Shown here: piece after piece, positions 1 through 64,000 of the stretch | Layout: every line of letters begins with the position of its first letter | Position numbering within the stretch: position 1 is the stretch's first letter | Origin: Marsupella aquatica | Taxonomy: Eukaryota > Plantae > Marchantiophyta | NCBI GenBank assembly: GCA_973895155.1 | Contig: OZ316892.1 | Span: forward strand, 9,404,283-9,468,282 | Direction of reading: 5' to 3' | DNA length: 64,000 bases | Notes under the pieces: model-generated | Databases searched by the model: none | The model's input: the letters and a program-made list of their open reading frames with translations, nothing else | What the model was told of the DNA's origin: nothing | Translations under genes and position numbers: made by a program

Positions 1-2093
1 TGTTAAACGGTCCTCCTCCATTTCGCTCTCTTCCATCCAAGTGCGTGGACAACTAGGATCAATGGTAGCTAAGATGTTACTACAATAAAACATACTCTCA
101 ACTGCCAAGTATCCAGTTGCCATGCTCCCCTCCACTCGTGCACGGTTCAGTACATAAGCCTTTAACAAGGCCATATACCTTTCCAGCCAATACATCCACC
201 TACAATGCACCGGACCGGCAATGGCAACCTTCCTCACAAGATGAACGAGAAGATGCACCTGACAATCAAAGAAGGAAGGAGGGAGATCATTCTCCAGCTT
301 GCATACCACCTCTGCTGCCAATACCTCCATCCGTGGTATCTCTTCTTCATATATTTCCTTTGAGCATATCCATCTCAACAAAGTGCCCAGTGACCAAAGG
401 GCATCTTGCACTTCTTCACTCCCCAAACCTATGATTGCCATAGGAAGTATATGTTGTAGTAAACGATGATAGTCATGTGTCTTGAGATACATTGGCCATT
501 TATGACTGTCCTCCATCCCAAAAGCCTTACGTAGATTGGCACCATAGCCTGTAGGAAACCGCATCTGCCCTATGCGTTGTCGAAACTCTCTTCTTTCACC
601 AACACTCAAAACCCATGGAGCTGAAGGACGATGTTCCATCCCTGTGGATTCATCAACTGTTATCCATACATCTGGATGTCGTTCTAGATTCTGGCATGCC
701 TCCCTAAAATTAATGTTCTTTTCCCCATAAAAGTGCTTGATCAAAGCCTTCCCCATTTCCCTCTATATGCATGGGGTCTAACAAGTGATGAATCTTCAAC
801 TCAGGCCAATAGGGCAAAGTGGCCAGTATACTCCACCTTGTCAATCCACTACCATAAAATCCCATGGCATCTTCAGGGTCTGCCACCCTATCAGCTATGG
901 ATTTCCAATACGAAAATGTTGTGCGGTCAGGTATCTCACGCTCATCACCATTGATCATGTCAAAGTCTGAAAACAAAAGGGGGTCAAACCTCATGTGATG
1001 CCCAAGTGGAAGAAACTTGGTATGACCAAGGTAGATTATCTTGTGTAGCCATTTTGAGTACTTGGCCATATCGTGAAGGCTTGGACCACAAGTGGAGCAT
1101 GCCTTGTACCCTTGAGTTTGGAACCCAGAAACAAACCCAAACCCTGCTCACAAAATAACATTCTAAATTAGAGTCAAAGGAATTGAAAAGTTCATGTACA
1201 TAGAATTAAAGAGGGACTTCCTTCCAAACAAACTTGATCTCCAATACATGAAAAAAATACAAATCCATACCACTCACCTAGATAGTCATGCATGGTCCAC
1301 ATAATGATTCCCTTCAATTGGAAGACACGTGGTAACCCTCCTGTAGTTGTCCAACCATCATATGCCCATACACCCCCCCATAATTTATGGAGTTCCCCAA
1401 CCAAGAGCGCCAAGTAGGTGTCCATGTTTTTTACCTTAGATGGACATGGGATAATCAATGATAGCAATAAGAATCCCTTTTTCATGGACAACCATGGGGG
1501 AAGGTTGTAATTCATAACAACCACCGGCCAAACCAAAGTAGGGCGCCCTTCCCTCCAAGGGAGTGTGGGCTCACCCCATCTGATGCCAACCCCAACCTCA
1601 CATGACGAGGGTCACGTGCAAACTCTGGCCATTGTGACTCCACATGCTTGTGAGCAGGGGAATCAACTGGCAACCGCATGACACCGGCCTCTGATCGATG
1701 TGTCTTATGCCATACCATCAATTCTGCCAAGTCAGAACATTGGTACATGTGCAACAATCGAGGAATAATAGGAAACCAACAAACAGCTTTTCTAGGCACC
1801 TTTGAGGTCAACATGTTGGTTTCATATCAAGGCTCTTGACAAATTGGACACTCAGTTGCGCTGGCATTGGTCTCATGATAGAGAATGCAGTCATTCACAC
1901 AAGCATGAATGATATGGTATTCCATGCCAATGGATCATGATAGAACCCTCTTTGCCTCCTTCCAAGTTCCTGGCAACATATTTTCACTGGGTAACAAGAG
2001 ATCATGGCAAATTGCAAACAAATCCGATAGTAGCGCATTGCTTGCCTTGTGTTTTGCCTGAAGATTCATCAATGCCAAGATGGCAGATAGTCT
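1..2093 (-). pseudogene. CACTA TnpD-type transposase of element A, central part (Transposase_21/DUF4218-like), frameshifted
   Basis: Motifs HVRLGLASDGVSP, NYNLPPW, IMWTMHDY, HHLLDPMHIEGN spread over ORFs 1512-1814, 1192-1536 and 710-1069. Confidence 0.9.
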
Positions 2094-2821
2094 CACTAGT
2101 ACATTTTTGGTCTCTTTCCGATACTCAAATCGCGGCTTCTTTTAGCCGTCCGAAACCAAACGCATCGGACAACTTCCGATATTAAAACCATCGTAATTTC
2201 CGATTCATGATATATCGGAAATAAACGTACCGATGGAAAATGCTTCGCAAAAACTATCCCATACCAAAACTATCGAACAATGTCCGAAATTAATAGCATC
2301 GCAAAAAGACGACAAAAGTAAGGCTTTAGCTTCCGATGCAGTTACACTCGGACCTGAGGCTCGTTGGAAAAACAAACGGACATTGTCCGATATTTAAACC
2401 AACAAACATAATATTGGGAAAGACATTGCTTTGGAACCTACGTGCGATAGTTACAGTATCGGAAGTTGTCCAAAGGTAAGCATATCGGACCCCTCCTTCA
2501 TCATTTTTGCCAAGGGGTCCGATGGTTTCTGGAACGGAAAAATGTGTCCGATAGGTTTTGAATCGCATGTGTCCCGTCACTTTCAATATCGGAAAGAGGT
2601 TAGTTCTCCGGCCGAGTACCGATGCCTGTGCGATGTAGATTCCATGGGATTGACAATGGGACATTGTATTGTGGTCATGGTTTGATCCTGGATACTTGTA
2701 GCAATATAGTTTATGCAATGGTAGTGTGAGAACACATGAAATGCCGATAAATATGTAATACCAATAAAATAGCCACAAATAAGATGGTAGGGGTTAGCTA
2801 CGCCTTTGATGTACTAGATAT

Positions 2822-5800
2822 CTAACTAGTGGAGGGAATGTCAGTATCTTCCACTATAACTACGTTAGGTCTATCCTGGACGATGGATCGTGATCGTGGA
2901 ATGTATGGCATGACAATGGACCAATCTGAGTCATCTGGATAGGGTAGGTAAAAACATTGTTCAAGGTGATGGGGGAACGCAAAGGGATCTGAGGACCTCC
3001 AGTTTGAGCTGATGACACTATTTGCGGTTGTCTTCAACCGGGTAAAACCGCATGCATCATCTTCACATGTCCGGTTGTGGCCCACAAGATTCATCTTGAA
3101 CCATTTGCACTTTAATACCACTTCCTCCAAAGTAGTATGTGCATGGTACTTTATGGTAAGGATTTCCTCAATCTTTCCATAATGGGCGACGGTGGACCGA
3201 ATGGGATTCCTGTCTGATGTGCTACTCTGTGAATCTTGGGTGAACCAACCCATCACCCCACAATCTTGTGTAGCTGCCCTCTTCTCATCAAGTCGTTCAA
3301 CACGAAAATGTCTCCCCTTGGACCACATGGCTGTCCGAGTCGTGACTATAAGTAGTGGACCATGAATCAAGGTATGAAGCTTATCAGTCACCTTTGGGAA
3401 GTGTGATATGCTCTCCCCAATACCCACCAAGGCATCCACTTCTAGCATCTTTGACTTCATGTATGGGTGAAACTTGGGAAATAATCGTGGTCGCCGACTA
3501 TTTTTCTTCTCCTCCTCATAAAGTGTTGTCCACTCCCCTACAACCTCTGGTGAATTATACAACATAAATGTTGTGAGCTGCAAACGCTCCGCTGAGCTCA
3601 AGAGACGCTCTCCTGATGCCCCAGTGAGTCTATCATCCTCATAGTCCGCCTCTCACGCTGCCTCATGTGTCCATCCCCTAGGAGCGTTAGGATCTAGTGT
3701 GGCAACTATGTTTGTACAATAAAACATACTCTCTGCTCCAAGATGACGCTCTGCAATGCTACCTTCCACCCTAGCGCGATTAGAGACGTACGACTTCATC
3801 ACCCCCATATAACGCTCAACCAAATACATCCATCGACAATGCACTGGGCCTGCAATTGCAACCTCATGCACTAAATGTATGAGAAAATGAACCTGGCCAT
3901 CAAAGAAAGAGGGAGGGAGTGCCTTCTCCAACCTACAAATAACCTCTACTCCAAATATCTCCATTGCAGCAATTTCATCCTCCTGTACCTCCTTCTGACA
4001 TACCCATCTCAAAAGCTTTCCCAATGACCAAAGGGCATCACGAAGTTCCTCACTACCCAATCCAATAATCGCAACTGGAATGACATGTTCTAGTAACCGA
4101 TGATAATCATGTGTTTTCAAGTAAGATGGCCATTTTGGAGAATCATCCCCCCCAAATGCTTTTCGGAGATTTGCGCCATAACCTGTGGGAAACCTCATTG
4201 ACCCAATACGTCTGCGAAACTCAGTGCGCTCTGCCCTAGTCAAAACCCAAGGTGGATGGATGCTAGGGGGGTCTCCAGGGGGGTCCAAAGATGGCCAAAA
4301 ACCAAGAAGACCATGCATCCCCATCTCCTCACAACTTTCTCTCCAATTGTGGTTCTTCTCCCCATATAGATGACGAATCAATGACCTCCCCACATTCCCC
4401 TCAATGTGCATCGGATCTAACAAGTGATTAATGGGCATCTCTGACCAATATGGCAACTGTGATAATGCAGACAAACGGGTCATCCCACATCTGAGAAATT
4501 GTAATGGATCATCTGGGTCTTGAACTCTTTGCCATACCTCTCTCCAATATGCTGGATCCTTTCGCTGAGGTTGAGGACGGGTATCAGGTTGGCCCTCATC
4601 AGTGTCATACAGGAAGTGGTCACTCCTCCAAGGATGGTCTGCTGGAAGATATTTAGTATGACCAATGTAAACTATCTTCCGCAAAGTAGTTGACTTGTGT
4701 CTTGCCACTCCCTCCAAATCTGGTCCACATGAAGGGCAAGCTCGATAGCCTGATGTTTGCAATCCAGAGATATATCCAAACCCTATGATTGGTCAAGGGA
4801 CAGCCAGCCAATGAAAGAAGGTTAGAGAAAAGAATACAATTTTTAATTAAGTGCAAGATTGATGAAATAGGGTTAAATTAATTGCAAGGTTTACTGTGAT
4901 TACCTGGTAAATCATGCATGGTCCACATAAGAATGGCCTTGAGGGTGAATGCGCGAGATAAACCTCCAGTGTTGCGAAGTCTGTCATAACAATCCACTCC
5001 CCTCCAAAGTTGCAAAAGCTCATCAATCAAAGGTTGCAAGTAGATGTCAATCTTTTTTACTTGCTTAGGACCCGGGATGATCATTGAGAGTAGTAGATGA
5101 CCTTTCTTCATGGCCATCCATGGAGGGATATTGTAGTTTGTTAGAACTACTGGCCATACTGAATATGGTTTTGCTTTACCTGCCAATGCAAAAGGGCTAA
5201 TACCATCTGCTGCCAATCCAAGTCTCACAAGTCGTGGGTCAGTTTTGAACTCACCCCATCTATCCTCTACAAATTGATTGGCAGGAGAGTCAACCATCAT
5301 TCGCATGGCACTAGAGTCTGTACCCATATCAGAACGATGTTGTGAGTGCCATACCATATACTCAGCCAACTCTGCACAATGGTATTGATTTCGCAATCGA
5401 GGGATGAGAGGAAAATACCGCATAACTTTTTGAGGCACCTTCCCTGTCAACATGTCATCACGGTACCGCGGCTTCTCACACTCAGGACATATGATTGCAT
5501 TTTCATGCTCACCCCTAAATAGAATGCAGTCATTTACACATGCATGTATCACTTCATACTTTAGACCAATGGACTTCAACACCTGTTTAGCCTCCTTCCA
5601 AGACCTTGGCATGTTGTTGCCTGGTGGTAAAATGCGATCATGTAGGGTACGAAAAACATCATCCAAAAGTAGGTTGCTGGCCCCATGTCTTTGTTGCACA
5701 TTCAACAATAACATTATTGCTGAGAGCCGAGATAACCTACTCCCCTCAAATATGCGAGTACGAGCATGACGTTGAGCCTCTTCCCATTCCTTCTGCTGGC

Positions 5801-6050
5801 CCCCCCTAGAAGGATGAGTGGTGTTGTCGTCGGTGAAACCCATCTCCTCCATACCAATATCAGCATCATCTTCATAAAATTGGTTCATGAGCTCATCCAT
5901 GGCCTCCTCATCTTCAAGCCGATCTTGGGTAGAGTCATCATCCTCATGTTGTACCTCATTCTCCTCCCCATCATTCGCCACCATGGCCTCAACAAGGTGT
6001 TGCCGCATAGCTCGTGATATTACCCCAATATCAGGCACCACATATTGATT
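2822..6050 (-). CDS. CACTA TnpD-type transposase of element B (Transposase_21 + DUF4218 + DUF4216-like); intron about 4784-4903; one in-frame TGA at 3653-3655
   Basis: ORFs 4878-6041, 3653-4762, 2822-3601: HACVNDCILF, LGLAADGISPF, WTMHDLP, LDPMHIEGN, GPVHCRWMY, VVLKCKWF; AG acceptor at 6052-6051. Confidence 0.93.
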
Positions 6051-6170
6051 CTATCATACAACATCAATGCATGCAATCTCATCAACATCAATATTGTGAA
6101 CAACCAATTATCCAATGTTAAAAATGGAAAAGAATCCGATATATATATGTATATATGTAAGTCCAAGAAA

Positions 6171-7111
6171 CTATCTTGGACGGGAACGTAGGGACAATTT
6201 TGGTGCATCCCACTCATAATCACACAATAACTCCTCACCAGCTCTAATGGTCCTAACAGCGACCGTCATGATGTGATCATCCATATGTTTCACAAAATAT
6301 GGAGCTCTAGGTGGACCAAACATCTGGATCCACTCTACATTAGCCTCCAAATCTCTACCTCTACCCGTGGTACTATTGATGTACCCTGCTAAATTACAAT
6401 TCCGAACAGGGTCACCATCAATCATCCTACAATGCCACGGCCTAGTGAAGACCTCGTCTGGGTCTGAGTCCATCCTTAATGCGTACACCCCCCAACTTGG
6501 GTGTTGACGCAACAAAATGTTCCAACTCTTAGCGTTGTATACAGCTCCAATGTAAGGGAAAAGGTGCTCTCCATCATAGCCACGTCTCCATGGCTTTGGA
6601 GGGACAATAATGTCCTCCAAAGCATATAGACCATATCCTATATCAGCACCAATGGAGGAATCTTTCACTATCCAAGAGTGACCCCATATCTCAACCAGTT
6701 CATTAATAGGAATGTAGTCTGGAAATTTGAAGAGACTAGGATCAAAGTCTTTCAAAATGTCAGCTGCCCTACCAGTGAGATAAGATGCTCCAAACCGTCC
6801 ATCAACCCCAATATAATCTACGTTGTTGGATGGTCGGGCACTGCCTAACACCTCCTCCCTATTGTCTACCTGTTCCAGTGGCTCATATTGCCGTCTACGT
6901 CTACGAGACCGTGGTCGTGTACGTAGGACTCTTGTACACCCAACCTCCGGTCGAGAGACCGGTTCACCCTCTACATGCTCGACTATGGGGATAGGAGCAG
7001 GGGGCTAAGAGGTGGATGGGCAAGGGATGCAAGCAAGTCCCTTGCCCTTGCTAGAAACCCTTCTAGCCACACAGCATCATCAACCAAAGGAGGTGGGGGT
7101 CTACGAGGCAC
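6171..7111 (-). CDS. SET-domain (lysine methyltransferase-like) exon of CACTA B; 1-bp frameshift in the G-run near 7000
   Basis: GYGLYALEDI, LAGYINST, RTIRAGEELLCDY motifs in ORF 6171-6851; AG acceptor at 7113-7112 then a Pro-rich linker. Confidence 0.85.
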
Positions 7112-7228
7112 CTATTTCAACACACAATAAATTAAGTAGTGTTATTTGAATGCAAGCTAATTATATACAATATTTCACCAATTGCCGTTTCATGAAATGA
7201 AAGGGGGGATGTATGTATAATTATTTAC

Positions 7229-7459
7229 CTGGCTAGGCAAATAACCTGGCATATCACCCTCATGGCGACCATAGTTCTCAATGTGTTCACAAGTCTCCCA
7301 GGCATGTCGAACCACAAGTCCCTTGCATCTCACACACCAGCAAGGTATGGGCCCTAGTGGAGCACGAGGATGGTCAAGAGGAGGGGATGGAGGAACCTCC
7401 CCCTCGGACAAGCTCGTGTTAGAGTCTGAATCCGATGTGGAACTATCGGATGTAGACAT
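7229..7459 (-). CDS. 5' exon of the CACTA B transposase gene (transposase-associated Cys/His domain)
   Basis: CWCVRC...HAWETCEHIENYG resembles the CACTA transposase-associated domain; phase-0 donor CAG|GTAAAT at 7228. Confidence 0.7.
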
Positions 7460-8638
7460 CTACATACATATCCAACATGTAAGTTAGATTAAACAACTTC
7501 TTGTGTCGATGTATATACAAACATAATTAAGGAGATTTACATAGAGAGACATTGCCCTACGTACCTCAATGATACCCGCGCTTTGCTGTGCCTATTGGGC
7601 TATATTCTCGACACACAAAGTGTGGGATATCCAAAGTCTCTGCAAGGTGGGCATTTCAATAGTGAGCTAAGTGAAAAAAGTGCACGACATGCACACCTCG
7701 GCAAACGATGTGTCAAACTTGCCAAAGTAAACCTCTATGTTACAACCTGAGGAGAATACATGGATGGGCCAAGAAACATCATACCTCTTGGATGCGCGGT
7801 CTCACGCTATGCATAGTGCATTATCAAAAAAGACTACCAACCCCCCTCAAAAAAACTAATTAACCTACCCCTCCATGCCAAAATCAAGGTACTGCACATC
7901 ATATCCAAACACAAACATTAGCCTAACAATGGCTTCATGTTATCATAAGAAAATGTACAACACTATCCTCATAAAAACCCTAAACCAATGTCTCAAGCAA
8001 GACTATATAAGAATTGCATCATTATAGCCTAACATATTAGGTATGCACAACCAGAGTAAAATTATCCCCCAAAAAATGAAAATCAAGAACAAACCCAAAA
8101 ATTGTATCCGTGAAGAAGGAACTAGTATGCACAAGAGTCACATGCACGTCACGGTCACCCTCCCAGTGAGGTATGTATCACCCTACATCAAAAAACCTGT
8201 CAATTCAAATGGAAAGAAAATGTTAACACAACCATACCCAACCCAAATTCAAAAAACCCCAAAACTCTAGAATCCATACCCAATTCAACCCATTTAACTA
8301 AACACATCACACCCCCTTAATTTGGGAAGAAAAGGTGCATCCGAAAGAATTCTACGAGGGGTCCGATACTATAAGAAACGAACAAACCTTGGCAAACAAA
8401 AGGCAACCCATGCCATTAACAACGAGGGGTCCGATGTCAAACATATCGGAAGGTCCGATACCAATACCGATGTTCTAGGCTTCGGAAATTCCGAAGCAAT
8501 TTGCATCGGACGCAACAGGCCAGATTTCAAAAAAGAAGTCCCGACGCTGGTGCGAAGACCCGCGAGTCGGGACAAGCTTTGCACTTGACACTTAGGCTAT
8601 TGTCGAGGCTGGGAGGGGAGCTCAAAGGAGGAGGGGAG

Positions 8639-11163
8639 ATGGTGGGAGGCGAATCTGGTGGTGGGGATGGGGCTGGACCTTCTCGGGCATACGATGAGGT
8701 GATGAAGGAGATTTTTGTTGCTAGGGCCGGGTTGAGTGTGGAGGATGCAGCTAGAGTAGTCCTGCTTTTGCAGACCTTGTTTGATGCCTCAAAGATTGAG
8801 GCTCAGAAAGCTGCTGTAGCAGCCATTGCAGCTGCAAAGAAGAAGAAGAAGGAGGCAAAGAGAAGCAGGGCAGATGCAGAGGAGTCTCTCTCTCCTCGAA
8901 AACGAGAGAAGAAGCTTCGGAGGGAGGCTAGGGAAGCTGAGAAGGGGCGAGTAGAGGAGCTCAAGTGAAAGGAAGCAGAGAGAGCTTTGAGGCCTGAGCT
9001 ACCCCTAAACTCAGGTGGCTCTCCATTACCCAGGGGCTACAATCTCTTTCGCAGCCAATTCAAACAAGTGGTGCGGGCCAATTTGGGGCCATTAGATTAC
9101 TGGGGCAAGAAGGAGGAAGAGAAATCCAGAATTCGAGAGCAAGTGAAAGAACGATTCAAGAACGGGGCACACATTGATGATAGGTTCTTGAACAAGAGGA
9201 TATCCGCCTCACTCTCAGACATGCGAAACCATCAAAGAGAGAAATTCAGGAACTACCTTGCTGAGATGCCGATGGATGCAGAGGTGGTCAGGGAGCAGGG
9301 CTGTCCAGATGCGCTTTCCTCAGATGAGTGGGCAGCTTGGCTTGAGGAGGAACTAGCAGTCCGAGCCTGGCTGCAAAAATGTCACTACAATCTCGAAATC
9401 AGCCTGGCAGAGGAGAAGAGGAAAGCTGGAGAGGAAATTGACATCCTCCCCCTCCAACAGATGCTATGACAGTGGCATGCACAAGAGGTAAGACTCCCCA
9501 AGCCACCAAAGGACATCATAGCAGCTTTGCAGCGAGTGCAAGGTCGACCTGTGGTCACTCACCGGATGGGGCAAGGCGGCTCCAATCGACTGAAGGCTGA
9601 ATTTGTAAGTCCCCTCTCCCTCCTCCCTAGCTCCTCCCCCCGACCACCTGACCTTCTGTTGTGAAGAGTGACCATTTTTTAGCCTCCAAATGCTTTAAAC
9701 CCTTTGCGGCCCGATGGTGTAATTTGCTCTCGGCCCTGTGCTTTCCGATAGGTGTCCGATTCTTTCTGCATCGGACCCGGCATCGGACCTCTTGTTATTC
9801 ATTTTTTGGCACTAACGTTCCGAGGCAGTTCCGATGCTAAGACAATCGGATGGAGAATCGGACCCCTCGTAGAAAGCTTAATTATCAGGTTTTGTGGCAT
9901 TTTTAGGGGGCTTATAGCAATAACTGTTTAACTTTGGTATTAGGTTTTAGGTGTTTCATGATTGAGTAGCACTTTGTGGAGTTTTTTAAATTAGGGTTAA
10001 ATTTGAGAACTAGTTTGATTAGGGGTTTATATATAGGGTATAGGATATGTATGGGTATGTGGCAGGGGTCCTATTTTAAATTAGGGTTTACTATGATAAC
10101 AGTTTTAATGAGGGGTATGTAGGGTGTGCATTATGGGGTCCAAGATTGCTTGGTTTCATGCTAATGGGATATTTTGTTTGGGACTGTGAACTGCCAGGAA
10201 AGGGAGTGGGGTAGACCTATTGGGCCATCCGAGAGGGATTTGGCAAAGAGGAATGGACCCCGCGCTCTTAAGCGCCACCTTGAGGATGAGTTGGGAGAGG
10301 TTTGTGTTCCCCCTAGGTTATGAAAATGTTTTTGGTTATGGTGAATTTGTTAGAGTTTTGGAGGCCCTATATAAACTAATTTAACAACAATTTAATCCTA
10401 GCTATGTATTGCGTAGGAGGAGGAGTCAGGATTGGATGAGGAGTCAGGTGGGGCAGGTGATGAGGATGCAGGTGATGAGGACGGTGGTGATGAGGATGCT
10501 GGTGATGAGGATGCTGGCGATGAGGATGCTGGTGATGAGAATGCAGGTGATGAGGATGCAGAGGATGCGGCAGGGTCGGCGAGAGTTGCCACGATTACCC
10601 CTATCCCTCATGTTGCCCCCACATCAGCAGAGGGTGCTGGTTCACATGATACTGATGGTGTGGGCTCCCATCATTCAGCAGCATCACGGGGTGGTAGGCC
10701 CGGGCCGTCAGGGGGTAGTAGAGGTCGTGTGGGACCAGGCCATCGGTCCGGGGTACATAGTGCACCAGCTGGCCCTCCACGACGAGGGACTAGTGACATA
10801 CAGGATGGTGGTTCTAGGGGGCAAGCGCCATCTCGTGAGTCTGGTGGGAGTACAGCACGGCACGGGCCAGAGACAACACATGCAGGTGGAGCATCCCATC
10901 ACTCGCGTAGGTCTACCGGAGAGGGCTCCTTCCACTCTGCTGTGTCGGGGGGTGGTGGGACATCTGTCTTGCCTGAGCACCGTAGTGGTGCATCTAGTGG
11001 TTCAGGGTCTAGACCTGCATCAGGCCAACCCACGCCATCCGCTGAGCAGGTGGCTACCACGGTTGTGGGCAGCCACCAACATGAGGGGTCTCGCGCTCCC
11101 GAACCTGTACCCCGCCCACGCTCTCGCCCAAAGAAGAAGAAGGGACGCAGCACACCTTTTTAG
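8639..11163 (+). pseudogene. Second gene of CACTA B (TnpA/Transposase_24-like), multi-exon, two in-frame TGA stops, acidic repeat tail and C-terminal basic NLS-like segment
   Basis: In-frame ORFs 8501-8968 and 8987-9469 continue to YRMGQGGSNRLKAEF and a GTAAGT donor at 9605; last exon 10432-11163 has (AGDED)n and RPKKKKGR. Confidence 0.6.
10450..10570 (+). repeat. 15-bp coding tandem repeat (GGTGATGAGGATGCW)n encoding AGDED
   Basis: About 7 units read directly. Confidence 0.85.
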
Positions 11164-11944
11164 AGGTTTGTGGTACATAGTGTCTGATAGCTTTGATTAG
11201 AGGTACCACATAGTGTAGGCCAGTTAGAGCCTCATTTTGGTGTTTCATGTAGCCGTCACCGGCCATATGGCTCTACTGCCTACCTAGGCCCATTTCATTT
11301 TGTACATATTGGGGTGTTCCCCATTGTGAAAACCTGATATTTAATTCAACCACTACCTTGCTTTGAGCATGCTCTTTGGACCCTATTTTGTCAATCTCAG
11401 CCTGAACCCTAAACCTAAACCCCCAAATGATTCCCATGAATCCAATATTAAACCCCCACAAACCCTAAATATCCATTATTAGTCAAGCCGGTGACCCAGC
11501 TCATATCCGATACCATACGCTACGGAACTTCCGAAGTAAACTATTTCGGACCCCTCCTCCCAAATGTCCGATATTTTCAGCATCGCAATTTGCGTTACAC
11601 ACCACTACGGATGTCCCGATACATATTGCTACGCAAACTCCGATATGTTTTACATCGGACTATCCCATATAAAATACATCGGACCCTTGATATTACCTTT
11701 TGGTGGGCCTATAGTATCCGATGAAATTAGAATCGGACACAAATTATCCGAAACATTCAGTAACGGATGTACCGATTGTATCAGAAACAGAAATTCCAAT
11801 GGATGTCCGATTGTCGATATCCGATGGGTGAAGTATGGGAAAGTGCGAAGTAAATCACATCGGACGGGTCATTTTTCTGCGTCAAAATTTCTGAAGGGGT
11901 CCGATGTTGTTAGGATCGGAAAAAGGGCCGAAAATGTACTAGTG

Positions 11945-12322
11945 TCTATTCAAACAAGCACCCCCATAAATAGATGTTCTAGCATGTGCCTCAGCTTCTT
12001 CCCATTATTTTTGTCCTTCAGGTGTACGTTGAGGCCTTGGATCATGTGCAACATTTGGTGGAGTATCTCCTTCATTGGGTGGGACACCTCCTTCACTACC
12101 AATGTCTACACCAAACCAATCTGTCATGAAGTCATCCATGGTTGACTCTTGGTCTTGCATGACCTCATAATCTGTCCGAGGTGCCCCTTCATCTGGACTG
12201 TCATTATCATTGTCACTTGATGAGGAATCTGCTGATGATGTTTCCCCGTGTTGTGGCAAGCCCATTTCTTGATATGTAGCTCTCAACCTCCTTGGCAACA
12301 TATCTTGACTAGGCCGCACATT
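11945..12322 (-). pseudogene. Acidic 5' part of the element A transposase exon
   Basis: EGQK*WEEAEAHART matches element B GGQQKEWEEAQRHART; AG|AAT acceptor at 12324-12323. Confidence 0.85.
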
Positions 12323-12659
12323 CTATAGACACTAGTACATATTAAGCTGATTTCCGATGCTCAATTTTTGCGAACAATCGGCGTCCGATTCTTTTAGCAT
12401 CGGAAATTCCGATTATCAAAAAATGGCAATATGCCATACTCTCGGCTTCGGATATCTTCATTTCTGATATAATTGACAACGGAACCTTTCCGATGCGTTA
12501 AAAAATGGATCATATCCATTAGAAAGCACATCGGATCCCTCAACAGAAACTTTGATTGATATGTCCGATGTTTTTTGTAACGAAAATGATGTGCGTTACA
12601 ATATTGATCGGAAACTTTCCGTAGTTAATAATAACGGATATTATATCCGATTGTGCTAA

Positions 12660-12842
12660 CATGGCAAAGTCCGATGTTGGAAGAATGGGAAAGTCCGATG
12701 CTGGGAGTATGGGAAAGTCCGATGCTAGAAGAATGGGAAAGTCCGATGCTGGAAGAATGGAAAAGTCCGATGCGGGGAGTATGGGAAAGTCCGATACTAG
12801 AAGAATGGGAAAGTCCGATGCTGGGAGTATGGGAAAGTCTGG
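12660..12842 (+). repeat. 24-bp tandem repeat (ATGGGAAAGTCCGATGCTRGRAGW-like), left array
   Basis: About 7.5 units; source of the spurious MGKSDAGS ORFs. Confidence 0.9.
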
Positions 12843-13685
12843 TTATGACAAAAAGAAAATTTTTGATTGTGTTAGAATGAAAAGTTTTGATGTGTTAGAT
12901 GGGGTATGTGGTTGCACCGACATACTCTTCCCAAAAGATGCAATCATTCTTGCATGCATGAATAACTTCATACTTGAGGCAAATGGACTTGAGTGTTGTT
13001 TTTGCCTCATTCCAAGACCCAACATATTGTTCCCTTACGGAAATATGTGCTCAACATGCCAAGTCCAAAATACATCATCTAGAAGGAGGTTGCTTGTCCC
13101 ATGTAGTCTTTGTTGCAAGTCCAACAACAACATAGTTGATAAAAGATGAGACAATCAGGAGCCATTGACGTTGAGGCTTTGGAAGGACCAAAATATCATC
13201 CATAACTAATAAGCCATAATTATCCCATATCAAATCTAATGAAGGAGGGCTTTACTATCGATGAATGACCCCTGCCAGATTTCTATTGGTTTCTCCTAGG
13301 GGAATGTAATAGGGTAACTAGAATAGGTCACTTGATGCAAAGATCTAATCTCATGATAGAGAAAAATGGATCAAGAATGGGTCCAAATTATGGGTCTTAG
13401 TAAACTCACAAGTGTATAAAATCCCCAAACACTCTAAGTCAAACAACAAAAGTGCTAAGCTTGCATGTACAATGTAAGGAATAAGAACCACAAAGTTAAG
13501 CTCATGTTGGAGGAATAGCAATTGGGATGGGTGACCAATTAGTTGAGAAAATTTGAAGAGTTCACATGTCTTGGAGATGGGCACCTAGCTCATAGTTCCA
13601 AATGAAAGTAGAAACCCAATTAAAGGAAGAGATGGGTGACCTGAGCATGTCGCATCCGCTGAAATGCATATCCCATTTTGATTGC

Positions 13686-13866
13686 TTCGGACTTTCCCAT
13701 TCTCCTAGCATCGGACTTTCCCATTCTCTCACCATCGGACTTTCCCATTCTCCTAGCATCGGACTTTCCCATTCTCTCACCATCGGACTTTCCCATTCTC
13801 CTAGCATTGGACTTTCCCATTCTCCCACCATCGGACTTTCCCATTCTCCCACCATCGGACTTTCCG
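13686..13866 (-). repeat. 24-bp tandem repeat, right array, inverted relative to the left array
   Basis: About 7.5 units of CATCGGACTTTCCCATTCTCNNAN. Confidence 0.9.
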
Positions 13867-14045
13867 ATAGAAGTCCGATTGTCGATATCCGATACTATTA
13901 AAATGGCATGTTGCGATGCTAGTAGTATCGGATATATGGTTTTTCAAAATTTATTTTACAAAGGCATCCGATGTGGAGAGAATCGGAAAAAGGAGGTAAA
14001 ATGTACTAGTGAGACAATACAATAAAGCATTCACAATGAAATTAA

Positions 14046-14209
14046 TGTTGTAACCATTTACTCTAGACCATGGTTAACCCCTAACCCTATCCTGAAGGGG
14101 TAACATGGGTTAACACCAACCCCAACATGTAACCCTATGGTGACTATATAAGTCACACCCATAATGGAACACAACAGTGAGTTGCAAGTCTCTCCATTGT
14201 CACACAACA
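14046..14209 (+). repeat. Copia 5' LTR
   Basis: Direct repeat of 19665-19828. Confidence 0.97.
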
Positions 14210-14663
14210 CGTTATCAGCGCGATAGCATCTAAATTTTTTTTCAGTTTGGAGTTAAGGTAGGATAATTGGAGTACGGCTTTCAGACAAAGAAATTGACTT
14301 CCAATGTTGCGTTTTTAGCCCCACCACACATCAGTAACTGCCACCGATTCAAATCACACCATAATTTAAACTTCGGATCCTCTGAATAGTCCACGAATCC
14401 TTACGGAAAACACACAATCCGTATATAATTGATTAGTGACACTATCGGAGAGGCATGAATCACTTTGAAATAGTGTTTTCCCGTTCAAATTCGACTCAAT
14501 TTTTTTTATATCTTATTGTTCCGCCACGGAAATCCTGAGTTTCTTTTATCGCCAAGGAAAATCCCGTGGATAAAAAGGCACGAGTGATTGAAGTAATTGA
14601 GAACGACATAGATTTGATATTAATCAGAACGCGGACAGTGATTTGTTACAGATTTGAGATACT

Positions 14664-17504
14664 ATGGCCACCCTGGAGAAATTACACTTTCCAGCCCTAT
14701 TGGCAGATGGCAATAATTACTTAACCTGGTCAATAGATGTAGAGACCTACTTCGCATCAATACAACTAGAGGATACATTAATTACTGATGACAATTTAAC
14801 ATTGCAACAGAAGGCCAAAGCTGTATTTCTACTTAGACAGCATTTGACACCATCACTGAAGACACAATATATGAGTGATCTTAATCCCCGTCTATTATGG
14901 GACAAATTAAAAGCTCGATTTGACCATATGCGAGAGGTCTGGCTCCCAGAAGCCCGCAGGGATTGGTTTAATCTACGTGTCATGGATCATACTTCTATAG
15001 CAAATTATAATAGTTCTCTATTTCGTATTACATCTCAATTGGAGATGTGTGGCCACCCAGTTGCAGACTTAGACAAAATCGATAAAACGTTGAGTACTTT
15101 CCCAGAGGCCAACATCGCCTTGGGAACTCAATACAGGAATATGCAATTCACAACTTATTCTAACTTAATTGCACATCTCCTAGTAGAGGAGAAACAACAA
15201 ATTGTCTCTCTACAGAATGCAAGGAAACGACCACCAGGCACTGCACCAATACCACAGAAACCAGAAATTAATTACAATGCCCCAGAAGACCAACAACGAA
15301 ATATAAGAGGCCGGGGTACACAAAGAGGTGGATATAGAGGACGAGGTCGCAACTCAAATTATAGTGGAAGGGGAAATCAGTATGAAAATACCAGAGGTCG
15401 AGGCAGCAGAAGCCGTGGCCGGGGTAGAGGAAGAGGACGCGGCAGAGGTCACGCCCAATCATCTGACAACACACGAGAAGACCGAATGTATTATAGATGT
15501 GGAAAAATTGGCCACCTAAAGAAAGACTGCTGGGCTTCTGACCAAGCGGCTAAGAGGCACTCAGAAGCAAGAGCTAAGTTAAAGCAAAATCCAGATGGCA
15601 ACTATATGGAATTGGAAGAGGAGCTACCATCTTATCGAGAAGAAACTGATATGATAGACCAATCCAACGCTGAAGCTCATCTGGTGACAGCAGAGCCACC
15701 ATATCCCTCCTCCAACGATCCCAATTTAGGTATCATTGATAGTGGGACATCCCACACTATCCTAAAAGATAGGAGTTATTTCCAAGACATCACTCCATCT
15801 GCCAGGATAATGACAACCATATCAGGTACGAATAAGATTGAGGAAGGAACAGGAAAGGCTACTGTCAAATTTCCCCAAGGAACAGTCATTAACATCGAAG
15901 CAGCTATCTTTGCACCAAAAGCTACTCGAAATTTGATTAGCTTCAAAGACGTTGTTGCTAATAATTATCAACTCCGCACAGCAATGCTCCAGCAGAAACC
16001 TACTTTGCAAATAGTAGCCATGACCACAGATGGAATTCAAATCAAAGAGATACTACCTCTAATACCCCCGGGTTTATATGCAGCCCCAATAACAGCGAAC
16101 TATGCCACAGCAGAATCAAATAATCTTACATACCTCTGGCACTGTCGACTGGGGCACCCGGGAATAAATATGTATCGTCGCATCATCAATGACTCACGAG
16201 GAATCCCTAAAGGAGTGCGTCCATCTATAAATCATAAGCAATGTCTGGCATGTTCTCAGGGGAAGCTGAGTACACGCCCAGCTACACAAAAGACCATCTA
16301 TACTATCCCTAAATTCCTGGAACGTCTAAATGCTGATGTCTGCGGGCCAATACACCCTCCAAGTGGGCCTTTCAGATATTTTTTAGCCATTGTAGACTCT
16401 TCAACTAAATGGCTCCAAGTTTCATTAATTTCTACTCGTAACCTGGTCTTTGCCAGAATCTTAGCCAACTTATTAAAACTTCGAGTACAATTCCCAGATT
16501 GTCCAATTAAGAAATTGCGAGTGGACGGGGCAAGGGAATTTACCTCCAGAGCATTTGACGACTTCTGTATGACAGCGGGGATCGACATTGAATACTCAGT
16601 TCCTTACGTCCATTTCCAGAACGGCATAGCAGAGTCAGTCATAAAAAGGATTCAAATGATAACAAGGCCACTTCTATTGAACTCTAAACTACCACCTTCA
16701 GCATGGGGACACGCTGTCCTCCATGCAACAACTTTGCTTAAGTATCGGCCGTCAGCATTTAATACTAAAACCCCTCATCACCTTGCATTCGGTTTACCCC
16801 CTGATCTTTCACACATTAGAGTATTCGGATGTAAAGTGATGGTACCCATCCTTGGGCCACATCGATCCAAACTTGGCCCACAGAGAAGAGAAGGTATTTA
16901 TATTGGCCATGACTCCTCGTCTATTATCCGCTATCTGGAACCTAGCACAGCTGATGTATTTAAAGCAAGACACGCTGACTGCCATTTCTATGAGGAAATT
17001 TTCCCCTCATTACTTAAGGCGCCAACTACATCACACGACATAACACCAGTACAACTCAATTGGAATAGCAGAAATCTACTCAATCAAGATCCAAGAACTC
17101 AAAGTGCAGACGAGGAGGTAAGGCGCTTATTACATCTCCACGAAATGTTGGAAAAGATTCCTGACGCTTTCAATGATGCAGCAAATGTGACCAGATCACA
17201 TGTTGAAGCAGTCAATACCCCAGCTCGGATTCAGCTGCTGCCAACTCAAGCAAAGGAAACCTTACCTAAGGCGAAGAGAGGACGCCCACTAGGATCCACT
17301 GATTCTCGCCCTCGCCAGAGACGTGCACAAACGGTAAATACTGAAACCACATTTAATCTGGTCAGTATCGAACCAGAGAAAAAGAGGGCACCAGATAATG
17401 AAGAAATGTCTATTCAATACACACACAGGACACATTTATGCTCGATCAAACACAATAATAGACGAGCAGTTTGCTTATCATATAGCCCAATCCATCTCAA
17501 ATAA
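14664..17504 (+). CDS. Copia gag-protease-integrase
   Basis: 946 aa; knuckle YYRCGKIGHLKKDC (first Cys lost), protease IIDSGTS, WHCRLGHP, integrase D-D-E (RVDGAREF, QNGIAE). Confidence 0.95.
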   Translation: MATLEKLHFPALLADGNNYLTWSIDVETYFASIQLEDTLITDDNLTLQQKAKAVFLLRQHLTPSLKTQYMSDLNPRLLWDKLKARFDHMREVWLPEARRDWFNLRVMDHTSIANYNSSLFRITSQLEMCGHPVADLDKIDKTLSTFPEANIALGTQYRNMQFTTYSNLIAHLLVEEKQQIVSLQNARKRPPGTAPIPQKPEINYNAPEDQQRNIRGRGTQRGGYRGRGRNSNYSGRGNQYENTRGRGSRSRGRGRGRGRGRGHAQSSDNTREDRMYYRCGKIGHLKKDCWASDQAAKRHSEARAKLKQNPDGNYMELEEELPSYREETDMIDQSNAEAHLVTAEPPYPSSNDPNLGIIDSGTSHTILKDRSYFQDITPSARIMTTISGTNKIEEGTGKATVKFPQGTVINIEAAIFAPKATRNLISFKDVVANNYQLRTAMLQQKPTLQIVAMTTDGIQIKEILPLIPPGLYAAPITANYATAESNNLTYLWHCRLGHPGINMYRRIINDSRGIPKGVRPSINHKQCLACSQGKLSTRPATQKTIYTIPKFLERLNADVCGPIHPPSGPFRYFLAIVDSSTKWLQVSLISTRNLVFARILANLLKLRVQFPDCPIKKLRVDGAREFTSRAFDDFCMTAGIDIEYSVPYVHFQNGIAESVIKRIQMITRPLLLNSKLPPSAWGHAVLHATTLLKYRPSAFNTKTPHHLAFGLPPDLSHIRVFGCKVMVPILGPHRSKLGPQRREGIYIGHDSSSIIRYLEPSTADVFKARHADCHFYEEIFPSLLKAPTTSHDITPVQLNWNSRNLLNQDPRTQSADEEVRRLLHLHEMLEKIPDAFNDAANVTRSHVEAVNTPARIQLLPTQAKETLPKAKRGRPLGSTDSRPRQRRAQTVNTETTFNLVSIEPEKKRAPDNEEMSIQYTHRTHLCSIKHNNRRAVCLSYSPIHLK

Positions 17505-19302
17505 TACACCTGATCCCTATACAATCAAAGAAGCACAGAAAAGGCCCGATTGGCCACAGTGGAGAGAGGCTATCAATACAGAAATGGACGCATTAATCAA
17601 AAGACAAGTATTCGGCCCAGTTAAGGTTGTACAACCAAAGAATGACTATACAGATAGTCGTTTTATATTCGTTAGAAAACGCAATGCCCAAGGAGATGTC
17701 ATAAGATATCGAGCAAGGCTTGTAGCGAAAGGCTACACCCAAATCCCTAGAAGAGATTACGATTTAACCTATTCGCCAGTTATGGATGTAACTACCTTTA
17801 GGTACTTAATATCTTTTTCAAGAAAGCATAAACTCAAAAACATACTCATGGACGTGGTAACTGCGTACCTATATGGAGTCTTAGACTCCGAAATATATAT
17901 GAAAGCTCCAAAGGAATTGCTCGAAAGAGTGGTAGAGCACATCCAGGGGAAGAATATACATACCCTAAGTCAGGACATGAAGTCGGGACTTCGACAGATT
18001 GTCCCTGATGATGACATTAAAGGCCTAGTGTTGAGCAGTGGCAACACACTCAAAGAACCACTCCAGTACCCAGGTAAATATGGGACTGGACAGCAGGCAT
18101 TTGCTGTGCAAGTCCTTAAATCAATAAACGGACTGAAACAGAGCGGACGCATCTGGTATCAGACATTCAAAACTAAGATGCAGACTCTTGGCTTTATAAA
18201 TGACGACCTCGCCCCTTGCATTTTTATAAAACACCTAGCACCTGAGTTCGTGATATTAGCACTATATGTTGATGACGTCAATCTGTTCGGCACCCCCAAG
18301 CTATTAAAGCAGACTATTAATACAATGAAGGGCATCTTCGAAATGAAAGAACTGGGAGAACCGACGTATTGCCTCGGTCTACAGTTCGACCACCTGCCAC
18401 AAGGTATGTTTATTAGTCAATCAACTTACACAAAGAAAATTCTTCGACAGTTTAACATGCAGAATGCTTACTCAGTCTCGACTCCCATGGAGATGCGATC
18501 CCTGGACACCACTAAAGATATGTTTAGAAGGAGACAAGAAAATGAACCACTTCTTGATGCAGACAAGCCTTATTTATCTGCAATCGGAGCTCTCCTCTAT
18601 CTGGCGAACAACACCCGTCCCGACATTTCATTTGCAGTGAGTCTCTTGGCACGACATAGCGCCCAACCTACTATTCGCCACTGGAACGGCATCAAACGAC
18701 TATTTTGTTATCTTCAAGGCTCCATGGATATGGGCCTGTATTTCGCCAATGATAACCCGGATGAACTGCAAGGATACGCGGACGCTGGATATCTATCCGA
18801 TCCGCATGACTCGAAATCTCAGACTGGTTATGTCTTCTTGCAAGGCAACACAGCAATATCATGGCGCAGTACAAAACAAACCTTGACTACCACATCGTCC
18901 AATCATTCAGAAGTAATAGCTCTTTACGAAGCAACAAGAGAAGCGCTATGGCTTCGAAACATCATAAACCACATCCGCAAGAATACTGGTAAGCCACTAC
19001 TCACCAAACCGACGATTATCCATGAAGATAACAAAGCTTGCGTGGACCAAATCAATGCAGGATATATGAAGACAGACCGCACGAAGCATATCGACCCAAA
19101 ATTTTTCTTTACCCATGAACAGATAGGGCAGCACATCAATGTGCACTGGAAGAGCTCCCAGGAGAACTGTGCTGATCTATTCACGAAGCCATTACCCGCC
19201 AGCCTCCATCGAAAGCACGTAGCAGCGATCGGCATGACAAGATTGTCGACATTGCGCCCGCCCGTCGACACACAAACGAGAGAAACTCCACAGTTTGAAT
19301 GA
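17398..19302 (+). CDS. Copia reverse transcriptase-RNase H, frameshifted from the upstream ORF at an (AC)n tract near 17419-17427
   Basis: YRARLVAKG, LYVDD, GYADAGY, IHEDNKAC, ADLFTK. Confidence 0.95.
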   Translation: MKKCLFNTHTGHIYARSNTIIDEQFAYHIAQSISNNTPDPYTIKEAQKRPDWPQWREAINTEMDALIKRQVFGPVKVVQPKNDYTDSRFIFVRKRNAQGDVIRYRARLVAKGYTQIPRRDYDLTYSPVMDVTTFRYLISFSRKHKLKNILMDVVTAYLYGVLDSEIYMKAPKELLERVVEHIQGKNIHTLSQDMKSGLRQIVPDDDIKGLVLSSGNTLKEPLQYPGKYGTGQQAFAVQVLKSINGLKQSGRIWYQTFKTKMQTLGFINDDLAPCIFIKHLAPEFVILALYVDDVNLFGTPKLLKQTINTMKGIFEMKELGEPTYCLGLQFDHLPQGMFISQSTYTKKILRQFNMQNAYSVSTPMEMRSLDTTKDMFRRRQENEPLLDADKPYLSAIGALLYLANNTRPDISFAVSLLARHSAQPTIRHWNGIKRLFCYLQGSMDMGLYFANDNPDELQGYADAGYLSDPHDSKSQTGYVFLQGNTAISWRSTKQTLTTTSSNHSEVIALYEATREALWLRNIINHIRKNTGKPLLTKPTIIHEDNKACVDQINAGYMKTDRTKHIDPKFFFTHEQIGQHINVHWKSSQENCADLFTKPLPASLHRKHVAAIGMTRLSTLRPPVDTQTRETPQFE

Positions 19303-19664
19303 GCAGCTCGAGCCGACAGACGACAGCCGACTCGACGACGATGCAACCTAAAACTTTCATTCCTGTATACATAGACAGAATACGATTTCTCATACCAATA
19401 CAAGATAGAATAATTATTATCGTAAACACCCCATTTAAACTAAAGGGAAGTAGTTTTAGTAATAGGGGACCCAAATTAAACTTTACATTTGGACAAATTA
19501 TAAGGTAGACTCACCTTAGTGCAAATTTAAGAAAATCCTACTAATGGTGGCTAGAACCCTTTTTCCTTATGAAGAAAGCAGAAGGTTTTAATGGGGCAGC
19601 ACCAAAAATAAACATAGGGTTAGTAGTGTGGTGATTTTATACCCCTAAACTCTCCAAGGGGAAG

Positions 19665-19828
19665 TGTTGTAACCATTTACTCTAGACCATGGTTAACCCC
19701 TAACCCTATCCTGAAGGGGTAACATGGGTTAACACCAACCCCAACATGTAACCCTATGGTGACTATATAAGTCACACCCATAATGGAACACAACAGTGAG
19801 TTGCAAGTCTCTCCATTGTCACACAACA
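19665..19828 (+). repeat. Copia 3' LTR
   Basis: Direct repeat of 14046-14209, preceded by PPT. Confidence 0.97.
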
Positions 19829-19945
19829 ATTAACTCCAAATATAGTAGTGCTCGAAACATATTATTAACAATATAAAAAGAACATGTCATTACAAAACAT
19901 ACGTTCACATACGATGAACATATAATACATGTCCCTAAAGTAATC

Positions 19946-20761
19946 CTAATCCCATTCATAATGTGTAAACAACTCCTCTCCAGCCAAAATGGTCCTATTA
20001 GCTACAACTAGACAATGGTCATGATGATATCTCTGCCCATAAGGGGCTGGAGGGGGACCATCAACAAAAACCCATTCACAGTTTTTCCTACACTTAGGCC
20101 GGGTCCCCACAGTACTGTTGATGAAACCGGCAATATTCCCACTACGGATGGGATCACCATCAATTATACGCTGGTCACAATACTTTCTGGTGCAACCATC
20201 AAAAGTATCCATGTCCAATGCATAGGTCTTCCACTCAGGGTGTTGAACAAGGATCATGTTCCAATGTCTCCTCTTGTAAATGGGTCCACCATACGGGAAC
20301 AACGTTGGTCCATCCGAAGAGCGCCCTTTTCCACCCATATCATCCACAATAATGTCCTGACAAGAGAAAATCCCATACCCATGCCTCTCCCCTAGGGTTG
20401 AACTCTTGACAACCCAATGTCTTCCCCAAATTTCTATCTCCTCACCATAGGTTATATCACATGGCAAACCAAGGCACTCCGGATTCCAATCCTTTATGAT
20501 AGGAACACACTTCCCTGTGAAGGTACAAGGGCCCCATCTACCATCAACCCTACAAGTGTACTGATCCACTTCCCCTCTAGGCTGTCTTTTTGACTTTTTT
20601 TTCCCTCTTGTAACAATACCGTCACCCTGAATTGTCCCAACACTACCTTGCCCTGCTGCCACTAAACGAAAAGCTTGTGAAAGTGCCGAGCCTATAGCAT
20701 CTAGAACTCCTTGTGAGGGAACATAGGGTGTTGGTGTAGTGGGTGTAGGCCTACTAGATAC
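19946..20761 (-). CDS. SET-domain exon of CACTA A (open frame)
   Basis: GYGIFSCQDI, IAGFINST, RTILAGEELFTHY; homologous to 6171-6851 (EIWG.W.VK.S, LFPY.G, IDGDP.R); phase-0 acceptor TTCCTATAG|GTA at 20762. Confidence 0.87.
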   Translation of the reverse strand, partial: VSSRPTPTTPTPYVPSQGVLDAIGSALSQAFRLVAAGQGSVGTIQGDGIVTRGKKKSKRQPRGEVDQYTCRVDGRWGPCTFTGKCVPIIKDWNPECLGLPCDITYGEEIEIWGRHWVVKSSTLGERHGYGIFSCQDIIVDDMGGKGRSSDGPTLFPYGGPIYKRRHWNMILVQHPEWKTYALDMDTFDGCTRKYCDQRIIDGDPIRSGNIAGFINSTVGTRPKCRKNCEWVFVDGPPPAPYGQRYHHDHCLVVANRTILAGEELFTHYEWD

Positions 20762-21184
20762 CTATAGGAAGAAATGGAACCAAGTGAGTGTGATGAACCT
20801 CCCAAATTTTATTTTATGCTACCTACACTAGAAGAAAACAGGGCCCTTTATGACCAATCACCCAATGACGGAGATGAATAAATGACCAAAATTTCTAATG
20901 ACACAAAAAGAATGACAGGGGAATGACTGTCCACAATGACCAATAGACCAAAATGACAAAATGTTAACTTTTGCGTCATTTTGTATAATGTTTGTAATGA
21001 CTGATGTGACCAAAATGACCCAATTTCCTTAAATGGTCAATTTAGATACATGTCCTAAATGACACAATTAATAACAACAATGATAAATCAGTGTTTAGCA
21101 ACATTATAGTCACTCTGGACAACGGTGATAAATGACAAAAAATGTATTACCGTCATTTTAACCAACGGTGTTAAATGACGGTAA

Positions 21185-21780
21185 TATAGGGTCAATCTGA
21201 AAATGAGAATATATCAGTGTTTACAACAATATATTGTCATTATGGATTTCACCCATAAATGACTAACTCTAGGGTCAATCTTGAAATTAGGACATATCAA
21301 TGTTTACAAGAACATACCGTCATTATGGACTTCTCTCATAAATGACTAACTCTAGGGTCAACCTTAAAATTAGGACATATCAATGTTTACAAGAACATAC
21401 CGTCATTATGGACTTCTCTCATAAATGACTAACTCCAGAGTCAATCTTGAAATTATGATATATCAGTGTTTACAAGAACACACCGTCATTATGGACTTCT
21501 CTCATAAATGACTAACTCCAGAGTCAATCTTGAAATTATGATATATCAGTGTTTACAAGAACATACCGTCATTATGGACTTATCTCATAAATGACTAACT
21601 CTAGAGTCAATCTTGAAATTATGATATATCGGTGTTTACAACAACATATTGTCATTATGGACTTGTCGCATAAATGTCTAAATATAGGGTCAATCTAAAA
21701 ATCATGATATATCAATGTTTACAATAACATACAGTCATTATGGACTTATTGCATAAATGACTACTTATAGAGTCATTAAA
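21185..21780. repeat. 83-bp tandem array (about 7 copies), each with inverted GTCATT...AATGAC
   Basis: Unit marker AGRGTCAAYCTT recurs every 83 bp (about 21270, 21353, 21436, 21519, 21602, 21685). Confidence 0.9.
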
Positions 21781-21859
21781 GAACCCAAGAGATATGAAGA
21801 TTAAAATACTCAATAGTCATTCCAGACACCGGTCATAATTGTAGAGTCATTGATATAGT

Positions 21860-24800
21860 TGATAACCCTTCCACTAAGTGCGGGACACAATAGTCATCAT
21901 TGTCCTCCCATTGGTTACGGCATTAGCAATTTGAACACATGTCTTGCATTTACTTTAGGCATGATGCACCTAGCTTTGGGGAAATCACTCCCAAGTCATA
22001 CACCTTTGGAGTGATTTTCCATAAGTGTCACCATATATAGATGCACGCATACTATCGTATCCAAAGGCAAATGAAACATTTTTGTCTCTCCAAGAAGTAG
22101 GGCAATACCAATGGAAGGTTGTCATCCTTTGTTGTAATTGTGTCATGTTTGTGCCGGTGTTTGGATGGGGAATATTTTAATTTGCAAATAAATAGTGATG
22201 GGGCATTCAAGGAGCTAGTGTAATCTTTATTGGGTCATTTCAAAAAACATTTGCATCATAAATACCAATGACTACAAGTAGAGTCATTAAATTTGTCATA
22301 TGGACTGTGATATAAGTCAAGTGACTGGACTTGTGGTCATTTGTGTGGTCCCTCATGCAGTCATTAAACACAAGCACAAATGACCAGTTTGGGGCTAGGG
22401 GCTGGAGGTGGGCCCTAGAGTGCCATGGGGCCCCACATAGAGGTGAGAACCCCTCCACTGGGTGTGGGACACTATACTCATCATTGTCCAACCACTAGTT
22501 GCGACAAAAACACTTTGGACACATGTTTTTGCGTTTACTTAAGACATGATGCACCTTTGGGGAAATCACTCCCAAGTCGTACGACTTTGGAGTGATTTGC
22601 CAAAAGTGTCACCATGCATGCATACCATCACATCCAAAGGCAAAAAAAAGTTGTTTTTTGGTTCTCCAAGAGGTAGTGTTGCACCAATTGAATGGGCAGG
22701 GGAGTTGTGCTTCTCAGTATGGTGTGGGTGCGGGATTAGGGAAGAGGAATATTCCAATCTTGCAAGGAATCTAAAGTTGGCTCTCTTTGAAGGTACTAGG
22801 GTCTTTATTGGGTCATATGTGAGCAATGGCCCATCATTAATACCAATGACTAAAAGTAGGGTCATTAAAACTGTCATATAGAGAGTCATATCAGTCTAAT
22901 GACTGGATTTGTGGTCATTTGAGGGGTCCCTCCTGCAATAATTAAGGAAAAGCACAAATGACCAGTTTGGGGTTAGGGGCTGGAGGTGGGCCCTAAAGTG
23001 CCATGTGGCACCACATAGAGCTCGCAACCCCTCCACTAGGTGTCAAATACTATAATTACTATTCTCCAACCACTAGTTGCACCATTAGCAGTTTGGAGCC
23101 ATGTTTTTGTGTTTACTTAAGGAATGATATAATCTTGGGGAAATCACTCCCAAGTCATACGACTTTGGAGTGATTTGCCAAAAGTGTCACCATTGATGCA
23201 TACCGTCCTATCTAAAAGGAAATGAAGCCATTTTTTTTGTCTCTACAAGAAGTAGTGCAAGGCTGTTGTCCTTCCATGTAATTGTGTTATGTTTGTGCCG
23301 GTGTTTGGATGGGGAATATTCTATTTTGCAAATGAATAGTGATGGGGCACTCAAGAAGGTAGTGTAATCTTCATTGACTCATTTCTGAAAAAATTGGTGT
23401 CATAAATACCAATGACTACAAGTAGGGTCATTAAATCTATCATATGGGCTGTCACATAAGTCAAATGACTGGATTTGTGGTCATTTGAGGGGTCCTTTGT
23501 GCAATCATTAAGCAGAAGCACAAATGACCAGTTTGGGGTTAGGGGCTGGAGGTGGGCCCTAGAGTGCCATGGGGCCCCACATAGAGCTGAGAACCCCCTC
23601 CACTAGTTGCGGGACACTATACTCATCATTGTCCAACCACTAGTTGTGCCATGAACACTTTGGACACATGTTTTTGTGTTTACTTAAGGCATGATGCACC
23701 TTGGGGAAATCACTCCAAAGTCATACAACTTTGGAGTGATTTGTCAAAAGTGTCACCATGGATGCATACCACCGTATCCAAGCGCAAATGGAGCCATTTT
23801 TTGTCTCTCCAAGAAGTAGCGCAACACCAATGGAAGGTTGTCATCTTGTGATGTAATTGTGTCGTGTTTGTGCCGGTGTTTGGATGGGGAATACTCCATT
23901 TTGCATATGAATAGTGTCGGGGCATTGTGAGTAGGTGTTGTAATCTTCATTGGGTCATTTTGGAGGAATAGTGTGTCATAATGCCAAAGACTACAGTAAG
24001 GGTCATTTTTGCAGTCATTTTGGAAGTCATTTGTGCACAATGACTGCATATGGGGTCATTATAGAGGTCCCTCATGGTGTCATTATGGACCATCAGAAAT
24101 GACCATTTTGAGTCTAGGAGCTTAAGGTGGCCCTAGTGTGCCATGGGGCCCTACATGAAGGTGGCAACCTCTCCACTAGGTGTAGGGTACTATACCCACT
24201 ATTCTCCAACCACTAGTTGCACCATGAACACTTTGGAGCCATGTTTTTGCATTTTGTTAAGGCATGATGGAACCTTGGGGAAATTACTCCCAAGGCATAC
24301 GGCTTTGGAGTGATTTGCCAAAAGTGTCACCATGGATGTATACCACCACATTCAAAGTTAAATAATAGTTGATTTCTTGTTCTCTAAGAGTAAGCACAAA
24401 ACCAGTGGAAAGTTGTTGTCCTTCAATTTAACTATGTCATGTTTGTGCTGGCGTTTGGGTGAGGAATATTCTATTAAATTGCTAAGGATTTGCCAGGGGC
24501 CACTCCGATAGGTAGTGTAATCTTCACTGGGTCATTTTGGAGGAATGGTGTGTCATTAAAGCCAATGACTACCATATGGTCATTTTGGCAGTCATTTGGA
24601 CCAAAGACTGCATACCTGGTCATTACAGAGGTCCCTCATGCTGTCATTAGGGACCAACCTAAATGACCAGTTTGGGGATAAGGGCTGGAAGTGGGCCCTA
24701 GACTGCCATGGGGCCCTACATGGAGCTGGCAACCTTTCCAATAGGTGCGGGACACTATACTTACTATTCTCCAACCACTAGTTGCACTATGAGCACTTTG

Positions 24801-25320
24801 GAGCCATGTTTTCACAATTACTTAAGGGATGATGCAACCTTGGGGAAATCACTCCCAAGTCATACAACATTGGAGTGATTTTCCAAAAGCACCATCATGG
24901 ATGAATATGTTATGTTCCAAAGGCAAATGGAGCCATTTGTTTGTTCCTCCAAGAGGTAGTGCAACACCAATGGAATGGGCGTGGTAGTGGTGCTTCCCTC
25001 TATGGTGTGTGTGCTGGTTAAAGGTATAGGAATATTCTATTTTTGCAATGAACCTAGAGTGGGCTCTCTCGGGAGGTACTAGGACCTTCATTGGGTCATT
25101 TTTGCACAAAGTTGTGTCATAAGTTCCAATGACCACAAATAGGGTCATTACATATGTCATATGGACTGTCACATAAGTCAAATGACTGGATTTGTGGTCA
25201 TTTGAGGTGTCCCTAGTGCAGTCATTGAAGACAAGCATAAATGACCAATTTGGGGCTAAGGGCTGAAGGTGGGCCCTAGAGTGCCATGTGGCCCACATAG
25301 AGCTCGCAACCCCTCCACTA
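21860..25320. repeat. About 570-580-bp tandem array (about 6 diverged copies)
   Basis: GGGGAAATCACTCCCAAGTCATAC-like marker at about 21978, 22559, 23137, 23703, 24277, 24842. Confidence 0.9.
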
Positions 25321-25888
25321 GGGTATTTTCTATTAAATTGCAAAGGAATTGTAAGGGGGCACTCCTAGAAGGGGCGACGACTGTTGAGGGGATCTGATAG
25401 AAAGTTTTTGAGGCATCCTCTGATTGATAATGAGGTTGTTCGTGCCTCAAGATTTGTAGATGAGGAGGCTGAATCACCATCGAGATCTGAGAGTAGTGAA
25501 GTATCTACTAGCGAGGAAAGCACAAAGAATTCAGGTTCCGATAGTTCTATTGATGTTTAGTCAGGATTAGATGACTATTGATTTTGTCCAAATCTTCTTG
25601 ATATTTCCTCATCCTTGTGGATAAATATCACTTTAGAAAGAAGTGGTACTTTTAATGTATTTGAGAATGGAAAATTAGTTATGTATCATCTCAAGTCATC
25701 TCAATAAAATACTATTGGTACTATTTTGGTTCATAGGGTTTTGGATATGATAGAACAATTTTTGCTAGCGAGGTTTGCTAGCAACTTTCATGATGGATTG
25801 AATAATTGATATTAGTTTTTTTCTGCCAAATAATGAAGTTAAATGTGAGGTTTTGCTTTGCTAGCAATGGCTTTGTCTTGCTATCAGT

Positions 25889-27279
25889 TGTCGTATAGTG
25901 CTAAGTATCAAAAGTGACTCTTCTCACCTAAAACCAGGGTTTCGATCCCTTTAAGAACAGATTTCAGAATGAATTGTATAACTTTTATCACTCCGAGTGA
26001 TTTAGAGTCTTGAGCTCTATGTTGACTTCACTTCTCAATAAAAAAAATCGAATAAACAAACAACAAAGTAACTGAACTTCTGATTTATGAATTAGAGAAG
26101 AAATGAGTAAGGATTTAGAGACTACAAGCTGCTACTGCCACTCCTTCAGAAAGGATTTGGGCTCAGTATAGACATGAAATCTATCTCATAATTCATCCAT
26201 CTCACTCTTCAAAACACAAAGGTTAATGATAATGGAATTCTCAATCTGATGAAGCAGAAGCTTTCTGATTGCAAATGAATGATATGATTTAAAATGCCGT
26301 CAACATGGTTTGACATCAGCGATACACAATTCAGTCAAACTCTAAACCATATTCCAGAATCAAAGCAACAGTACTAACTACTCTGAGAATCAGAATTTAC
26401 TTCTCATTTATCATTAACTATTCTTGAATTGGCTAGCGAATCCCGACTCTGCAAGCAAGCCTAGCAGTGAATTCAATACGAGTTTCAGAAATCTGCAACT
26501 GAATTCAATCACCACAGGAATCTCTTGAATTCAATCTTAACTTCAATCAATATAGCTTTACTTCCATACAAAACACTCACAGCATGCCTTGTTACAATGG
26601 AAGGAGGAGAAAACTATTCAGAAGACTCAATTCTGAATACAGTATTAACTCTATTTCTCTCTACTTCAAATGAGCATTCTACTCTGTCTTATAAGTGCTG
26701 GAATCCTAAAATGGAGGAGGTAAGAACAGTCGTGCCTTTCCAAGCTTAAAACTAAACAAGGGAGAAGCACAGCATAAGTACTTCAACAAGGGTGGTAGAA
26801 TACTACTTTACTAGTAATCTACTTTAAAAACTAAGTGTTGAGCGGACGCTGCTAGAAGCGTCGGGAGAATCTGGACGCTGCTAGAAGCGTCTTAAGTAAA
26901 ACCAACGGACGCTGCTCACACTGCTCACAGCGTCAATACTAGGGTGGACGCTGCTCACAGCGTCGTGTGTTGAAGCTGACGCTTTCCACAGCGTCGGTCG
27001 AAATCCTCATAGAGTCTTGGTGGCGGTCGGGCGCTGCCAAAAGCGTCATGAGGAGGTTGGACGCTTCCGCAGCGTCTTGAGTAAAAGAAACGGGCGCTGG
27101 TCACAGCGTCGGGCAAAGTACACTAGGAATCGTCAGGAAAGCCGGAGATGTCAAATATTTCTATAAGTGTCCAGAACAAGTAAATGTTGGCCGGAAGGTG
27201 TCTAAAGTGTAAGTAAATCTTGTGATATGCTAAAAATAAACAAGTTTCCAGAAAAAATTGCAGGGACACCCATACCACA
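25889..27279 (-). repeat. Gypsy 3' LTR
   Basis: Direct repeat of 38054-39444. Confidence 0.97.
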
Positions 27280-27356
27280 TAGCCCTCCACTTAAATTTCG
27301 TCGTGTCCCCACAAGACATGACCGAATTGAATCAGAAGCGAGTGACATGTTCTTCA

Positions 27357-27833
27357 TTAATAATATTCTGGCTTAATAATCCAAGTAGTGCTCAAAATCA
27401 TTGACGGGAGTTGGGAGATATCCGAATCCAGAATATAAAAATCGAGGTCATGGAATTCTTCTCCGATCTGTATTGGGACTCCTTTAACTCTTCCCCAAAG
27501 ATTAATGATTCGTCCATCGATTGATATCTGAGCAGATATCGGTTGTACTTCTTGATGAACAAATTGCTGGCACAGTCTGTGGGAGAGGAAATTAATTCGA
27601 GAGCCTGGATCAATAACAAAGTGTTGAATAGCATGTCCTCCCAGTTTGATCTTGCCTTCAAAGGAATGTTGGAAAGCACGGGGTAAAGAATTCCAACAAT
27701 CCATAGTAGCTTTGATGTCCCACATGAGCAGATAAATATCAATTCGAAGGAGAAAGAAGGAAACAATTGCAGGATGCTGCAAAAGTAACGGCTTATATAC
27801 ATATAAATGACAACACCGTTTGATATCTCTCAT
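27357..27833 (-). CDS. Small retropepsin-like (aspartic protease fold) ORF in the gypsy 3' region
   Basis: HFVIDPGSRINFLS ... GRVKGVPIQIG ... DFYILD ... MILSTTWI resembles retroviral-type protease motifs. Confidence 0.55.
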   Translation of the reverse strand: MRDIKRCCHLYVYKPLLLQHPAIVSFFLLRIDIYLLMWDIKATMDCWNSLPRAFQHSFEGKIKLGGHAIQHFVIDPGSRINFLSHRLCQQFVHQEVQPISAQISIDGRIINLWGRVKGVPIQIGEEFHDLDFYILDSDISQLPSMILSTTWIIKPEYY

Positions 27834-27845
27834 AAATGGTGTCCT

Positions 27846-30419
27846 TCAAATCTGTGTCCTAGATAAAACACCTTGAATAATCACATCCGGATAAGAAGGA
27901 ATAATAGGTAGGAACGCTAAACACCTAAGCGACTTGAACCCTTGGGAAGCCGGTAGCATACATTGTTTTGTAATCAACTGCTCCCTTAGCTTAACAAGCT
28001 TCTTCTCATATTTAATTGGAATAGCAAACCCACCAGGACAAACCCAAACATAGTATGGATAGGGCCATGGAATTTCCGGCACAAGGGGCGGAAATGGAGC
28101 TTGAGCTCGTCGAAGCATATACACCCAACACCAAATTTCGAACTCCGAAAACTTATGTCGTCTGTCCTTATCAATGGGAGGAACCGCCTTCCCAGGTTCA
28201 TATGTGCGAATCAAACTACGAATCCTCGGATGGGATGTCATTGGCAAAATCTGCTGCTGCTGCAAAATGCTCTCCATCTCCAGATGTCGAAAAGCTACTC
28301 GAAAATGTTTCTTCTCCCACCTGTGAATTGAAGCCAAATTAGGGATAGGATTTCGGGGTGGCAAATCCACTGTATGCCGAAGTCGAGGAGGTACTCTGAT
28401 AATGCGAGGGTCTTCGTCTTCTTCTCCATCACTTGGTGCTCCTATCCAACGGAAAATTACATCTGGCATAGCGGAAGGAATCATTGACTCCTTAACTGGT
28501 CGAATTGGCAATGTAACAGGAGACGAAGGAGCAGAAGGTTCGGGCTCCAGTGGTTCAAATTCTTCTCTTGCAACAGTAGCTGGTTGATCTGCAGTGGGAT
28601 GCATTGGTACTAAAACAGGAAGTTCTTCTTTAAAATTATCGCTAGGTAAAGAGACTTCCTGGTTAGTTCGATCTGCCAAAAGTACAGGAAGGGGTAGCTC
28701 GTCTGTTCCGATAGGTGCTTCTCCCTGTTCAAAATCCTGGGAAGATGCTTCAGGAAAGATCTGTCGACTGATAGCATGGCGCAACCATTTCCAAGATTTT
28801 CGAGTATACGTCACTGAAAACTCCTCCCGAATGTTTTTATCCTCGTTTGTAGCCAATGAAACTGGTGCTGAGCTGGTTGTCGAAGCGGGTGTCTCGGGTA
28901 CCAATATGGGTACAGATATACCCATATTACCAGATACCTGATTGCGACTCGGAAAACCAGCAGAGCCTCCTTCAATCAACTCATCTTCAGGAGAAACCCA
29001 TTTTACAGGCGGAAATGAAGGAGCTCCTATCGCGGCTATTGCCTCATCTAATTCCTTAGTTATATCCAAAGGAATCGATATGAGTGAACCAGGTGTAGAC
29101 CAGGCAGGGTATCTTGCGACAGATTGGGGAGAAGTCACTGGTTCACCTACTTCGTCTATATCCACAATTGCATCCTCCGAATCAACTTTAACCAGCTTCA
29201 CAATTTCTGAGCTTAATATTTCTGACTCCTGGACCAGAGGGATTTCACCTATATTTGGGCTAGAACTAAGAGAGTCGGACGAATCATACTCTTGTAAAGC
29301 CTGCAAAGCATCACTATTTGCCTCTATGGGAACCAAAACAGGGGTAGAAGTAAATCCATCATACTCGTCCTCAGCAGTAGAATGTTGAAGAGGTTCCCCT
29401 GAAAAACCTTCTTCATCCACCCTCACCTCATCTTCAACATTCATCCGAGAAGCAGAATTATCCTGATCAACATCATAAATAGGCTCGGCAGCACAAGGTG
29501 AACACGAGAGTCGAGGTGACATAGAATGCTCCAACCCTGTTGGCATTGCTGAAGGAACATCTTCGGCAACTTGAGCCTCTCTTGGTTGGTGAAGAATCGG
29601 ATCGTCACTCCCTTCAGCTGATGCTCTTGTCTCTTTCAATTTCCGAACTTCACCCACCAGTTCAGGTTCCTCACAGTCGAGTATTGCACATAGCTCTACC
29701 ACTGTGGAATTGGCTCGGACTTCTCGTACTTCAGGCATATAATTTGCTTCACCGGTAGATGCTCTCTGATTGTTGCGATAAAAATCTTTTTCCAAGACAA
29801 GCAGACAGTCATACTTATGGTAAATGTGAGCTAAATAAGGGGCCAAGTAGGTACACCTTATTTTCCCCGTTTTCAGCCTGCTACGAAAATTTTTGACCTG
29901 AGTATGAATTACTCGGTGCAAAACCTTCGTCCAATTGATAGACTGCGTCTGTTCTAATGAACAGATCACCGTTGCAGCGAACGAAAGAGTGATGCGCGTC
30001 TGGCTTTCTGGGTAGAAAATTGGTGCCAGAAATCGAAATAGACGCTGCAGAGAATTATCTAAGCAGTCCGCCGCTAGCCATCCATTCCGCCTCTTGAAAG
30101 ATCCTGGAGCGAAGAAGGATTCTACATAAACCCGAGGCTCACAATCAACCCTCTGTAAATCCTCGCCCTCCATCGGCGTCGAATAGACCTTCGCTATGAG
30201 CACTTCAGTCCAAACACTGGGACGCGAGCGCACACCAATCCTTTCTTCAGCGTCCCAGACACCTTGATCGATAAGGCTGAATTCGCAAATCTTCCAAGGA
30301 AGTTGAAGCAGCTTCTTCAAGCCCATTTTTGCCAGAGCCGTCTTCAACTGCCGCCTATGCACTGCATTCGATGGAATGTCTGCGAGTATTGGTCGCGTCG
30401 TCAGCTCAGTCTCCGCCAT
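27846..30419 (-). CDS. Extra ORF of the gypsy element (857 aa, env-position, unknown function)
   Basis: Long intact sense ORF after integrase; globular N- and C-terminal parts flank an acidic/Pro-rich linker. Confidence 0.8.
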   Translation of the reverse strand: MAETELTTRPILADIPSNAVHRRQLKTALAKMGLKKLLQLPWKICEFSLIDQGVWDAEERIGVRSRPSVWTEVLIAKVYSTPMEGEDLQRVDCEPRVYVESFFAPGSFKRRNGWLAADCLDNSLQRLFRFLAPIFYPESQTRITLSFAATVICSLEQTQSINWTKVLHRVIHTQVKNFRSRLKTGKIRCTYLAPYLAHIYHKYDCLLVLEKDFYRNNQRASTGEANYMPEVREVRANSTVVELCAILDCEEPELVGEVRKLKETRASAEGSDDPILHQPREAQVAEDVPSAMPTGLEHSMSPRLSCSPCAAEPIYDVDQDNSASRMNVEDEVRVDEEGFSGEPLQHSTAEDEYDGFTSTPVLVPIEANSDALQALQEYDSSDSLSSSPNIGEIPLVQESEILSSEIVKLVKVDSEDAIVDIDEVGEPVTSPQSVARYPAWSTPGSLISIPLDITKELDEAIAAIGAPSFPPVKWVSPEDELIEGGSAGFPSRNQVSGNMGISVPILVPETPASTTSSAPVSLATNEDKNIREEFSVTYTRKSWKWLRHAISRQIFPEASSQDFEQGEAPIGTDELPLPVLLADRTNQEVSLPSDNFKEELPVLVPMHPTADQPATVAREEFEPLEPEPSAPSSPVTLPIRPVKESMIPSAMPDVIFRWIGAPSDGEEDEDPRIIRVPPRLRHTVDLPPRNPIPNLASIHRWEKKHFRVAFRHLEMESILQQQQILPMTSHPRIRSLIRTYEPGKAVPPIDKDRRHKFSEFEIWCWVYMLRRAQAPFPPLVPEIPWPYPYYVWVCPGGFAIPIKYEKKLVKLREQLITKQCMLPASQGFKSLRCLAFLPIIPSYPDVIIQGVLSRTQI

Positions 30420-30808
30420 CGCGTGACTTGTTAGCTCCGTAAGCTCAGTGAGAATCGTGTTCCATAGTGAACTAGGGCGAAGCGCGACTGCTTACTCCTC
30501 AGCGTCCCGTTGAGCTGTCGCAATCCGCCATTGTACAAGACGCCTAGTCATCGGCTCACAGCGTCTCATGCAACTGAACTAATACAAAAGCGGACCTCTG
30601 CACAACGTCCTTTGTAAACTAAGTGGACGCTTCCCCAGCGTCGAGTTACAATGGACGCTTTTCACAGCGTCCAATGTAAAAACTGAAAGTAACTAAATAA
30701 AATAAAATAAAATAAAATATGCCGAATACTTACTAGGGAGGGTCACTAATTCTAACTAAGTATAACTACCGCCCTCCACTTAAATTGCAACCTGTCCCAG
30801 GTGGAATT

Positions 30809-33800
30809 CTAAATGGAAGACTCATAGTACCGTTTAATCCTAAACCCATTGATTCTAGTGTTAAGTGGGTGACCATCTAAGGTAGTCAATGAAACTGAAC
30901 CATTATCCCAGATGTGTGTAACTCGGTAAGGACCAATCCAATGAGTATGAAGTTTCCCAGGAAATAGCATATAATGAGAATCAAAGACTAATGCTAAATC
31001 ACCAACATCTAACTGCACTACGCGCAGCTTCTTATCATAAGCAAGTTTACGCTGGTTCTGAATGGTGACTGTATGGTCTAATGCTAAAAGTCTAACTTCT
31101 TCTAATTTAACAATATTGGAAAACCGATGTGAGAGACTATCTGAAGGAGAGAGTCGGTGTGGTACCAAGATACGTTCCGTTGGTAACGAAAATTCTATTG
31201 GAATAATACTATTCAGGCCATAGGTCAGATAGAAGGGGGTGTGAAGAGTTGTAATCTTCTCAGCGGTGCGGTAAGCCCATAATGCAGAATGGAGCTTCAC
31301 ATCCCAATCTGTCTTGTGAGATTCTACCATTTTATTCAGAATCTTGCCCATAATGCCATTAGCTCTCTCGGTTAAGCCATTAGCTCGGGGGTTGTAAGGA
31401 GTAGTTTTGCGATGCTTGATAAGATAAAGGTCAGTGATTAACTCAATAGTTGAGTTAAGAAAATGCAAACCCCTATCGCTTACCAACTCCAAAGGACAAC
31501 CAAACCGGGTGATAATGTGCTCAAAGAGAAATGCAGCTGCGGTTATAGCATCATTCTTGCGAGTAGCTTTCGCCTCTACCCATTTGGTGGCATAATCAGT
31601 GGCCAGAATAATATATTTGCTTCGGCTTTTCCGAGCTGCTGGAGAAATTGGGCCAATAAAATCAATCCCCCATTTCTCAAATGGTGCCAACGGAAGGATA
31701 GGCGTAAGAGGCCATTTGGAACTAGCAGTGGGCTTCCCGATCCTTTGACAGGGATCACAGGTCTTAATAAAATTGTAAGTATCTCGATGCATAGTAGGCC
31801 ACCAGTATCCAGCATCCAAAATTTTCTTAACTGTGGTATTCACAGCATAATGCCCACCGGTTTCTCCTGAATGTAAAGCTTCAATTACTTGGGGAAGTTC
31901 CCTATCCTCTAGACAACGTCGCAATTGTTGATCAGGACCTTGTTTAAACAAAGTGCCCCGAATAATGGTATAGGGACCCACCTTATGAGCAAAGACAGCT
32001 CGTTCTTCCGTATTAAAGCCTTCAGGGAACGTTCCATGAAGCAGCATGTGCACAATATTAAAATATCGAGAAGACTCCCCTTCAATGTGCCACAAATGCT
32101 CGTCAGGAAATTCATCGGAGAGATTATGCTGATTCTCCGGACCAGGTAACCGAGATAGGAAGTCTGCATTCTCATGATGTTTGCCAGGTCGGACATGAAC
32201 TTCATAATCAAATTCTTGGAGTAGTAAAACCCAGCGGGCTACTCGTCCTGAGAGATCCACTTGGTTAACCAAATATTTTAAGGAATTATGATCAGTGTGA
32301 AAAGTAACCTGATACCCCAACAAATAGTGACGAAATTTCTTACACGCAAAGACGATGGCCAAAGCTTCCCGTTCAGTGACGGAGTAGTTTTTCTCGGCTG
32401 CACTCATTTGGCGGCTGGCATAGTAAATTGGATGGTCACGGTTTTCCACATCCTTCTGACTGAGATTAGCTCCAATGCAGAACGCAGAAGAGTCAATGAA
32501 GACATGAAACTTCTTAGTCCAATCTGGGGGTGACAAAATAGGTGCAGAGATTAACCGATCCTTGAGCAACTGGAATGCTTGCTGCCGCTCCTCATTCCAT
32601 GTATATTCCACATCACTTTTTAACAGTTGGGTTAAGGGTAAGGCAATATTAGCATGTTTATAAATGAACCGACGATAATACCCCACATGTCCCAGAAAAG
32701 CACGAAGCTGCTTTAAATCGGTCGGTGGTTGCAACTCCATAATTACTCTAACCTTCTCTGTATCAACCTCAATGTCGCGTTGTGAAATAACATGGCCTAA
32801 CAAAATTCCCTCCTTCATACCAATAAAGCACTTTTCTGGATGAAGACACAACTGAGCCTCTCTACACTTCTGAAATGTCTTCTCCAAATGGACGAGGTGT
32901 TCAGCCGCTGACCCGTAAACACAAAAGTCGTCAATAAAAATCTCCATGAAATGCCGCAAATATTCTTGAAAAATAATCATCATAATGCGCTGAAAAGTAC
33001 CCGGGGCATTACACAGCCCAAAAGGCATCATGGTAAATGCATATGTACCCCAGTCGGTGGTGAACGTAGTCTTGTCGCGATCCTCCTTCCGAATGGACAC
33101 CTGGTTATAACCAGAGTACCCATCTAAAAAACTGTATAACTCATGCAAGGCCACTGAATCAAGTACCAGATCAATAAATGGCAAAGGATAATGATCTTTC
33201 CGAGTGGCAGCATTCAACTTCCGGAAGTCTTGACAAACGCGAATTTTCGTTTTACCATCGGGTCCCGGCTTTTTGGGGACAATGACAATTGGTGAGACCC
33301 ATTCACTACTCAAGACCGGGTAGATAAATCCAGCAGTCGTGAGCTTGTCCAACTCGTCTTTAACCAGGATGGAATATTTGGGATTCAAACGGTACTATCT
33401 CTGTCGGACAGGTACTGCTCCTTCCATAAGGTCAATACGATGTTCGCCCAAATGTGGATGGATACCTTTTAAATCAGAATGACTCCAGGCAAAGACATCT
33501 TTATACTGGGTTAATAAACTGATATACTGTTCCCGTAGCTCTCCTTCGATATGCTTACCAATATTCAAAAACTTGCCTGGCTCAATTTCGATTTTCTGAC
33601 AAGCTTTTGGATCCACAATTCCATCCGTGAGGTTTGCCGGCTGAAGTCCAAGTTTGGATACTTCTGGTGCAAATGGCTCAAGGGTAGCTGACACTCCCAT
33701 ATCATGGTGTAAATCCCTATTAGCCTCAGTATTAGGAGGTTCGTCTGCTGCTGGGCCCACTTCCGATGATGAAGTTAATTGTCAGGAGGGCCTAGTTGGT

Positions 33801-36800
33801 TTTATGGGAGCATCAGACAGATAAACTTCCAAGTAACGAACTTCCTCCAGTTCAAATTCCAATGGCTGCAGGACTAGCGAAGAGGTCGAAAAATCCAAGG
33901 TGTACCCATCATCTGTTTGTGTTTCTCCAAAATGTGGTTCCGGAACCCAACTAACAGTCACCTTAGGCTTCCCAAATGAAAGCTCTTGAGATTGCCAATT
34001 AACCTGAACTTGAGCCTTATACAACCATGGTCGGCCTAACAAAACAGGAAAGCTGGATGGTATTTCCGGATTAATAACCACATAATCCAACAGAAAAGGG
34101 ACACCAGCAATCAAAGTTTCTACTTTGGTCAGCTTCCCTATGGGTACCACACGAGACTGATCCGCCATGCGCAAAATCTTGGGAGTGGGCTCAAACTTAG
34201 TGAAACCCAAATTAAATGCTGCTGACTGTGTAATCAGATTAACGCTGGCTCCTCCATCCACAGGAACTCTCCGAATGACACACCCCTGGATTTGAACCTC
34301 AATTTCCATCGGTCCTTTGTCCTCCCACTCTGTTCGTAGCACATCCACAGAAGGTAACTTCTTCTTCCTCCGTTTTCCTGCAAGGAGGCTCCTCAGCTGT
34401 CGCCTATAAACCGGATTGTCCTGTAATAATTCCCCAATGGTGATATGTGCAGGATGATTCTTGACATCTTCAACAATATCATAACCTGGATTTTTCAGTG
34501 GCTCTTTAGCTTTGACTACTACTGGTGGGTTAGGAGATTGCACTTGCTCCTTAACTAGCTCTTCCAGATGGTCTTTCACTTCCAAAGAGATGTCGGGCAA
34601 GAAGTATTTTGGGTCATATCGGTCATAAGCAGGGTCGTCTTCTTTGTCGAGGCCTTCCTTACATGGCTTGCGCCCTTCATCCTTGGGAGCTTTCACGACC
34701 TTCTGATGCTCGTGCTTCTTGGTCTCCTTTTTCTTTGAACGAGTAGTTGCGTAAATATTAGTCAGAACTTTATCCCGATTCTGAACTCGATCATTCGGCA
34801 TACCAACTACTTCAGGTTTCACTAAATGACTTACCAAGACATCAGGCACCACCCCGGATACTGGTTGATGAAAAAGTGAATCTGGCTTTAATTCCACCCG
34901 ATTTACATCCATATGTTGAATGAAGCTGCATTGCTCCATCTCTTCAGAATAAACCATCCGAATCTTGGCTTCAGGTCGACTTGCTTCTTTAACTGGCTCT
35001 TGAGCAAATCGAACCATCAGCCTAGGCTTAGCCGGATTCGGGCATTCCACCGGTAAGTGTCCTTCTTTTCCACAGTTCCCACAGACAGGTGTATACCCCA
35101 CCTCCTGTTTGGGATAAGGGCACTGGGGTGAATAATGATCAGGTTGGCCACAATTCCAACAAGCCCCTTTTTGACGCGGCATTCCTCGTGGTGGGTATCC
35201 TCCCGGGGGTCCCATGGGTGGTCTTGACGTTGGTTTATTGAAAGTGGGCTTAGGTGGTCCCCAAGTCGGTCTGGAAGCAGGAGGTGGTGGGAAATACTAT
35301 CCAGGGGGTGCTGTTTGGACGGTATACGCGGGATCGTACTCATACTCCTCAGCCTCTTCTTGACCATCTACATAATTCACCGGGGTTCGTAATGTGGGGC
35401 ACTCGTTCGGGTAATGGCCCTGCTGACTGCATCGGGTGCACCATACGTTCATTCTCATGGGAGCAGGCAACCTTCGTACTGGTTTTACCGCGGCGATATT
35501 GACATTCAACTTGGACAATTGGCCAGAGAGTTCTTCCATCATGCGATCCATCTTCTTCTGGTTGGGAACTTTATTATTCCCTTTTACAGAGGATTTCTTC
35601 TTTTTAGGAGCAACGGATTCTGAGTCGGAACTTGAGCTTGAACTATCACTAGTGCTCGAATTTGTACTCTCGTCCTCCTCACTAGTGCTACTTTCACTTG
35701 ATTCCGTCTCCGAGTCAGATTTAGACCTGGACGTTTTCTTCTTCTTTCTTTTGTCTTTCTTCAGGTCCTTCTTAACTCGTTTTCTCTCTGAAATCTCCGA
35801 GTCTACGTACTTCTGGGCTGCCTCTTGTACTTCTTCCAAAGTGGTGCCACCTTCTCGTCTCACGTAACGAGCAATCCTGGAGGGTAAACCGTTAATAAAC
35901 CAGTCCTTGATAGTAGATTTCGAGGTAGCTGGATTATATTGATCTACCAAATCCAATAATTTGTCGGCATATTTCCTCACAGACCCATGTTTCTTCATGT
36001 GCAGATGTGAGATTCGGGCAAAGGCACGCGCAGCTGCTCCTTCTTCTTTATATTTGGCCAAGAAAGCAGCCTTCAATTTCCCCCAATCCTGCTTGTCCGG
36101 AAAACGGTCATACCATTTCTGAGCACCCTTTTTCATTAGACCACCAAACAGATTGGCTTTTTCAGCGTCTTGACTCTGTCCATTGGATGCAGCTGCAGCT
36201 TCAAATTCTTTCAAATACACCTCTGCATCCTCCTTGGAAGTACCGAAGAACCGGTCGTACCTCACATTATTTCGAGCCATCGTGGTTGGAGCTAGGAGGG
36301 TAACGAAAGGAAGAGCTGATCGGGTAGCAAATGGGTTTGGGCTGCCCAAGCCTGAACTGCTGCTTGTCTCACTAGAAGACGAACCACCGGCTTCACTCAG
36401 TGGTTCTGGATTATCCAATTGTGAAAGATCGACAGAATTATCTTGGGCCAGCGATTCTGCAACTGTATTCTCGGGCAAACCCAAATTTCTTCCTTCGGTA
36501 TGAGATAAGGCCCTCTCAGTGGTACTATCCACACCAGAGTCAATTTGGTTCACCGAACGTACTGTCTGCTGGCGGAGCTTGGTCTTTTGAGAACCAATAA
36601 GTTTTGGACCTGAACGAAGATTTACAAACAGGGGTCGGGTCGACGTGGGCCTTTCCAAAGAGCCACTTGCCTCTTGAATAGATCCCACTTGTTTCCACAC
36701 ACTACCCGGTGCAGGTGCTCCTGGTGACTGGAATTCGGGTAACAATGTGCGAGGGGTCACTACTAATTTTGCAGCATCCGAATTACTGGAGGTCTTGGTA

Positions 36801-36835
36801 GGTTTTCTTTTATTCGGTGGATCTCCCTCAGACAT
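30809..36835 (-). CDS. Gypsy gag-pol in one reading frame with three in-frame stops (TAG 35297, TGA 33782, TAG 33395)
   Basis: ORFs 35297-36835, 33782-35215, 33395-33760 and 30809-33388 share a frame; CCHC knuckles, protease VDGGAS, RT FIDD, RNase H DSS/TDH, integrase WGIDF; no chromodomain. Confidence 0.95.
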
Positions 36836-38029
36836 CCCTCATTCTCCAAGCACGGGTGATTTTGAGACACCAAACCCGCTCCTCAGGAGTCTTTATGCAA
36901 GGAGTCACCATTTAGGTGCGACGTTATCACCCCACTCCGGGAGATATGAACCTGCTTCCTCAAAGTGACTTCCCGTAGCGTCGTTCAACATCCCTTGCAT
37001 GATTCCTCCCCCTTGCTATCCCGTAGCTAATACTTCCCTTCAGTGACCAGCCGAGATTCTAAAACCTCGTTTTCTCTGGTGCGTCCTTCAGGTTGAGACG
37101 CGGAAAGGCACACCAGAAGCGTCGCGCACGTTGGTTCGTCACAGATTCCACCGGACGCTGCTCACAGCGTCCACTGGGATCGGACGCTACTCGAAGCGTC
37201 CTGACTTGCGGAATCTTCTGGGACGAATCGCATTGGACGCTCTTCGCGGCGTCCTTCCTTATCTCCTTTACGGTGGCGATTACTGGAACCGGGCGTTCCC
37301 CATAATCTCCGACTTCCTTCACCCTGAAATTTCTTTACCACATGGTACGCTACACTAGGCCATCCTACTAATCAGACGTCTAACTCCTTCCTAATCTTCT
37401 ACGCAATTCCTGGTGCATGATTCTTTCCGCTAACTCCCGAATGGAAATGACTAAATATCTCTCCTGTGTGATCCTACCATTCAGCCTTAATATTACTAAA
37501 TGCAAACTTTCATCTTCCCACCAGGTGATAGTTAACCAATGTATGCCATTCCTCCCTCTCAGGCTCAGAACCCAAGAATTAACATAACGATTCCTCAAAT
37601 TCCTAATTCTTAATGTTCCCAAAGATCGGATAGGTGGCATCGGTCACACGAACCAGGATGGTTGGACAATTTTACAAATCATACGTCCCGAGCAACGTTA
37701 GAATAACTTCACTTGTCACTCAAAGTGTCTTTGGTGTCTTCGACTATCTCCAAAGCAACTTGACGAGCAACAGCTCCTCTCTGTGAGGCCTTTTCTGGTG
37801 GGAGGGCGGTTTCTTCTCTTAAGTTTGGCACCACAAATTTTTCCAATACTCTTAAGAGAGCTTCCGGGGCGCTTTGGATAGAGTACGACATCACCTCGAA
37901 ATGGAAGCTCTTCATCTTTTTAACTGGAGTGATGACGCATCTTCACAATTATAGTAGAACGTGAATTCCTCTCCCGTCTAGCTCCTTCTGGCATACACTG
38001 CCTGTACGTCAATTCAATCTTAAATTCGT

Positions 38030-38047
38030 TCCCCGGCAGCGGCGCCA
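38030..38047 (-). other. Primer-binding site (tRNA-Asp type)
   Basis: TGGCGCCGCTGCCGGGGA a few nt inside the 5' LTR end. Confidence 0.8.
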
Positions 38048-38053
38048 AAAAGA

Positions 38054-39444
38054 TGTCGTATAGTGCTAAGTATCAAAAGTGACTCTTCTCACCTAAAACC
38101 AGGGTTTCGATCCCTTTAAGAACAGATTTCAGAATGAATTGTATAACTTTTATCACTCCGAGTGATTTAGAGTCTTGAGCTCTATGTTGACTTCACTTCT
38201 CAATAAAAAAAATCGAATAAACAAACAACAAAGTAACTGAACTTCTGATTTATGAATTAGAGAAGAAATGAGTAAGGATTTAGAGACTACAAGCTGCTAC
38301 TGCCACTCCTTCAGAAAGGATTTGGGCTCAGTATAGACATGAAATCTATCTCATAATTCATCCATCTCACTCTTCAAAACACAAAGGTTAATGATAATGG
38401 AATTCTCAATCTGATGAAGCAGAAGCTTTCTGATTGCAAATGAATGATATGATTTAAAATGCCGTCAACATGGTTTGACATCAGCGATACACAATTCAGT
38501 CAAACTCTAAACCATATTCCAGAATCAAAGCAACAGTACTAACTACTCTGAGAATCAGAATTTACTTCTCATTTATCATTAACTATTCTTGAATTGGCTA
38601 GCGAATCCCGACTCTGCAAGCAAGCCTAGCAGTGAATTCAATACGAGTTTCAGAAATCTGCAACTGAATTCAATCACCACAGGAATCTCTTGAATTCAAT
38701 CTTAACTTCAATCAATATAGCTTTACTTCCATACAAAACACTCACAGCATGCCTTGTTACAATGGAAGGAGGAGAAAACTATTCAGAAGACTCAATTCTG
38801 AATACAGTATTAACTCTATTTCTCTCTACTTCAAATGAGCATTCTACTCTGTCTTATAAGTGCTGGAATCCTAAAATGGAGGAGGTAAGAACAGTCGTGC
38901 CTTTCCAAGCTTAAAACTAAACAAGGGAGAAGCACAGCATAAGTACTTCAACAAGGGTGGTAGAATACTACTTTACTAGTAATCTACTTCAAAAACTAAG
39001 TGTTGAGCGGACGCTGCTAGAAGCGTCGGGAGAATCTGGACGCTGCTAGAAGCGTCTTAAGTAAAACCAACGGACGCTGCTCACACTGCTCACAGCGTCA
39101 ATACTAGGGTGGACGCTGCTCACAGCGTCGTGTGTTGAAGCTGACGCTTTCCACAGCGTCGGTCGAAATCCTCATAGAGTCTTGGTGGCGGTCGGGCGCT
39201 GCCAAAAGCGTCATGAGGAGGTTGGACGCTTCCGCAGCGTCTTGAGTAAAAGAAACGGGCGCTGGTCACAGCGTCGGGCAAAGTACACTAGGAATCGTCA
39301 GGAAAGCCGGAGATGTCAAATATTTCTATAAGTGTCCAGAACAAGTAAATGTTGGCCGGAAGGTGTCTAAAGTGTAAGTAAATCTTGTGATATGCTAAAA
39401 ATAAACAAGTTTCCAGAAAAAATTGCAGGGACACCCATACCACA
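38054..39444 (-). repeat. Gypsy 5' LTR
   Basis: Direct repeat of 25889-27279. Confidence 0.97.
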
Positions 39445-40929
39445 TCAGTATATGTTTTTCCTATCTGTTTTCTCCTTTTTACTAACATTGTTAAAAGCCC
39501 CCTATATAACTATGTCATGTTTGTGCCGATATTTGGATTTTGGATATATTATATTCAATTCCAAAGGAATTGTAAGGGGGAACTCCGAGAGGTAGTATAC
39601 TCTTCATTGGGTCATTTTCACATAATGTCTATCATTAATGCCAATGACTACAATAAGGGTCATCTTGGTAGTCATATTGGAGGTCATTTGGAGCAATTGA
39701 CTGAATATGTGGTCATTAATGAAAACACCTCAAATTAGGGTAATCTTGGTTGTCATACTAGAGGTCAGAAGTACCAAATGACTGGAAATGTGGTCTTTAC
39801 AAAGGCTATTGGGGGGCTCTCTTTGGAGGTACAAGGGAGTTCATTGGGTCATTTGTGAATTAAATGGTGCTTCAATTTGAGGACTAAACATGGGGTCACT
39901 CACGCTGTCATATTGGAAGCCATTAATGTTGGCATATTGGAGGTCCTATTAATTTTTTGTTACCCAACAACTAGTCGTATCCTTAGTCGCCCGCCGTACA
40001 TTGGGTCATTTAGGTGGGGCCCTCTTTAATTTGGATATACCATAACCTTCATTGGGTTATTTGCAAACCAATAATAATTCATTAGTTGCCACACAAATGT
40101 GATTTCCACAATTAGTCTAAACATAGTTAAGAGTTAATGCATAACAATATCCATGGCTTATGGTGGTCATATATAATACCAGATTGGTTGCACATAGGGA
40201 GTTGCAAGTTGGGCGAGAAGTTGGGAGGACATACATTTAGGTACCAAAGGTAATTATGGGTGCATTGGGTGGAGTCTAACTGTGGTCATACTCAGGTGTC
40301 CAAGGAAGGCATATGAGGCCCTGGCAAGGCCACAAGGGGCTCAACTTTTGTGACCAAAGCTTTCTGGTCACAAACGTATTTAGTTATGGTCTTAAAGTGG
40401 ATTTAGTGTGAACCATATGTTGAGGTTGAGGTTATGAGGCAGCATGGTGAACTTGAAGTTGGAGTTTAACCCTAAGACTTAATCAGAGCATCTTCAAAGG
40501 TTACTATGTCCCCAAAGTTACTATGCGCAACGGGACCTTTGGGGAAGAGCACAAGTCGTGAAATGTAGGGTTTTTGTGGTTGATCTGCGCTTTTTCTTCA
40601 GAGGAATGTGTAGTGGCGGTGGGCAATGTGCATGGAGTGCGGGGCGCATTGAGGTCAGTCACGCAGAGTTTAGGCAGCTGCCATGGAGCGCGCACTCCAT
40701 TTCTTCCCATATTGTATCAGGGTGCTGCGCACGGTCGGGGGAGTAGGAAACCTTAGGGTCAGCCGGTAGGACGCGGGAGCTACAACCACAGAGGAGCTCC
40801 GATCCATTATAGTGTCGCGCAGCATTGCGGAGCATTGGGCGTTGCAGCTATAGGTCTCAGAAAGCTGCAAAGGGTGATGACGTGCGATCGATGATAAGCA
40901 CATTGTTGTGAGGATACATTACATCACGA

Positions 40930-41260
40930 AGGAGCTGCAGGAGGTTACCTCAGCGAAGGGCGACAAGCTGTGACCGGTGATAAGCTGCGGGTGATAAGCT
41001 GCGAGGAGTGGGAGGATACATTGGGAAGGAGGTGCGAGCTGTGACCGGGGATAAGCTCCCGATAGTATTGGAGCTGCGGGAGGTCACAGCAGGTAGGAGG
41101 TCACATTGGTGGAGCTGCGGGAGGTCACATTGGCAGGAGCTGCGGGAGGTTATAGCAGGCAGGAGCTACGGGAGCTGCGGGAGCTGCAAGAGGTTACATC
41201 AGGGAGGAGTTACAGGAGCTGTAGTCGGTGAGGAGCTATTGGTCGGTCAAGAGCTGGAGT
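40930..41260 (+). repeat. Degenerate GC-rich minisatellite (GGAGCTGCGGGAGGTYACA-like)
   Basis: Multiple imperfect units read directly. Confidence 0.65.
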
Positions 41261-41342
41261 TAGGTTTGTGCGCTTCCCTCTCTCTCTCTGACTGCTCAAG
41301 TTTTACAAATAAGGGTTCGACTGCCAAAGTAAATTAGGAAAC

Positions 41343-44326
41343 TGTTGTGGGAGAAATGAGACAAAGAGTTGGTTCCATCTTTACTCTTGGTAGAATATGT
41401 ACATGTGGCTACAGCCTAAGTAGTTAGGGTAGTTACATAGGTAGTTATCCCAAAGGTAGACTTAACTCAAGTATGAGTTACAACACTCCCCCTTTGTAAC
41501 ATTGGGGTTGAAATGTTACAATCAAGAGTCTACTTTGGGTATATTCAGTGGTATACAATAGGTTTTGTTTATGTCTAGCCTATTTTATAAATGGTGTAGT
41601 CATCTCAAGTCTACTATAAATGAATGTCAAGCTTCTCCTAATAGATGTCTTATAATTCATGTTGTATGGTAAAGTGTAAGTGGGGGATGTAACCTCATTA
41701 AAACCTCCCCTACTTTCTTTGTGGGAGGAAAGAGTATTACCATCCCCATGGGTGTAACATAATTGGGTTTAAGCATATAGTGTATGTGTAATTTCTACAA
41801 AGTCTCTTAAGGTGCTTGTCAGCACTATAGGCTTGTTGAAGATCCTCCTTGGTTGATTGTTTCTCGTGTCTCCTTCCAATCGGGAAATGGAGACTCCTTG
41901 ATGGTCACAGATTACATGCCATGACAAAGCAAAGTATTAGTACAAAATGAAGATGATATGGTGTAATCCATGGCTTTGGAATTGGATTGGGTGTCCAATC
42001 CTAGATTTGGTGTGGGCATAACCTATTTGAACCATATCACGTACCATATCCATAACATAGGGTTATCATATTGGGGTATGGCGCACCATCTCTTATGGTG
42101 CCTTACCATGCCATGTCTCACCTTATGGTACCTTATGACCTGGTACTGTACCTCATATTATCATATGGTACTTTAATATCCAGTATACCTCATCAAGTAT
42201 TGGTAAGTGATTGTGTTAACATCATGTTCAATCATTTATAAAAATTCCTTAGATTTCATGATTTGCCATATGCATGGAATAAAGTTCCATTTTTAGGTAT
42301 TCATTGGTGCGAAAGGCACTTGTGCAATAGGCACATCCCATGGGTTACATTGCTTGATGTCAAGTCTTACTTGAGGTCTCCCCCTCAATTTGTCATTTAC
42401 TTCCATGTGCAGTACGCACTCATTGGCTTCCATGTGTAGTAGGCACGGAGCTGAACTTTTAAGTGCCGTAGGCAGCTTTTAAATGCAGTAGGCACGTTGG
42501 GAAAAACAATTCTCCCCCTGAATTTGTGAATGGCAATTCTTATATGGTAATCTTTCCAATAGATATCTTTCATTTTAATGCCATTTCGTCCCCGTTCTTA
42601 GTATGTGTGTTTCCCTGGTTCAGTGCACATTGTTCTTTGTATACGCAAATCTATTTGATGGGTTTTGCAATTAAGGAGGGTTTGCACTTAGCGGTATGTT
42701 CTCGACGTTTTCTTGACGTTTCAGCATTTTTGTTGCGAGATTTGTTCTTTGTTGCGCGCGTTCCCTTCGTGCTCTTATCCTCTTTTCTCCAAGCTTCTCT
42801 TGGTTCGTGCTCCCAATGGTCAACTCGTAAGCTCATAACACCAATGCCCCTACCCCTGGTCGTGGATTGTTCCATCTTATCCATGCATACTGCCAATCTC
42901 ACGAGAACTGTTGTTTACCAAAACTGGCATTCTGTGTCCTTCTGTGCTATAGGTGCCGTAACTTTGGGACTCCCATTGGTCATCGCTATCCTCCTTACTT
43001 TCCTCATCCTTGTGTTTGCCTTTGATAACGAGGAAGAAGAAATCGAAGGCACAAAAAATGCCTAAGGGAGAGAACTTTCCGCGGCGCGACAGAGTGTCCG
43101 AGTCCCCTCTTCTCTTCTCCACTTTGTTTTCCTCGTACTCGGGCGACATCTCCTGAGCAGCCGAGGCCTTTATCCGCGGCTTACCGTAATGTAGTTGCAT
43201 GACACAATTCACCGCATTCCTTGCATTGCTATCTTTCAACGTAGCAGACCTCCGGACAATTGTAGGAGTTTCCAGTGGCTTCGCTCTCAATTCAATGTGC
43301 TTGCATAGTTTTCTTGGTCACAGTTTTCGGTAAGAAGAATGAGAAATCAATCCAATTAACTTCATCAACTCCAGGAACTCACAAACAGATTGGTAGTACC
43401 GGTGGAGAAAGAGTAAGAGAACGTAGTGAAATGGACTGGACCAGGACTATTGATGCATGTGTGAACTAATGTGGCGCAGGCCAGTTCAGAATGCAAAGCA
43501 GGACTACGATGAAAATTCATTCCCGGATAACAATGAAAGAATCACTGTGTGACTTTGGGAACTAAGACCCTAAGCGGGGATAGCATTGCCTTTCCCGCAG
43601 TCCTCATTGCACGGCAGGAATGAAGAGACACAACAGGAATTCCGCAGGGACCATGATATCTTCGTAATCCTTGCCACTGTGCAGAATTAACCTAGGAATT
43701 TGATAACTTCCGAGGCAATAGGTCGCTTCAAAACTGAAATATCGATGAGGCATCATCGCAATTCTGCACTTAAAGTTGACAGAGACACCAAGATCGAGGG
43801 AATCCATTGCTCAAAAAATTTGTTAAAAATGAGAAGAAGACATCCAATAGCAACCATGAAACTTAGGACGAGCGGGATCCCAACGTGCATAGCCCAAGCC
43901 AACAACAAACGATGCGGACGCCATTTGCTCACAATACATTCCACTTTCCCTTCACACAATTGGCCGCATTCAAGCTAACATCAAATGCCATCTTCGTCCA
44001 CATTCCGCCTCAATTCAGAGTGCAAAGCGAGCTGCAGCGCTTCAAGCAGTTCTCGCAGAAAAAAACTAAAAAAACTTTGGCACATTCAAATCACGTCTTC
44101 AGGGCTCTCCCTCCTTTCTTTGTCTTAGGTTGAATCAGTCATGGCCTAAAAATTCAGCCAGTCTTAGGCTCGTGCTGATAACGTGTTGTGGGAGAAATGA
44201 GACAAAGAGTTGGTTCCATCTTTACTCTTGGTAGAATATGTACATGTGGCTACAGCCTAAGTAGTTAGGGTAGTTACATAGGTAGTTATCCCAAAGGTAG
44301 ACTTAACTCAAGTATGAGTTACAACA
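41343..44326 (-). mobile_element. Non-autonomous short-LTR retroelement, probably Bianca/copia-derived
   Basis: 143-bp LTRs 41343-41485 and 44184-44326, TSD GAAAC, PBS CGTTATCAGCACGA, PPT AAAGGGGGAG; no RT or integrase; possible gag remnant LAWAMHV near 43880. Confidence 0.92.
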
Positions 44327-46430
44327 GAAACGCCATTTTTCCTGCCTGTCTGTTGATTTCTGACAGTCCCTATCAATTGTTTGATTGTTCACGTTGGTCC
44401 CTGTCTTGTTTGTTGGGTTCTAGCATTGCCTAAACAGATCCCCCTAGTTCCTGTACAGTTTTAGGCTGTTCATCCTATAGCCACTGTCAAGTCTGCGCCT
44501 AGACTTGCTCAATCTTTCAAGTCCATGACTGTTTTTGTTATGCAGCGGAATGTAGCCTCTCAAAATAAATCATTCACACAACTCTGACCGAATTAGCAGT
44601 TCAAACTGCCACTCGTCTCCCTGGTTCAACCCAATGCACATCAATTGATCAAATCCTCTGCCAGTATGTAGAGCACAATCATATATTTGATGAGGCCCCA
44701 TATTTTGAGAATTGTTGAAGGCAGCCCTTGGTTTGGGGTTTAGTAGGGAATGAAGATATAAGAGTCGGTTATTGAAGTTTGGTGATCGAGCCTAGTGTCT
44801 CAAGAAGAGCTTAAACTATTGCGGGTATTTTATAGTATTCCAAACGGTTGGTTCGCTTTGTCATTGACCTCACGGTATACCTGTTTTGAAGTTTGGGCCA
44901 AGCGCGAGTAGAATTTTACCGCCACTTAGACTCTATCTACATATATGCGGAGGTTCTCAACCTCGTACACATAGGCACCTGCAGAGCACTAAGCTAACGA
45001 ACAATACTGGATGTGTAACTCAGGTCTCACTGATTCTCTCTAGCCAAGTATCATTCTCTGTTTCCATCTCTCCATTCCACATCCCATTTGGTGAAGTTCA
45101 TGCAACAGATGGCAATGCTTTCAACCTGTGCCTTAGACCCCAGTGTTAATATACAAGAGGTCTAAGCTGAGTGAGGCATTGAAGTAGAATCACCAGCTGT
45201 TAATCCTCGCAGAGAGGGACCTGCCCTTGACAGTACCATAGCCCAGACCTAGTGAAGACCCACTGAATGACGAACATCTGTGTATGTTGGATCTTTGTTG
45301 CGCTCTACTTTCTTTCACAGATTTTCTTGTCTCTGTCCTCTGTGTTCAGCTTGCGGGTGGGTTTGTCATGATTTGATTGGGTGATTGTTTTGAAGTCGTA
45401 GCCGTGGTCAAAAGCTGGTCTATAAAAAACGAATTCATGGAGCTAAGGTTGCTGCTGTATATAAAGCGCAGCAGGATCCAGAAGTGGAAAACTGTCCCAG
45501 CAAATTTAAATTTGTAGCTCTCACTACTTGAATATATAAATTTATAGCTCTCACTACTTGAATCCGAATTGCAAGTTAAAAATACATGAACTATTCGCTG
45601 CCTTAATTGCTATGTACCATTTGACATTATATATGATGAATGTACTTAAACAATTCACTCTCATTGTGTCAGACAGTTCTCTCCATCACGTCCTGTTAAT
45701 AGCACATTGTTGCATTAGAAAGTTCATTGTACTTCTGACTTTCTTATGCGCAGCAAATGGAGCTTAAAACATGAGAAAGCTCACAAGGAGAAAGCTTGTT
45801 GAGAGTACAATAACTTACGGTTCTATAACAGATGTGTCCAGCACCTTAAGATGTAGAAGGCTTGGGACCTTTGGGGAAGTGTGTGTCACCTTTAATGGTT
45901 TGCATGTTGAACTTACAGGTCCGAATCTTGATTTGATTTCGCTGTTGAAGTTCGTATCTCTTGCCTGAGTCCCAGTTTGCTGGAGTTTTGTTGCTCTCTG
46001 TGCTTTTTTGTGCACATTGTTGTGTCAAATGCTTTGTTTGCCCTGATCGGTCTTAGCCTGCTGCGCACAAGGCAGGCAATGAAACAAGTCTGTCCATTTT
46101 AAAACTTGAGAACCAATGCTTTGCTGAAACTCAATTGCTATTTGTTCTGTGTTGCCCTTACAGATTTTAAAAAGGCAGGGCGAGTGAGCACTGCTGGACA
46201 GCAGGCGAAGGCATATAGGTTGCAATATTTGTGATTGCTTCCAATCATAGGCCAAGGTTATTTGCGCTGCTCAGTCCTAGTGCTTTGCCATCCATAAAGC
46301 ATTGGTTTATGCTGCACCCTTGTGGTTACATGCCATATTTTATGCTGCACCCTCATTCTTTTGTGTCATGTTGAACCCTGTTATTCCTTCTTGTTTCACA
46401 ATCTGATGTAGGGTCTGAGTGTGCAGGACC

Positions 46431-46810
46431 ATGGCTCGCAATAAGCAGAAGGCCATGAATCGTTGCAGAGGTGAATCCTCTCAAGCACCTCAATTGTCCT
46501 TATATTCAGACATTGAGATTATCCAAAATAGCCCACATGTATGTGCGATTTGTGATGAGGGAGGGGATCTCATTGTTTGTGATGGGCCTTGCCACCGACA
46601 TTTCCATAAGAATGTTTCTTGTCCTTTGGGTCAGCAATGGCTATGCCCAACTATATCCCTGGCTGATGGCCATGTTGGAGAATGGCTTTGTGTTGACTGC
46701 AAGAATGAGGAACAAGTGCCATGTGTCTGGAAAAATTGGTGAAGAGGTAAGAAAATGTCCAGACCCTCTCTGTGCCCGGTTTTACTGTCGGCAGTGTTTG
46801 GTTCCTGGCA
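46431..46810 (+). pseudogene. EDM2/NSD-like PHD zinc-finger module in CACTA C, frameshifted near 46712
   Basis: VCAICDEGGDLIVCDGPCHRHFH...WLCVDCKNEE then, in the next frame, KCHVSGKIGEEVRKCPDPLCARFYCRQC. Confidence 0.75.
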
Positions 46811-46967
46811 CAGCATCCCCTGGGCCCTCACTCTTACTATATAAAGTGAACCCCCCTGAGAACAGACACCCCCCATGTACCCCTTCTTAATATTTTTGTT
46901 CACAAAAAAAATCCCCTTGTTAATGTAAAAATATTAACTTTTCCTATTAAATTTTATCCAACTATAG

Positions 46968-49749
46968 ATGTCGAAGAACATATCAGGGCTCTACTGGAAG
47001 AAACGTTGCTGAGAACCAGTGAAGAATCCCCTGAGCATGAGCTACATGATCAGGACCATTTTGACTTGGACTTTGTACTTGGGGATGATGAGAGTGAAGG
47101 AGGTGCCCATCCTGTAAACCCCCTTCAAACCTCCAAAACTCCTGTGGAGACTGATCCTGCACAGTTATCTTTAGATGCAGCAATGCAACCTTTGTTCCCA
47201 GGCAGCAAAATAGATGTTGTGTCATTCATGTTGCTTCTGCTAAACATCTGTCATGGCCATGGATTCTCAAACAAAGGAGTGAATGCATTGTTGTCTTTGA
47301 TGGGGGAGCATGGTATGCCTGCAGAGCATAATCTGCCCAAGAACTTATATGCTGCAAAGCAGCTATTGAGAAAGCTTGGCTTGGATTATGAGAGAATCCC
47401 TGTCTGTGAGAAAGGTTGCATGCTCTTTAGGGGTGAGTCTGCCAAGTTAGAAAACTGTTCAGTGTGTCAGCAGCCGAAGATGAAGAGAGTGGGGAATTCA
47501 TTACAGGCAAGGAAGGTGGTGCGGTATTTCCCTATAATTCCCAGGTTGAAGAGATTGTATGCCACTGCTGGTACATCTAAACTCATGACTTGGCATCATG
47601 AGAATAGAAGCACAGACAACATGGTTCGGCACCCAGCAGATTCCAAGGCTTGGAAGCATGTGGATACAAATATTGATAAGAAATTTTCAGCTGAACCAAG
47701 GAATGTGCGATTTGGGTTGGCACTTGATGGGGTGAATCCCTTTGGGAATAATTCCACAGCTTGGTCTACCTGGCCAATCTTGTTGTTGAATTACAATTTA
47801 CCTCCTTGGCTTACCACCAAGAAGTTCTTTGTCATGCTAGCTATGCTGATTCCAGGACCTGATTCAGTAACAGAGGAACAGTTGGACATAATATTGGGCC
47901 CATTCTATGAGGAGCTGGAGCTGTTGTGGATGAAAGGAGTGCCCTGCTTTGACAAATTGCCACGCCCAGGATTGTCTCAACACTTCAACCTAAGGGCTGT
48001 GCTATTGTGGACAATCAATGATTACCCTGCATATGGTTTAATATCTGGACAACAACACGCTGGATACAAAGGATGTGTCATCTGTGGGCCAAAATGTGTG
48101 GCACGTGGTTCTAAGCACTTGCAGAAATTAGAGTACAGTGGCCACCGTCGATGGTTAGCAGCAAGGCATCTTTTTCGTAGACCAGACAGTGCACAATACT
48201 TTGATGGTGCAATTGAGAGCCGACCTGCACCGTGTAGAATGTCAAGCTCTGATAGAAAGAAGTGGGGAGACGAGACAACAGAATATTTGAAGAAGGGAGG
48301 AACCAAGGTTGAGGATGAGAGCTGCCCCATAAAGGTGCATGGAGTGAAGAGGGCTACTGGTCTGTACAAGTTGCCCTATTGGAACATAAGACTCCATACT
48401 ACTACAATGAATTTCTGCAATCTCTTCATATGACTTTGAAATGTGTTTACTTCCTGTAGCCCAAATTTTGTAATTGTTGTATTCAATGCCCTAATTTCTG
48501 AATTGTGTGTCCACTGCAGGAACTACTCATTAACCATTGTCTAGATCCCATGCACTGTGAGAAGAATCTTGCACACTATCATTGGGACCAAGGACACTCC
48601 TTCTGTGCGAGAAGACCTGAAGCTCTTACAGGTGCGCCAACACCTATGGCTTGTACCCAATCCAGCTCCCAAGCGTAACGATGACATATTGTTGATGCCC
48701 CCAGCCCCATATTGCCTGAGCAAGAAGGAAAGAACAAGGTTCTTGGAGGTGTTATTGACCTTGAAAGGGCCCACTGGTTTTTCAAGTTCTTTGGCAAAGT
48801 GTGTTACAAAATCCAAGAAACTCTCTGGGTTGAAATCACATGATTTCCACCAACTCATGCAACAGATTCTCCCTCTGGCAACAATGGGATTACTTGATGA
48901 AGGGGTTTGCTTGGCCATAGCTGGGATGAGCAATATCTATCGCCAGATATGTACGAAGGTGTGGGACCCTTCAATGTATGAGAATTTGATGATGGATGTT
49001 GCATTCACTCTCTGCATTGTGAAAATCCATTTTCCACCAAGCTTCTTTGATGTCATGACCCATTTAATGATTCACCTAGTGGAGGAATTAGACTTGTGTG
49101 GCCCAGTTACAGGCAGATGGATGTACCCAATAGAGAGGAACCTGAAGGTATTGAAGGGTTATGTACGAAACAAGGCACGTCCAGAGGCTTCTATGGCTGA
49201 AGGCTATGTATTAGATGAGTCTTTGGGATTCCTTTCTAAATACATGTTTGATGCTAAAGGAGAGGGAAAACAAACCTGGGAGTTGGAGGAGGATGCTGGC
49301 GTTGCAGGCATTGTCTTGGAAGGGGTTGCAAAGGAGATAACTTTGAATTGGTCTGAAATGATGGCCATGCATCATTATATATTGGAGAATGAAGAGACAG
49401 TGGCTCCATGGTACAGGTATGTAAACCCTGTACCATATGGATCATAATTATGCTGCCCCATTGTGTTTGTATATTCATGGTGGATCATGCACTAATGTCT
49501 TGAGTGTTGTTGTTGCCATGTAGGATATATGATGCTACCAATGAGACTGTTACCAAACGAAGAGTGGATTTCCGGAAGGAATGGATGAGGAAGCCTGCCA
49601 ATCAAAGAAAACCAGTGGAATTTCCCCTTGACTACCAAGAACTGCCACCTTTCAGGGAATGGTTTCAAACATTAGTCAATACCCATAATTTTGAGACAGA
49701 GTCTGAGCAGTCATTACTATCTGCATACTCCACACCACCTAGTTTGAAG
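46968..49749 (+). pseudogene. CACTA TnpD-type transposase of element C, 5' and central exons, interrupted by the Mutator-like element
   Basis: FGLALDGVNPF, LWTINDYPAY, LSGLKSHDFH, GPVTGRWMYPIER; introns about 48386-48519 and 49417-49522. Confidence 0.92.
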
Positions 49750-52054
49750 GGGGGTATTTACATAAGACAGGAAACAGGAAAACAGGAAACCCAAAACAGG
49801 AACCGATGACAGGAAACAGGAAACCGAACACACCAAACTTAAAAGAAAAATACCGGAAACTTGTCTGTTGTTAAGCAAGAACTTGACCCCCAAAACGGGG
49901 CTTTTAGAAGACTGTAGTCAAGTCCAAAAAAAATGATGTAGAATAGCAACAGGCGCTAGAATACTAAGCCAAGGGAACGGTACATTTCAACCTGGGTTAT
50001 ACTGAAAAGCACATTAATGCACCAGGCGCTGCCATTGTAATTGTACAGAATGGAGCTCTAAAAAAGAAACTCTGACGCGTCCGTCGGACCGGTGCAGATA
50101 CTAGCGCCGGGCACTAGTTATACCGCTCAGTCAGACGGAGGCCGACGTGATAAATACGACAAAACCACAGGGACCATCGGACCGACATTTAGGGTTATAC
50201 ATCCAAAAGAACAGACTCCAACCAATTCACATAATTGAACGCCACCCCAAAGCCACAAAGTCTTGCGATACAATTTTTTTAAGTAAGATGGTAGCGCCAG
50301 GCGCTTACAAAAGATAAAAGTGATCCGCATAACCACACCGTAAACGGAAGGTATGAAAGTTTCAAAAAGAAACGCGGCTCCGATGCCTCTCGCTTAAAAC
50401 GGCCGAACAGTAAACTAGTGGTAGGCACTTCACCGAACTCCACACAATCGATAACCAAAATGGCTACTCTAACGACAAGATTTCTAAATTCTGGTCGAGT
50501 CCCGACGAAGTCTTCATCACATTTGGAAAAACTTGAGCGCAATGGGCACCATAGTCTTATCGACCAACGCTAGCGCCCGGCGCATTGGTCGATGAGCCAC
50601 ATTCATCGTTCACTCCAGCATTAGATCGGGCTCTATCTGGAACGAAACCGTGCTCACGGTTCCTCACGAACGCCATCGTTGGAACTCGCTCATCACCGGT
50701 TTGGGGAAACATGCCAGGAATGGTCGTGTTCTAGAAATCAACACGGCCAAGTTCTTCCTGTTTCCTCATCTCATCCTCCCAAGTTGGACTGTAAGGAGGA
50801 GGTGGCCAGTGAATCGTAAACCGCTCTGCAAATCTCCTAGGCAGAGAATCCCTCAGGCATGGGATCAGATTGTCACCAGGACTAATGGCTTCGTCTTGGG
50901 GGAGACTAAAACGGTTGCGGAAAGCAGTTGTCTCCGACCATTCAGGTTGCTCAGTTTCTGGAACCGAGCCCTCCTCTGAAATGATTGTTGTGTGTCTTTG
51001 AAAAGAGGCCACAGAGATTCTCCTTGGGTAATTCATGGTAAGACACCTCTAGGCAGATTCAAAGATATAGTTGTCAATACGACCCCGGTCAGCGAAAGAG
51101 CTCAAAGATTATCGAAAGTGGGAACAGAAACCAATAAAGCAGTAGTGAAACAAGGCAGTCGGGATTTAATCTCCCAAGTATTATAAGCAAATCCGTTCGA
51201 CCTGGATACGCCCACCGAAATGAGGGAGGGGTTGGACGTTGCACCCTCAAAGTCCCCAAACTACCCGTTCAACATGGAACGATCACTCCCATCTCACATG
51301 ATAGTTGCGACGTTTACCATCGTCTCCATTCAGAAATGGTCGACCAAAACCATTATTGGAATCCCAAAATGTTTATGGCATGCAAAGTCCTGTTGTGACG
51401 TGAAGTGACCGTTTGTATGAGAAAAATCCGGTATCAGCTCACATGCGAGTCGCGACAGGCCGAACGAACTTAGAACGGGACAAAAGATTACCTCGAAACT
51501 TCCAATGACATCATCCAGAGCGTACGGGAGAATCATTGTAAGATAGTCTTGACCGTCATACAGTTATAGTAGCACCCGGCGCTAATATTAGAGTATTAAA
51601 ATGTTTACGTTAATAACAGAAGGAACAAACAAAACAGTTGTCGCTGACATGTGGAAAACACTTAACGGACAATGTTTCCGAAATATGTTTTGCTAGCGCC
51701 AGGCGCTAGCATAATTCAATTGAGAAATAGACACAAAATAAACGGAGTTGCAGGTCAATTGTTTCCGACCAATCGGAATGTCCAGTCTTAGGAAGTAAAC
51801 CTACCCTGAAAATGGACAAAACCAAATTGAAAAATATGCGGGTATATGATCATGGACATTAAATTATGGTAGCACCAGGCGCTACCATAAAAACATTCGA
51901 ATATAGAGAACATAATAGAATAAAGATACACCAAAAAAGTATCCAATGTATCAAATACATTTGAATAAACGATTTTTACAGGTTACATAACAGTAGCGCC
52001 CGGCGCTAGTATAACTTCAGTGTATATAAATCCCAAAATACCTGTCCGAGGGAA

Positions 52055-55000
52055 ATCAATCTGAGAATTCTGATTCACTTGACTCGGACCTGTCGATGGA
52101 TTCTGCCTCCATGTCTAAAAATTCATTCTCGGCCATATCATCAACATATCGACTACGAATAAATTTTCTATCAGACCCTCTCCTTAATCTCAAACCTTTA
52201 TGCTCCCAATGGAGGGTCCGCACACTATTAGCTCGTCTAGCAATATTCTCAGCATAGGAAGGTAGTACAAATGGTTTCTCGGGAGTTTTAATATATCGCC
52301 TAGCTACTTTCCTTCTGAGTTTGAAACGCCGGCGAAGATTCCAGTCTGACCTGAGGACGAGAAGTTTAGGGGTTTATGTCAACACCAAGAATATTTAAAA
52401 AAACAAAAAAAATAACGAGAAATCTAAGAGAGAATAAGGTAATCTACTAAAAAACCCCAAAAAAGGGTTTGCTTAAGAGCTTACTCGGAAGCTTCTTACT
52501 CAGAAGAGTCTCCGCTGTCACTCCCTCCATTAGATCCTGGATCTTCTCCGGTAAGGGACACTTTGGGAATGTTAGGATCCTCCTCTTCTTCCCCCTCTTC
52601 TGTCTCATCCTCATCTTCAGAATCAAAATTTAAAACAGACTTCAGTTTGTCTCTCTTTCGTTTTGAAATTGAAGACTTTGGAGGGGCTTTGGGCTCAGAC
52701 TCTTTTGGAGTAAGAAGATCCAGAAATACCTTAGAAGCGGTTTCCACAAACTCCTTCCTATTCTTGAGTCCAATTACAAAACGACCACAATTATCACCTG
52801 CAACAAATGTACTCCCCGAACCTACAGCCCAATCCAGAACAATATCTCCTGGACACATAATTAGTTCCAACACAGCCTGCATGAATCCTGGATGTAGTCT
52901 GGCATTCCCGGAAAATTCAAGCTCCAGAGTTGTATCAACCTTCGCGAAGGGAAGTCCAATCAGATTTGTAATGGAAGGATCCTCTATTTTTGAAAGGGGT
53001 TTGAACTTAGGATCTTTTGGGACTTTCACCTTGGATGATATCCGCAAAAATACATCCAAACGTAAAGTGAATACCCGAAAAGGGAACAAAATAGAGGAAG
53101 GACCCTTAGATTACAATAGCGTCGGGCGCTAGCACATAATCCACAAAATCCGTTGAATAGTTTACCTGAAATAAGGTCAAATAAAAAAGAAAGTAATAGA
53201 TAATATGAATAGCGCCGGGCGCTAGCAAAAGGATCAATAAAATTACCTGTAAATCAGACTTTGCTTTGTACATTGGGAACCCCATGACGACATTATGTGT
53301 ACATAGACACTGGAATTTCTTGGACTCTTGACAAGCGGAGATGACCTGCGAAATTTGATCATACTCCCCCGTATGGAGTATCGCAATAATTCCGTCATCC
53401 GACAAAAAAGGATCCATTGCCCGGAAAAAGGATTGGGCTAGGGTACAGTCGGGGATGTTCCATTTAGGGACCTTTCTGTCAAGCAAAGTCGGTTTTAGTC
53501 CAGTTGGCAAGTAAATAAAACCAGCGTCAACACCAAAAGGTCTTTGCTTCCCACCCCTCACCACTCCTTTCAGCCGGCATCCAGATTTTATCAGGTCTTT
53601 CCCCCACTTTTCGGCATCATTTACCCATTCCGGCTTCTCCTCATTAAACACACTGTCCACAAGTTCACTGACACTGGTCTCAACGAAACAATGACGAGAC
53701 GACTTGGCTTTAAAATCCCCAACATCACGTTGGAGCCCAGTGGCAGCTTGAGAATCCCGTTCTGATTGTCCAGCATCTCGAGTCCTTCTACTTTTCTTTT
53801 TTGTACTCGTCGCATCGACTGGGACAATCAATTTCCCAGAATTAACTGGTGTAAGTGGATCTGGCAAAGCGCCAGTATTTGCTTCTGAAGCTTCTGGAGT
53901 AACCTTCGTATCATCTGTGCCATCTGCATCTGACTTCTTTTGACCTATGGACATATTGCAAAGAATGTGGGATTAGGGCCTTCAAGCAAACACTGATGAA
54001 GATTGAATCACAAGAATGGCAGCGCCGGGCGCTAGCAAACATTTGATAAAAGATTGAAAACTTACGTTTCTTTCCGGATCGCGTGGAGGCACTTGGCACT
54101 GCAGTGTCTATTTTAACTTTCCCTCGTGGCCTGCGGCTCCTATCTACATGGACAACTACTGTCTCACAGATTGTCTATAACTCTGTAGAAGATTTATCGA
54201 CGTCGCTAAGGAGACCTTGCTTCATCTCAGAAACAATGTTGGGAAGGATCTGCGACTTTGCAAGTTTCAGAAACCAATCCTTCTCCACTTCATCAAAGGG
54301 TGAATCCCACTTGTCTGTGTCAAGGTACCATGGGCAGTGAATTCTTTCCCAATCGGACATTTCCCTTGGGGGTAGTTTACCCTCAGCAAGATACATCGAG
54401 TATAAGTCACAAACAAGATCTCCCTCCTTTACAGTAATCCACTTGTGAAATGCGACTGGATACAACCAAAGAGCATCCGGGGAATGAATTTCCATCCAAA
54501 TGTAGAAACGATACAAATACCTCTTGGCCCTCTTCTGATTTTTCTCGGTATATACCTCTTTATCAGGGTATTTTGATGGCCACATGGTGTTGAAGAACTT
54601 TGCCTTCACAAGATCCCCATACCTTCGGAATTCACTTGAAATTACTTCAATCAGATTTTCTACCGAGTCACACCCTGACTGGGCAAGCCTATCAACCGGT
54701 AGCGTTTCAATCGTTGCGGAAATTGCCGAGTGTAGCATCCCAATTGCAATTCCCTCGACGGTATTCCATGTTCGCCATGTGTGGCACCACTGCTTCATTG
54801 GATCATCGTTCACACTCGAAGGGTGGAAGAATTGTTTTCTCAACTCTAGAGTACAGTGAGCAACGAGCAATGTACACCTCTATTTTGGATCAAGCGCCGA
54901 AACTGCAGTGAAGAGTCTGGCACGGTCCATAGTGCAAACAATCGAATCTGGTTTTTTCTCTCGCTTGTTTTTCTCTGTCAAAACATACATCTCTGCACAG

Positions 55001-56393
55001 GTACCTAGAAAATCTTCAAACTCGGGACTAAGAAGAGGAGTGATTTTGGACATTTTTGTGGACCAATCTTTAGTAGATTCTTTCAACATGAGCGATTGCC
55101 GCTTTGTGATGTCATCAGCCGACCAAGGATTGCCTTGACTTGCTGCTAGTGCCATGTCCATCTTGAACTGGTTAGTGTAAGCTTTGATTTTGTTTTCGCA
55201 TAAAATATAGACTAGAGCTTCCAGAGGCATTTTTCTTGTGTACCAAGAATGTTTTCGAGTCTTCTGTTTGATATACTCAAACTTTGCATAATTGGCACTA
55301 TCAATGATAGACTTGTAGTGCTCTAGATTGTGAGAAAGAATCCTCCGGATTCTGTTTGCGTCAAGGATCCACGACGGTTCAACAACGGCCTGCCCTAACC
55401 TGCAATAGGTCAGGTTTTCAATTATTAGCGCCGGGCGCTAGCTTAACTTAAACACTCAATTATCCTATAAACACTGTATTATTTTATAAACACTCCATAA
55501 ACACTGTATTTATGTAATCAACAAGTATTGCGGAAATCGTTAATTACAAGCTAGGGCAAAAAAATGTACTGGTTCACAGTGTGCATAGCCGCCTCAATCT
55601 GAATTTGTGACGCTTTGCCACCCTTGAAAATTGTGCAGAGAACTCTGGGATGATACTTGACGTTGTCAGGATTTTCCTTAGTGACCATCGTCCATGAGTA
55701 AAGTCGATGATTCCCGTCAAACACTGAGAACATTTTGTCTTTCAAGATCATAAAGGTAGGATCTGCCTCGCACTCCAGCTCAAACTTCTTGTTCTCAGCA
55801 ACCCAAATTGGATCCCAACTCCCCCTGATCTCTTCAGTGCAAATTTGCTCCACACCATCCGAATCGGTCGGTTGTACAAAAAACCGCATTCCTATCCTGG
55901 GATTGTATCCACTACTTCGGAATGAGTCTTTCAATTTCTCAATTGACGCACTCTCCTTCTGTAACGTCCGAACAACCTCCATGTGGACCAGGCGACAAAG
56001 CGGAATCCGTGGAGGTTCCTTCTCATTACCCCGTAAATCTTTCCCAAATGACATAATGTGTTTGGAGATGACTTCATCCATTCCAAGTCTTACCTCGTTG
56101 CCCTCTCCCAAAGCGTAATCGGTCATGCCATCAGTCTCCATTCTGCCCCTTCTTGGCTTCTGGCTCGGGAGTGTTGTGTTCGACGAAGGAATCGCTCCGC
56201 TCGATCTTGTAACACGACTCGAATAGAATGCCCTTGAGAATGAAGATTGTGTACTCTCGCAATGACCCTGATCTCCCTCCGGAACCGTGGTATACCCTCT
56301 TGGAGAGCTTGGAGCGCTTGAAGGTTGCATCGTGGAGCCCCAAAGTTTGTGAAGGTGCTTGTACGACACAGAGCCAGTGTCTATTCTCACGCT
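52055..56393 (-). pseudogene. Multi-exon accessory gene: ParB/Srx-like N-terminal domain plus C-terminal beta-class N6A/N4C DNA methyltransferase-like domain; two in-frame TAG stops
   Basis: RIPLCRLVH...VRTL...FSVFDGNHRL (55551-56390); VDAGFIYLPTG...FLSDDGIIAIL (53106-53954); HPGFMQAVLELIMCPGDIVLDWAVGSGSTFVAGDNCGRFVIGL (52496-53089); GT-AG intron about 55400-55570 keeps the frame. Confidence 0.72.
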
Positions 56394-56693
56394 CTGAATA
56401 GATTACTGTACAAAAAGAACAACCAGGAAACCTTTAAAACTTGGGCGGTTGACATCATGGGAGGTAGATCGATGCGGAAGGAAAGGATGTCACTCACCAA
56501 TCATGACAAGGACAAGTGGCCGATACTGTTTAGAATGAGTATATGTAATGCCTCTTTTTAAGTGGGGTAAGGCAGGAGCGATGATCCGTAGGCTATTGTT
56601 AAGGAAGTCAACTGCAAAAAGCGCGAAACAATGAGTACGTTCATGCACTTTACCGTTAGATATAACCATTGGGATAATACAAGTCATTCCTTT

Positions 56694-58373
56694 CACTAGT
56701 ACATTTTACCTCCTTTTTCCGATTCTCTCCACATCGGACGCCTTTGTAAAATAAAATTTGAAAAACCATATATCCAATACTACTAGCATCGCAACATGCC
56801 ATTTTAATAGTATCGGATATCGACAATCGGACTTCTATCGGAAAGTCCGATGGTGGGAGAATGGGAAAGTCCGATGGTGGGAGAATGGGAAAGTCCGATG
56901 CTAGGAGAATGGGAAAGTCCAATGGTGAGAGAATGGGAAAGTCCGATGCTAGGAGAATGGGAAAGTCCGATGGTGAGAGAATGGGAAAGTCCGATGCTAG
57001 GAGAATGGGAAAGTTTGAAGCAATCAAAATGGGATATGCATTTCAGTGGACGCGACATGCTCAGGTCACCCATCTCTTCCTTTAATTGGGTTTCTACTTT
57101 CATTTGGAATTATGAGCTAGGTGCCCATCTCCCTTGACATGTGAACTCTTCAAATTTTCTCAACTAATTGGTCACCCATCCCAATTGCTATTCCTCCAAC
57201 ATGAGCTTAACTTTGTGGTTCTTATTCCTTACATTGTACATGCAAGCTTAGCACTTTTGTTGTTTGACTTAGAGTGTTTGGGGATTTTATACACTTGTGA
57301 GTTTACTAAGACCCATAATTTGGACCCATTCTTGATCCATTTTTCTCTATCATGAGATTAGATCTTTGCATCAAGTGACCTATTCTAGTTACCCTATTAC
57401 ATTCCCCTAGGAGAAACCAATAGAAATCTGGCAGGGGTCATTCATCGATAGTAAAGCCCTCCTTCATTAGATTTGATATGGGATAATTATGGCTTATTAG
57501 TTATGGATGATATTTTGGTCCTTCCAAAGCCTCAGCGTCAATGGCTCCTGATTGTCTCATCTTTTATCAACTATGTTGTTGTTGGACTTGCAACAAAGAC
57601 TACATGGGACAAGCAACCTCCTTCTAGATGATGTATTTTGGACTTGGCATGTTGAGCACATATTTCCGTAAGGGAACAATATGTTGGGTCTTGGAATGAG
57701 GCAAAAACAACACTCAAGTCCATTTGCCTCAAGTATGAAGTTATTCATGCATGCAAGAATGATTGCATCTTTTGGGAATATGTCGGTGCAACCACATACC
57801 CCATCTAACACATCAAAACTTTTCATTCTAACACAATCAAAAATTTTCTTTTTGTCATAACCAGACTTTCCCATACTCCCAGCATCGGACTTTCCCATTC
57901 TTCTAGCATCGGACTTTCCCATACTCCCCGCATCGGACTTTCCCATTCTTCCAGCATCGGAATTTCCCATTCTTCTAGCATCAGACTTTCCCATACTCCC
58001 AGCATCAGACTTTCCCATTCTTCCAACATCGGACTTTGCCATGTTAGCACAATCGGATATAATATCCGTTATTATTAACTACGGAAAGTTTCCGATCAAT
58101 ATTGTAACGCACATCATTTTCGTTACAAAAAACATCGGACATATCAATCAAAGTTTATGTTGAGGGATCCGATGTGCTTTCTAACGGATATGATCCGTTT
58201 TTTAACGCATCGGAAAGGTTCCGTTGTCAATTATATCGGAAATGAAGATATCCGAAGCTGAGAGTATGGCATATTGCCATTTTTTGATAATCGGAATTTC
58301 CGATGCTAAAAGAATCGGACGCCGATTGTTCGCAAAAATTGAGCATCGGAAATCAGCTTAATATGTACTAGTG
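56694..58373. mobile_element. Non-autonomous CACTA deletion derivative, copy 2 (inverted relative to 12330-14011)
   Basis: TIRs CACTAGTACAT / ATGTACTAGTG, TSD TTT, near-identical reverse complement of copy 1. Confidence 0.96.
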
Positions 58374-58910
58374 TTTCAATACTAGCGCCAGGCGCTAGCA
58401 TTCAAAAACCACCAGAATAACATCATTAACACTGATGTTAGCCATGAAATTATGTCAGCGCCCGGCGCTAACTATATTTTATACGTGTATATTTCCTACA
58501 AACAACAATTATATAAAACAAACTCAATGTATTTTGACATTGATGTTATTCCAATAAAATTAATAGAGTTTTGCACCATTAATTGGATGTGGATTAATGA
58601 TAGAGCCTGGCGCTAGCATATGAAGTTTGGTTTTGGGTTTTAATTCCGTGACATATTTATGGTAGCGCCGGGCGCTAGTAAATATCTGACCGTGTTTCTC
58701 AAACTATATTATTGATGTTACCAGTACGTAGTGACGTTGGCAAAACGACAAACAATATTTATGTTTCTAGATTTTACGACTAGTACCAATTTTGTCGTTC
58801 ACAAACGATAATCTTCTGGAGTTTGTTACGAATTCACTTAACTTAAGTCGGGTTATGTTCTTCTATTCTCTCATTTTCTCTGTTTGTCAATTCGGGATTA
58901 TTGTTCCGCA

Positions 58911-61900
58911 ATGTCTAATTCAGTTGTGCTTCTGCGTTCTAGAACTGGAGAGATTGTACGCATTCCTTTAGGTTCTTCCGATACGTACAAACAGGTTAGT
59001 GAGAACTATCTTTGTGGAAGATTTGACATTGGCATCAATGACATTCTTTCCATCAAACCTGTTGATGCTTCTGGAGATGAGGCTGGTGACGCATTGTTTG
59101 ATATCGACGATGGAGTCAGATTTTGGCAACTGAACGCTGGGAAGAGATACTATATCAATCTTCGAGATAATTCCGTTACGAATGAAATTCATCCGGTTCC
59201 CGTCATTCACCTTTCCGATAGTGATGAGGAGGATGTTGCCGTTCATTCGCAAAAATCGCCCAATCCAGGAACTTCGGTCAAGATGGAAGGTCAGTTTCCT
59301 TTTGAGACACACGTTGCGGGGGGTGTTGCGGAGACACACGTTGTGGGGGGTGTTGCGGGAGGTATTGTCTATCGTCGAAGCGCGATGGATGCTATTCTCA
59401 AATCAACTAGCCATAGTGAACTATCGCGATTCATCCGAACATGTGATTTCAGGCATGAGCAGGTGAATTGCCTCCCAAGTAAATACAATGGAAACGTTGT
59501 ATTTGAATTGCCTCTCGTAGAAGGTCTTCTTTCAAAAGGTTCAAGACTCCATGACATGGATCGGCCGAAAGACTGCTACTTCTAGACACGAATATTTCCA
59601 ACCTCTGCGAATGTACAACCGAAAAAGTTCTGGGAATTTGGTAAAGTGACGTGTACAGGAGCACTAGAATGTCAGAATCAGAAGTGTGATTATCTTTTGC
59701 GGAAGAAACGAAGAAATTGTAAAGCTTGGGATGGGACACCCAAACTCGCGGGGCCACATACTGTAGGAAAGATGATTGACGAGGGTGGCGTAGTTTGTCA
59801 CTATTGCCAACGATTACCCTTTTGTACTGAAGCATGTCCTGCAATGCTTTTTTATATGTACCCTCAACTACTTCTAGACGCGGATACTTGTAAGCATATG
59901 TCCCGTCTTGCTGTGCATGTCGGAACTCATGCTCATCCCAGTCGAAAAGTTTTTTCTCGTGGTGCTGAAAAGATTGCTCACAACTTCATAAAGAAACAAC
60001 ATGAAGCTACGCCGTGTGCCACACCATCGGGTCTGAAGAACGCTATAACTGGATCTTTAAGGAAGGCTCTTTGTGTGTCCAACAATGACATTGGTGAATT
60101 GGAGGAAAGAGAAATTTGGGAGTCGTTAATGGTAGTTTCGACCCCTCAAAAGTTTGCATCTCTTTTTCGAAGCGTTCGGCAAGACCAAAAAGGCAAAGGT
60201 GAGTTGGAGTTTCTTGTTGAAATGCAGAAATGCATAATCTTTCCCTTTCTACAACATTACATGCTCCCAGGTCAAGGCTGTAAAGAGGATACGCCACATA
60301 TTTTCAAAATGACTGTAAAAGGGCACGGATCTGGAGTTGATTTGTTGCGCCAAATGCAGCCTGGAGGTCCATTGGAAGGGGCATGGGTCAGTTTTGATGT
60401 GATGAGGAGGATGACAAAAGATTGGATAACTTTTAGTGCACATGTTTATGATCACAATTATCGTGCTCTTTGCACAATTTTCACATGTGAGTTGAAAGCA
60501 GAAGATTCAGAGTCTCTAGAGAAAGCCTGGAAATTGATGATTGAGGTTTGCCATGAAAATGGGTTGGATAATGTTGTAATCCATGGATTCATGGCTGACA
60601 ATGCCCAAGCTGGGTGGAATGCTGTTCGGAATGTATTTTTCGGAGGACATCCTAACCCAGAAAAGGAGCGATCGGATGCGTTTCACTTCTATCAATCGTT
60701 TCATCGTCACTCGATTGAAGGTGTATTGGAAGAAAAATGAGATGAGCATCGGAAGATGTGGGACTCTTTAAGGAACGCGTCCACATTTCTTGGAGCGTAC
60801 AGAATTTCAAGGGATATCGATGTATGGTGGAGATCTGGGAATTGTGTTCCAGGGAAGCTTCGAATGCTCCAAGGTTGGTTGGCGTGGTGGGTGGTCCGAT
60901 GGCGTCAATGGGGAAATTTCATTTGTTTGGTGAGTTTCAACATCCAGTAACCACTCAAACTCATACTAGCGCTTGGCGCTACCATTATTTTCAGTTAGTG
61001 TGGTCTCGTAGGTTTCGTTCATCATTATCTTGTTTTTGATACTAGCGCCCGACGCTAGTATTAATGGACCACTTGTTTCTTAAATTTAGCAAAAATATGG
61101 TTTGAAGTTGCTAGCGCCATGCGCTGTCATTGATTTTATGTACATGTGGCTAAGTCATATTTCCTAAAATCTGCTCCTATGGTGGATGCAGAACAAAAGC
61201 GTGGAGGAAAGCGCTATGATTCCTAACTGTACTACTTCAGAGGCGGCGCATTCCATAATGAAGGCTTGGCAAACTAAGAAAAAGGCTGGCCTATTCGAAG
61301 CATGTGAGATGGACCAAAATAGGGGTGTCTCACAAGTTGCAGCATATACGGCGTATAAGAGAGGTCTTCACCAAGGAACCGGACCTACAATTTGGGAATT
61401 GGCATTCCATTCGGCGGACCAGGCAGGTTCTTCAAAACTTTTCCAAGATGCTTCCAATATGCTTCTTTCTGGTGTGGCTGAATTCGACCTGGAAAGGAGT
61501 GGTCCACTCAATGGGGATGTTACAACAAAGTCTATGAAGAGGAAAGGTTAGGCCTCTGGGAACATCTCGGCACAAGACTCCCATCGGCATGACACTATTC
61601 TTGTAACATCACCCAATACTCGAGGCATGAAGAGGAAAAACTTAAACAAGACCGAATTCTCCCCGAATGCAGAGGGACCTGTTCACGATAACATTGGCGT
61701 TGTGGATCTGTTGGAAAGCGAAATTGAAGAAGGCTGTCAGTGGAGTACTCCGCCATGGAGGAGGGTGACAAGGTCTTCTGTAGCACCGCAAAGTGCACCT
61801 CTGAACCTCCAAAGGGTTGTCCATGACTCATCTGTGTTGGAGACAGATGTGCGACCAGGTGCTTGGCACCTGCGAAGAGTGACAAAACATGGTGCAGGGC

Positions 61901-62709
61901 CTCAATGTAATGGATCTCTTGGTGGTAAATCGGAGCGAGATGAGTGTCAAAATTGTCTGAAAAAGGTTGGTTACCCGTCAACGGATGGTGTAGTTGGCAT
62001 TGTTGTCAAAGGACACCGCATGTTCAGGGGAGAACCACATCCTGAGATGATTTGGTTCTGTCCCAATAATGCATGCCATAAGAGTCGGCCCCGTCGTAAT
62101 GTGGTGAATCTTCCCCCGTTTCCTCATACCCTGCCCGTTTTGAAGGGCACAAATCTTTCGGAAGCTGAGGTCCAATTCCTATCTCAGCAAGGGATTGCGA
62201 TCAATCCAGAGGCCGGACGTCAGGCTCCTCCATCTCCATTTGACTTGCGAATCAATGTGAATGTTTTCCCTGAGAAAATCAATCTCCTGGAGACAAATAT
62301 CCGCCTTCGGAGTAGGAATGGTAAAAATATAGTCCCACGTTCAAATCTTTCACAAGGACACAACAAAAGAATTGAATCTGCAAACAACGAGTTGATGACA
62401 CTTATTCAACAGTTTGATGTTTCAATCGGAAACTCTTGGGGCAAACAATTTCAGATCCAGACCCAAGAGAAACTTCGTACGGCAAACACTTACTGGGTGC
62501 AGATTTGTATTTTCCCCTGCTGTTCTTGTGAGGACTTCTATCGTCGCCATTCTCATGGATGGCCTTTCATGCCTTGCAAGCATCTATATTGGGTTTATAC
62601 CAACGTCCTCAAACTAGATGTCGTGGATTCAACTTTGGCTAGTCGGCCAATTTTGACTGTAGGTGAGGTGAGGCTCATTCTAGCTAGGCAGAATTCTCTA
62701 AACTTATAG
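58911..62709 (+). pseudogene. MULE-type DDE transposase with N-terminal Cys/His finger and C-terminal SWIM finger; intron about 60930-61191; three in-frame stops (59583, 60738, 61549)
   Basis: CTGALECQNQKC..CHYC..HVGTHAH; WVSFD, GFMADNAQAGWNAVRNVF..DAFHF, TTSEAAH; SWIM CSCEDF...CKHLYW. Confidence 0.85.
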
Positions 62710-63293
62710 ACTAGAGATTTAGTAACGTTGAACGGCTCCAACCTCATTTGTCGCATTGCAACGTTTCATTTCTTTTCAACGATCACATTTGGTTAATATA
62801 TATGGCTAGCGCTCGGCGCTAGCATAAGTTTGTCCCGTTCTGAGTGAATCTCTTTCATTTCATGGGCCGGATGGATTCTTTAAAGTACTTGTGTTTGAAA
62901 CCAAAATTTTCGTTTCTTAACATTCTGGGAATGGAATTCTTCTCATCTAAACTCTTACACTTGTAGGTATTTTTGCAATAAGTTTATTGCAATGGGCTAG
63001 AAATCTTGGTTTGTTTTTTGTTAGCGCCTAGCGATATTATAGAATACAGTTCCGATTCCGATGATATTTTTAAGATAAGTAACATTTTGAGTGTGTTTCG
63101 TATCAGCAGCCAGTGTATGGTTGGACCCACTCGATGGTTTATGTATATTTGGTGGAGAAGTGACTGCATTTAGTTGTTGTAAGGAACCCGATCAAGTGTT
63201 ACCTTTCGCTAAAATGTGGGCTCAAAACTTCAAAACATTCATGGTACAGGTTCCTGTTTTCCTGTTAACAAGAGTTCTGTTTTCCTGTTTCCT

Positions 63294-63820
63294 CGACATT
63301 CACTGAGAAGCGGGTGGACAGGTCTGGAGCAACTAGAGAAGAATCTGTACAGTATGTAGGGGCCTTGACAGATATCTTAGTACTGAATTACGGCAGCTTG
63401 AGGAAAGAGGTGATTCTTTTCAAGGGGAAATGGGCAGATCCATCATGGACTCCTAAATCCTCTGCCAGTATGAGGTATTCTGAGTCTGGTCTTTGGCAGG
63501 TGAATTTCCATAGAGAACTGGGTGTGTCCAAGAAAATGGATTACGTTTTCCCAAAGCAAGTGGAGCAGGTTTTCTTCCACCCCAATGAGAAGGGGATAGC
63601 ATGGAGAACAATCCTCCACAAAGAATCCAGGTCCACAAGGGTGTTAGGTGATTACACAGATGTTGATTTCCATGCTACAATGGAAAACAATGCCAAATTA
63701 CACATTGAATTGGCTAAAGCCTGTAGGACTAGAGCAAATCCAGGACCAAGTACTGGTCCCAAACGAGGCAGAGATGCAGAGGGATCTGCAAGAAAGGGTA
63801 GGCCTAAGCAGCGAATAGGT
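63294..63820 (+). pseudogene. 3' part (DUF4216-like) of the CACTA C transposase
   Basis: YVGALTDILVLNY...VILFKGKW...YVFPKQVEQVFF...WRTI in ORF 63314-63964. Confidence 0.85.
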
Positions 63821-64000
63821 TTTAGGTGTGTGAAGTCCATAGATGGACTACATGTATGGACTATATATGAAATCAGACTAATGTTTTGCCCATTTGTGCA
63901 GTTGGTGAATGCAGCCTGTGAAAGGAAGATTGCAGGGGTTGTCACATCCTGTGAATGCTTATGAGGAGGCCCGAAAGCGGAACATAGAGCATAATGTCAG

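What the first reader, a model, noticed from the sequence alone, without database searches (positions are those of the whole stretch)
6050..7459. Predicted alternative splicing: one Cys/His leader exon joined either to SET or to the transposase core
Seen: exon 7459-7229 ends in a phase-0 donor. Both the SET exon (acceptor before 7111, own stop at 6171) and the transposase exon (AG|AAT at 6050) start in phase 0. Element A shows the same: phase-0 acceptor at 20761 for SET and AG|AAT at 12322 for the transposase. Established: En/Spm makes TnpA and TnpD by alternative splicing. Inference: skipping the SET exon gives transposase, and inclusion gives a SET protein sharing the transposase N-terminal domain, which could target it to the element. 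Element B needs one extra base in the G-run near 7000 to restore the frame.
Basis: partly seen in the sequence, partly recalled or inferred. Interest (0 to 1): 0.72.

Follow-up and report, generated by a model that had tools for sequence, protein, structure and literature searches.

The report
Transposon's shared exon: SET or transposase
A cut-and-paste jumping gene, likely of a liverwort, carries a conserved exon with the predicted fold of a histone-marking (SET) enzyme between the first coding exon and the body of its transposase gene, and it likely splices that one first exon to either part, which would let the element make its own protein-methylating enzyme; no RNA was available to test the splicing.

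Summary
A 77-codon Cys/His exon ends in a phase-0 donor (7229). Phase-0 acceptors open the SET exon (7111) and the transposase exon (6050). The break near 7000 is real: other copies carry the extra G, and a relative at 80% identity reads through. Element A keeps both acceptors, but its leader is not in the window, so it cannot show the shared exon. An independent metagenome contig (L001) shows leader, SET exon, stop and AG|AAT in the same order, with introns of different length and sequence. Both downstream exons need an upstream coding exon: SET has no Met before its first motif in A and B, and the transposase exon opens with a conserved stretch before its first Met. No phase-0 donor follows the SET domain, so the likely mechanism is one donor choosing between two acceptors, not cassette inclusion. 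No RNA run was listed; methyltransferase activity and targeting are untested. Copy B is broken. SET genes are known in other transposons; I found no paper on this nested layout. This scan noted the family before on other DNA, in this genome and in peat mosses.

The parts
2094..11944 (-). Element B: CACTA DNA transposon, 9,851 bp, TIR CACTAGTACATTTT (14 nt perfect, about 30 imperfect), 3-bp target duplication TCT, TCCGA/TCGGA-rich subterminal regions; inserted in element A's transposase gene
   Evidence: ends, TSD; 25-28 motifs per kb at the ends vs 3 per kb in the window; contigs of 4 of 4 runs join 2089>11944
7565..7601 (-). 3' end of an upstream exon (donor GAG|GTACGT, 105-nt intron 7564-7460, acceptor TAG|ATG); 24 of 37 nt identical in register with L001 459-495
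   Evidence: joints 7465-7469>7561-7562; found by eye, so the P of about 1e-5 is uncorrected
7229..7459 (-). Leader exon, 77 codons: Ser/Pro-rich tail, then CxCxxC...HIExYGRH; phase-0 donor CAG|GTAAAT
   Evidence: dN 0.78, dS 2.18 vs L001; hairpin plus helix model, pLDDT 79
7112..7228 (-). Intron 1, 117 nt, 28% GC, ends TAG
6171..7111 (-). SET exon, phase-0 acceptor, own stop; frameshift in the G5 run at 7000-7004 in this copy
   Evidence: (PF00856, 25.2 bits, cut-off 22.4)
6051..6170 (-). 120-nt T-rich spacer after the SET stop, no donor-like GT, ends in the transposase acceptor TAG
4904..6050 (-). Transposase exon opening at AG|AAT in phase 0: conserved N-terminal stretch, acidic tract, Transposase_21; donor AG|GTAATC
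   Evidence: (E 3.8e-39)
2822..4782 (-). Last transposase exon (rest of Transposase_21, DUF4218, DUF4216) with an in-frame TGA at 3655-3653 in this copy
8639..11163 (+). Second gene (ORF2) of element B, on the opposite strand and diverging from the leader; no Pfam family; in-frame stops at 8966-8968 and 9467-9469
   Evidence: other copies read C at 8966
19946..20761 (-). Element A SET exon, phase-0 acceptor TAG|GTA, 271 codons, intact frame, own stop
   Evidence: (29.9 bits)
11945..12322 (-). Element A transposase exon start, TAG|AAT phase 0; continues at 2090 after element B; contains stops and frameshifts
14046..19828 (+). Copia LTR retrotransposon (164-nt identical LTRs, TSD TTAAT) inside A's SET-to-transposase spacer
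12330..14011 (.). Non-autonomous CACTA (24-bp subterminal repeats, TSD TCT) inserted 4 nt upstream of A's transposase acceptor; second copy at 56694-58373
20826..20855 (+). CACTA-type terminus 64 nt upstream of A's SET acceptor; A's leader is not found beyond it in the window

Best explanation
This CACTA family carries a conserved SET-fold exon inside the first coding intron of its transposase gene, and the one phase-0 donor of the Cys/His leader likely chooses between two acceptors to give a leader-SET protein or a leader-transposase. Use of the near acceptor (7111) would give a protein of about 390 aa that ends at the SET stop. That RNA would end in or run through the 120-nt spacer, since no donor follows SET. 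Use of the far acceptor (6050) would remove a 1,178-nt intron that contains SET and give the full transposase (leader, Transposase_21, DUF4218, DUF4216). Shown: the sites, their phases, their conservation, purifying selection on SET and leader, the SET fold, and the stop after SET. Inferred: that both junctions are used. Further inferred, at lower odds (about 0.5): that the SET protein is an active lysine methyltransferase that helps the element, on chromatin or on its own proteins. That the leader aims it at the element is a guess (about 0.2). Copy B itself is likely dead (SET frameshift, transposase stop, ORF2 stops).
For: (a) Same order and phases in L001: leader 650-883 ending ATG|GTATGT, 111-nt intron, TAG|GCT, 262-codon SET, stop, 219-nt spacer, TAG|AATATG at the contig end. 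(b) SET needs an upstream coding exon: its first in-frame Met lies after motif I in B (178 vs 123) and A (142 vs 128), though before it in L001 (6 vs 123). (c) Leader-SET proteins in other species: the Calypogeia fissa model CAM6082608.1 joins at the same place (SAQQ|VP vs LPSQ|VP). Riccia sorocarpa models P0054, P0074, P0084 and P0092 carry a leader-like motif before the SET-family region. An unnamed Logan protein, P0058, holds leader and SET in one 423-aa sequence. (d) The transposase exon needs an upstream coding exon: its first 20 or so codons align between B, A and Riccia models. In 4 of 4 Riccia models that enter it at GFDPP the first Met is 62-70 residues in. (e) In angiosperm CACTAs a transposase-associated domain precedes Transposase_21 in ORF1 (PMC8978399, passages); one leader hits that family, PF13963, at E 0.002. 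(f) 71 of 75 SET-family proteins with both motifs end within 25 residues of ELxxxY, and no phase-0 donor follows it in 3 of 3 elements. (g) dN is well below dS for SET (A vs L001 0.27 vs 1.04; B vs L001 0.56 vs 1.72) and leader (0.78 vs 2.18).
Against: No spliced RNA was seen here. The C. fissa and Riccia joins are gene models. Riccia's were merged from ab initio, protein and long-read cDNA evidence (PMC11735767, passages), and I cannot tell which supports these models. I found no protein that joins leader directly to transposase: one search found no candidate at all, and none is among the proteins held. L001 ends 6 nt into the putative transposase exon, so its frame there is unverified. A's leader is missing. 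An in-frame Met lies at codon 15 (B), 8 (A) and 2 (L001) of the transposase exon, so a leaderless start is possible. 6 of 7 leaders show no PF13963 match. Seven Riccia models join SET sequence to the transposase N-terminus. The SET motif reads (Y/F)INS where canonical SET domains have NH (recalled), so activity is not assured.
Confidence: 0.72

Rival explanations
1. The leader belongs to SET only. The transposase starts at a Met inside its own exon, by re-initiation on a two-cistron RNA or by splicing of the upstream non-coding exon (donor 7564) straight to 6050.
For: In-frame Met at codon 15, 8 and 2 of the transposase exon in B, A and L001. An upstream donor exists and is conserved with L001. 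No leader-transposase protein was found. Two ORFs in tandem on one RNA are described for Spm TnpD (PMC1636069, passages).
Against: The position of that Met is not conserved. It lies 62-70 residues in for 4 of 4 Riccia models, behind a conserved stretch. The acceptor keeps phase 0 in B and A. One leader matches PF13963 weakly. An unchecked note reports leader-to-transposase reads in peat moss (e1-7364157).
Confidence: 0.09
2. The leader splices only to the transposase. SET is an intron-nested gene expressed from another start, or rarely or not at all through the leader.
For: L001's SET exon has a Met at codon 6. Many database SET proteins lack a leader, though most are ORF calls without splicing. 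Unchecked note e1-7364157 saw no leader-to-SET reads.
Against: No Met before motif I in A or B. Intron 1 is only 111-117 nt, little room for a promoter. The SET acceptor keeps phase 0 in B, A and L001. P0058 holds leader and SET in one sequence.
Confidence: 0.11
3. A donor near the end of SET splices into the transposase exon, giving one leader-SET-transposase fusion like SETMAR.
For: Seven Riccia gene models join SET sequence to the transposase N-terminus; P0085 keeps the whole SET domain.
Against: Those seven models leave SET at six different points, six of them before the final Tyr, while four enter at the same GFDPP. That pattern fits a fixed acceptor and improvised donors. No phase-0 GT follows ELxxxY in B, A or L001. 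71 of 75 family proteins stop right after SET.
Confidence: 0.06
4. The SET block is a captured, non-functional gene fragment and the matching phases are chance.
For: CACTA elements often capture gene fragments (PMC8978399, passages). Copy B is broken.
Against: dN is far below dS. The family spans two distant liverwort genera and 93 representatives at E<=0.001 (a few of these, such as P0107, are unrelated). Intact frames exist in A, L001 and P0001.
Confidence: 0.02

Closest known systems
Maize En/Spm and Arabidopsis EN/SPM3, EN/SPM7 (PMC1636069 and PMC13547354, passages)
   Same: CACTA superfamily; a transposase and a shorter second protein made from one transcription unit by alternative splicing.
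   Different: There the second product is TnpA, a DNA-binding accessory factor. Here it would be a SET-fold protein nested in the first coding intron and sharing a coding exon, while ORF2 lies on the opposite strand. Splicing is shown there and only inferred here.
Plavaka accessory gene PAG2 of red algae (EnSpm/CACTA superfamily; bioRxiv 10.1101/2025.02.11.637652, passages)
   Same: An EnSpm-superfamily element that carries a SET domain (PF00856), proposed to act on chromatin, function untested.
   Different: PAG2 is described as one of three accessory genes beside the transposase locus and joins SET to an N6-adenine methylase domain. No methylase domain is in this SET protein, and it sits inside the transposase gene.
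HarbingerS and Phytophthora MuDR families with SET genes (named in PMC12730594, passages; the Repbase Reports cited there were not seen); SET capture by Helitrons (mentioned)
   Same: A DNA transposon carrying a SET histone-methyltransferase-like gene.
   Different: Other superfamilies and hosts; described as accessory genes. Whether they share an exon with the transposase was not stated in the passages I saw.
SETMAR (PMC9062482, search listing and start of abstract only)
   Same: SET domain next to a transposase.
   Different: SETMAR is a single-copy host fusion of a host SET gene with an Hsmar1 transposase. Here the SET exon is in a multicopy mobile element and ends in a conserved stop before the transposase.
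VANDAL (MuDR) anti-silencing protein VANC (named)
   Same: Precedent for a plant transposon protein that alters the epigenetic state of its own copies.
   Different: Different superfamily and protein; that protein induces hypomethylation. Self-targeting is shown there and untested here.

Membership tests
CACTA (En/Spm) superfamily | Terminal inverted repeats starting CACTA | tested here: met
   CACTAGTACATTTT at 2094 and 11944
CACTA (En/Spm) superfamily | 3-bp target site duplication | tested here: met
   TCT on both sides; empty site joined in contigs of 4 of 4 runs
CACTA (En/Spm) superfamily | Subterminal repeats | tested here: met
   TCCGA/TCGGA 25-28 per kb at both ends vs 3 per kb in the window
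CACTA (En/Spm) superfamily | Transposase_21, DUF4218, DUF4216 in order | tested here: met
   E 3.8e-39, 2.3e-30, 2.4e-06; DUF4216 is under its cut-off, 28.5 vs 30.6 bits
CACTA (En/Spm) superfamily | Transposase-associated domain (PF13963) before Transposase_21 | tested here: inconclusive
   B's leader has no match; 1 of 7 aligned leaders matches at E 0.002; position fits PMC8978399
SET-domain lysine methyltransferases | SET domain by profile and fold | tested here: met
   PF00856 above cut-off in B and A; model pLDDT 79; Foldseek SETD8 E 2.3e-07; Z 11.7, rmsd 2.4, 123 aligned to COMPASS Set1, tied with EZH2, SETD8, SET7/9
SET-domain lysine methyltransferases | Cofactor and catalytic motifs GxG, NH, ELxxxY (motif definitions recalled) | tested here: inconclusive
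   G123, G125, N210, G256, E258, Y263 invariant in 20 of 20 aligned; the residue after N210 is Ser in 20 of 20, not His
SET-domain lysine methyltransferases | Methyl transfer to a lysine; substrate class | not testable with these tools
   No subfamily stands out in the fold searches
En/Spm-type expression (TnpA and TnpD from one unit) | Alternatively spliced transcripts observed | not testable with these tools
   No RNA holder listed
En/Spm-type expression (TnpA and TnpD from one unit) | ORF2 on the same strand in the same transcription unit | tested here: not met
   ORF2 at 8639-11163 is on the + strand, diverging from the leader
Plavaka PAG2 | N6-adenine methylase domain joined to SET | tested here: not met
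   Only PF00856 in the SET exons and in the leader-SET model P0001
SETMAR-like SET-transposase fusion | Whole SET domain in frame with the transposase | tested here: inconclusive
   No phase-0 donor after ELxxxY in 3 of 3 elements; 1 of 75 database proteins, a gene model, shows it; RNA not available

The most novel reading that the evidence does not exclude
An old bryophyte CACTA lineage runs a splice switch: one zinc-binding leader exon makes either the transposase or an active SET lysine methyltransferase. The shared leader brings the enzyme to the element's DNA or to the transpososome, so the transposon writes its own chromatin mark in a lineage where the host silences many transposons with H3K27me3.
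Probability: 0.2. Interest if true: 0.85.

Novelty: new variant of a known kind. Interest (0 to 1): 0.58.

Why it matters
Transposon-borne SET genes are listed for red algae, oomycetes and Helitrons, and none was shown to work in the passages I read. This family gives a land-plant case, kept under purifying selection in distant liverworts. Its coding economy is unusual: two different enzymes would share one N-terminal domain through acceptor choice. If both junctions are used, the ratio of transposase to SET protein is set at one donor and can be measured. In Marchantia a large share of transposons carry H3K27me3 (bioRxiv 10.1101/2022.10.24.513474, passages), so an element-encoded lysine methyltransferase would make a histone-level counter-silencing strategy directly testable. 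It would also give a handle on the function of the CACTA transposase-associated domain.

Tried and rejected
No whole genome was held, so copy number and splice-site statistics across the genome were not possible. No RNA holder listed among 5 runs; all runs laid were contigs of unstated kind, and none of the joints listed was 7229>7111 or 7229>6050 (one search lists 14; one search lists 15 and omits 38). This says nothing about expression. A search for longer SET relatives found none among 1845 candidates, though later returned fused Riccia models, so that blank was weak. A search with the leader for longer proteins found no candidate. Viral contigs gave no relative for SET (47 stretches) or transposase (4 stretches). 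Prokaryote genomes gave one 38-residue chance-level match. Of 6 metagenome loci only L001 holds a leader. L002 shows SET, stop, a 128-nt spacer and TAG|ATC opening an acidic frame, but that frame is not shown to be a transposase. L003 is degenerate. L004-L006 are distant SET relatives without the layout. ESM Atlas look-ups of two leaders gave no PF13963 cluster; C2H2-like neighbours scored 0.88-0.89, a lead only. The leader model matched no solved fold, which does not exclude one. A sequence search of the PDB with the SET profile gave nothing under E 0.035. An unanchored local alignment of the regions upstream of the B and L001 leaders was not significant (108 of 300 shuffles reached it); the 24-of-37 block was picked by eye at the donor. 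Variant rows (33 exonic rows of the 40 shown; 294 rows not shown) gave 15 synonymous of 33; I do not lean on this. PMC4158355 gave no passage for my terms. The SET-transposase fusion and the captured-fragment readings were considered and ranked low.

Full report
Setting. The window is a nest of plant transposons. No genome is held. The best relatives of the SET protein are gene models of the liverworts Calypogeia fissa (69% identical) and Riccia sorocarpa, so the source is likely a liverwort. Element B spans 2094-11944, with CACTAGTAC ends and a TCT duplication. It sits inside element A's transposase; contigs of 4 of 4 runs join the empty site.

Observation. In B the 231-nt exon 7459-7229 starts at ATG and ends CAG|GTAAAT in phase 0. 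TAG|GTG at 7111 and TAG|AAT at 6050 are both phase 0. The SET frame breaks in the G5 run at 7000-7004. Other copies carry an extra G there in 3 of 4 runs (about half of the summed depth), and P0002 at 80% identity reads through. Whether the short allele is a mutation of this copy or an assembly slip cannot be told from contigs. B also has a stop in the transposase (3655-3653) and stops in ORF2, so it is likely dead either way. Element A has both acceptors in phase 0, but no leader in the window, and two later insertions lie in its spacer.

Conservation. A metagenome contig, L001 (1 of 6 loci), is an A-type element (SET 65% identical to A, 46% to B). It shows the whole layout: a 78-codon Cys/His leader with a phase-0 donor, a 111-nt intron, a phase-0 acceptor, a 262-codon SET exon with a stop, a 219-nt spacer, and TAG|AATATG where the contig ends. 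Intron lengths differ between B, A and L001. In B's sister copies the intron interiors are replaced while the splice-site ends stay. dN is well below dS for SET and leader.

Why one leader likely serves both exons. SET cannot start alone in A or B, because the first Met lies inside the domain; L001 does have an early Met. The C. fissa model joins leader to SET at the same junction. Four Riccia models and one unnamed Logan protein hold a Cys/His leader before the SET-family region. The transposase exon begins with about 20 codons that align between B, A and Riccia, and in 4 of 4 Riccia models entering at GFDPP the first Met is 62-70 residues in, so it too needs an upstream coding exon. The leader is the conserved phase-0 coding donor upstream. 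Angiosperm CACTA transposases have a transposase-associated domain in this position (PMC8978399, passages). One of 7 leaders matches it at E 0.002, and B's own does not. Against this: no leader-transposase protein turned up, early Met codons exist in B, A and L001, and no RNA run was listed.

Kind of splicing. No phase-0 GT follows the ELxxxY motif in B, A or L001, and B's spacer has no donor-like site. 71 of 75 family proteins end within 25 residues of that motif. So SET is likely a last coding exon reached by the near acceptor, and the transposase is reached by the far acceptor across a 1,178-nt intron. Seven Riccia models join SET to the transposase, but at six different SET positions and mostly cutting off the final Tyr. 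I read these as gene-finder joins, though P0085 keeps a whole SET domain and leaves the fusion open at low odds. ORF2 lies on the other strand, unlike TnpA in En/Spm (PMC1636069, passages); split-gene layouts are known in Arabidopsis EN/SPM families, there head-to-tail (PMC13547354, passages).

The SET protein. Pfam SET passes its cut-off in A and B. The model (pLDDT 79) matches SET domains by Foldseek (SETD8, E 2.3e-07) and VIA-align (Z 11.7, rmsd 2.4, 123 residues), with Set1, EZH2, SETD8, SET7/9, NSD2 and PRDM domains within about 1 Z unit, so no substrate can be named. GxG, Asn, GxE and the last Tyr are invariant in 20 of 20 aligned proteins; Ser follows the Asn where His is usual (canonical motif recalled). 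The leader models as a hairpin plus helix with two Cys at the turn and a His in the helix, which fits a zinc site, but it matched no solved fold. That it targets SET to the element is untested.

What is known. SET genes are reported in red-algal Plavaka (PAG2, fused to an adenine methylase), HarbingerS and Phytophthora MuDR families, and Helitrons. My searches found no paper on a SET exon nested in a land-plant CACTA transposase gene or sharing its first exon. Repbase Reports and most subscription papers are outside the library, and the preprint's supplements were closed. This scan noted the same family before, in other pieces of this genome and in peat mosses. One note (e1-7364157) reports RNA reads for leader-to-transposase and none for leader-to-SET in a moss; I could not check it and treat it as a lead that cuts both ways.

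Verdict. Real, conserved architecture; shared-leader acceptor choice likely (0.72); function of the SET product inferred. New variant of a known kind; interest 0.58.

Noticed in passing
window 46428-46746 (+) and 46968-49447 (+): A third CACTA transposase (element C) has, just upstream, a PHD-finger block (PHD-1st_NSD E 2.5e-05, under cut-off) followed by GAG|GTAAGA and an acceptor TAG|ATG at 46968; donor and acceptor are both phase 1, but a TGA sits just before the donor. It may be a second case of a chromatin domain placed ahead of a CACTA transposase.
   Followed up: partly
window 52496-53110 (-): An ORF with an N6/N4 DNA methylase match (PF01555, E 1.3e-06, above cut-off) lies in a multi-ORF stretch with TAGCGCC(C/A)GGCGCTAG-type palindromic repeats (50280-63042, family D18), between the two parts of element C's transposase-like sequence (DUF4216-like block at 63269-63961). 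Plavaka PAG2 carries the same methylase family.
   Followed up: partly
window 7565-7601 (-) and L001 459-495: A 37-nt block just before a conserved donor upstream of the leader is 24/37 identical; the first seven codons read SPIGTAK in both with only third-position changes. Spliced to the leader acceptor it would overlap the leader ATG out of frame: a possible conserved upstream ORF. B has a stop in it.
   Followed up: partly
window 20826-39870: A CACTA-type end at 20826 is followed by an 83-bp tandem array (about 21100-21880) and a 565-584-bp array (about 21850-25400, resuming near 39500) split by a gypsy element with 1,395-nt LTRs at 25886-27280 and 38051-39445, 99.9% identical. No matching second end was found.
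   Followed up: partly
window 12330-14011 and 56694-58373: Two 98%-identical copies of a 1.68-kb non-autonomous CACTA with 24-bp subterminal repeats and an internal transposase remnant; its ends resemble element B's.
   Followed up: partly
L002 340-1288: A distant SET relative (34% identical) is followed by a 128-nt spacer and TAG|ATC opening an acidic frame like the transposase N-terminus, suggesting the layout reaches more distant families.
   Followed up: partly
P0104 and P0135 (Calypogeia fissa models): Two 503-506-aa proteins join this SET family to a different Cys/His-rich N-terminus; possibly a domesticated or source gene.
   Followed up: no
window 41343-41485 and 44184-44326: 143-nt identical direct repeats 2.8 kb apart, like the LTRs of a small non-autonomous retroelement.
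   Followed up: no

Follow-up and report, generated by a model that had tools for sequence, protein, structure and literature searches.

A SET-domain exon, probably part of the transposase unit, in CACTA transposons from Marsupella aquatica and related liverworts

The stretch of DNA analysed here (the window) comprises 64,000 nucleotides of contig OZ316892.1 from the liverwort Marsupella aquatica, and harbors a nest of transposons. An older CACTA element, A, hosts a second CACTA element, B, inserted within its transposase, and also contains a non-autonomous element, C, and a copia retrotransposon, both located in the spacer between its SET exon and its transposase. The main features are as follows:

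1-2093, minus strand: remainder of the transposase of element A, placed by collinear relatives and leaving the window at its edge
2094-11944, no strand assigned: element B, a CACTA element with TSD TCT
2822-6050, minus strand: transposase exons of element B, with Transposase_21, DUF4218 and DUF4216
6171-7111, minus strand: SET exon of element B, with a phase-0 acceptor at 7111, a Pro/Arg-rich linker, the SET domain and a stop
7229-7459, minus strand: coding exon 1 of element B (zinc finger), 77 aa, with homologous segments in relatives
8420-11163, plus strand: divergent multi-exon gene of element B, with a homologue in 6 loci
11945-12322, minus strand: first part of the transposase of element A, with acceptor TAG/AAT at 12322
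12330-14011, no strand assigned: element C, a non-autonomous CACTA element with B-type TIRs and TSD AGA
14046-19828, plus strand: copia retrotransposon with identical 164-bp LTRs and TSD ATTAA
19946-20761, minus strand: SET exon of element A, identified by its ORF, Pfam match and splice acceptor
20826-20839, plus strand: CACTA-like terminus of a further element, in the first intron of element A

Three related loci devoid of the nested insertions (L002, L004 and L008) are collinear with element A over all three junctions. Element C, of which a second copy (98.4% identical) lies at 56694-58373, separates the SET stop of A from its transposase acceptor. For the CACTA-like terminus at 20826-20839, no matching end was found in the window, and a candidate far end at 25900 was rejected because it sits in a gypsy LTR.

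Element B is a complete CACTA/EnSpm element of 9851 bp, as indicated by its TIR (CACTAGTACATTTT, 14/14 match), its TSD, its transposase motifs and its subterminal repeats. The corresponding empty site is present in the contigs of all four public sequencing runs, which join position 2089 directly to 11944. Near its two termini, the motif CCGAT/ATCGG occurs 16 and 14 times per kb; between 8001 and 10000 its density is 6-9 per kb, and over the transposase and SET regions 0-2 per kb. The transposase matches Transposase_21 (E 3.8e-39) and DUF4218 (E 2.3e-30), and its ORF carries CPSC and HFLIH, corresponding to the C(2)C and H(3-4)H motifs of Tnp2-family transposases as defined in the available text of PMC12730594. 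It begins at a phase-0 acceptor, TAG/AAT, at 6050, and includes an intron near 4793-4877 and a premature stop at 3653-3655. The divergent gene has no Pfam match; its homologue lies upstream of SET on the opposite strand in 6 loci, and it is probably a TnpA-like second gene. In the window copy it is interrupted by a premature stop at 8966, where three of the four runs have CGA.

Element A is also decayed, its transposase being broken by several stops and frameshifts. Its termini lie outside the window; in two relatives, L006 and L008, the common sequence starts exactly at a CACTA terminus and the flanks differ. A tblastn search of the window, including the part beyond the terminus at 20826, did not find a zinc-finger exon for element A.

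Both elements encode, ahead of the transposase, an ORF that Pfam and the fold model described below identify as a SET domain. Stop to stop, these minus-strand ORFs span 6171-7004 (B) and 19946-20761 (A), and they score 25.2 and 29.9 bits against the Pfam SET profile, for a cut-off of 22.4 bits. They are homologous and well diverged, as originally predicted, with 46% identity over 201 aa (E 2e-59), and the motifs expected of them can be read in both: GYGLY/GYGIF for GxG, AGYINST/AGFINST for (Y/F)IN, and GEELLCDY/GEELFTHY for GEELxxxY. Both carry NST in place of the canonical NHS and lack the post-SET cysteine cluster, with only 3 (A) or 14 (B) residues after the C-terminal tyrosine. The starts first proposed, 6851 and 20662, are internal, as the exons begin at the acceptors at 7111 (B) and 20761 (A); the latter, in phase 0, opens 271 codons. 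In the window copy of B, the reading frame shifts by 1 nt near 6999, and contigs from two of the four runs show an extra G there; the same exon is in frame in a protein model of Calypogeia fissa (P0001). Once the nested insertions are removed, the SET stop precedes the transposase acceptor by 120 nt in B and 150 nt in A, in agreement with the predicted spacing. Sequencing depth over SET is close to that over the transposase in three of the four runs, a contig depth and not a copy number.

An alignment of 49 SET sequences points to the same set of conserved residues. The two glycines of GxG are kept in 46 and 48 rows, the glutamate of GEEL in 47, the SAM-site asparagine in 44 and the C-terminal tyrosine, the catalytic residue of the ELxF/YDY motif, in 45, although the rows are only 25-73% identical to B. 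By contrast, within the NHS/CxxPN signature the histidine is replaced by serine in 47 of the 49 rows and by asparagine in the other 2, and the final asparagine of the signature is invariant. The tails past the C-terminal tyrosine mostly comprise 2-18 residues.

A metagenome scan retrieved 31 loci: 22 plant-like relatives (L001-L022), 8 bacterial-type SETs rich in GC, and a single more distant relative (L023). Of the 22 plant-like loci, 14 have the transposase exon after SET and 10 have the zinc-finger exon before it; in the remaining ones the sequence ends too early or is interrupted. Since 20 of these 22 loci form a single family (91-100% identity), only four families are clearly independent at the DNA level: A, B, L001 and the L002 group. 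The SET exon thus recurs at a conserved position across several families and is not a sporadic acquisition. In a protein library at 50% identity, 95 matches were found at E up to 0.001, of which 61 at 1e-10. The only named species among the 30 proteins looked up are two liverworts, Calypogeia fissa, whose model P0001 joins in frame the same zinc-finger and SET exons as those of B, and Riccia sorocarpa, whose model P0082 unites SET and Transposase_21 in one protein. The Riccia fusion models are automatic predictions and constitute evidence for adjacency only. Three more distant homologues come from the fern Ceratopteris. A tree of 101 SET rows, built by a quick search, with six bacterial-type SETs included and host SET genes left out, places A and B in different subgroups, with B nearest to Calypogeia P0001. 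The bacterial-type SETs join it on a long branch (2.6), and no origin is therefore claimed. None of 52 pattern matches in viral contigs proved to be related.

The exon order in B is zinc finger, SET, transposase. The zinc-finger exon encodes a Ser-rich leader followed by a zinc-finger-like motif, CxCxxC-x13-H-x3-G, and ends in a phase-0 donor, CAG/GTAAAT. CACTA transposases normally begin with the transposase-associated domain PF13963, and sequence comparison suggests that the exon is likely a diverged version of this domain. Three of seven homologous segments match PF13963 weakly over the same model region (E 0.001, 0.052 and 0.11, all below the Pfam cut-off of 27.7 bits); among the seven segments tested, B's own did not match, and a search of the Atlas gave no usable match for this exon. 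The donor is in phase 0 in all 10 loci that have it, the SET acceptor is in frame in 9 of these 10, and the TAG/AAT transposase acceptor is present in A, B and 13 loci. In B, the donor fits the phase-0 acceptors of SET (7111) and of the transposase (6050) alike. As one donor fits both acceptors, SET is likely an alternative last exon in the transposase gene. The original prediction had placed SET directly upstream of the transposase exon: the order holds, and to it is added a zinc-finger exon ahead of SET, which likely places SET inside the transposase unit. Given that this layout is conserved in relatives, the element likely makes a zinc-finger-SET protein by alternative splicing, and from these splice sites we consider it quite probable that the zinc-finger exon is joined to either SET or the transposase. 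Joints in the run contigs near introns were not counted as splicing, because exact intron ends were not matched. A search of 2582 candidates for longer fused SET forms (882-2515 aa) found none, which is weak evidence.

Comparisons between families indicate that the SET exon is under purifying selection. The dN/dS ratios are 0.20 (A versus L001), 0.16 (A versus L002), 0.28 (L001 versus L002) and 0.22 (B versus A, for which dS is close to saturation), at dS values of 0.45-2.5 and with all 95% bootstrap intervals below 0.45. Those of the transposase range from 0.11 to 0.12. The dS values of the SET and transposase regions are similar (1.27 versus 1.01, and 2.47 versus 1.94), which fits joint descent. 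The claim that SET is a stable cargo and not a one-off captured fragment is thus supported by its conserved position, by ratios indicating purifying selection and by a dS close to that of the transposase.

The fold model built from the 49 sequences has a pLDDT of 93.9, and was used instead of an earlier, poor model from 16 sequences (pLDDT 67). All its fold matches are SET domains, the best being Set1 (Z 12.3, rmsd 2.6, 124 aligned residues), followed by EZH2 and SET8 (Z 11.9), PRDM3 (11.2), PRDM5 (11.1) and LegAS4 (11.1), so that the top Z values lie within about one unit. Foldseek returned 303 matches with E no higher than 0.001. Structural matches among viruses (TM about 0.5, 16-18% identity) are leads only, as are look-alikes in the Atlas from haptophyte and giant-virus SET clusters.

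Taken together with the exon layout, this fold suggests a mechanism. Transcription from one promoter, located around the element's midpoint, would yield an RNA whose zinc-finger exon is joined either to the SET exon, which closes with a stop codon, or, skipping SET, to the transposase. The zinc finger, common to the transposase, would be the targeting part that brings SET to the element or to the transposition complex. The zinc-finger-SET protein would place lysine methylation on histones at copies of its own element; this mark would counteract silencing and help these copies to escape it. That the protein writes histone lysine methylation at its own copies with an anti-silencing effect is, in our estimate, a serious possibility that falls a little short of probable.

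The same protein could instead be an active methyltransferase with a non-histone target, such as the transposase or the TnpA-like protein, or could write a repressive, self-limiting mark. An N-terminus common with the transposase could allow it to join the same complex, and enzymes specific for H3K4, H3K27, H4K20 and H3K14 match the model about equally (Z 11.1-12.3), implying neither an activating mark nor a particular lysine. We nevertheless regard this alternative as rather unlikely, as similar transposon cargo is read as anti-silencing in the available literature, a reading that for SET cargo is itself a proposal.

Alternatively, the SET domain could be catalytically dead and act as a reader or a decoy, binding histone tails or host silencing factors. 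Such a role would agree with the loss of the NHS histidine in 49/49 rows, with the near absence of a post-SET segment, the part that closes the lysine channel, and with the presence of PR domains (PRDM3 and PRDM5) among the tied fold matches; according to the accessible part of PMC3178901, very short post-SET segments are tied to inactivity in PRDM constructs. Against it, GxG, the asparagine and the tyrosine persist over the divergence described above, and RomA/LegAS4 from Legionella (PDB 8swi and 5czy), which ranks first among solved structures both by sequence and by Foldseek, is active although it likewise lacks this histidine (YINFS). As described in the available text of PMC10653858, LegAS4 methylates H3K14 and requires its ankyrin domain to do so. 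By analogy, LegAS4 speaks for activity of the transposon domain through its missing histidine, and, through its need for ankyrin repeats, joins the very short tail in speaking against it. It differs from the transposon proteins in being bacterial, in its 18-residue post-SET segment and in sharing only 21-28% identity, and close kinship is not implied. On balance, a catalytically active SET domain is moderately probable, and a dead one unlikely.

Another alternative concerns only the layout, and is compatible with any functional reading: the zinc-finger-SET unit would be a separate gene upstream, and the transposase would start at an internal methionine with no alternative splicing. A suitable methionine lies 8 codons (A and the L002 group) or 15 codons (B) into the transposase exon, and Arabidopsis EN/SPM families alternate between spliced and split-gene layouts, according to the available passages of PMC13547354. 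Still, the conservation of the TAG/AAT acceptor in frame with the zinc-finger donor, the gap of only 120-150 nt between SET stop and acceptor, and the resemblance of the zinc finger to the N-terminal domain of transposases make it improbable, and alternative splicing remains our preferred layout. Finally, a host gene fragment captured as a neutral passenger, to which the dN/dS ratios among copies within the L002 family (mostly 0.5-1.4) might point, is highly improbable and already largely refuted by the between-family ratios, as these within-family values and the stops in 10/18 aligned locus copies are expected from copies decaying once inserted, and as homologue searches turned up no host SET gene of close similarity.

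Other transposons have already been described as carriers of SET cargo. Such cargo has been reported for HarbingerS and oomycete MuDR elements, as cited in PMC12730594, and, in a Bostrychia preprint (bioRxiv 10.1101/2025.02.11.637652), for Helitrons and for Plavaka, a group of EnSpm/CACTA-superfamily elements from red algae. HarbingerS, MuDR and Helitrons also encode a SET protein, but they belong to other superfamilies and hosts, and the citing passages describe accessory genes and not an exon in the transposase unit; moreover, HarbingerS has a Harbinger transposase instead of Transposase_21. The closest parallel, PAG2 of Plavaka, is a SET stably carried by an EnSpm/CACTA-superfamily transposon, with a chromatin role that is a proposal in the available text. 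As described there, however, PAG2 is a separate accessory gene of a three-gene cassette and fuses SET to an N6-adenine methylase domain. Compared with that description, the present SET has no methylase partner (PF01555 is absent from A, B and the relatives scanned), is predicted to be joined to a zinc-finger exon, precedes a canonical Transposase_21 gene and is found in land plants. The En/Spm elements of maize and Arabidopsis likewise use alternative splicing to make two proteins, TnpA and TnpD, from one CACTA transcription unit, as presented in the available part of PMC13547354; their second product is TnpA, whereas here it would be zinc-finger-SET, the probable TnpA-like gene lying on the opposite strand. 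VANC of VANDAL elements provides the model of an element-encoded protein that changes the chromatin of its own element (PMC12730594 and the Bostrychia preprint), but VANDAL belongs to the Mutator superfamily and these passages do not present VANC as a SET enzyme. In SETMAR (PMC8704517), SET also adjoins a transposase, but this is a host gene fused to a mariner transposase, not mobile cargo. Full-text literature yielded no CACTA element of land plants that carries SET, nor a comparable exon arrangement, and passages of bioRxiv 2024.09.22.614159 contained nothing pertinent; Repbase and most papers behind subscription fall outside this scope and may bear on novelty. What is new here is thus an exon that likely lies inside a land-plant CACTA transposase unit.

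These elements could represent an old bryophyte CACTA lineage in which the zinc finger of the transposase is spliced to a minimal, active SET domain and which writes histone methylation specifically on its own copies. Tentatively, it would be the first transposon of land plants whose histone writer targets the element itself, with writer and transposase encoded by one transcript. The accessible literature on transposon SET cargo reports no functional test, and transposon-cargo literature names, in the available passages, VANDAL as the sole transposon with a known ability to modify its own sequence. With a small domain, several families, purifying selection and liverwort hosts, the present elements offer a direct way to test whether transposons write their own histone marks. 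Their exon layout suggests how such a writer may be both targeted and dosed, through an N-terminus common with the transposase and a single splice choice that would fix how much writer is made relative to transposase.

A third CACTA element is present in the window, and its features, together with those of the insertion that splits it, are as follows.

46419-46890, plus strand: frameshifted exon with NSD-like PHD fingers (PHD-1st_NSD, E 2.3e-5, below the cut-off)
46850-49447: transposase, 39% identical to that of element B, the complete SET-carrying CACTA element
about 49745-63200: large insertion; the host CACTA element continues from 63269
52499-53110: N6/N4 DNA methylase segment within the insertion (PF01555, above the cut-off)
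55551-56402: ORF within the insertion, with a DGNHR motif
58842-62709: divergent ORFs within the insertion, with a SWIM-like motif

No SET match was found in this third element. Its PHD-like exon, located directly 5' of the transposase, possibly encodes a chromatin reader occupying the position of the SET exon. As for the SET family, a more distant clade includes L023:562-1062, from a metagenome-scan locus, and the library proteins P0157, P0164, and P0165; Ceratopteris proteins are among its members.

The large insertion resembles the PAG2/PAG3 accessory-gene cassette of red-algal Plavaka elements. Sequence in the plant-like locus L016 is related to the ORFs with the SWIM-like motif. The DGNHR motif is ParB-like; a Pfam search of the ORF carrying it returned no match.

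Other repeats were also delineated.

25886-39445: gypsy retrotransposon, 1395-bp LTRs 99.9% identical
27846-30491, minus strand: additional 881-codon ORF of the gypsy element, without Pfam match
41343-44326: LTR element, 143-bp LTRs identical, in which no long coding sequence was recognised
20826-25330 and 39500-39900: ATGAC-rich arrays, units of 83 bp and about 575 bp
12330-14011 and 56694-58373: non-autonomous CACTA element of 1.68 kb, present in two copies with 98.4% identity

The ATGAC-rich arrays begin at a CACTA-like terminus and probably represent another element, broken up by the gypsy element; its far end was sought and not found. Each non-autonomous copy has TIRs of the B type (as in element B), a fragment of transposase sequence, and tandem repeats with a 24-bp unit; this pair suggests that a B-type transposase was active recently.

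What the first reader, a model, noticed from the sequence alone, without database searches (positions are those of the whole stretch)
49944..63036. About 22 parS-like palindromes (TAGCGCCnGGCGCTA) in introns and spacers of the same element
Seen: the 15-bp inverted repeat, often extended to GCTAGCGCCnGGCGCTAGC, lies in introns of the ParB-MTase gene (55426, 54020, 53210, 53117), the transposase intron (60967, 61043, 61112), the divergent promoter (58383-58677) and both flanks. I saw none in the recognised exons or elsewhere in the window. Its centre is a CCNGG site. Established: bacterial ParB loads on 16-bp parS palindromes and spreads; Arabidopsis VANDAL Mutators use VANC proteins that bind short motifs accumulated in their own non-coding DNA to remove silencing. 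Inference: these are cognate sites for the ParB-MTase-like protein, a two-component self-recognition system able to coat the whole element.
Basis: partly seen in the sequence, partly recalled or inferred. Interest (0 to 1): 0.9.

Follow-up and report, generated by a model that had tools for sequence, protein, structure and literature searches.

The report
Transposon palindromes for ParB-like cargo protein
A broken plant jumping gene carries 21 copies of its own mirror-image DNA word, all outside its coding parts, which its cargo protein (predicted bacterial ParB DNA-binding fold plus a likely dead methylase domain) likely binds to recognise and probably un-silence its own copies; similar cargo genes are already published from seaweeds.

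Summary
Confirmed: 21 palindromes within 2 mismatches (6 exact; shuffles give at most 1), all inside a 13.5-kb Mutator-like element, none in coding DNA (p about 2e-9). The site is longer than reported, WTRN-TAGCGCC-N-GGCGCTA-NYAW. Its two halves are conserved independently, without extra pairing, which fits a protein dimer on duplex DNA rather than a hairpin. The element ends carry a different repeat, which argues against the transposase. A Riccia homologue of the cargo protein folds like ParB N-domain plus DNA-binding domain (aligning along ParB-parS, Noc and KorB). The ParB CTP motif is altered, no ParA was found, and the methylase domain lacks DPPY in 6 of 6 sequences, so 'parS' and self-methylation are analogies. 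Two distant relatives carry a different, related palindrome in the same intron (weak co-variation). Against: a neighbouring Gypsy element without this gene has its own palindrome with a similar half-site; binding is untested; no genome-wide scan was possible. The concept is in print for Ectocarpus and Bostrychia transposons and for VANC. The scan found this system before on other DNA of the same genome. New variant of a known kind.

The parts
49750..63295 (.). Mutator-like DNA transposon, decayed copy, inserted in a CACTA transposase gene; the right tip and some host DNA are missing, so no target duplication can be read
   Evidence: a contig joins 49750 to 63296 with 119 other letters (empty site); host DUF4218 and DUF4216 on either side
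49750..49825 (+). left end with short CAGGAA/ACAGGAAA repeats (6 CAGGAA); likely transposase sites (inferred)
63251..63295 (-). right end, the same repeat inverted (3 copies), truncated
49944..52008 (.). 8 palindromes 3' of the cargo gene: 49944, 50102, 50292, 50571, 51570, 51694, 51870, 51994
53117..53224 (.). 2 palindromes (53117, 53210) in cargo-gene intron 3 (53075-53246)
   Evidence: exon limits from Riccia homologue P0053
54020..54034 (.). palindrome in cargo-gene intron 2 (53945-54065)
55426..55440 (.). palindrome in cargo-gene intron 1 (55400-55569)
58383..58677 (.). 4 palindromes between the two divergent genes: 58383, 58456, 58601, 58663
60967..61126 (.). 3 palindromes (60967, 61043, 61112) in the transposase intron (60930-61191)
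62807..63036 (.). 2 palindromes 3' of the transposase: 62807, 63022
52056..56330 (-). cargo gene, 5 exons (56330-55570, 55399-54066, 53944-53247, 53074-52500, 52350-52056), 1220 codons with 2 internal stops and a non-AG acceptor at intron 3; ParB-like N-domain, helical DNA-binding-like region, beta-class amino-methyltransferase-like domain with YLPT where DPPY is expected
   Evidence: start codon inferred
58911..62709 (+). MULE-like transposase, 2 exons (58911-60929, 61192-62709), 1178 codons with 3 internal stops; C-terminal SWIM-like finger
   Evidence: Atlas 0.94 to a cluster with MULE on 61% of members; SWIM E 0.49, weak
56697..58371 (.). nested non-autonomous CACTA-type element (CACTAG...CTAGTG, TTT on both sides), no palindrome; second copy at about 12329-14012
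   Evidence: other copies of the host element lack it (joints 56690 to 58374 in 4 of 4 runs)

Best explanation
The 21 palindromes lie only in the non-coding DNA of a Mutator-like transposon and are likely the binding sites of a dimer of the element's own cargo protein, whose predicted ParB-type DNA-binding region would read the two half-sites and would likely shield or switch on family copies, probably without methylating DNA. Shown: the array, its confinement, the 23-bp symmetric consensus, the gene models, the missing catalytic motif. Predicted: the ParB fold with a DNA-binding region. Inferred: dimer binding (one subunit per half-site), marking of every intron, the promoter and both flanks, and a VANC-like outcome (keeping host silencing off the element, in trans for broken copies like this one). 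Spreading as a nucleotide-gated clamp is possible but unsupported.
For: Array far above chance and confined to one element; 0 of 21 in exons. Half-site conservation beyond a free position (+2 pyrimidine 40 of 42, +3 A 32 of 42, +4 A/T 41 of 42), with left-right symmetry no higher than independent halves predict (+1: 7 of 21 against 7.0; +2: 12 against 9.9; +3: 13 against 12.6). Ends use another motif and hold no palindrome. Model of Riccia P0053 residues 156-688, pLDDT 87.9: top 10 Foldseek rows all ParB/Noc; VIA Z 8.6, rmsd 2.6 A over 98 residues to ParB 7BM8; 187 of 190 residues of ParB 6T1F, 206 of 209 of KorB 8QA9 and 201 of 203 of Noc 7OL9 aligned. Same transposase type joined to the cargo exon in one Riccia-like gene model, P0018. 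Other copies have the full palindrome at 50571 and 58601, and listed variants at 51692 and 51991 keep or restore the long consensus. L002 and L003 (59% alike, 37-39% to the window) carry a different odd-length quasi-palindrome in the same intron 1 (2 and 1 copies; L002 count exceeded 200 of 200 shuffles). Precedents: PMC5735166, PMC12477816, bioRxiv 2025.02.11.637652, PMC13768133 (passages).
Against: No binding data. No Foldseek match reached E 0.001 (best 0.067); the whole-chain alignments have rmsd 6 to 13 A and 9-13% identity, so the helix-turn-helix is not pinned down; the model is of a homologue 27-37% identical, not of the window protein. A Gypsy element in the same window has 16 copies of its own non-coding palindrome with a similar half-site and no such gene. 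Variation across copies is not depleted in the sites: 6 of the 40 listed variant places (65 in all) fall in four 15-bp cores against 4.9 expected, and one deep contig of run X4 has lost the 51870 site. L001 and L004 show no array in 1.2 and 1.8 kb; the two L002 sites lie in one 48-bp duplication and their left arms are imperfect. CpG retention (O/E 0.88 non-coding, 0.71 coding) is high against the host CACTA (0.18) but like the neighbouring Gypsy (0.73) and Copia (0.69).
Confidence: 0.45

Rival explanations
1. The cargo protein binds the sites but acts as a KorB-like repressor or organiser: it damps the element's own transcription, or condenses and pairs the element for transposition, and does not counter host silencing.
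For: Four sites sit between the two divergent genes; KorB, a ParB-family clamp, represses from dispersed odd-length palindromes (PMC13768133, passages); KorB is among the best fold matches.
Against: Sites cover introns and both 3' flanks as VANC sites do; no partner repressor gene was recognised among 17 ORFs scanned.
Confidence: 0.15
2. The sites are bound by a host transcription or chromatin factor that several transposon families exploit; the cargo gene is unrelated to them.
For: The neighbouring Gypsy element has 16 non-coding palindromes built on G(A/G)CGCT, the same half-site, without the cargo gene.
Against: The Gypsy half-sites face the other way with a 6-bp gap, so one dimer would not fit both; distant relatives of the cargo gene carry a different palindrome in the same intron; no site in the other 49 kb of the window.
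Confidence: 0.17
3. The methyltransferase-like domain is active with an unusual motif, and the element writes 4mC or 6mA in or near the palindromes as a self mark.
For: Beta-class order and a near-intact motif I; Asp kept at the first motif position in 4 of 4 Riccia sequences; the idea is proposed for Ectocarpus; liverworts can use 4mC (bioRxiv 2021.02.12.428880, passages).
Against: None of 6 sequences has (D/N/S)PP(Y/F/W); all lack the aromatic residue; the window and its closest homologue also lack the Asp.
Confidence: 0.1
4. The palindromes are internal transposase sites that help assemble the transposition complex.
For: The transposase has a Cys/His-rich N-terminal region that could bind DNA (by eye); two sites lie within 260 bp of the ends.
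Against: The ends carry a different repeat and no palindrome; 19 of 21 sites lie deeper inside.
Confidence: 0.08
5. The palindromes act as RNA or single-strand hairpins, or are neutral by-products of local duplication.
For: Each folds as a 6-bp stem; two introns with paired sites fold better than shuffles (z -5.05 and -2.51).
Against: Two single-site introns fold no better than shuffles (z -0.66, 0.50); no excess flank pairing; no compensatory change among 19 deviations; sites also lie outside genes; flanks are not duplicated blocks (best pair 0.50 against a random 95th percentile of 0.52; the mean, 0.33 against 0.29, is higher, which I put down to AT-richness).
Confidence: 0.05

Closest known systems
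Ectocarpus Sola1-1_Ec32 accessory gene (PMC12477816, passages seen)
   Same: [quoted passage not shown]
   Different: Brown alga, Sola1 transposase; the main text has no mention of palindromes (0 hits) and assumes an active enzyme; here a land-plant Mutator-like element, a defined dispersed site and no catalytic motif. Sequence homology to it was not tested; supplements not read.
Bostrychia Plavaka PAG3 (bioRxiv 10.1101/2025.02.11.637652, passages seen)
   Same: Transposon-borne ParB-like protein with inverted repeats in the element, proposed as its own binding sites.
   Different: ParB is fused to a 2OG oxygenase, the methylase is a separate gene, and the repeats are tandem arrays beside the gene, not single sites in every intron. 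Its supplements are closed.
Arabidopsis VANDAL/VANC (PMC5735166, passages seen)
   Same: Mutator-like element, accessory protein, short motifs in introns, intergenic and terminal non-coding DNA, family-specific motifs.
   Different: VANC motifs are 8-9 bp, non-palindromic and spread by tandem repeats; here 23-bp palindromes with unrelated flanks and a ParB-type protein. VANC binding and demethylation are shown; here they are inferred.
RK2 KorB-OB and ParB-parS (PMC13768133, passages seen)
   Same: ParB fold followed by a helical DNA-binding region; odd-length palindrome with a one-base centre (OB); regulation from dispersed sites.
   Different: GERRxR motif replaced by DGNHRL; no ParA found; long helical insertions; fused pseudo-methylase; eukaryotic chromatin.

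Membership tests
ParABS / parS | ParB/Srx N-terminal fold | tested here: met
   Homologue model: Z 8.6, rmsd 2.6 A, 98 residues to 7BM8; top 4 rows of the wide search are ParB-family; window exon 37% identical to that homologue
ParABS / parS | Helix-turn-helix DNA-binding domain after the N-domain | tested here: inconclusive
   Whole-chain alignments reach model residue 374-381 but at rmsd 6-13 A; domain not folded alone
ParABS / parS | GERRxR CTP-binding motif | tested here: not met
   DGNHR in 20 of 21-22 aligned sequences at each position
ParABS / parS | Linked ParA ATPase | tested here: inconclusive
   No ParA family among 17 ORFs scanned with Pfam; smaller ORFs not scanned
ParABS / parS | Site-specific loading and spreading | not testable with these tools
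   needs binding assays
beta-class N4C/N6A DNA methyltransferase | Motif IV before motif I; SAM-binding motif I | tested here: met
   PF01555 E 1.3e-6 on motif I exon; profile hits DpnA E 1.8e-4 and CcrM E 6.8e-4; order
beta-class N4C/N6A DNA methyltransferase | Catalytic (D/N/S)PP(Y/F/W) | tested here: not met
   YLPT in the window and P0063; DLPT, DLPT, DMPT, DMPS in four Riccia proteins; position assigned by pattern, the fold of this domain failed (pLDDT 33)
Mutator (MULE) superfamily | MULE-type DDE transposase | tested here: met
   Atlas best hit 0.94, 10 of 10 named hits in the MULE clan; Pfam MULE itself not hit
Mutator (MULE) superfamily | Inverted termini | tested here: inconclusive
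   Inverted short repeats at both ends; right tip lost
Mutator (MULE) superfamily | 9-10 bp target duplication (recalled) | tested here: inconclusive
   119 host letters are missing at the junction
VANDAL/VANC | Motifs concentrated in non-coding DNA of the element | tested here: met
   0 of 21 in exons
VANDAL/VANC | Motifs spread by tandem repeats | tested here: not met
   no tandem array at the sites; flanks not duplicated
VANDAL/VANC | Accessory protein homologous to VANC | tested here: inconclusive
   no VANC row in fold searches; residues beyond about 380 of the model barely tested
VANDAL/VANC | Sequence-specific loss of methylation in trans | not testable with these tools
   needs methylome
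Algal ParB-like/methyltransferase transposon cargo (Sola1-1_Ec32 type) | ParB-like plus N4/N6 methyltransferase domain in one gene, opposite to the transposase | tested here: met
Algal ParB-like/methyltransferase transposon cargo (Sola1-1_Ec32 type) | Sequence homology to the algal proteins | not tested
   algal sequences not obtained

The most novel reading that the evidence does not exclude
Bryophyte Mutator elements have turned a bacterial or phage ParB-methylase into a family-specific anti-silencing clamp: a dimer loads at private palindromes placed in every intron, spreads over the element and blocks or reads host methylation through a dead methylase domain, with protein and palindrome changing together from family to family. 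It would be a second, unrelated invention of the VANC strategy, and one of several private protein-site pairs among the transposons of this genome.
Probability: 0.25. Interest if true: 0.8.

Novelty: new variant of a known kind. Interest (0 to 1): 0.5.

Why it matters
It turns a published but untested idea (ParB-type cargo proteins of eukaryotic transposons recognise their own element) into a direct experiment: a defined 23-bp site, a candidate reader and natural variants in related families. If right, it shows how transposons of early land plants escape silencing with a bacterial part, tests whether a ParB clamp can work on chromatin, and offers a compact protein-site pair for targeting.

Tried and rejected
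No whole genome is held, so the genome-wide scan could not be run. Pfam and PDB sequence searches do not detect the ParB domain (PHROGs E 0.054 for one homologue). A search for longer homologues of the ParB exon found none among 331 candidates. The methyltransferase-domain fold failed (pLDDT 33). The homodimer prediction gave no answer. The Atlas gave no usable lead for the middle exon. No relative in viral contigs; the 23-bp pattern hit one viral contig once, with no similarity to the window. Metagenome contigs gave only 4 short loci. No RNA holder listed. Scan look-ups by words, sequence and relatives were empty. Paper searches: (0 papers); none listed a land-plant ParB-methylase Mutator with palindromes; PMC4738411 (passages) describes ParB-HTH methylases of chlorophytes and chytrids of another methylase group. 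Iyer 2011, cited by PMC12477816, was not read. I first considered a KDZ/Zisupton transposase (recalled) and dropped it. The CCNGG centre as a methylation target is not supported. A test for purifying selection on the sites was inconclusive.
Full report
Observation. The 15-mer occurs 6 times exactly and 21 times within 2 mismatches; 100 shuffles gave at most 1. Nothing within 3 mismatches lies outside 49944-63036.

The element. The array lies in a 13.5-kb insertion in a CACTA transposase gene (DUF4218 before, DUF4216 after). A contig of run X1 joins 49750 to 63296 with 119 other letters, which gives the limits and shows that the right tip and some host DNA are gone. The ends carry inverted CAGGAA repeats (6 left, 3 right) and no palindrome. 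A 1.7-kb non-autonomous CACTA-type element is nested between the genes, has a second copy at 12.3-14.0 kb, holds no site, and is absent from other copies in 4 of 4 runs. Six runs from 4 studies and 3 coded organisms hold part of the element; the 4 laid on the whole stretch cover all 30 bins. The named homologues are from the liverwort Riccia sorocarpa (5 of 10 clusters looked up, the other 5 unnamed), so the host is likely a bryophyte; that is inference.

Genes. The plus strand encodes a MULE-like transposase (Atlas 0.94; Pfam MULE not hit) in 2 exons with 3 internal stops. The minus strand encodes a 1220-codon cargo gene in 5 exons with 2 internal stops; its exons follow Riccia P0053 along the whole length. 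This copy is dead, so any function is at family level or in trans.

Anatomy of the site. 0 of 21 sites touch an exon (p about 2e-9; a possible third ORF at 50731-51048 was not counted as coding and holds no site either). Three of four cargo introns, the transposase intron, the intergenic region and both 3' flanks carry sites. The half-site extends as GGCGCTA-N-Y-A-W (40, 32 and 41 of 42 half-sites at the three outer positions), giving a 23-bp palindrome with a free centre. The two flanks agree no more than independent halves would, and none of 19 deviations is compensated. That fits two protein subunits reading duplex DNA. 9 of 19 deviations are C>T or G>A, as expected of methylated DNA in decay. 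The sites are not tandem expansions, unlike VANC motifs.

Other copies. Contigs carry the perfect palindrome at 58601 and 50571 where this copy is damaged. In 51545-52030, 40 of 65 variant places were listed: none in the two perfect cores (2.5 expected), two in their outer arms that keep or restore the consensus, but 6 in the two imperfect cores, 5 of them from one diverged X4 contig that has lost the 51870 site. Overall 6 against 4.9 expected: no depletion, and sites turn over.

The cargo protein. A model of P0053 residues 156-688 (46 sequences, pLDDT 87.9) matched ParB and Noc in the top 10 Foldseek rows, none at E 0.001. VIA gave Z 8.6 for the N-domain and nearly whole-chain alignments to ParB 6T1F, KorB 8QA9 and Noc 7OL9 at rmsd 6-13 A; the wide search ranked four ParB-family chains first, Z 6.0-7.6; phage ParB-like proteins led the viral library. 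The nucleotide motif is DGNHR, not GERRxR. The C-terminal domain is a beta-class amino-methyltransferase by profile but lacks the catalytic tetrapeptide in 6 of 6 sequences that cover it. Its fold could not be predicted.

Co-variation. Four short metagenome loci encode distant ParB exons with the same first intron position. None has the window's site. L002 and L003, 59% alike and 37-39% to the window, share GGGTCGCCGAG in that intron; in L002 it forms two 8-bp-arm inverted repeats with an odd centre, more than in 200 of 200 shuffles. Its right half resembles the window's half-site. This is 3 sites in 2 loci, two of them in one duplication; L001 and L004 show nothing. It is a lead.

Counter-example. 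A Gypsy element at 25886-39445 carries 16 copies of GACGCT-N6-AGCGTC within 1 mismatch, in its LTRs, leader and intergenic DNA, and has no ParB-methylase gene but an 881-codon extra ORF of no known family. Private palindromes are therefore not unique to ParB-bearing elements. The shared half-site keeps a host factor in play; the opposite orientation argues for a different reader, perhaps that extra ORF.

Mechanism. Most likely the cargo protein dimer binds the palindromes and so marks family copies, with a VANC-like protective or activating effect and no methyl transfer (0.45; reader identity about 0.65). Rivals: host factor 0.17, KorB-like repression 0.15, active methylase 0.10, transposase 0.08, hairpin or neutral 0.05.

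Prior art. ParB-like plus methyltransferase cargo is published for Ectocarpus Sola1 (PMC12477816, passages), and a ParB cargo with nearby inverted repeats for Bostrychia Plavaka (bioRxiv 2025.02.11.637652, passages); both propose self-binding without tests. VANC is the tested model (PMC5735166, passages). Seven searches listed no land-plant case; supplements of these papers were not read and may bear on this. The scan reported the same system on other DNA of this genome (8 shown of 115 notes that fit); those notes gave me the Ectocarpus lead and are not independent support. Verdict: real feature, new variant of a known kind, interest 0.5.

Noticed in passing
window 25886-39445 (minus strand): Gypsy LTR element with 99.9% identical 1395-bp LTRs, an 881-codon extra ORF (27846-30491) of no known family, and 16 copies of its own palindrome GACGCT-N6-AGCGTC in LTRs, leader and intergenic DNA; the half-site resembles the Mutator one in opposite orientation. 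A candidate second protein-site pair.
   Followed up: partly
L002:883-1001; L003:745-763: A different odd-length quasi-palindrome in intron 1 of two related distant homologues of the cargo gene.
   Followed up: partly
L001:121-136: One GGCGCTAC half-site upstream of a 49%-identical ParB exon; single and possibly chance.
   Followed up: no
window 50731-51048 and about 51330-51530 (minus strand): A possible third small gene in the 1-kb site-free gap of the element; no Pfam hit for the 105-aa ORF.
   Followed up: partly
window 6171-7004 and 19946-20761: Two related SET-domain ORFs (PF00856); the first lies next to CACTA transposase ORFs, so they may be chromatin-modifying cargo of other transposons.
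   Followed up: partly
window 56697-58371 and 12329-14012: Two 98% identical copies of a non-autonomous CACTA-type element with 24-bp subterminal arrays.
   Followed up: yes
window 58402 to 61039 (joints): Deep contigs in runs X1 and X2 join two palindromes with 38 other letters between: either a deleted derivative or a related family using the same site.
   Followed up: no
P0018: A database gene model joins this transposase's N-terminal part to the cargo gene's second exon, which suggests the two genes are neighbours in that genome too.
   Followed up: partly

Follow-up and report, generated by a model that had tools for sequence, protein, structure and literature searches.

A transposon of Marsupella aquatica carrying a ParB/Srx and methyltransferase-like fusion gene and an element-confined palindrome

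Described transposon accessory systems and the Marsupella element

Transposons of several algae are known to carry accessory genes with ParB-like and DNA methyltransferase domains. In Ectocarpus, Sola1-1_Ec32 bears a gene for a 1104-aa ParB and N4C/N6A methyltransferase protein opposite its transposase; the authors propose that this accessory protein attaches to its own element and modifies it, and Iyer et al. 2011 is cited for green algae (PMC12477816). Plavaka elements of Bostrychia carry the accessory genes PAG2 and PAG3, homologs of which occur in Mutator elements of Chondrus (bioRxiv 10.1101/2025.02.11.637652). Among plants, VANC21 of Arabidopsis binds a short motif in the intronic, intergenic and terminal non-coding DNA of VANDAL21, and these motifs diverge between families (PMC5735166).

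We analysed a 64,000-nt window of Marsupella aquatica contig OZ316892.1 (GCA_973895155.1), the whole stretch of DNA to which all coordinates refer. The element found there is a land-plant variant of the design already published for Ectocarpus and red-algal transposons, and the novelty implied by a first-pass annotation was therefore too high. As far as the published descriptions consulted go, it shares with Sola1-1_Ec32 a protein of about 1100-1200 aa with ParB-like and methyltransferase parts, encoded opposite a transposase. The Ectocarpus element differs in its brown-algal host and its Sola1 transposase, the likeness being one of domain description rather than sequence homology, and the passages on its protein give neither a catalytic-motif analysis nor a binding motif (PMC12477816). 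Shared with the red-algal elements, as described in the portions available, are a transposon-borne ParB and PF01555 methylase and inverted repeats, which in the algae form arrays proposed as ParB sites. In Bostrychia, however, two separate genes encode a ParB joined to a 2OG oxygenase and a methylase joined to SET, and the repeats form tandem arrays beside PAG3, whereas here they are dispersed over introns and intergenic DNA. The VANDAL/VANC system likewise pairs an accessory gene with an element-specific non-coding motif that diverges between families; it differs in its DUF1985/DUF287 proteins, its tandemly repeated, non-palindromic motifs of 8-9 bp and its demonstrated demethylation (PMC5735166), and no exon or homolog studied here matched DUF1985/DUF287 in Pfam. 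Our literature search found no paper on ParB-like proteins of bryophyte transposable elements, nor on Marchantia ParB together with a transposon and a DNA methyltransferase.

Architecture of the element and its genes

Table 1. Features of the element, in window coordinates
Feature	Position	Strand	Description
Whole DNA transposon	49751..63295		13,545 bp counting nested insertion; seated in CACTA transposase gene
Left end	49751..49830	+	GGGGTATTT.. then five CAGGAAA repeats (short imperfect terminal repeat)
Right end	63250..63295	-	three inverted CAGGAA(A/C) repeats
Decayed third reading frame	50560..51520	-	inside element
Nested insertion	56693..58374		non-autonomous, CACTA-type; CACTAGT ends, TTT target duplication; foreign to element
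Exon 1	55570..56330	-	low-complexity N-terminus and predicted ParB/Srx domain (IPLCR..VR, DGNHR, terminal Asn)
Exon 2	54066..55399	-	conserved middle region; two TAG stops (54882, 54177)
Exon 3	53247..53944	-	charged linker and N-half of predicted amino-MTase fold (YLPT 53513-53502, PKWN)
Exon 4	52500..53060, 5' edge uncertain	-	predicted MTase C-half, motif X/I/II (HPGFM, PGDIVLDWAVGSG, IGLK), acidic tail
Exon 5 (likely)	52056..52351	-	basic stretch and acidic YVDDMAENE motif
Transposase gene	58911..62709	+	one intron, about 60930-61167; zinc-binding N-part
Transposase residues	D60396, D60597, DxxH 60675, E61240; 62518-62589	+	last range: C-terminal SWIM-like CxC..CxH
Transposase stops	59583, 60738, 61549	+	
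Palindrome sites 1-8	49944, 50102, 50292, 50571, 51570, 51694, 51870, 51994		
Palindrome sites 9-16	53117, 53210, 54020, 55426, 58383, 58456, 58601, 58663		
Palindrome sites 17-21	60967, 61043, 61112, 62807, 63022		

The flanks of the element match Transposase_21, DUF4218 and DUF4216 in Pfam, and in an empty-site contig from run X1 the positions 49750 and 63296 are separated by 119 letters. The right end is truncated: it lacks the outermost ~17 bp present at the left end, and 119 bp of CACTA are gone at the junction. The longest exact inverted match in the element is 17 bp. The family is multicopy, and high-copy in all four runs. A 1.68-kb nested CACTA-type insertion, whose empty site occurs in 4/4 runs, separates the fusion gene from the transposase; an inverted sister copy of this insertion lies at 12329-14012. 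The third reading frame had no match in Pfam or among the fetched proteins and loci. CpG observed/expected per kb is 0.6-1.45 in the element versus 0.12-0.54 in the flanking CACTA (motifs masked), but as retroelements of the window (14-19 kb and 26-38 kb) reach 0.55-0.97, we rejected CpG enrichment as specific evidence.

The intron-containing gene that the first-pass annotation placed head-to-head with the transposase comprises five exons on the minus strand (56330-52056), with GT..AG introns between exons 1, 2 and 3 and before exon 5, divergent from a DDE/SWIM transposase whose ATG lies on the plus strand at 58911. We infer its splicing from the DNA and from homolog alignment. Exons 1-3 join in frame over 931 codons, interrupted by TAG at 54882 and 54177, and the 1207-aa Riccia protein P0155 is collinear with exons 1, 2, 3 and 4 (E 2e-25, 8e-27, 1e-5 and 1e-12); gene models of both Riccia and Adiantum encode the ParB and methyltransferase fusion in one protein. 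Intron 1 is indirectly supported because, of 89 homologous ORFs extending to the exon 1 end, 51 stop exactly one residue past the conserved Asn. The intron before exon 5 is in a fitting phase, the exon weakly matches the C-terminus of Riccia P0020 (E 0.048), and its YVDDMAENE resembles the FFVDD.AEED with which the fern proteins P0159 and P0161 end. At about 53080-53060, where P0155 puts the coding restart of exon 4, no good AG acceptor was found. We also weighed an exon in VNYSTDFVDYV, the stretch that follows exon 3: a 14-nt micro-exon would align well with Riccia IYHSK, but the donor and acceptor that it requires are absent from this copy. None of 3152 longer candidate proteins matched an exon 2 query, which is a weak negative.

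The present copy of the fusion gene is decayed. The first-pass annotation was silent on its two TAG stops, as it was on the palindrome described below. Three stops (54882 and 54177 in exon 2, 61549 in the transposase) are open in other copies, the last in all four runs, by variant tables whose figures rest on the rows listed (40 of 1518 and 40 of 148). Carriage by a transposon, also claimed at first pass, is supported by the multicopy family, and a distant locus, L010, keeps the divergent layout at about 30% transposase identity; L010 is heavily decayed, and the methyltransferase part was not seen there. The stops, the ill-defined exon junction and the state of L010 would suit a captured passenger gene that does nothing for the element, but the stops are open elsewhere, 231 relatives hold DGNHR-type motifs at 30-53% identity and the linkage is conserved, so we regard mere cargo as very improbable.

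Mutator-like elements have been characterized by a MULE DDE transposase, a zinc finger, an 8-11-bp target duplication and long terminal inverted repeats, which in some families are short or missing (PMC6446971). The present element is a likely member that shows part of these traits: FD, MADNA and DxxH are invariant where covered among 7 transposase homologs, and a relative, L003, has a SWIM finger scoring above cut-off (E 1.7e-4), for which this copy gives E 0.49. The transposase matched neither MULE in Pfam nor any PDB entry. Three loci have a TNLAESxH-type motif, which we take to supply the catalytic Glu. The transposase protein search gave 7 matches, with no Riccia gene among them.

The ParB/Srx and methyltransferase-like modules

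The minus-strand motifs on which the first-pass annotation relied are in place (DGNHR 55718-55704, YLPT 53513-53502, HPGFM 52894-52880, DWAVGSGST 52834-52808), and its ParB/Srx reading of the N-terminus found support in structure prediction. By its model (pLDDT 93.6), exon 1 has a ParB/Srx fold: all 12 rows of a VIA structure comparison were ParB/Srx-type (best Z 6.5, rmsd 3.5, 89 aligned), with superfamily labels in part assigned by us. Foldseek gave best E-values of 0.038 (PDB) and 0.004 (viral), with none below 0.001. The nucleotide-binding motif reads DGNHR or EGNHR in 93 of 150 exon-1 matches and is variant in 11, with no match in 46. In an alignment (A2) of 86 of these matches, picked for coverage and excluding the repeat proteins P0069 and P0084, conservation was high at R51 (76/85), D135 (71/86), G136 (80/86), H138 (81/86), R139 (72/85) and N183 (60/70). 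The fold, the G-x-H/R-R motif, the terminal Asn and the palindromic sites are shared with ParB/KorB clamps, DndB and phage ParB-methylase loci, as far as the sections consulted describe them (PMC11790492, PMC10853773, PMC4738411). In KorB the matching Arg and Asn, an equivalence that is a motif reading and not a structural superposition, are required for CTP binding, hydrolysis and long-range action (PMC11790492). Unlike the clamps, the protein has DGNHR instead of the GERRxR of ParB/KorB proper (with a weak DGQHR model match, E 0.18) and a large insert. Neither a helix-turn-helix nor a C-terminal dimer domain was identified.

Sequence searches were less informative. A proposed Pfam check for both domains returned N6_N4_Mtase above cut-off, while Pfam ParB matched none of 87 aligned exon-1 members; searching PDB sequences with a ParB profile gave nothing, and Pfam gave a single weak DUF1015 match. 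For the middle region (exon 2), no helix-turn-helix was identified and all Atlas leads, among them DUF6551 and DndB, fell below 0.9 (best 0.82, from a low-confidence model). No close exon 1 relative was found in prokaryote genomes (0 of 62), nor one of exon 3 in 6 viral-contig stretches, and a phage tblastn search gave no close relative but 3 weak motif-I matches. The nearest Atlas clusters of exon 1 (0.95-0.96) are ascomycete DUF3723 (PF12520), a family annotated on 31-92% of their members and described as conserved Starship cargo in fungi (bioRxiv 2021.12.13.472469). This kinship is a lead only, a cluster proximity without alignment or E-value; Pfam DUF3723 matched none of the 87 aligned members, and we found no paper linking DUF3723 with ParB.

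The C-terminal part is, by profile and model, a beta-class amino-methyltransferase with a permuted Rossmann fold and motif IV ahead of motif I, as first proposed. Exon 4 matches Pfam N6_N4_Mtase (PF01555; E 1.3e-6, 28.9 bits against a cut-off of 26.7) and the DpnA protein M1.HpyAVI (E 3e-5), and the model of a Riccia homolog matches CcrM (E 5.7e-11, Z 15.8, rmsd 3.7, 200 aligned). Fold and motif order are common to CcrM, M.BceJIV, M1.HpyAVI, PvuII and rotifer N4CMT, with Marchantia DN4MT1 listed too; the lack of a motif IV aromatic, the ParB fusion and the carriage by a transposon set the present protein apart. The suspected catalytic alteration is also evident: (D/N/S)-P-P-(Y/F/W) is absent, this copy reads YLPT, and an aromatic occurs in 0 of 27 homologs showing motif IV. 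Across 38 sequences motif IV takes the form D-[LMF]-P-[TSI] in 24 and D-[LM]-S-S in 3, with no match in 11, counts that come nearly all from Riccia and Adiantum paralogs, so that the 27 amount to two or three independent lineages. The active rotifer N4CMT carries SPPY, and changing SPPY to APPA abolishes its activity (PMC8885841). With YLPT, and in this copy a Lys at motif II (motif I reads DWAVGSG), the methylase of this subfamily is probably dead.

Retention of the motif IV Asp, motif I (23/38) and the motif II acid (22/24) in homologs fits residual catalysis and argues against a pseudo-enzyme. An active self-marking enzyme is an alternative, in which ParB would target the palindrome and the methylase would write 4mC/6mA or a ring-nitrogen mark from a non-canonical D-x-P-T/S..P-x-W-N site in intact families, only this subfamily having decayed further. 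The PxWN after motif IV is invariant, the whole beta-class fold is kept, a diverged copy in run X3 (loose end 52778) has Glu at motif II, and a like idea appears in the available accounts of algal elements (PMC12477816; bioRxiv 10.1101/2025.02.11.637652). Against it stand the missing aromatic at motif IV position 4 and the observation, in run X3 only, that Asp seemingly does not replace Tyr in most close copies: among the variants listed (40 of 148), two A>C sites reach 75%, both elsewhere. We consider self-marking unlikely.

A 21-copy palindrome and the proposed role of the fusion protein

New in this analysis is a 15-bp palindrome, TAGCGCC-N-GGCGCTA (extended, TRCTAGCGCCNGGCGCTAGYA), confined to the element, with 21 copies versus 0.05 expected, all within 49944-63036. 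Although 69% of the element consists of coding stretches, 20 of the 21 copies are non-coding (binomial P about 1e-9). Sites occur in the first three fusion-gene introns, in the surroundings of both promoters and close to the ends, and three more lie in the transposase intron. Four-site clusters are found upstream of the transposase, at 58383-58663, and of the third frame, at 51570-51994; the last fusion-gene intron (52499-52352) has none. A relative, L001, with a transposase segment 67% identical, carries three copies of a 14-bp variant in the same intron, and the motif was found in none of the other 9 loci.

By analogy, we tentatively propose, with a probability of about 0.45, that the fusion protein is a helper of the VANC type, which would bind these palindromes and sustain expression of the element. 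A dimer would read the two-fold palindrome by means of its ParB module and the segment that follows, and the conserved R, DGNHR and Asn would bind a nucleotide triphosphate, perhaps enabling the protein to load at the site and spread in a KorB-like manner. The methylase fold, whose SAM-pocket motifs are kept in most homologs, would be a pseudo-enzyme, holding or shielding the DNA instead of methylating it. Overall, introns, promoters and ends would be protected from host cytosine-methylation silencing.

Transposases can themselves activate cognate copies sequence-specifically, as one report describes (bioRxiv 2026.08.24.746577), which would make the palindrome a possible transposase site, contrary to the helper reading. 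Also counting against that reading are the palindrome-free last intron, the 9 loci in which the motif was not found, the methyltransferase part missing at L010 and the lack of an identified helix-turn-helix. Alternatively, the fusion gene could encode a mudrB-like transposition helper, an NTPase or nuclease serving to organise or bridge the long element as it transposes, with the transposase on the palindromes. The ParB/Srx superfamily includes nucleases and NTPases (PMC10853773, in the text available), transposases bind cognate sites (bioRxiv 2026.08.24.746577) and the head-to-head linkage persists at L010. Yet the palindromes are not clustered at the ends, which carry their own CAGGAAA repeats, and their intronic spread resembles that of VANC sites as described in the sections consulted (PMC5735166); we judge such a helper unlikely.

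The four-site clusters could also serve a self-limiting repressor, KorB- or DndB-like, that dampens the element's own promoters from the palindromes. KorB is among the fold matches of exon 1 (Z 6.0), and its palindrome TTTAGCGGCTAAA, in the portion of the source available, has similar TAGC..GCTA arms (PMC11790492), a short likeness that may be chance. The host already silences transposons, however, and the family is high-copy in 4/4 runs with CpG not depleted, which makes self-repression improbable.

An extension of the helper reading that we hold doubtful is that a ParB clamp in the plant nucleus loads at intronic palindromes and slides over the 12-kb element, dragging a shielding pseudo-methylase, and that Starship DUF3723 is the same module. 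If true, a sliding clamp would account for the protection of an entire transposon from host 5mC by a handful of short motifs, and the DUF3723 link would mark a pan-eukaryotic transposon anti-silencing device; for DUF3723, a conserved Starship cargo gene, the lead would also supply a first idea drawn from its fold.

In the sections available, the algal papers only proposed that ParB-methylase helpers bind and mark their own elements. The Marsupella element makes the helper idea testable in land plants, offering a 15-bp candidate site, of which a relative has a diverged 14-bp version, and an annotated Riccia homolog of full length. It also yields a sharp prediction: the methylase should be a pseudo-enzyme. 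If the helper reading is true, plant transposons would hold a second, VANC-independent anti-silencing system built of prokaryotic parts, and a possible tool for sequence-specific epigenome editing.

The ParB-methylase fusion gene

The fusion gene is real, and its design has recently been described in algae already. The paper on the Ectocarpus element Sola1-1_Ec32 (PMC12477816) reports a 1104-aa gene combining ParB and an N4C/N6A methyltransferase opposite the transposase, as in the Marsupella element, and a Bostrychia study (bioRxiv 2025.02.11.637652) describes ParB and PF01555 accessory genes and inverted-repeat arrays, the accessory genes having homologs in Chondrus Mutator elements. Our literature search, which covered subscription journals thinly, found no land-plant report of such a helper.

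The exons were found on the minus strand where the first-pass annotation had placed the gene, and exons 1-3 join into a single frame of 931 codons with two internal TAG stops. Exons 1-4 were matched in order by alignment with the Riccia gene model P0155, and of 89 homologous ORFs extending as far as the exon 1 end, 51 terminate a single residue past a conserved Asn, the pattern expected from a shared intron. The gene is thus probably spliced from these exons, judging from sequence. Intron 3 resembles two tandem intron-like units (junction TTCAG|GTAAAC), each with a GT start, one copy of the palindrome described below and a pyrimidine tract, and may possibly hold a micro-exon or a recursive splice site.

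Coordinates of features in the window
Feature	Position	Strand	Remarks
Element	49751-63295		DNA transposon
Exon 1	56330-55570	minus	GT..AG intron, in-frame join
Exon 2	55399-54066	minus	GT..AG intron, in-frame join
Exon 3	53944-53247	minus	in-frame join to exons 1-2
Intron 3	53246-53075	minus	
Exon 4	about 53060-52500	minus	carries SAM-binding motifs
Likely exon 5	52351-52056	minus	gene end
Third frame of element	50560-51520	minus	decayed; four palindromes preceding
Transposase gene	58911-62709	plus	
1.68-kb CACTA-type copies	12329-14012; 56693-58374		non-autonomous, inverted, 43 kb apart
SET-domain frame	6174-7004	minus	Pfam E 2.4e-5, above cut-off; directly upstream of CACTA transposase 6050-2822
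SET-domain frame	19949-20761	minus	Pfam E 8.1e-7, above cut-off
PHD-finger exon	46419-46739	plus	E 2.3e-5; directly upstream of CACTA transposase hosting the element
83-bp tandem array	21105-25400		
~575-bp satellite-like repeat	39500-39870		
Copia element	14658-19302	plus	long open frames
Gypsy element	27846-36838	minus	long open frames; additional 881-aa frame past pol, no Pfam match

The N-terminus had been proposed to be of ParB/Srx type, and this assignment stood. In a wide VIA search with the exon 1 model (pLDDT 93.6), 12 of 12 rows were ParB/Srx-type chains, with a best Z of 6.5 that lies below the single-match bar of 8; Foldseek agreed, with no match reaching E 0.001, and homologs conserve the Arg, the DGNHR motif and the Asn. 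At an E limit of 0.001, 231 relatives of exon 1 were found; those with a name belong to Riccia sorocarpa or to one of two Adiantum species (9/10 and 4/10 in two look-ups, of mostly long proteins by choice, which favours annotated genomes), a spread that points to a seed-free land plant as the likely host. In the protein-cluster resource Atlas, exon 1 lies beside fungal DUF3723 clusters at 0.95-0.96 and beside a ParB_N cluster at 0.91. DUF3723 is described as conserved Starship cargo in bioRxiv 2021.12.13.472469, and our search found no paper treating DUF3723 together with ParB; kinship with exon 1 is a lead, as Atlas proximity comes without alignment. The ParB-like gene model P0138 from Adiantum capillus-veneris ends in a NIF/FCP1-like phosphatase domain (E 2.4e-12) after a motif-I remnant, a layout that may come from effector exchange or from the merging of gene models.

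The amino-methyltransferase C-terminus and its altered motif IV, both predicted earlier, were likewise recovered. Exon 4 scores above the Pfam N6_N4_Mtase cut-off and matches M1.HpyAVI, and the model of the Riccia homolog P0156, a stand-in for the window copy (pLDDT 68.5), best matches beta-class enzymes (CcrM, E 5.7e-11, Z 15.8). The 38 homologous sequences compared represent paralogs of two or three lineages. Their motif IV is D-[LMF]-P-[TSI] in 24 cases and D-[LM]-S-S in 3, with 11 unmatched; none showing the motif has the aromatic, while most keep motif I and the acid of motif II. The window copy departs further: its motif IV is YLPT and its motif II has Lys. Asp at the motif IV Tyr codon stays below 75% in run X3 (count of A>C sites), where one diverged copy has Glu at motif II. 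The methylase part is most likely a pseudo-enzyme, altered catalysis being less likely; that the fusion protein is an active enzyme marking its own element seems unlikely.

The element, its copies and its relatives

One contig of run X1 connects 49750 with 63296, an empty site that sets the limits of the element within a CACTA transposase gene. The element is truncated on the right, where the host CACTA lacks 119 bp at the junction. Many copies of the family exist (1414 to 6017 contigs in each run across all 30 bins). The window copy is decayed; the family is likely open. Fusion-gene stop 54882 is TTG at almost the whole depth of X1, X3 and X5 (X6 lacks cover), stop 54177 is CAG in X1-X5 but at 0/11 depth in X6, and one of the three transposase stops, that at 61549, is CAG in all four runs. 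The third frame gave neither a Pfam nor a local match. The element shows no CpG depletion, unlike the surrounding CACTA; this contrast weighs little because the retroelements in the window have similar levels.

Contigs in 4/4 runs lack the 1.68-kb insertion between fusion gene and transposase. The two 1.68-kb copies carry 24-bp subterminal arrays and are 98-100% identical, so this family was recently active. As the SET-domain frames illustrate, Marsupella transposons bear further chromatin-enzyme cargo.

The transposase motifs FD, MADNA and DxxH are invariant across seven homologs where covered. Past an intron comes a Glu motif, and the C-terminal CxC..CxH finger passes the SWIM cut-off in the relative L003 and scores weakly in the window copy. 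We take this layout to be that of MULE transposases. The Mutator-like label proposed earlier is favoured by motif layout and by SWIM in L003, and not by Pfam, where MULE gave no match; compared with the feature table in PMC6446971, membership appears partial, and Mutator-like is the best label.

Ten metagenome loci carry a related transposase, two of them (L010, L006) with about 3 kb or more of upstream sequence. About 5 kb upstream of its transposase, L010 carries a decayed ParB-type frame (iE 2e-24) on the opposite strand, and no methylase part was detected at this locus; L006 gave no significant hit. That the fusion gene is passive cargo is highly improbable.

A dispersed palindrome and a candidate anti-silencing role

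The palindrome TAGCGCC-N-GGCGCTA occurs at 21 sites with at most two mismatches (6 perfect; 0.05 expected), all within the element. All but one lie outside the coding stretches, which make up 69% of it: they sit in fusion-gene introns 1-3, in the intron of the transposase gene, around both promoters and in subterminal DNA, with none in the last fusion-gene intron. This spread matches the non-coding distribution reported in PMC5735166 for sites of VANC, the anti-silencing proteins of Arabidopsis VANDAL elements. Locus L001 has three copies of a 14-bp version without spacer in the same transposase intron; neither form occurs in the other nine loci.

We favour, at somewhat below even odds (about 0.45), a palindrome-recognising anti-silencing helper. 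A dimer of the fusion protein would recognise the candidate site, its putatively NTP-dependent ParB module may let it spread in the manner of the CTPase clamp KorB (PMC11790492), and a presumably dead methylase fold would grip or shield DNA, so that the helper would protect its own element from silencing. The palindromes could instead be transposase sites and the protein a transposition helper, for which bioRxiv 2026.08.24.746577 is cited in support; we regard this as quite unlikely, and a self-repressor as very unlikely.

To the algal design, the Marsupella element adds a land-plant range for ParB-methylase helpers, a catalytic motif whose aromatic is lost throughout the family, a concrete candidate for a dispersed binding site whose sequence differs from one subfamily to another, and the lead to DUF3723.
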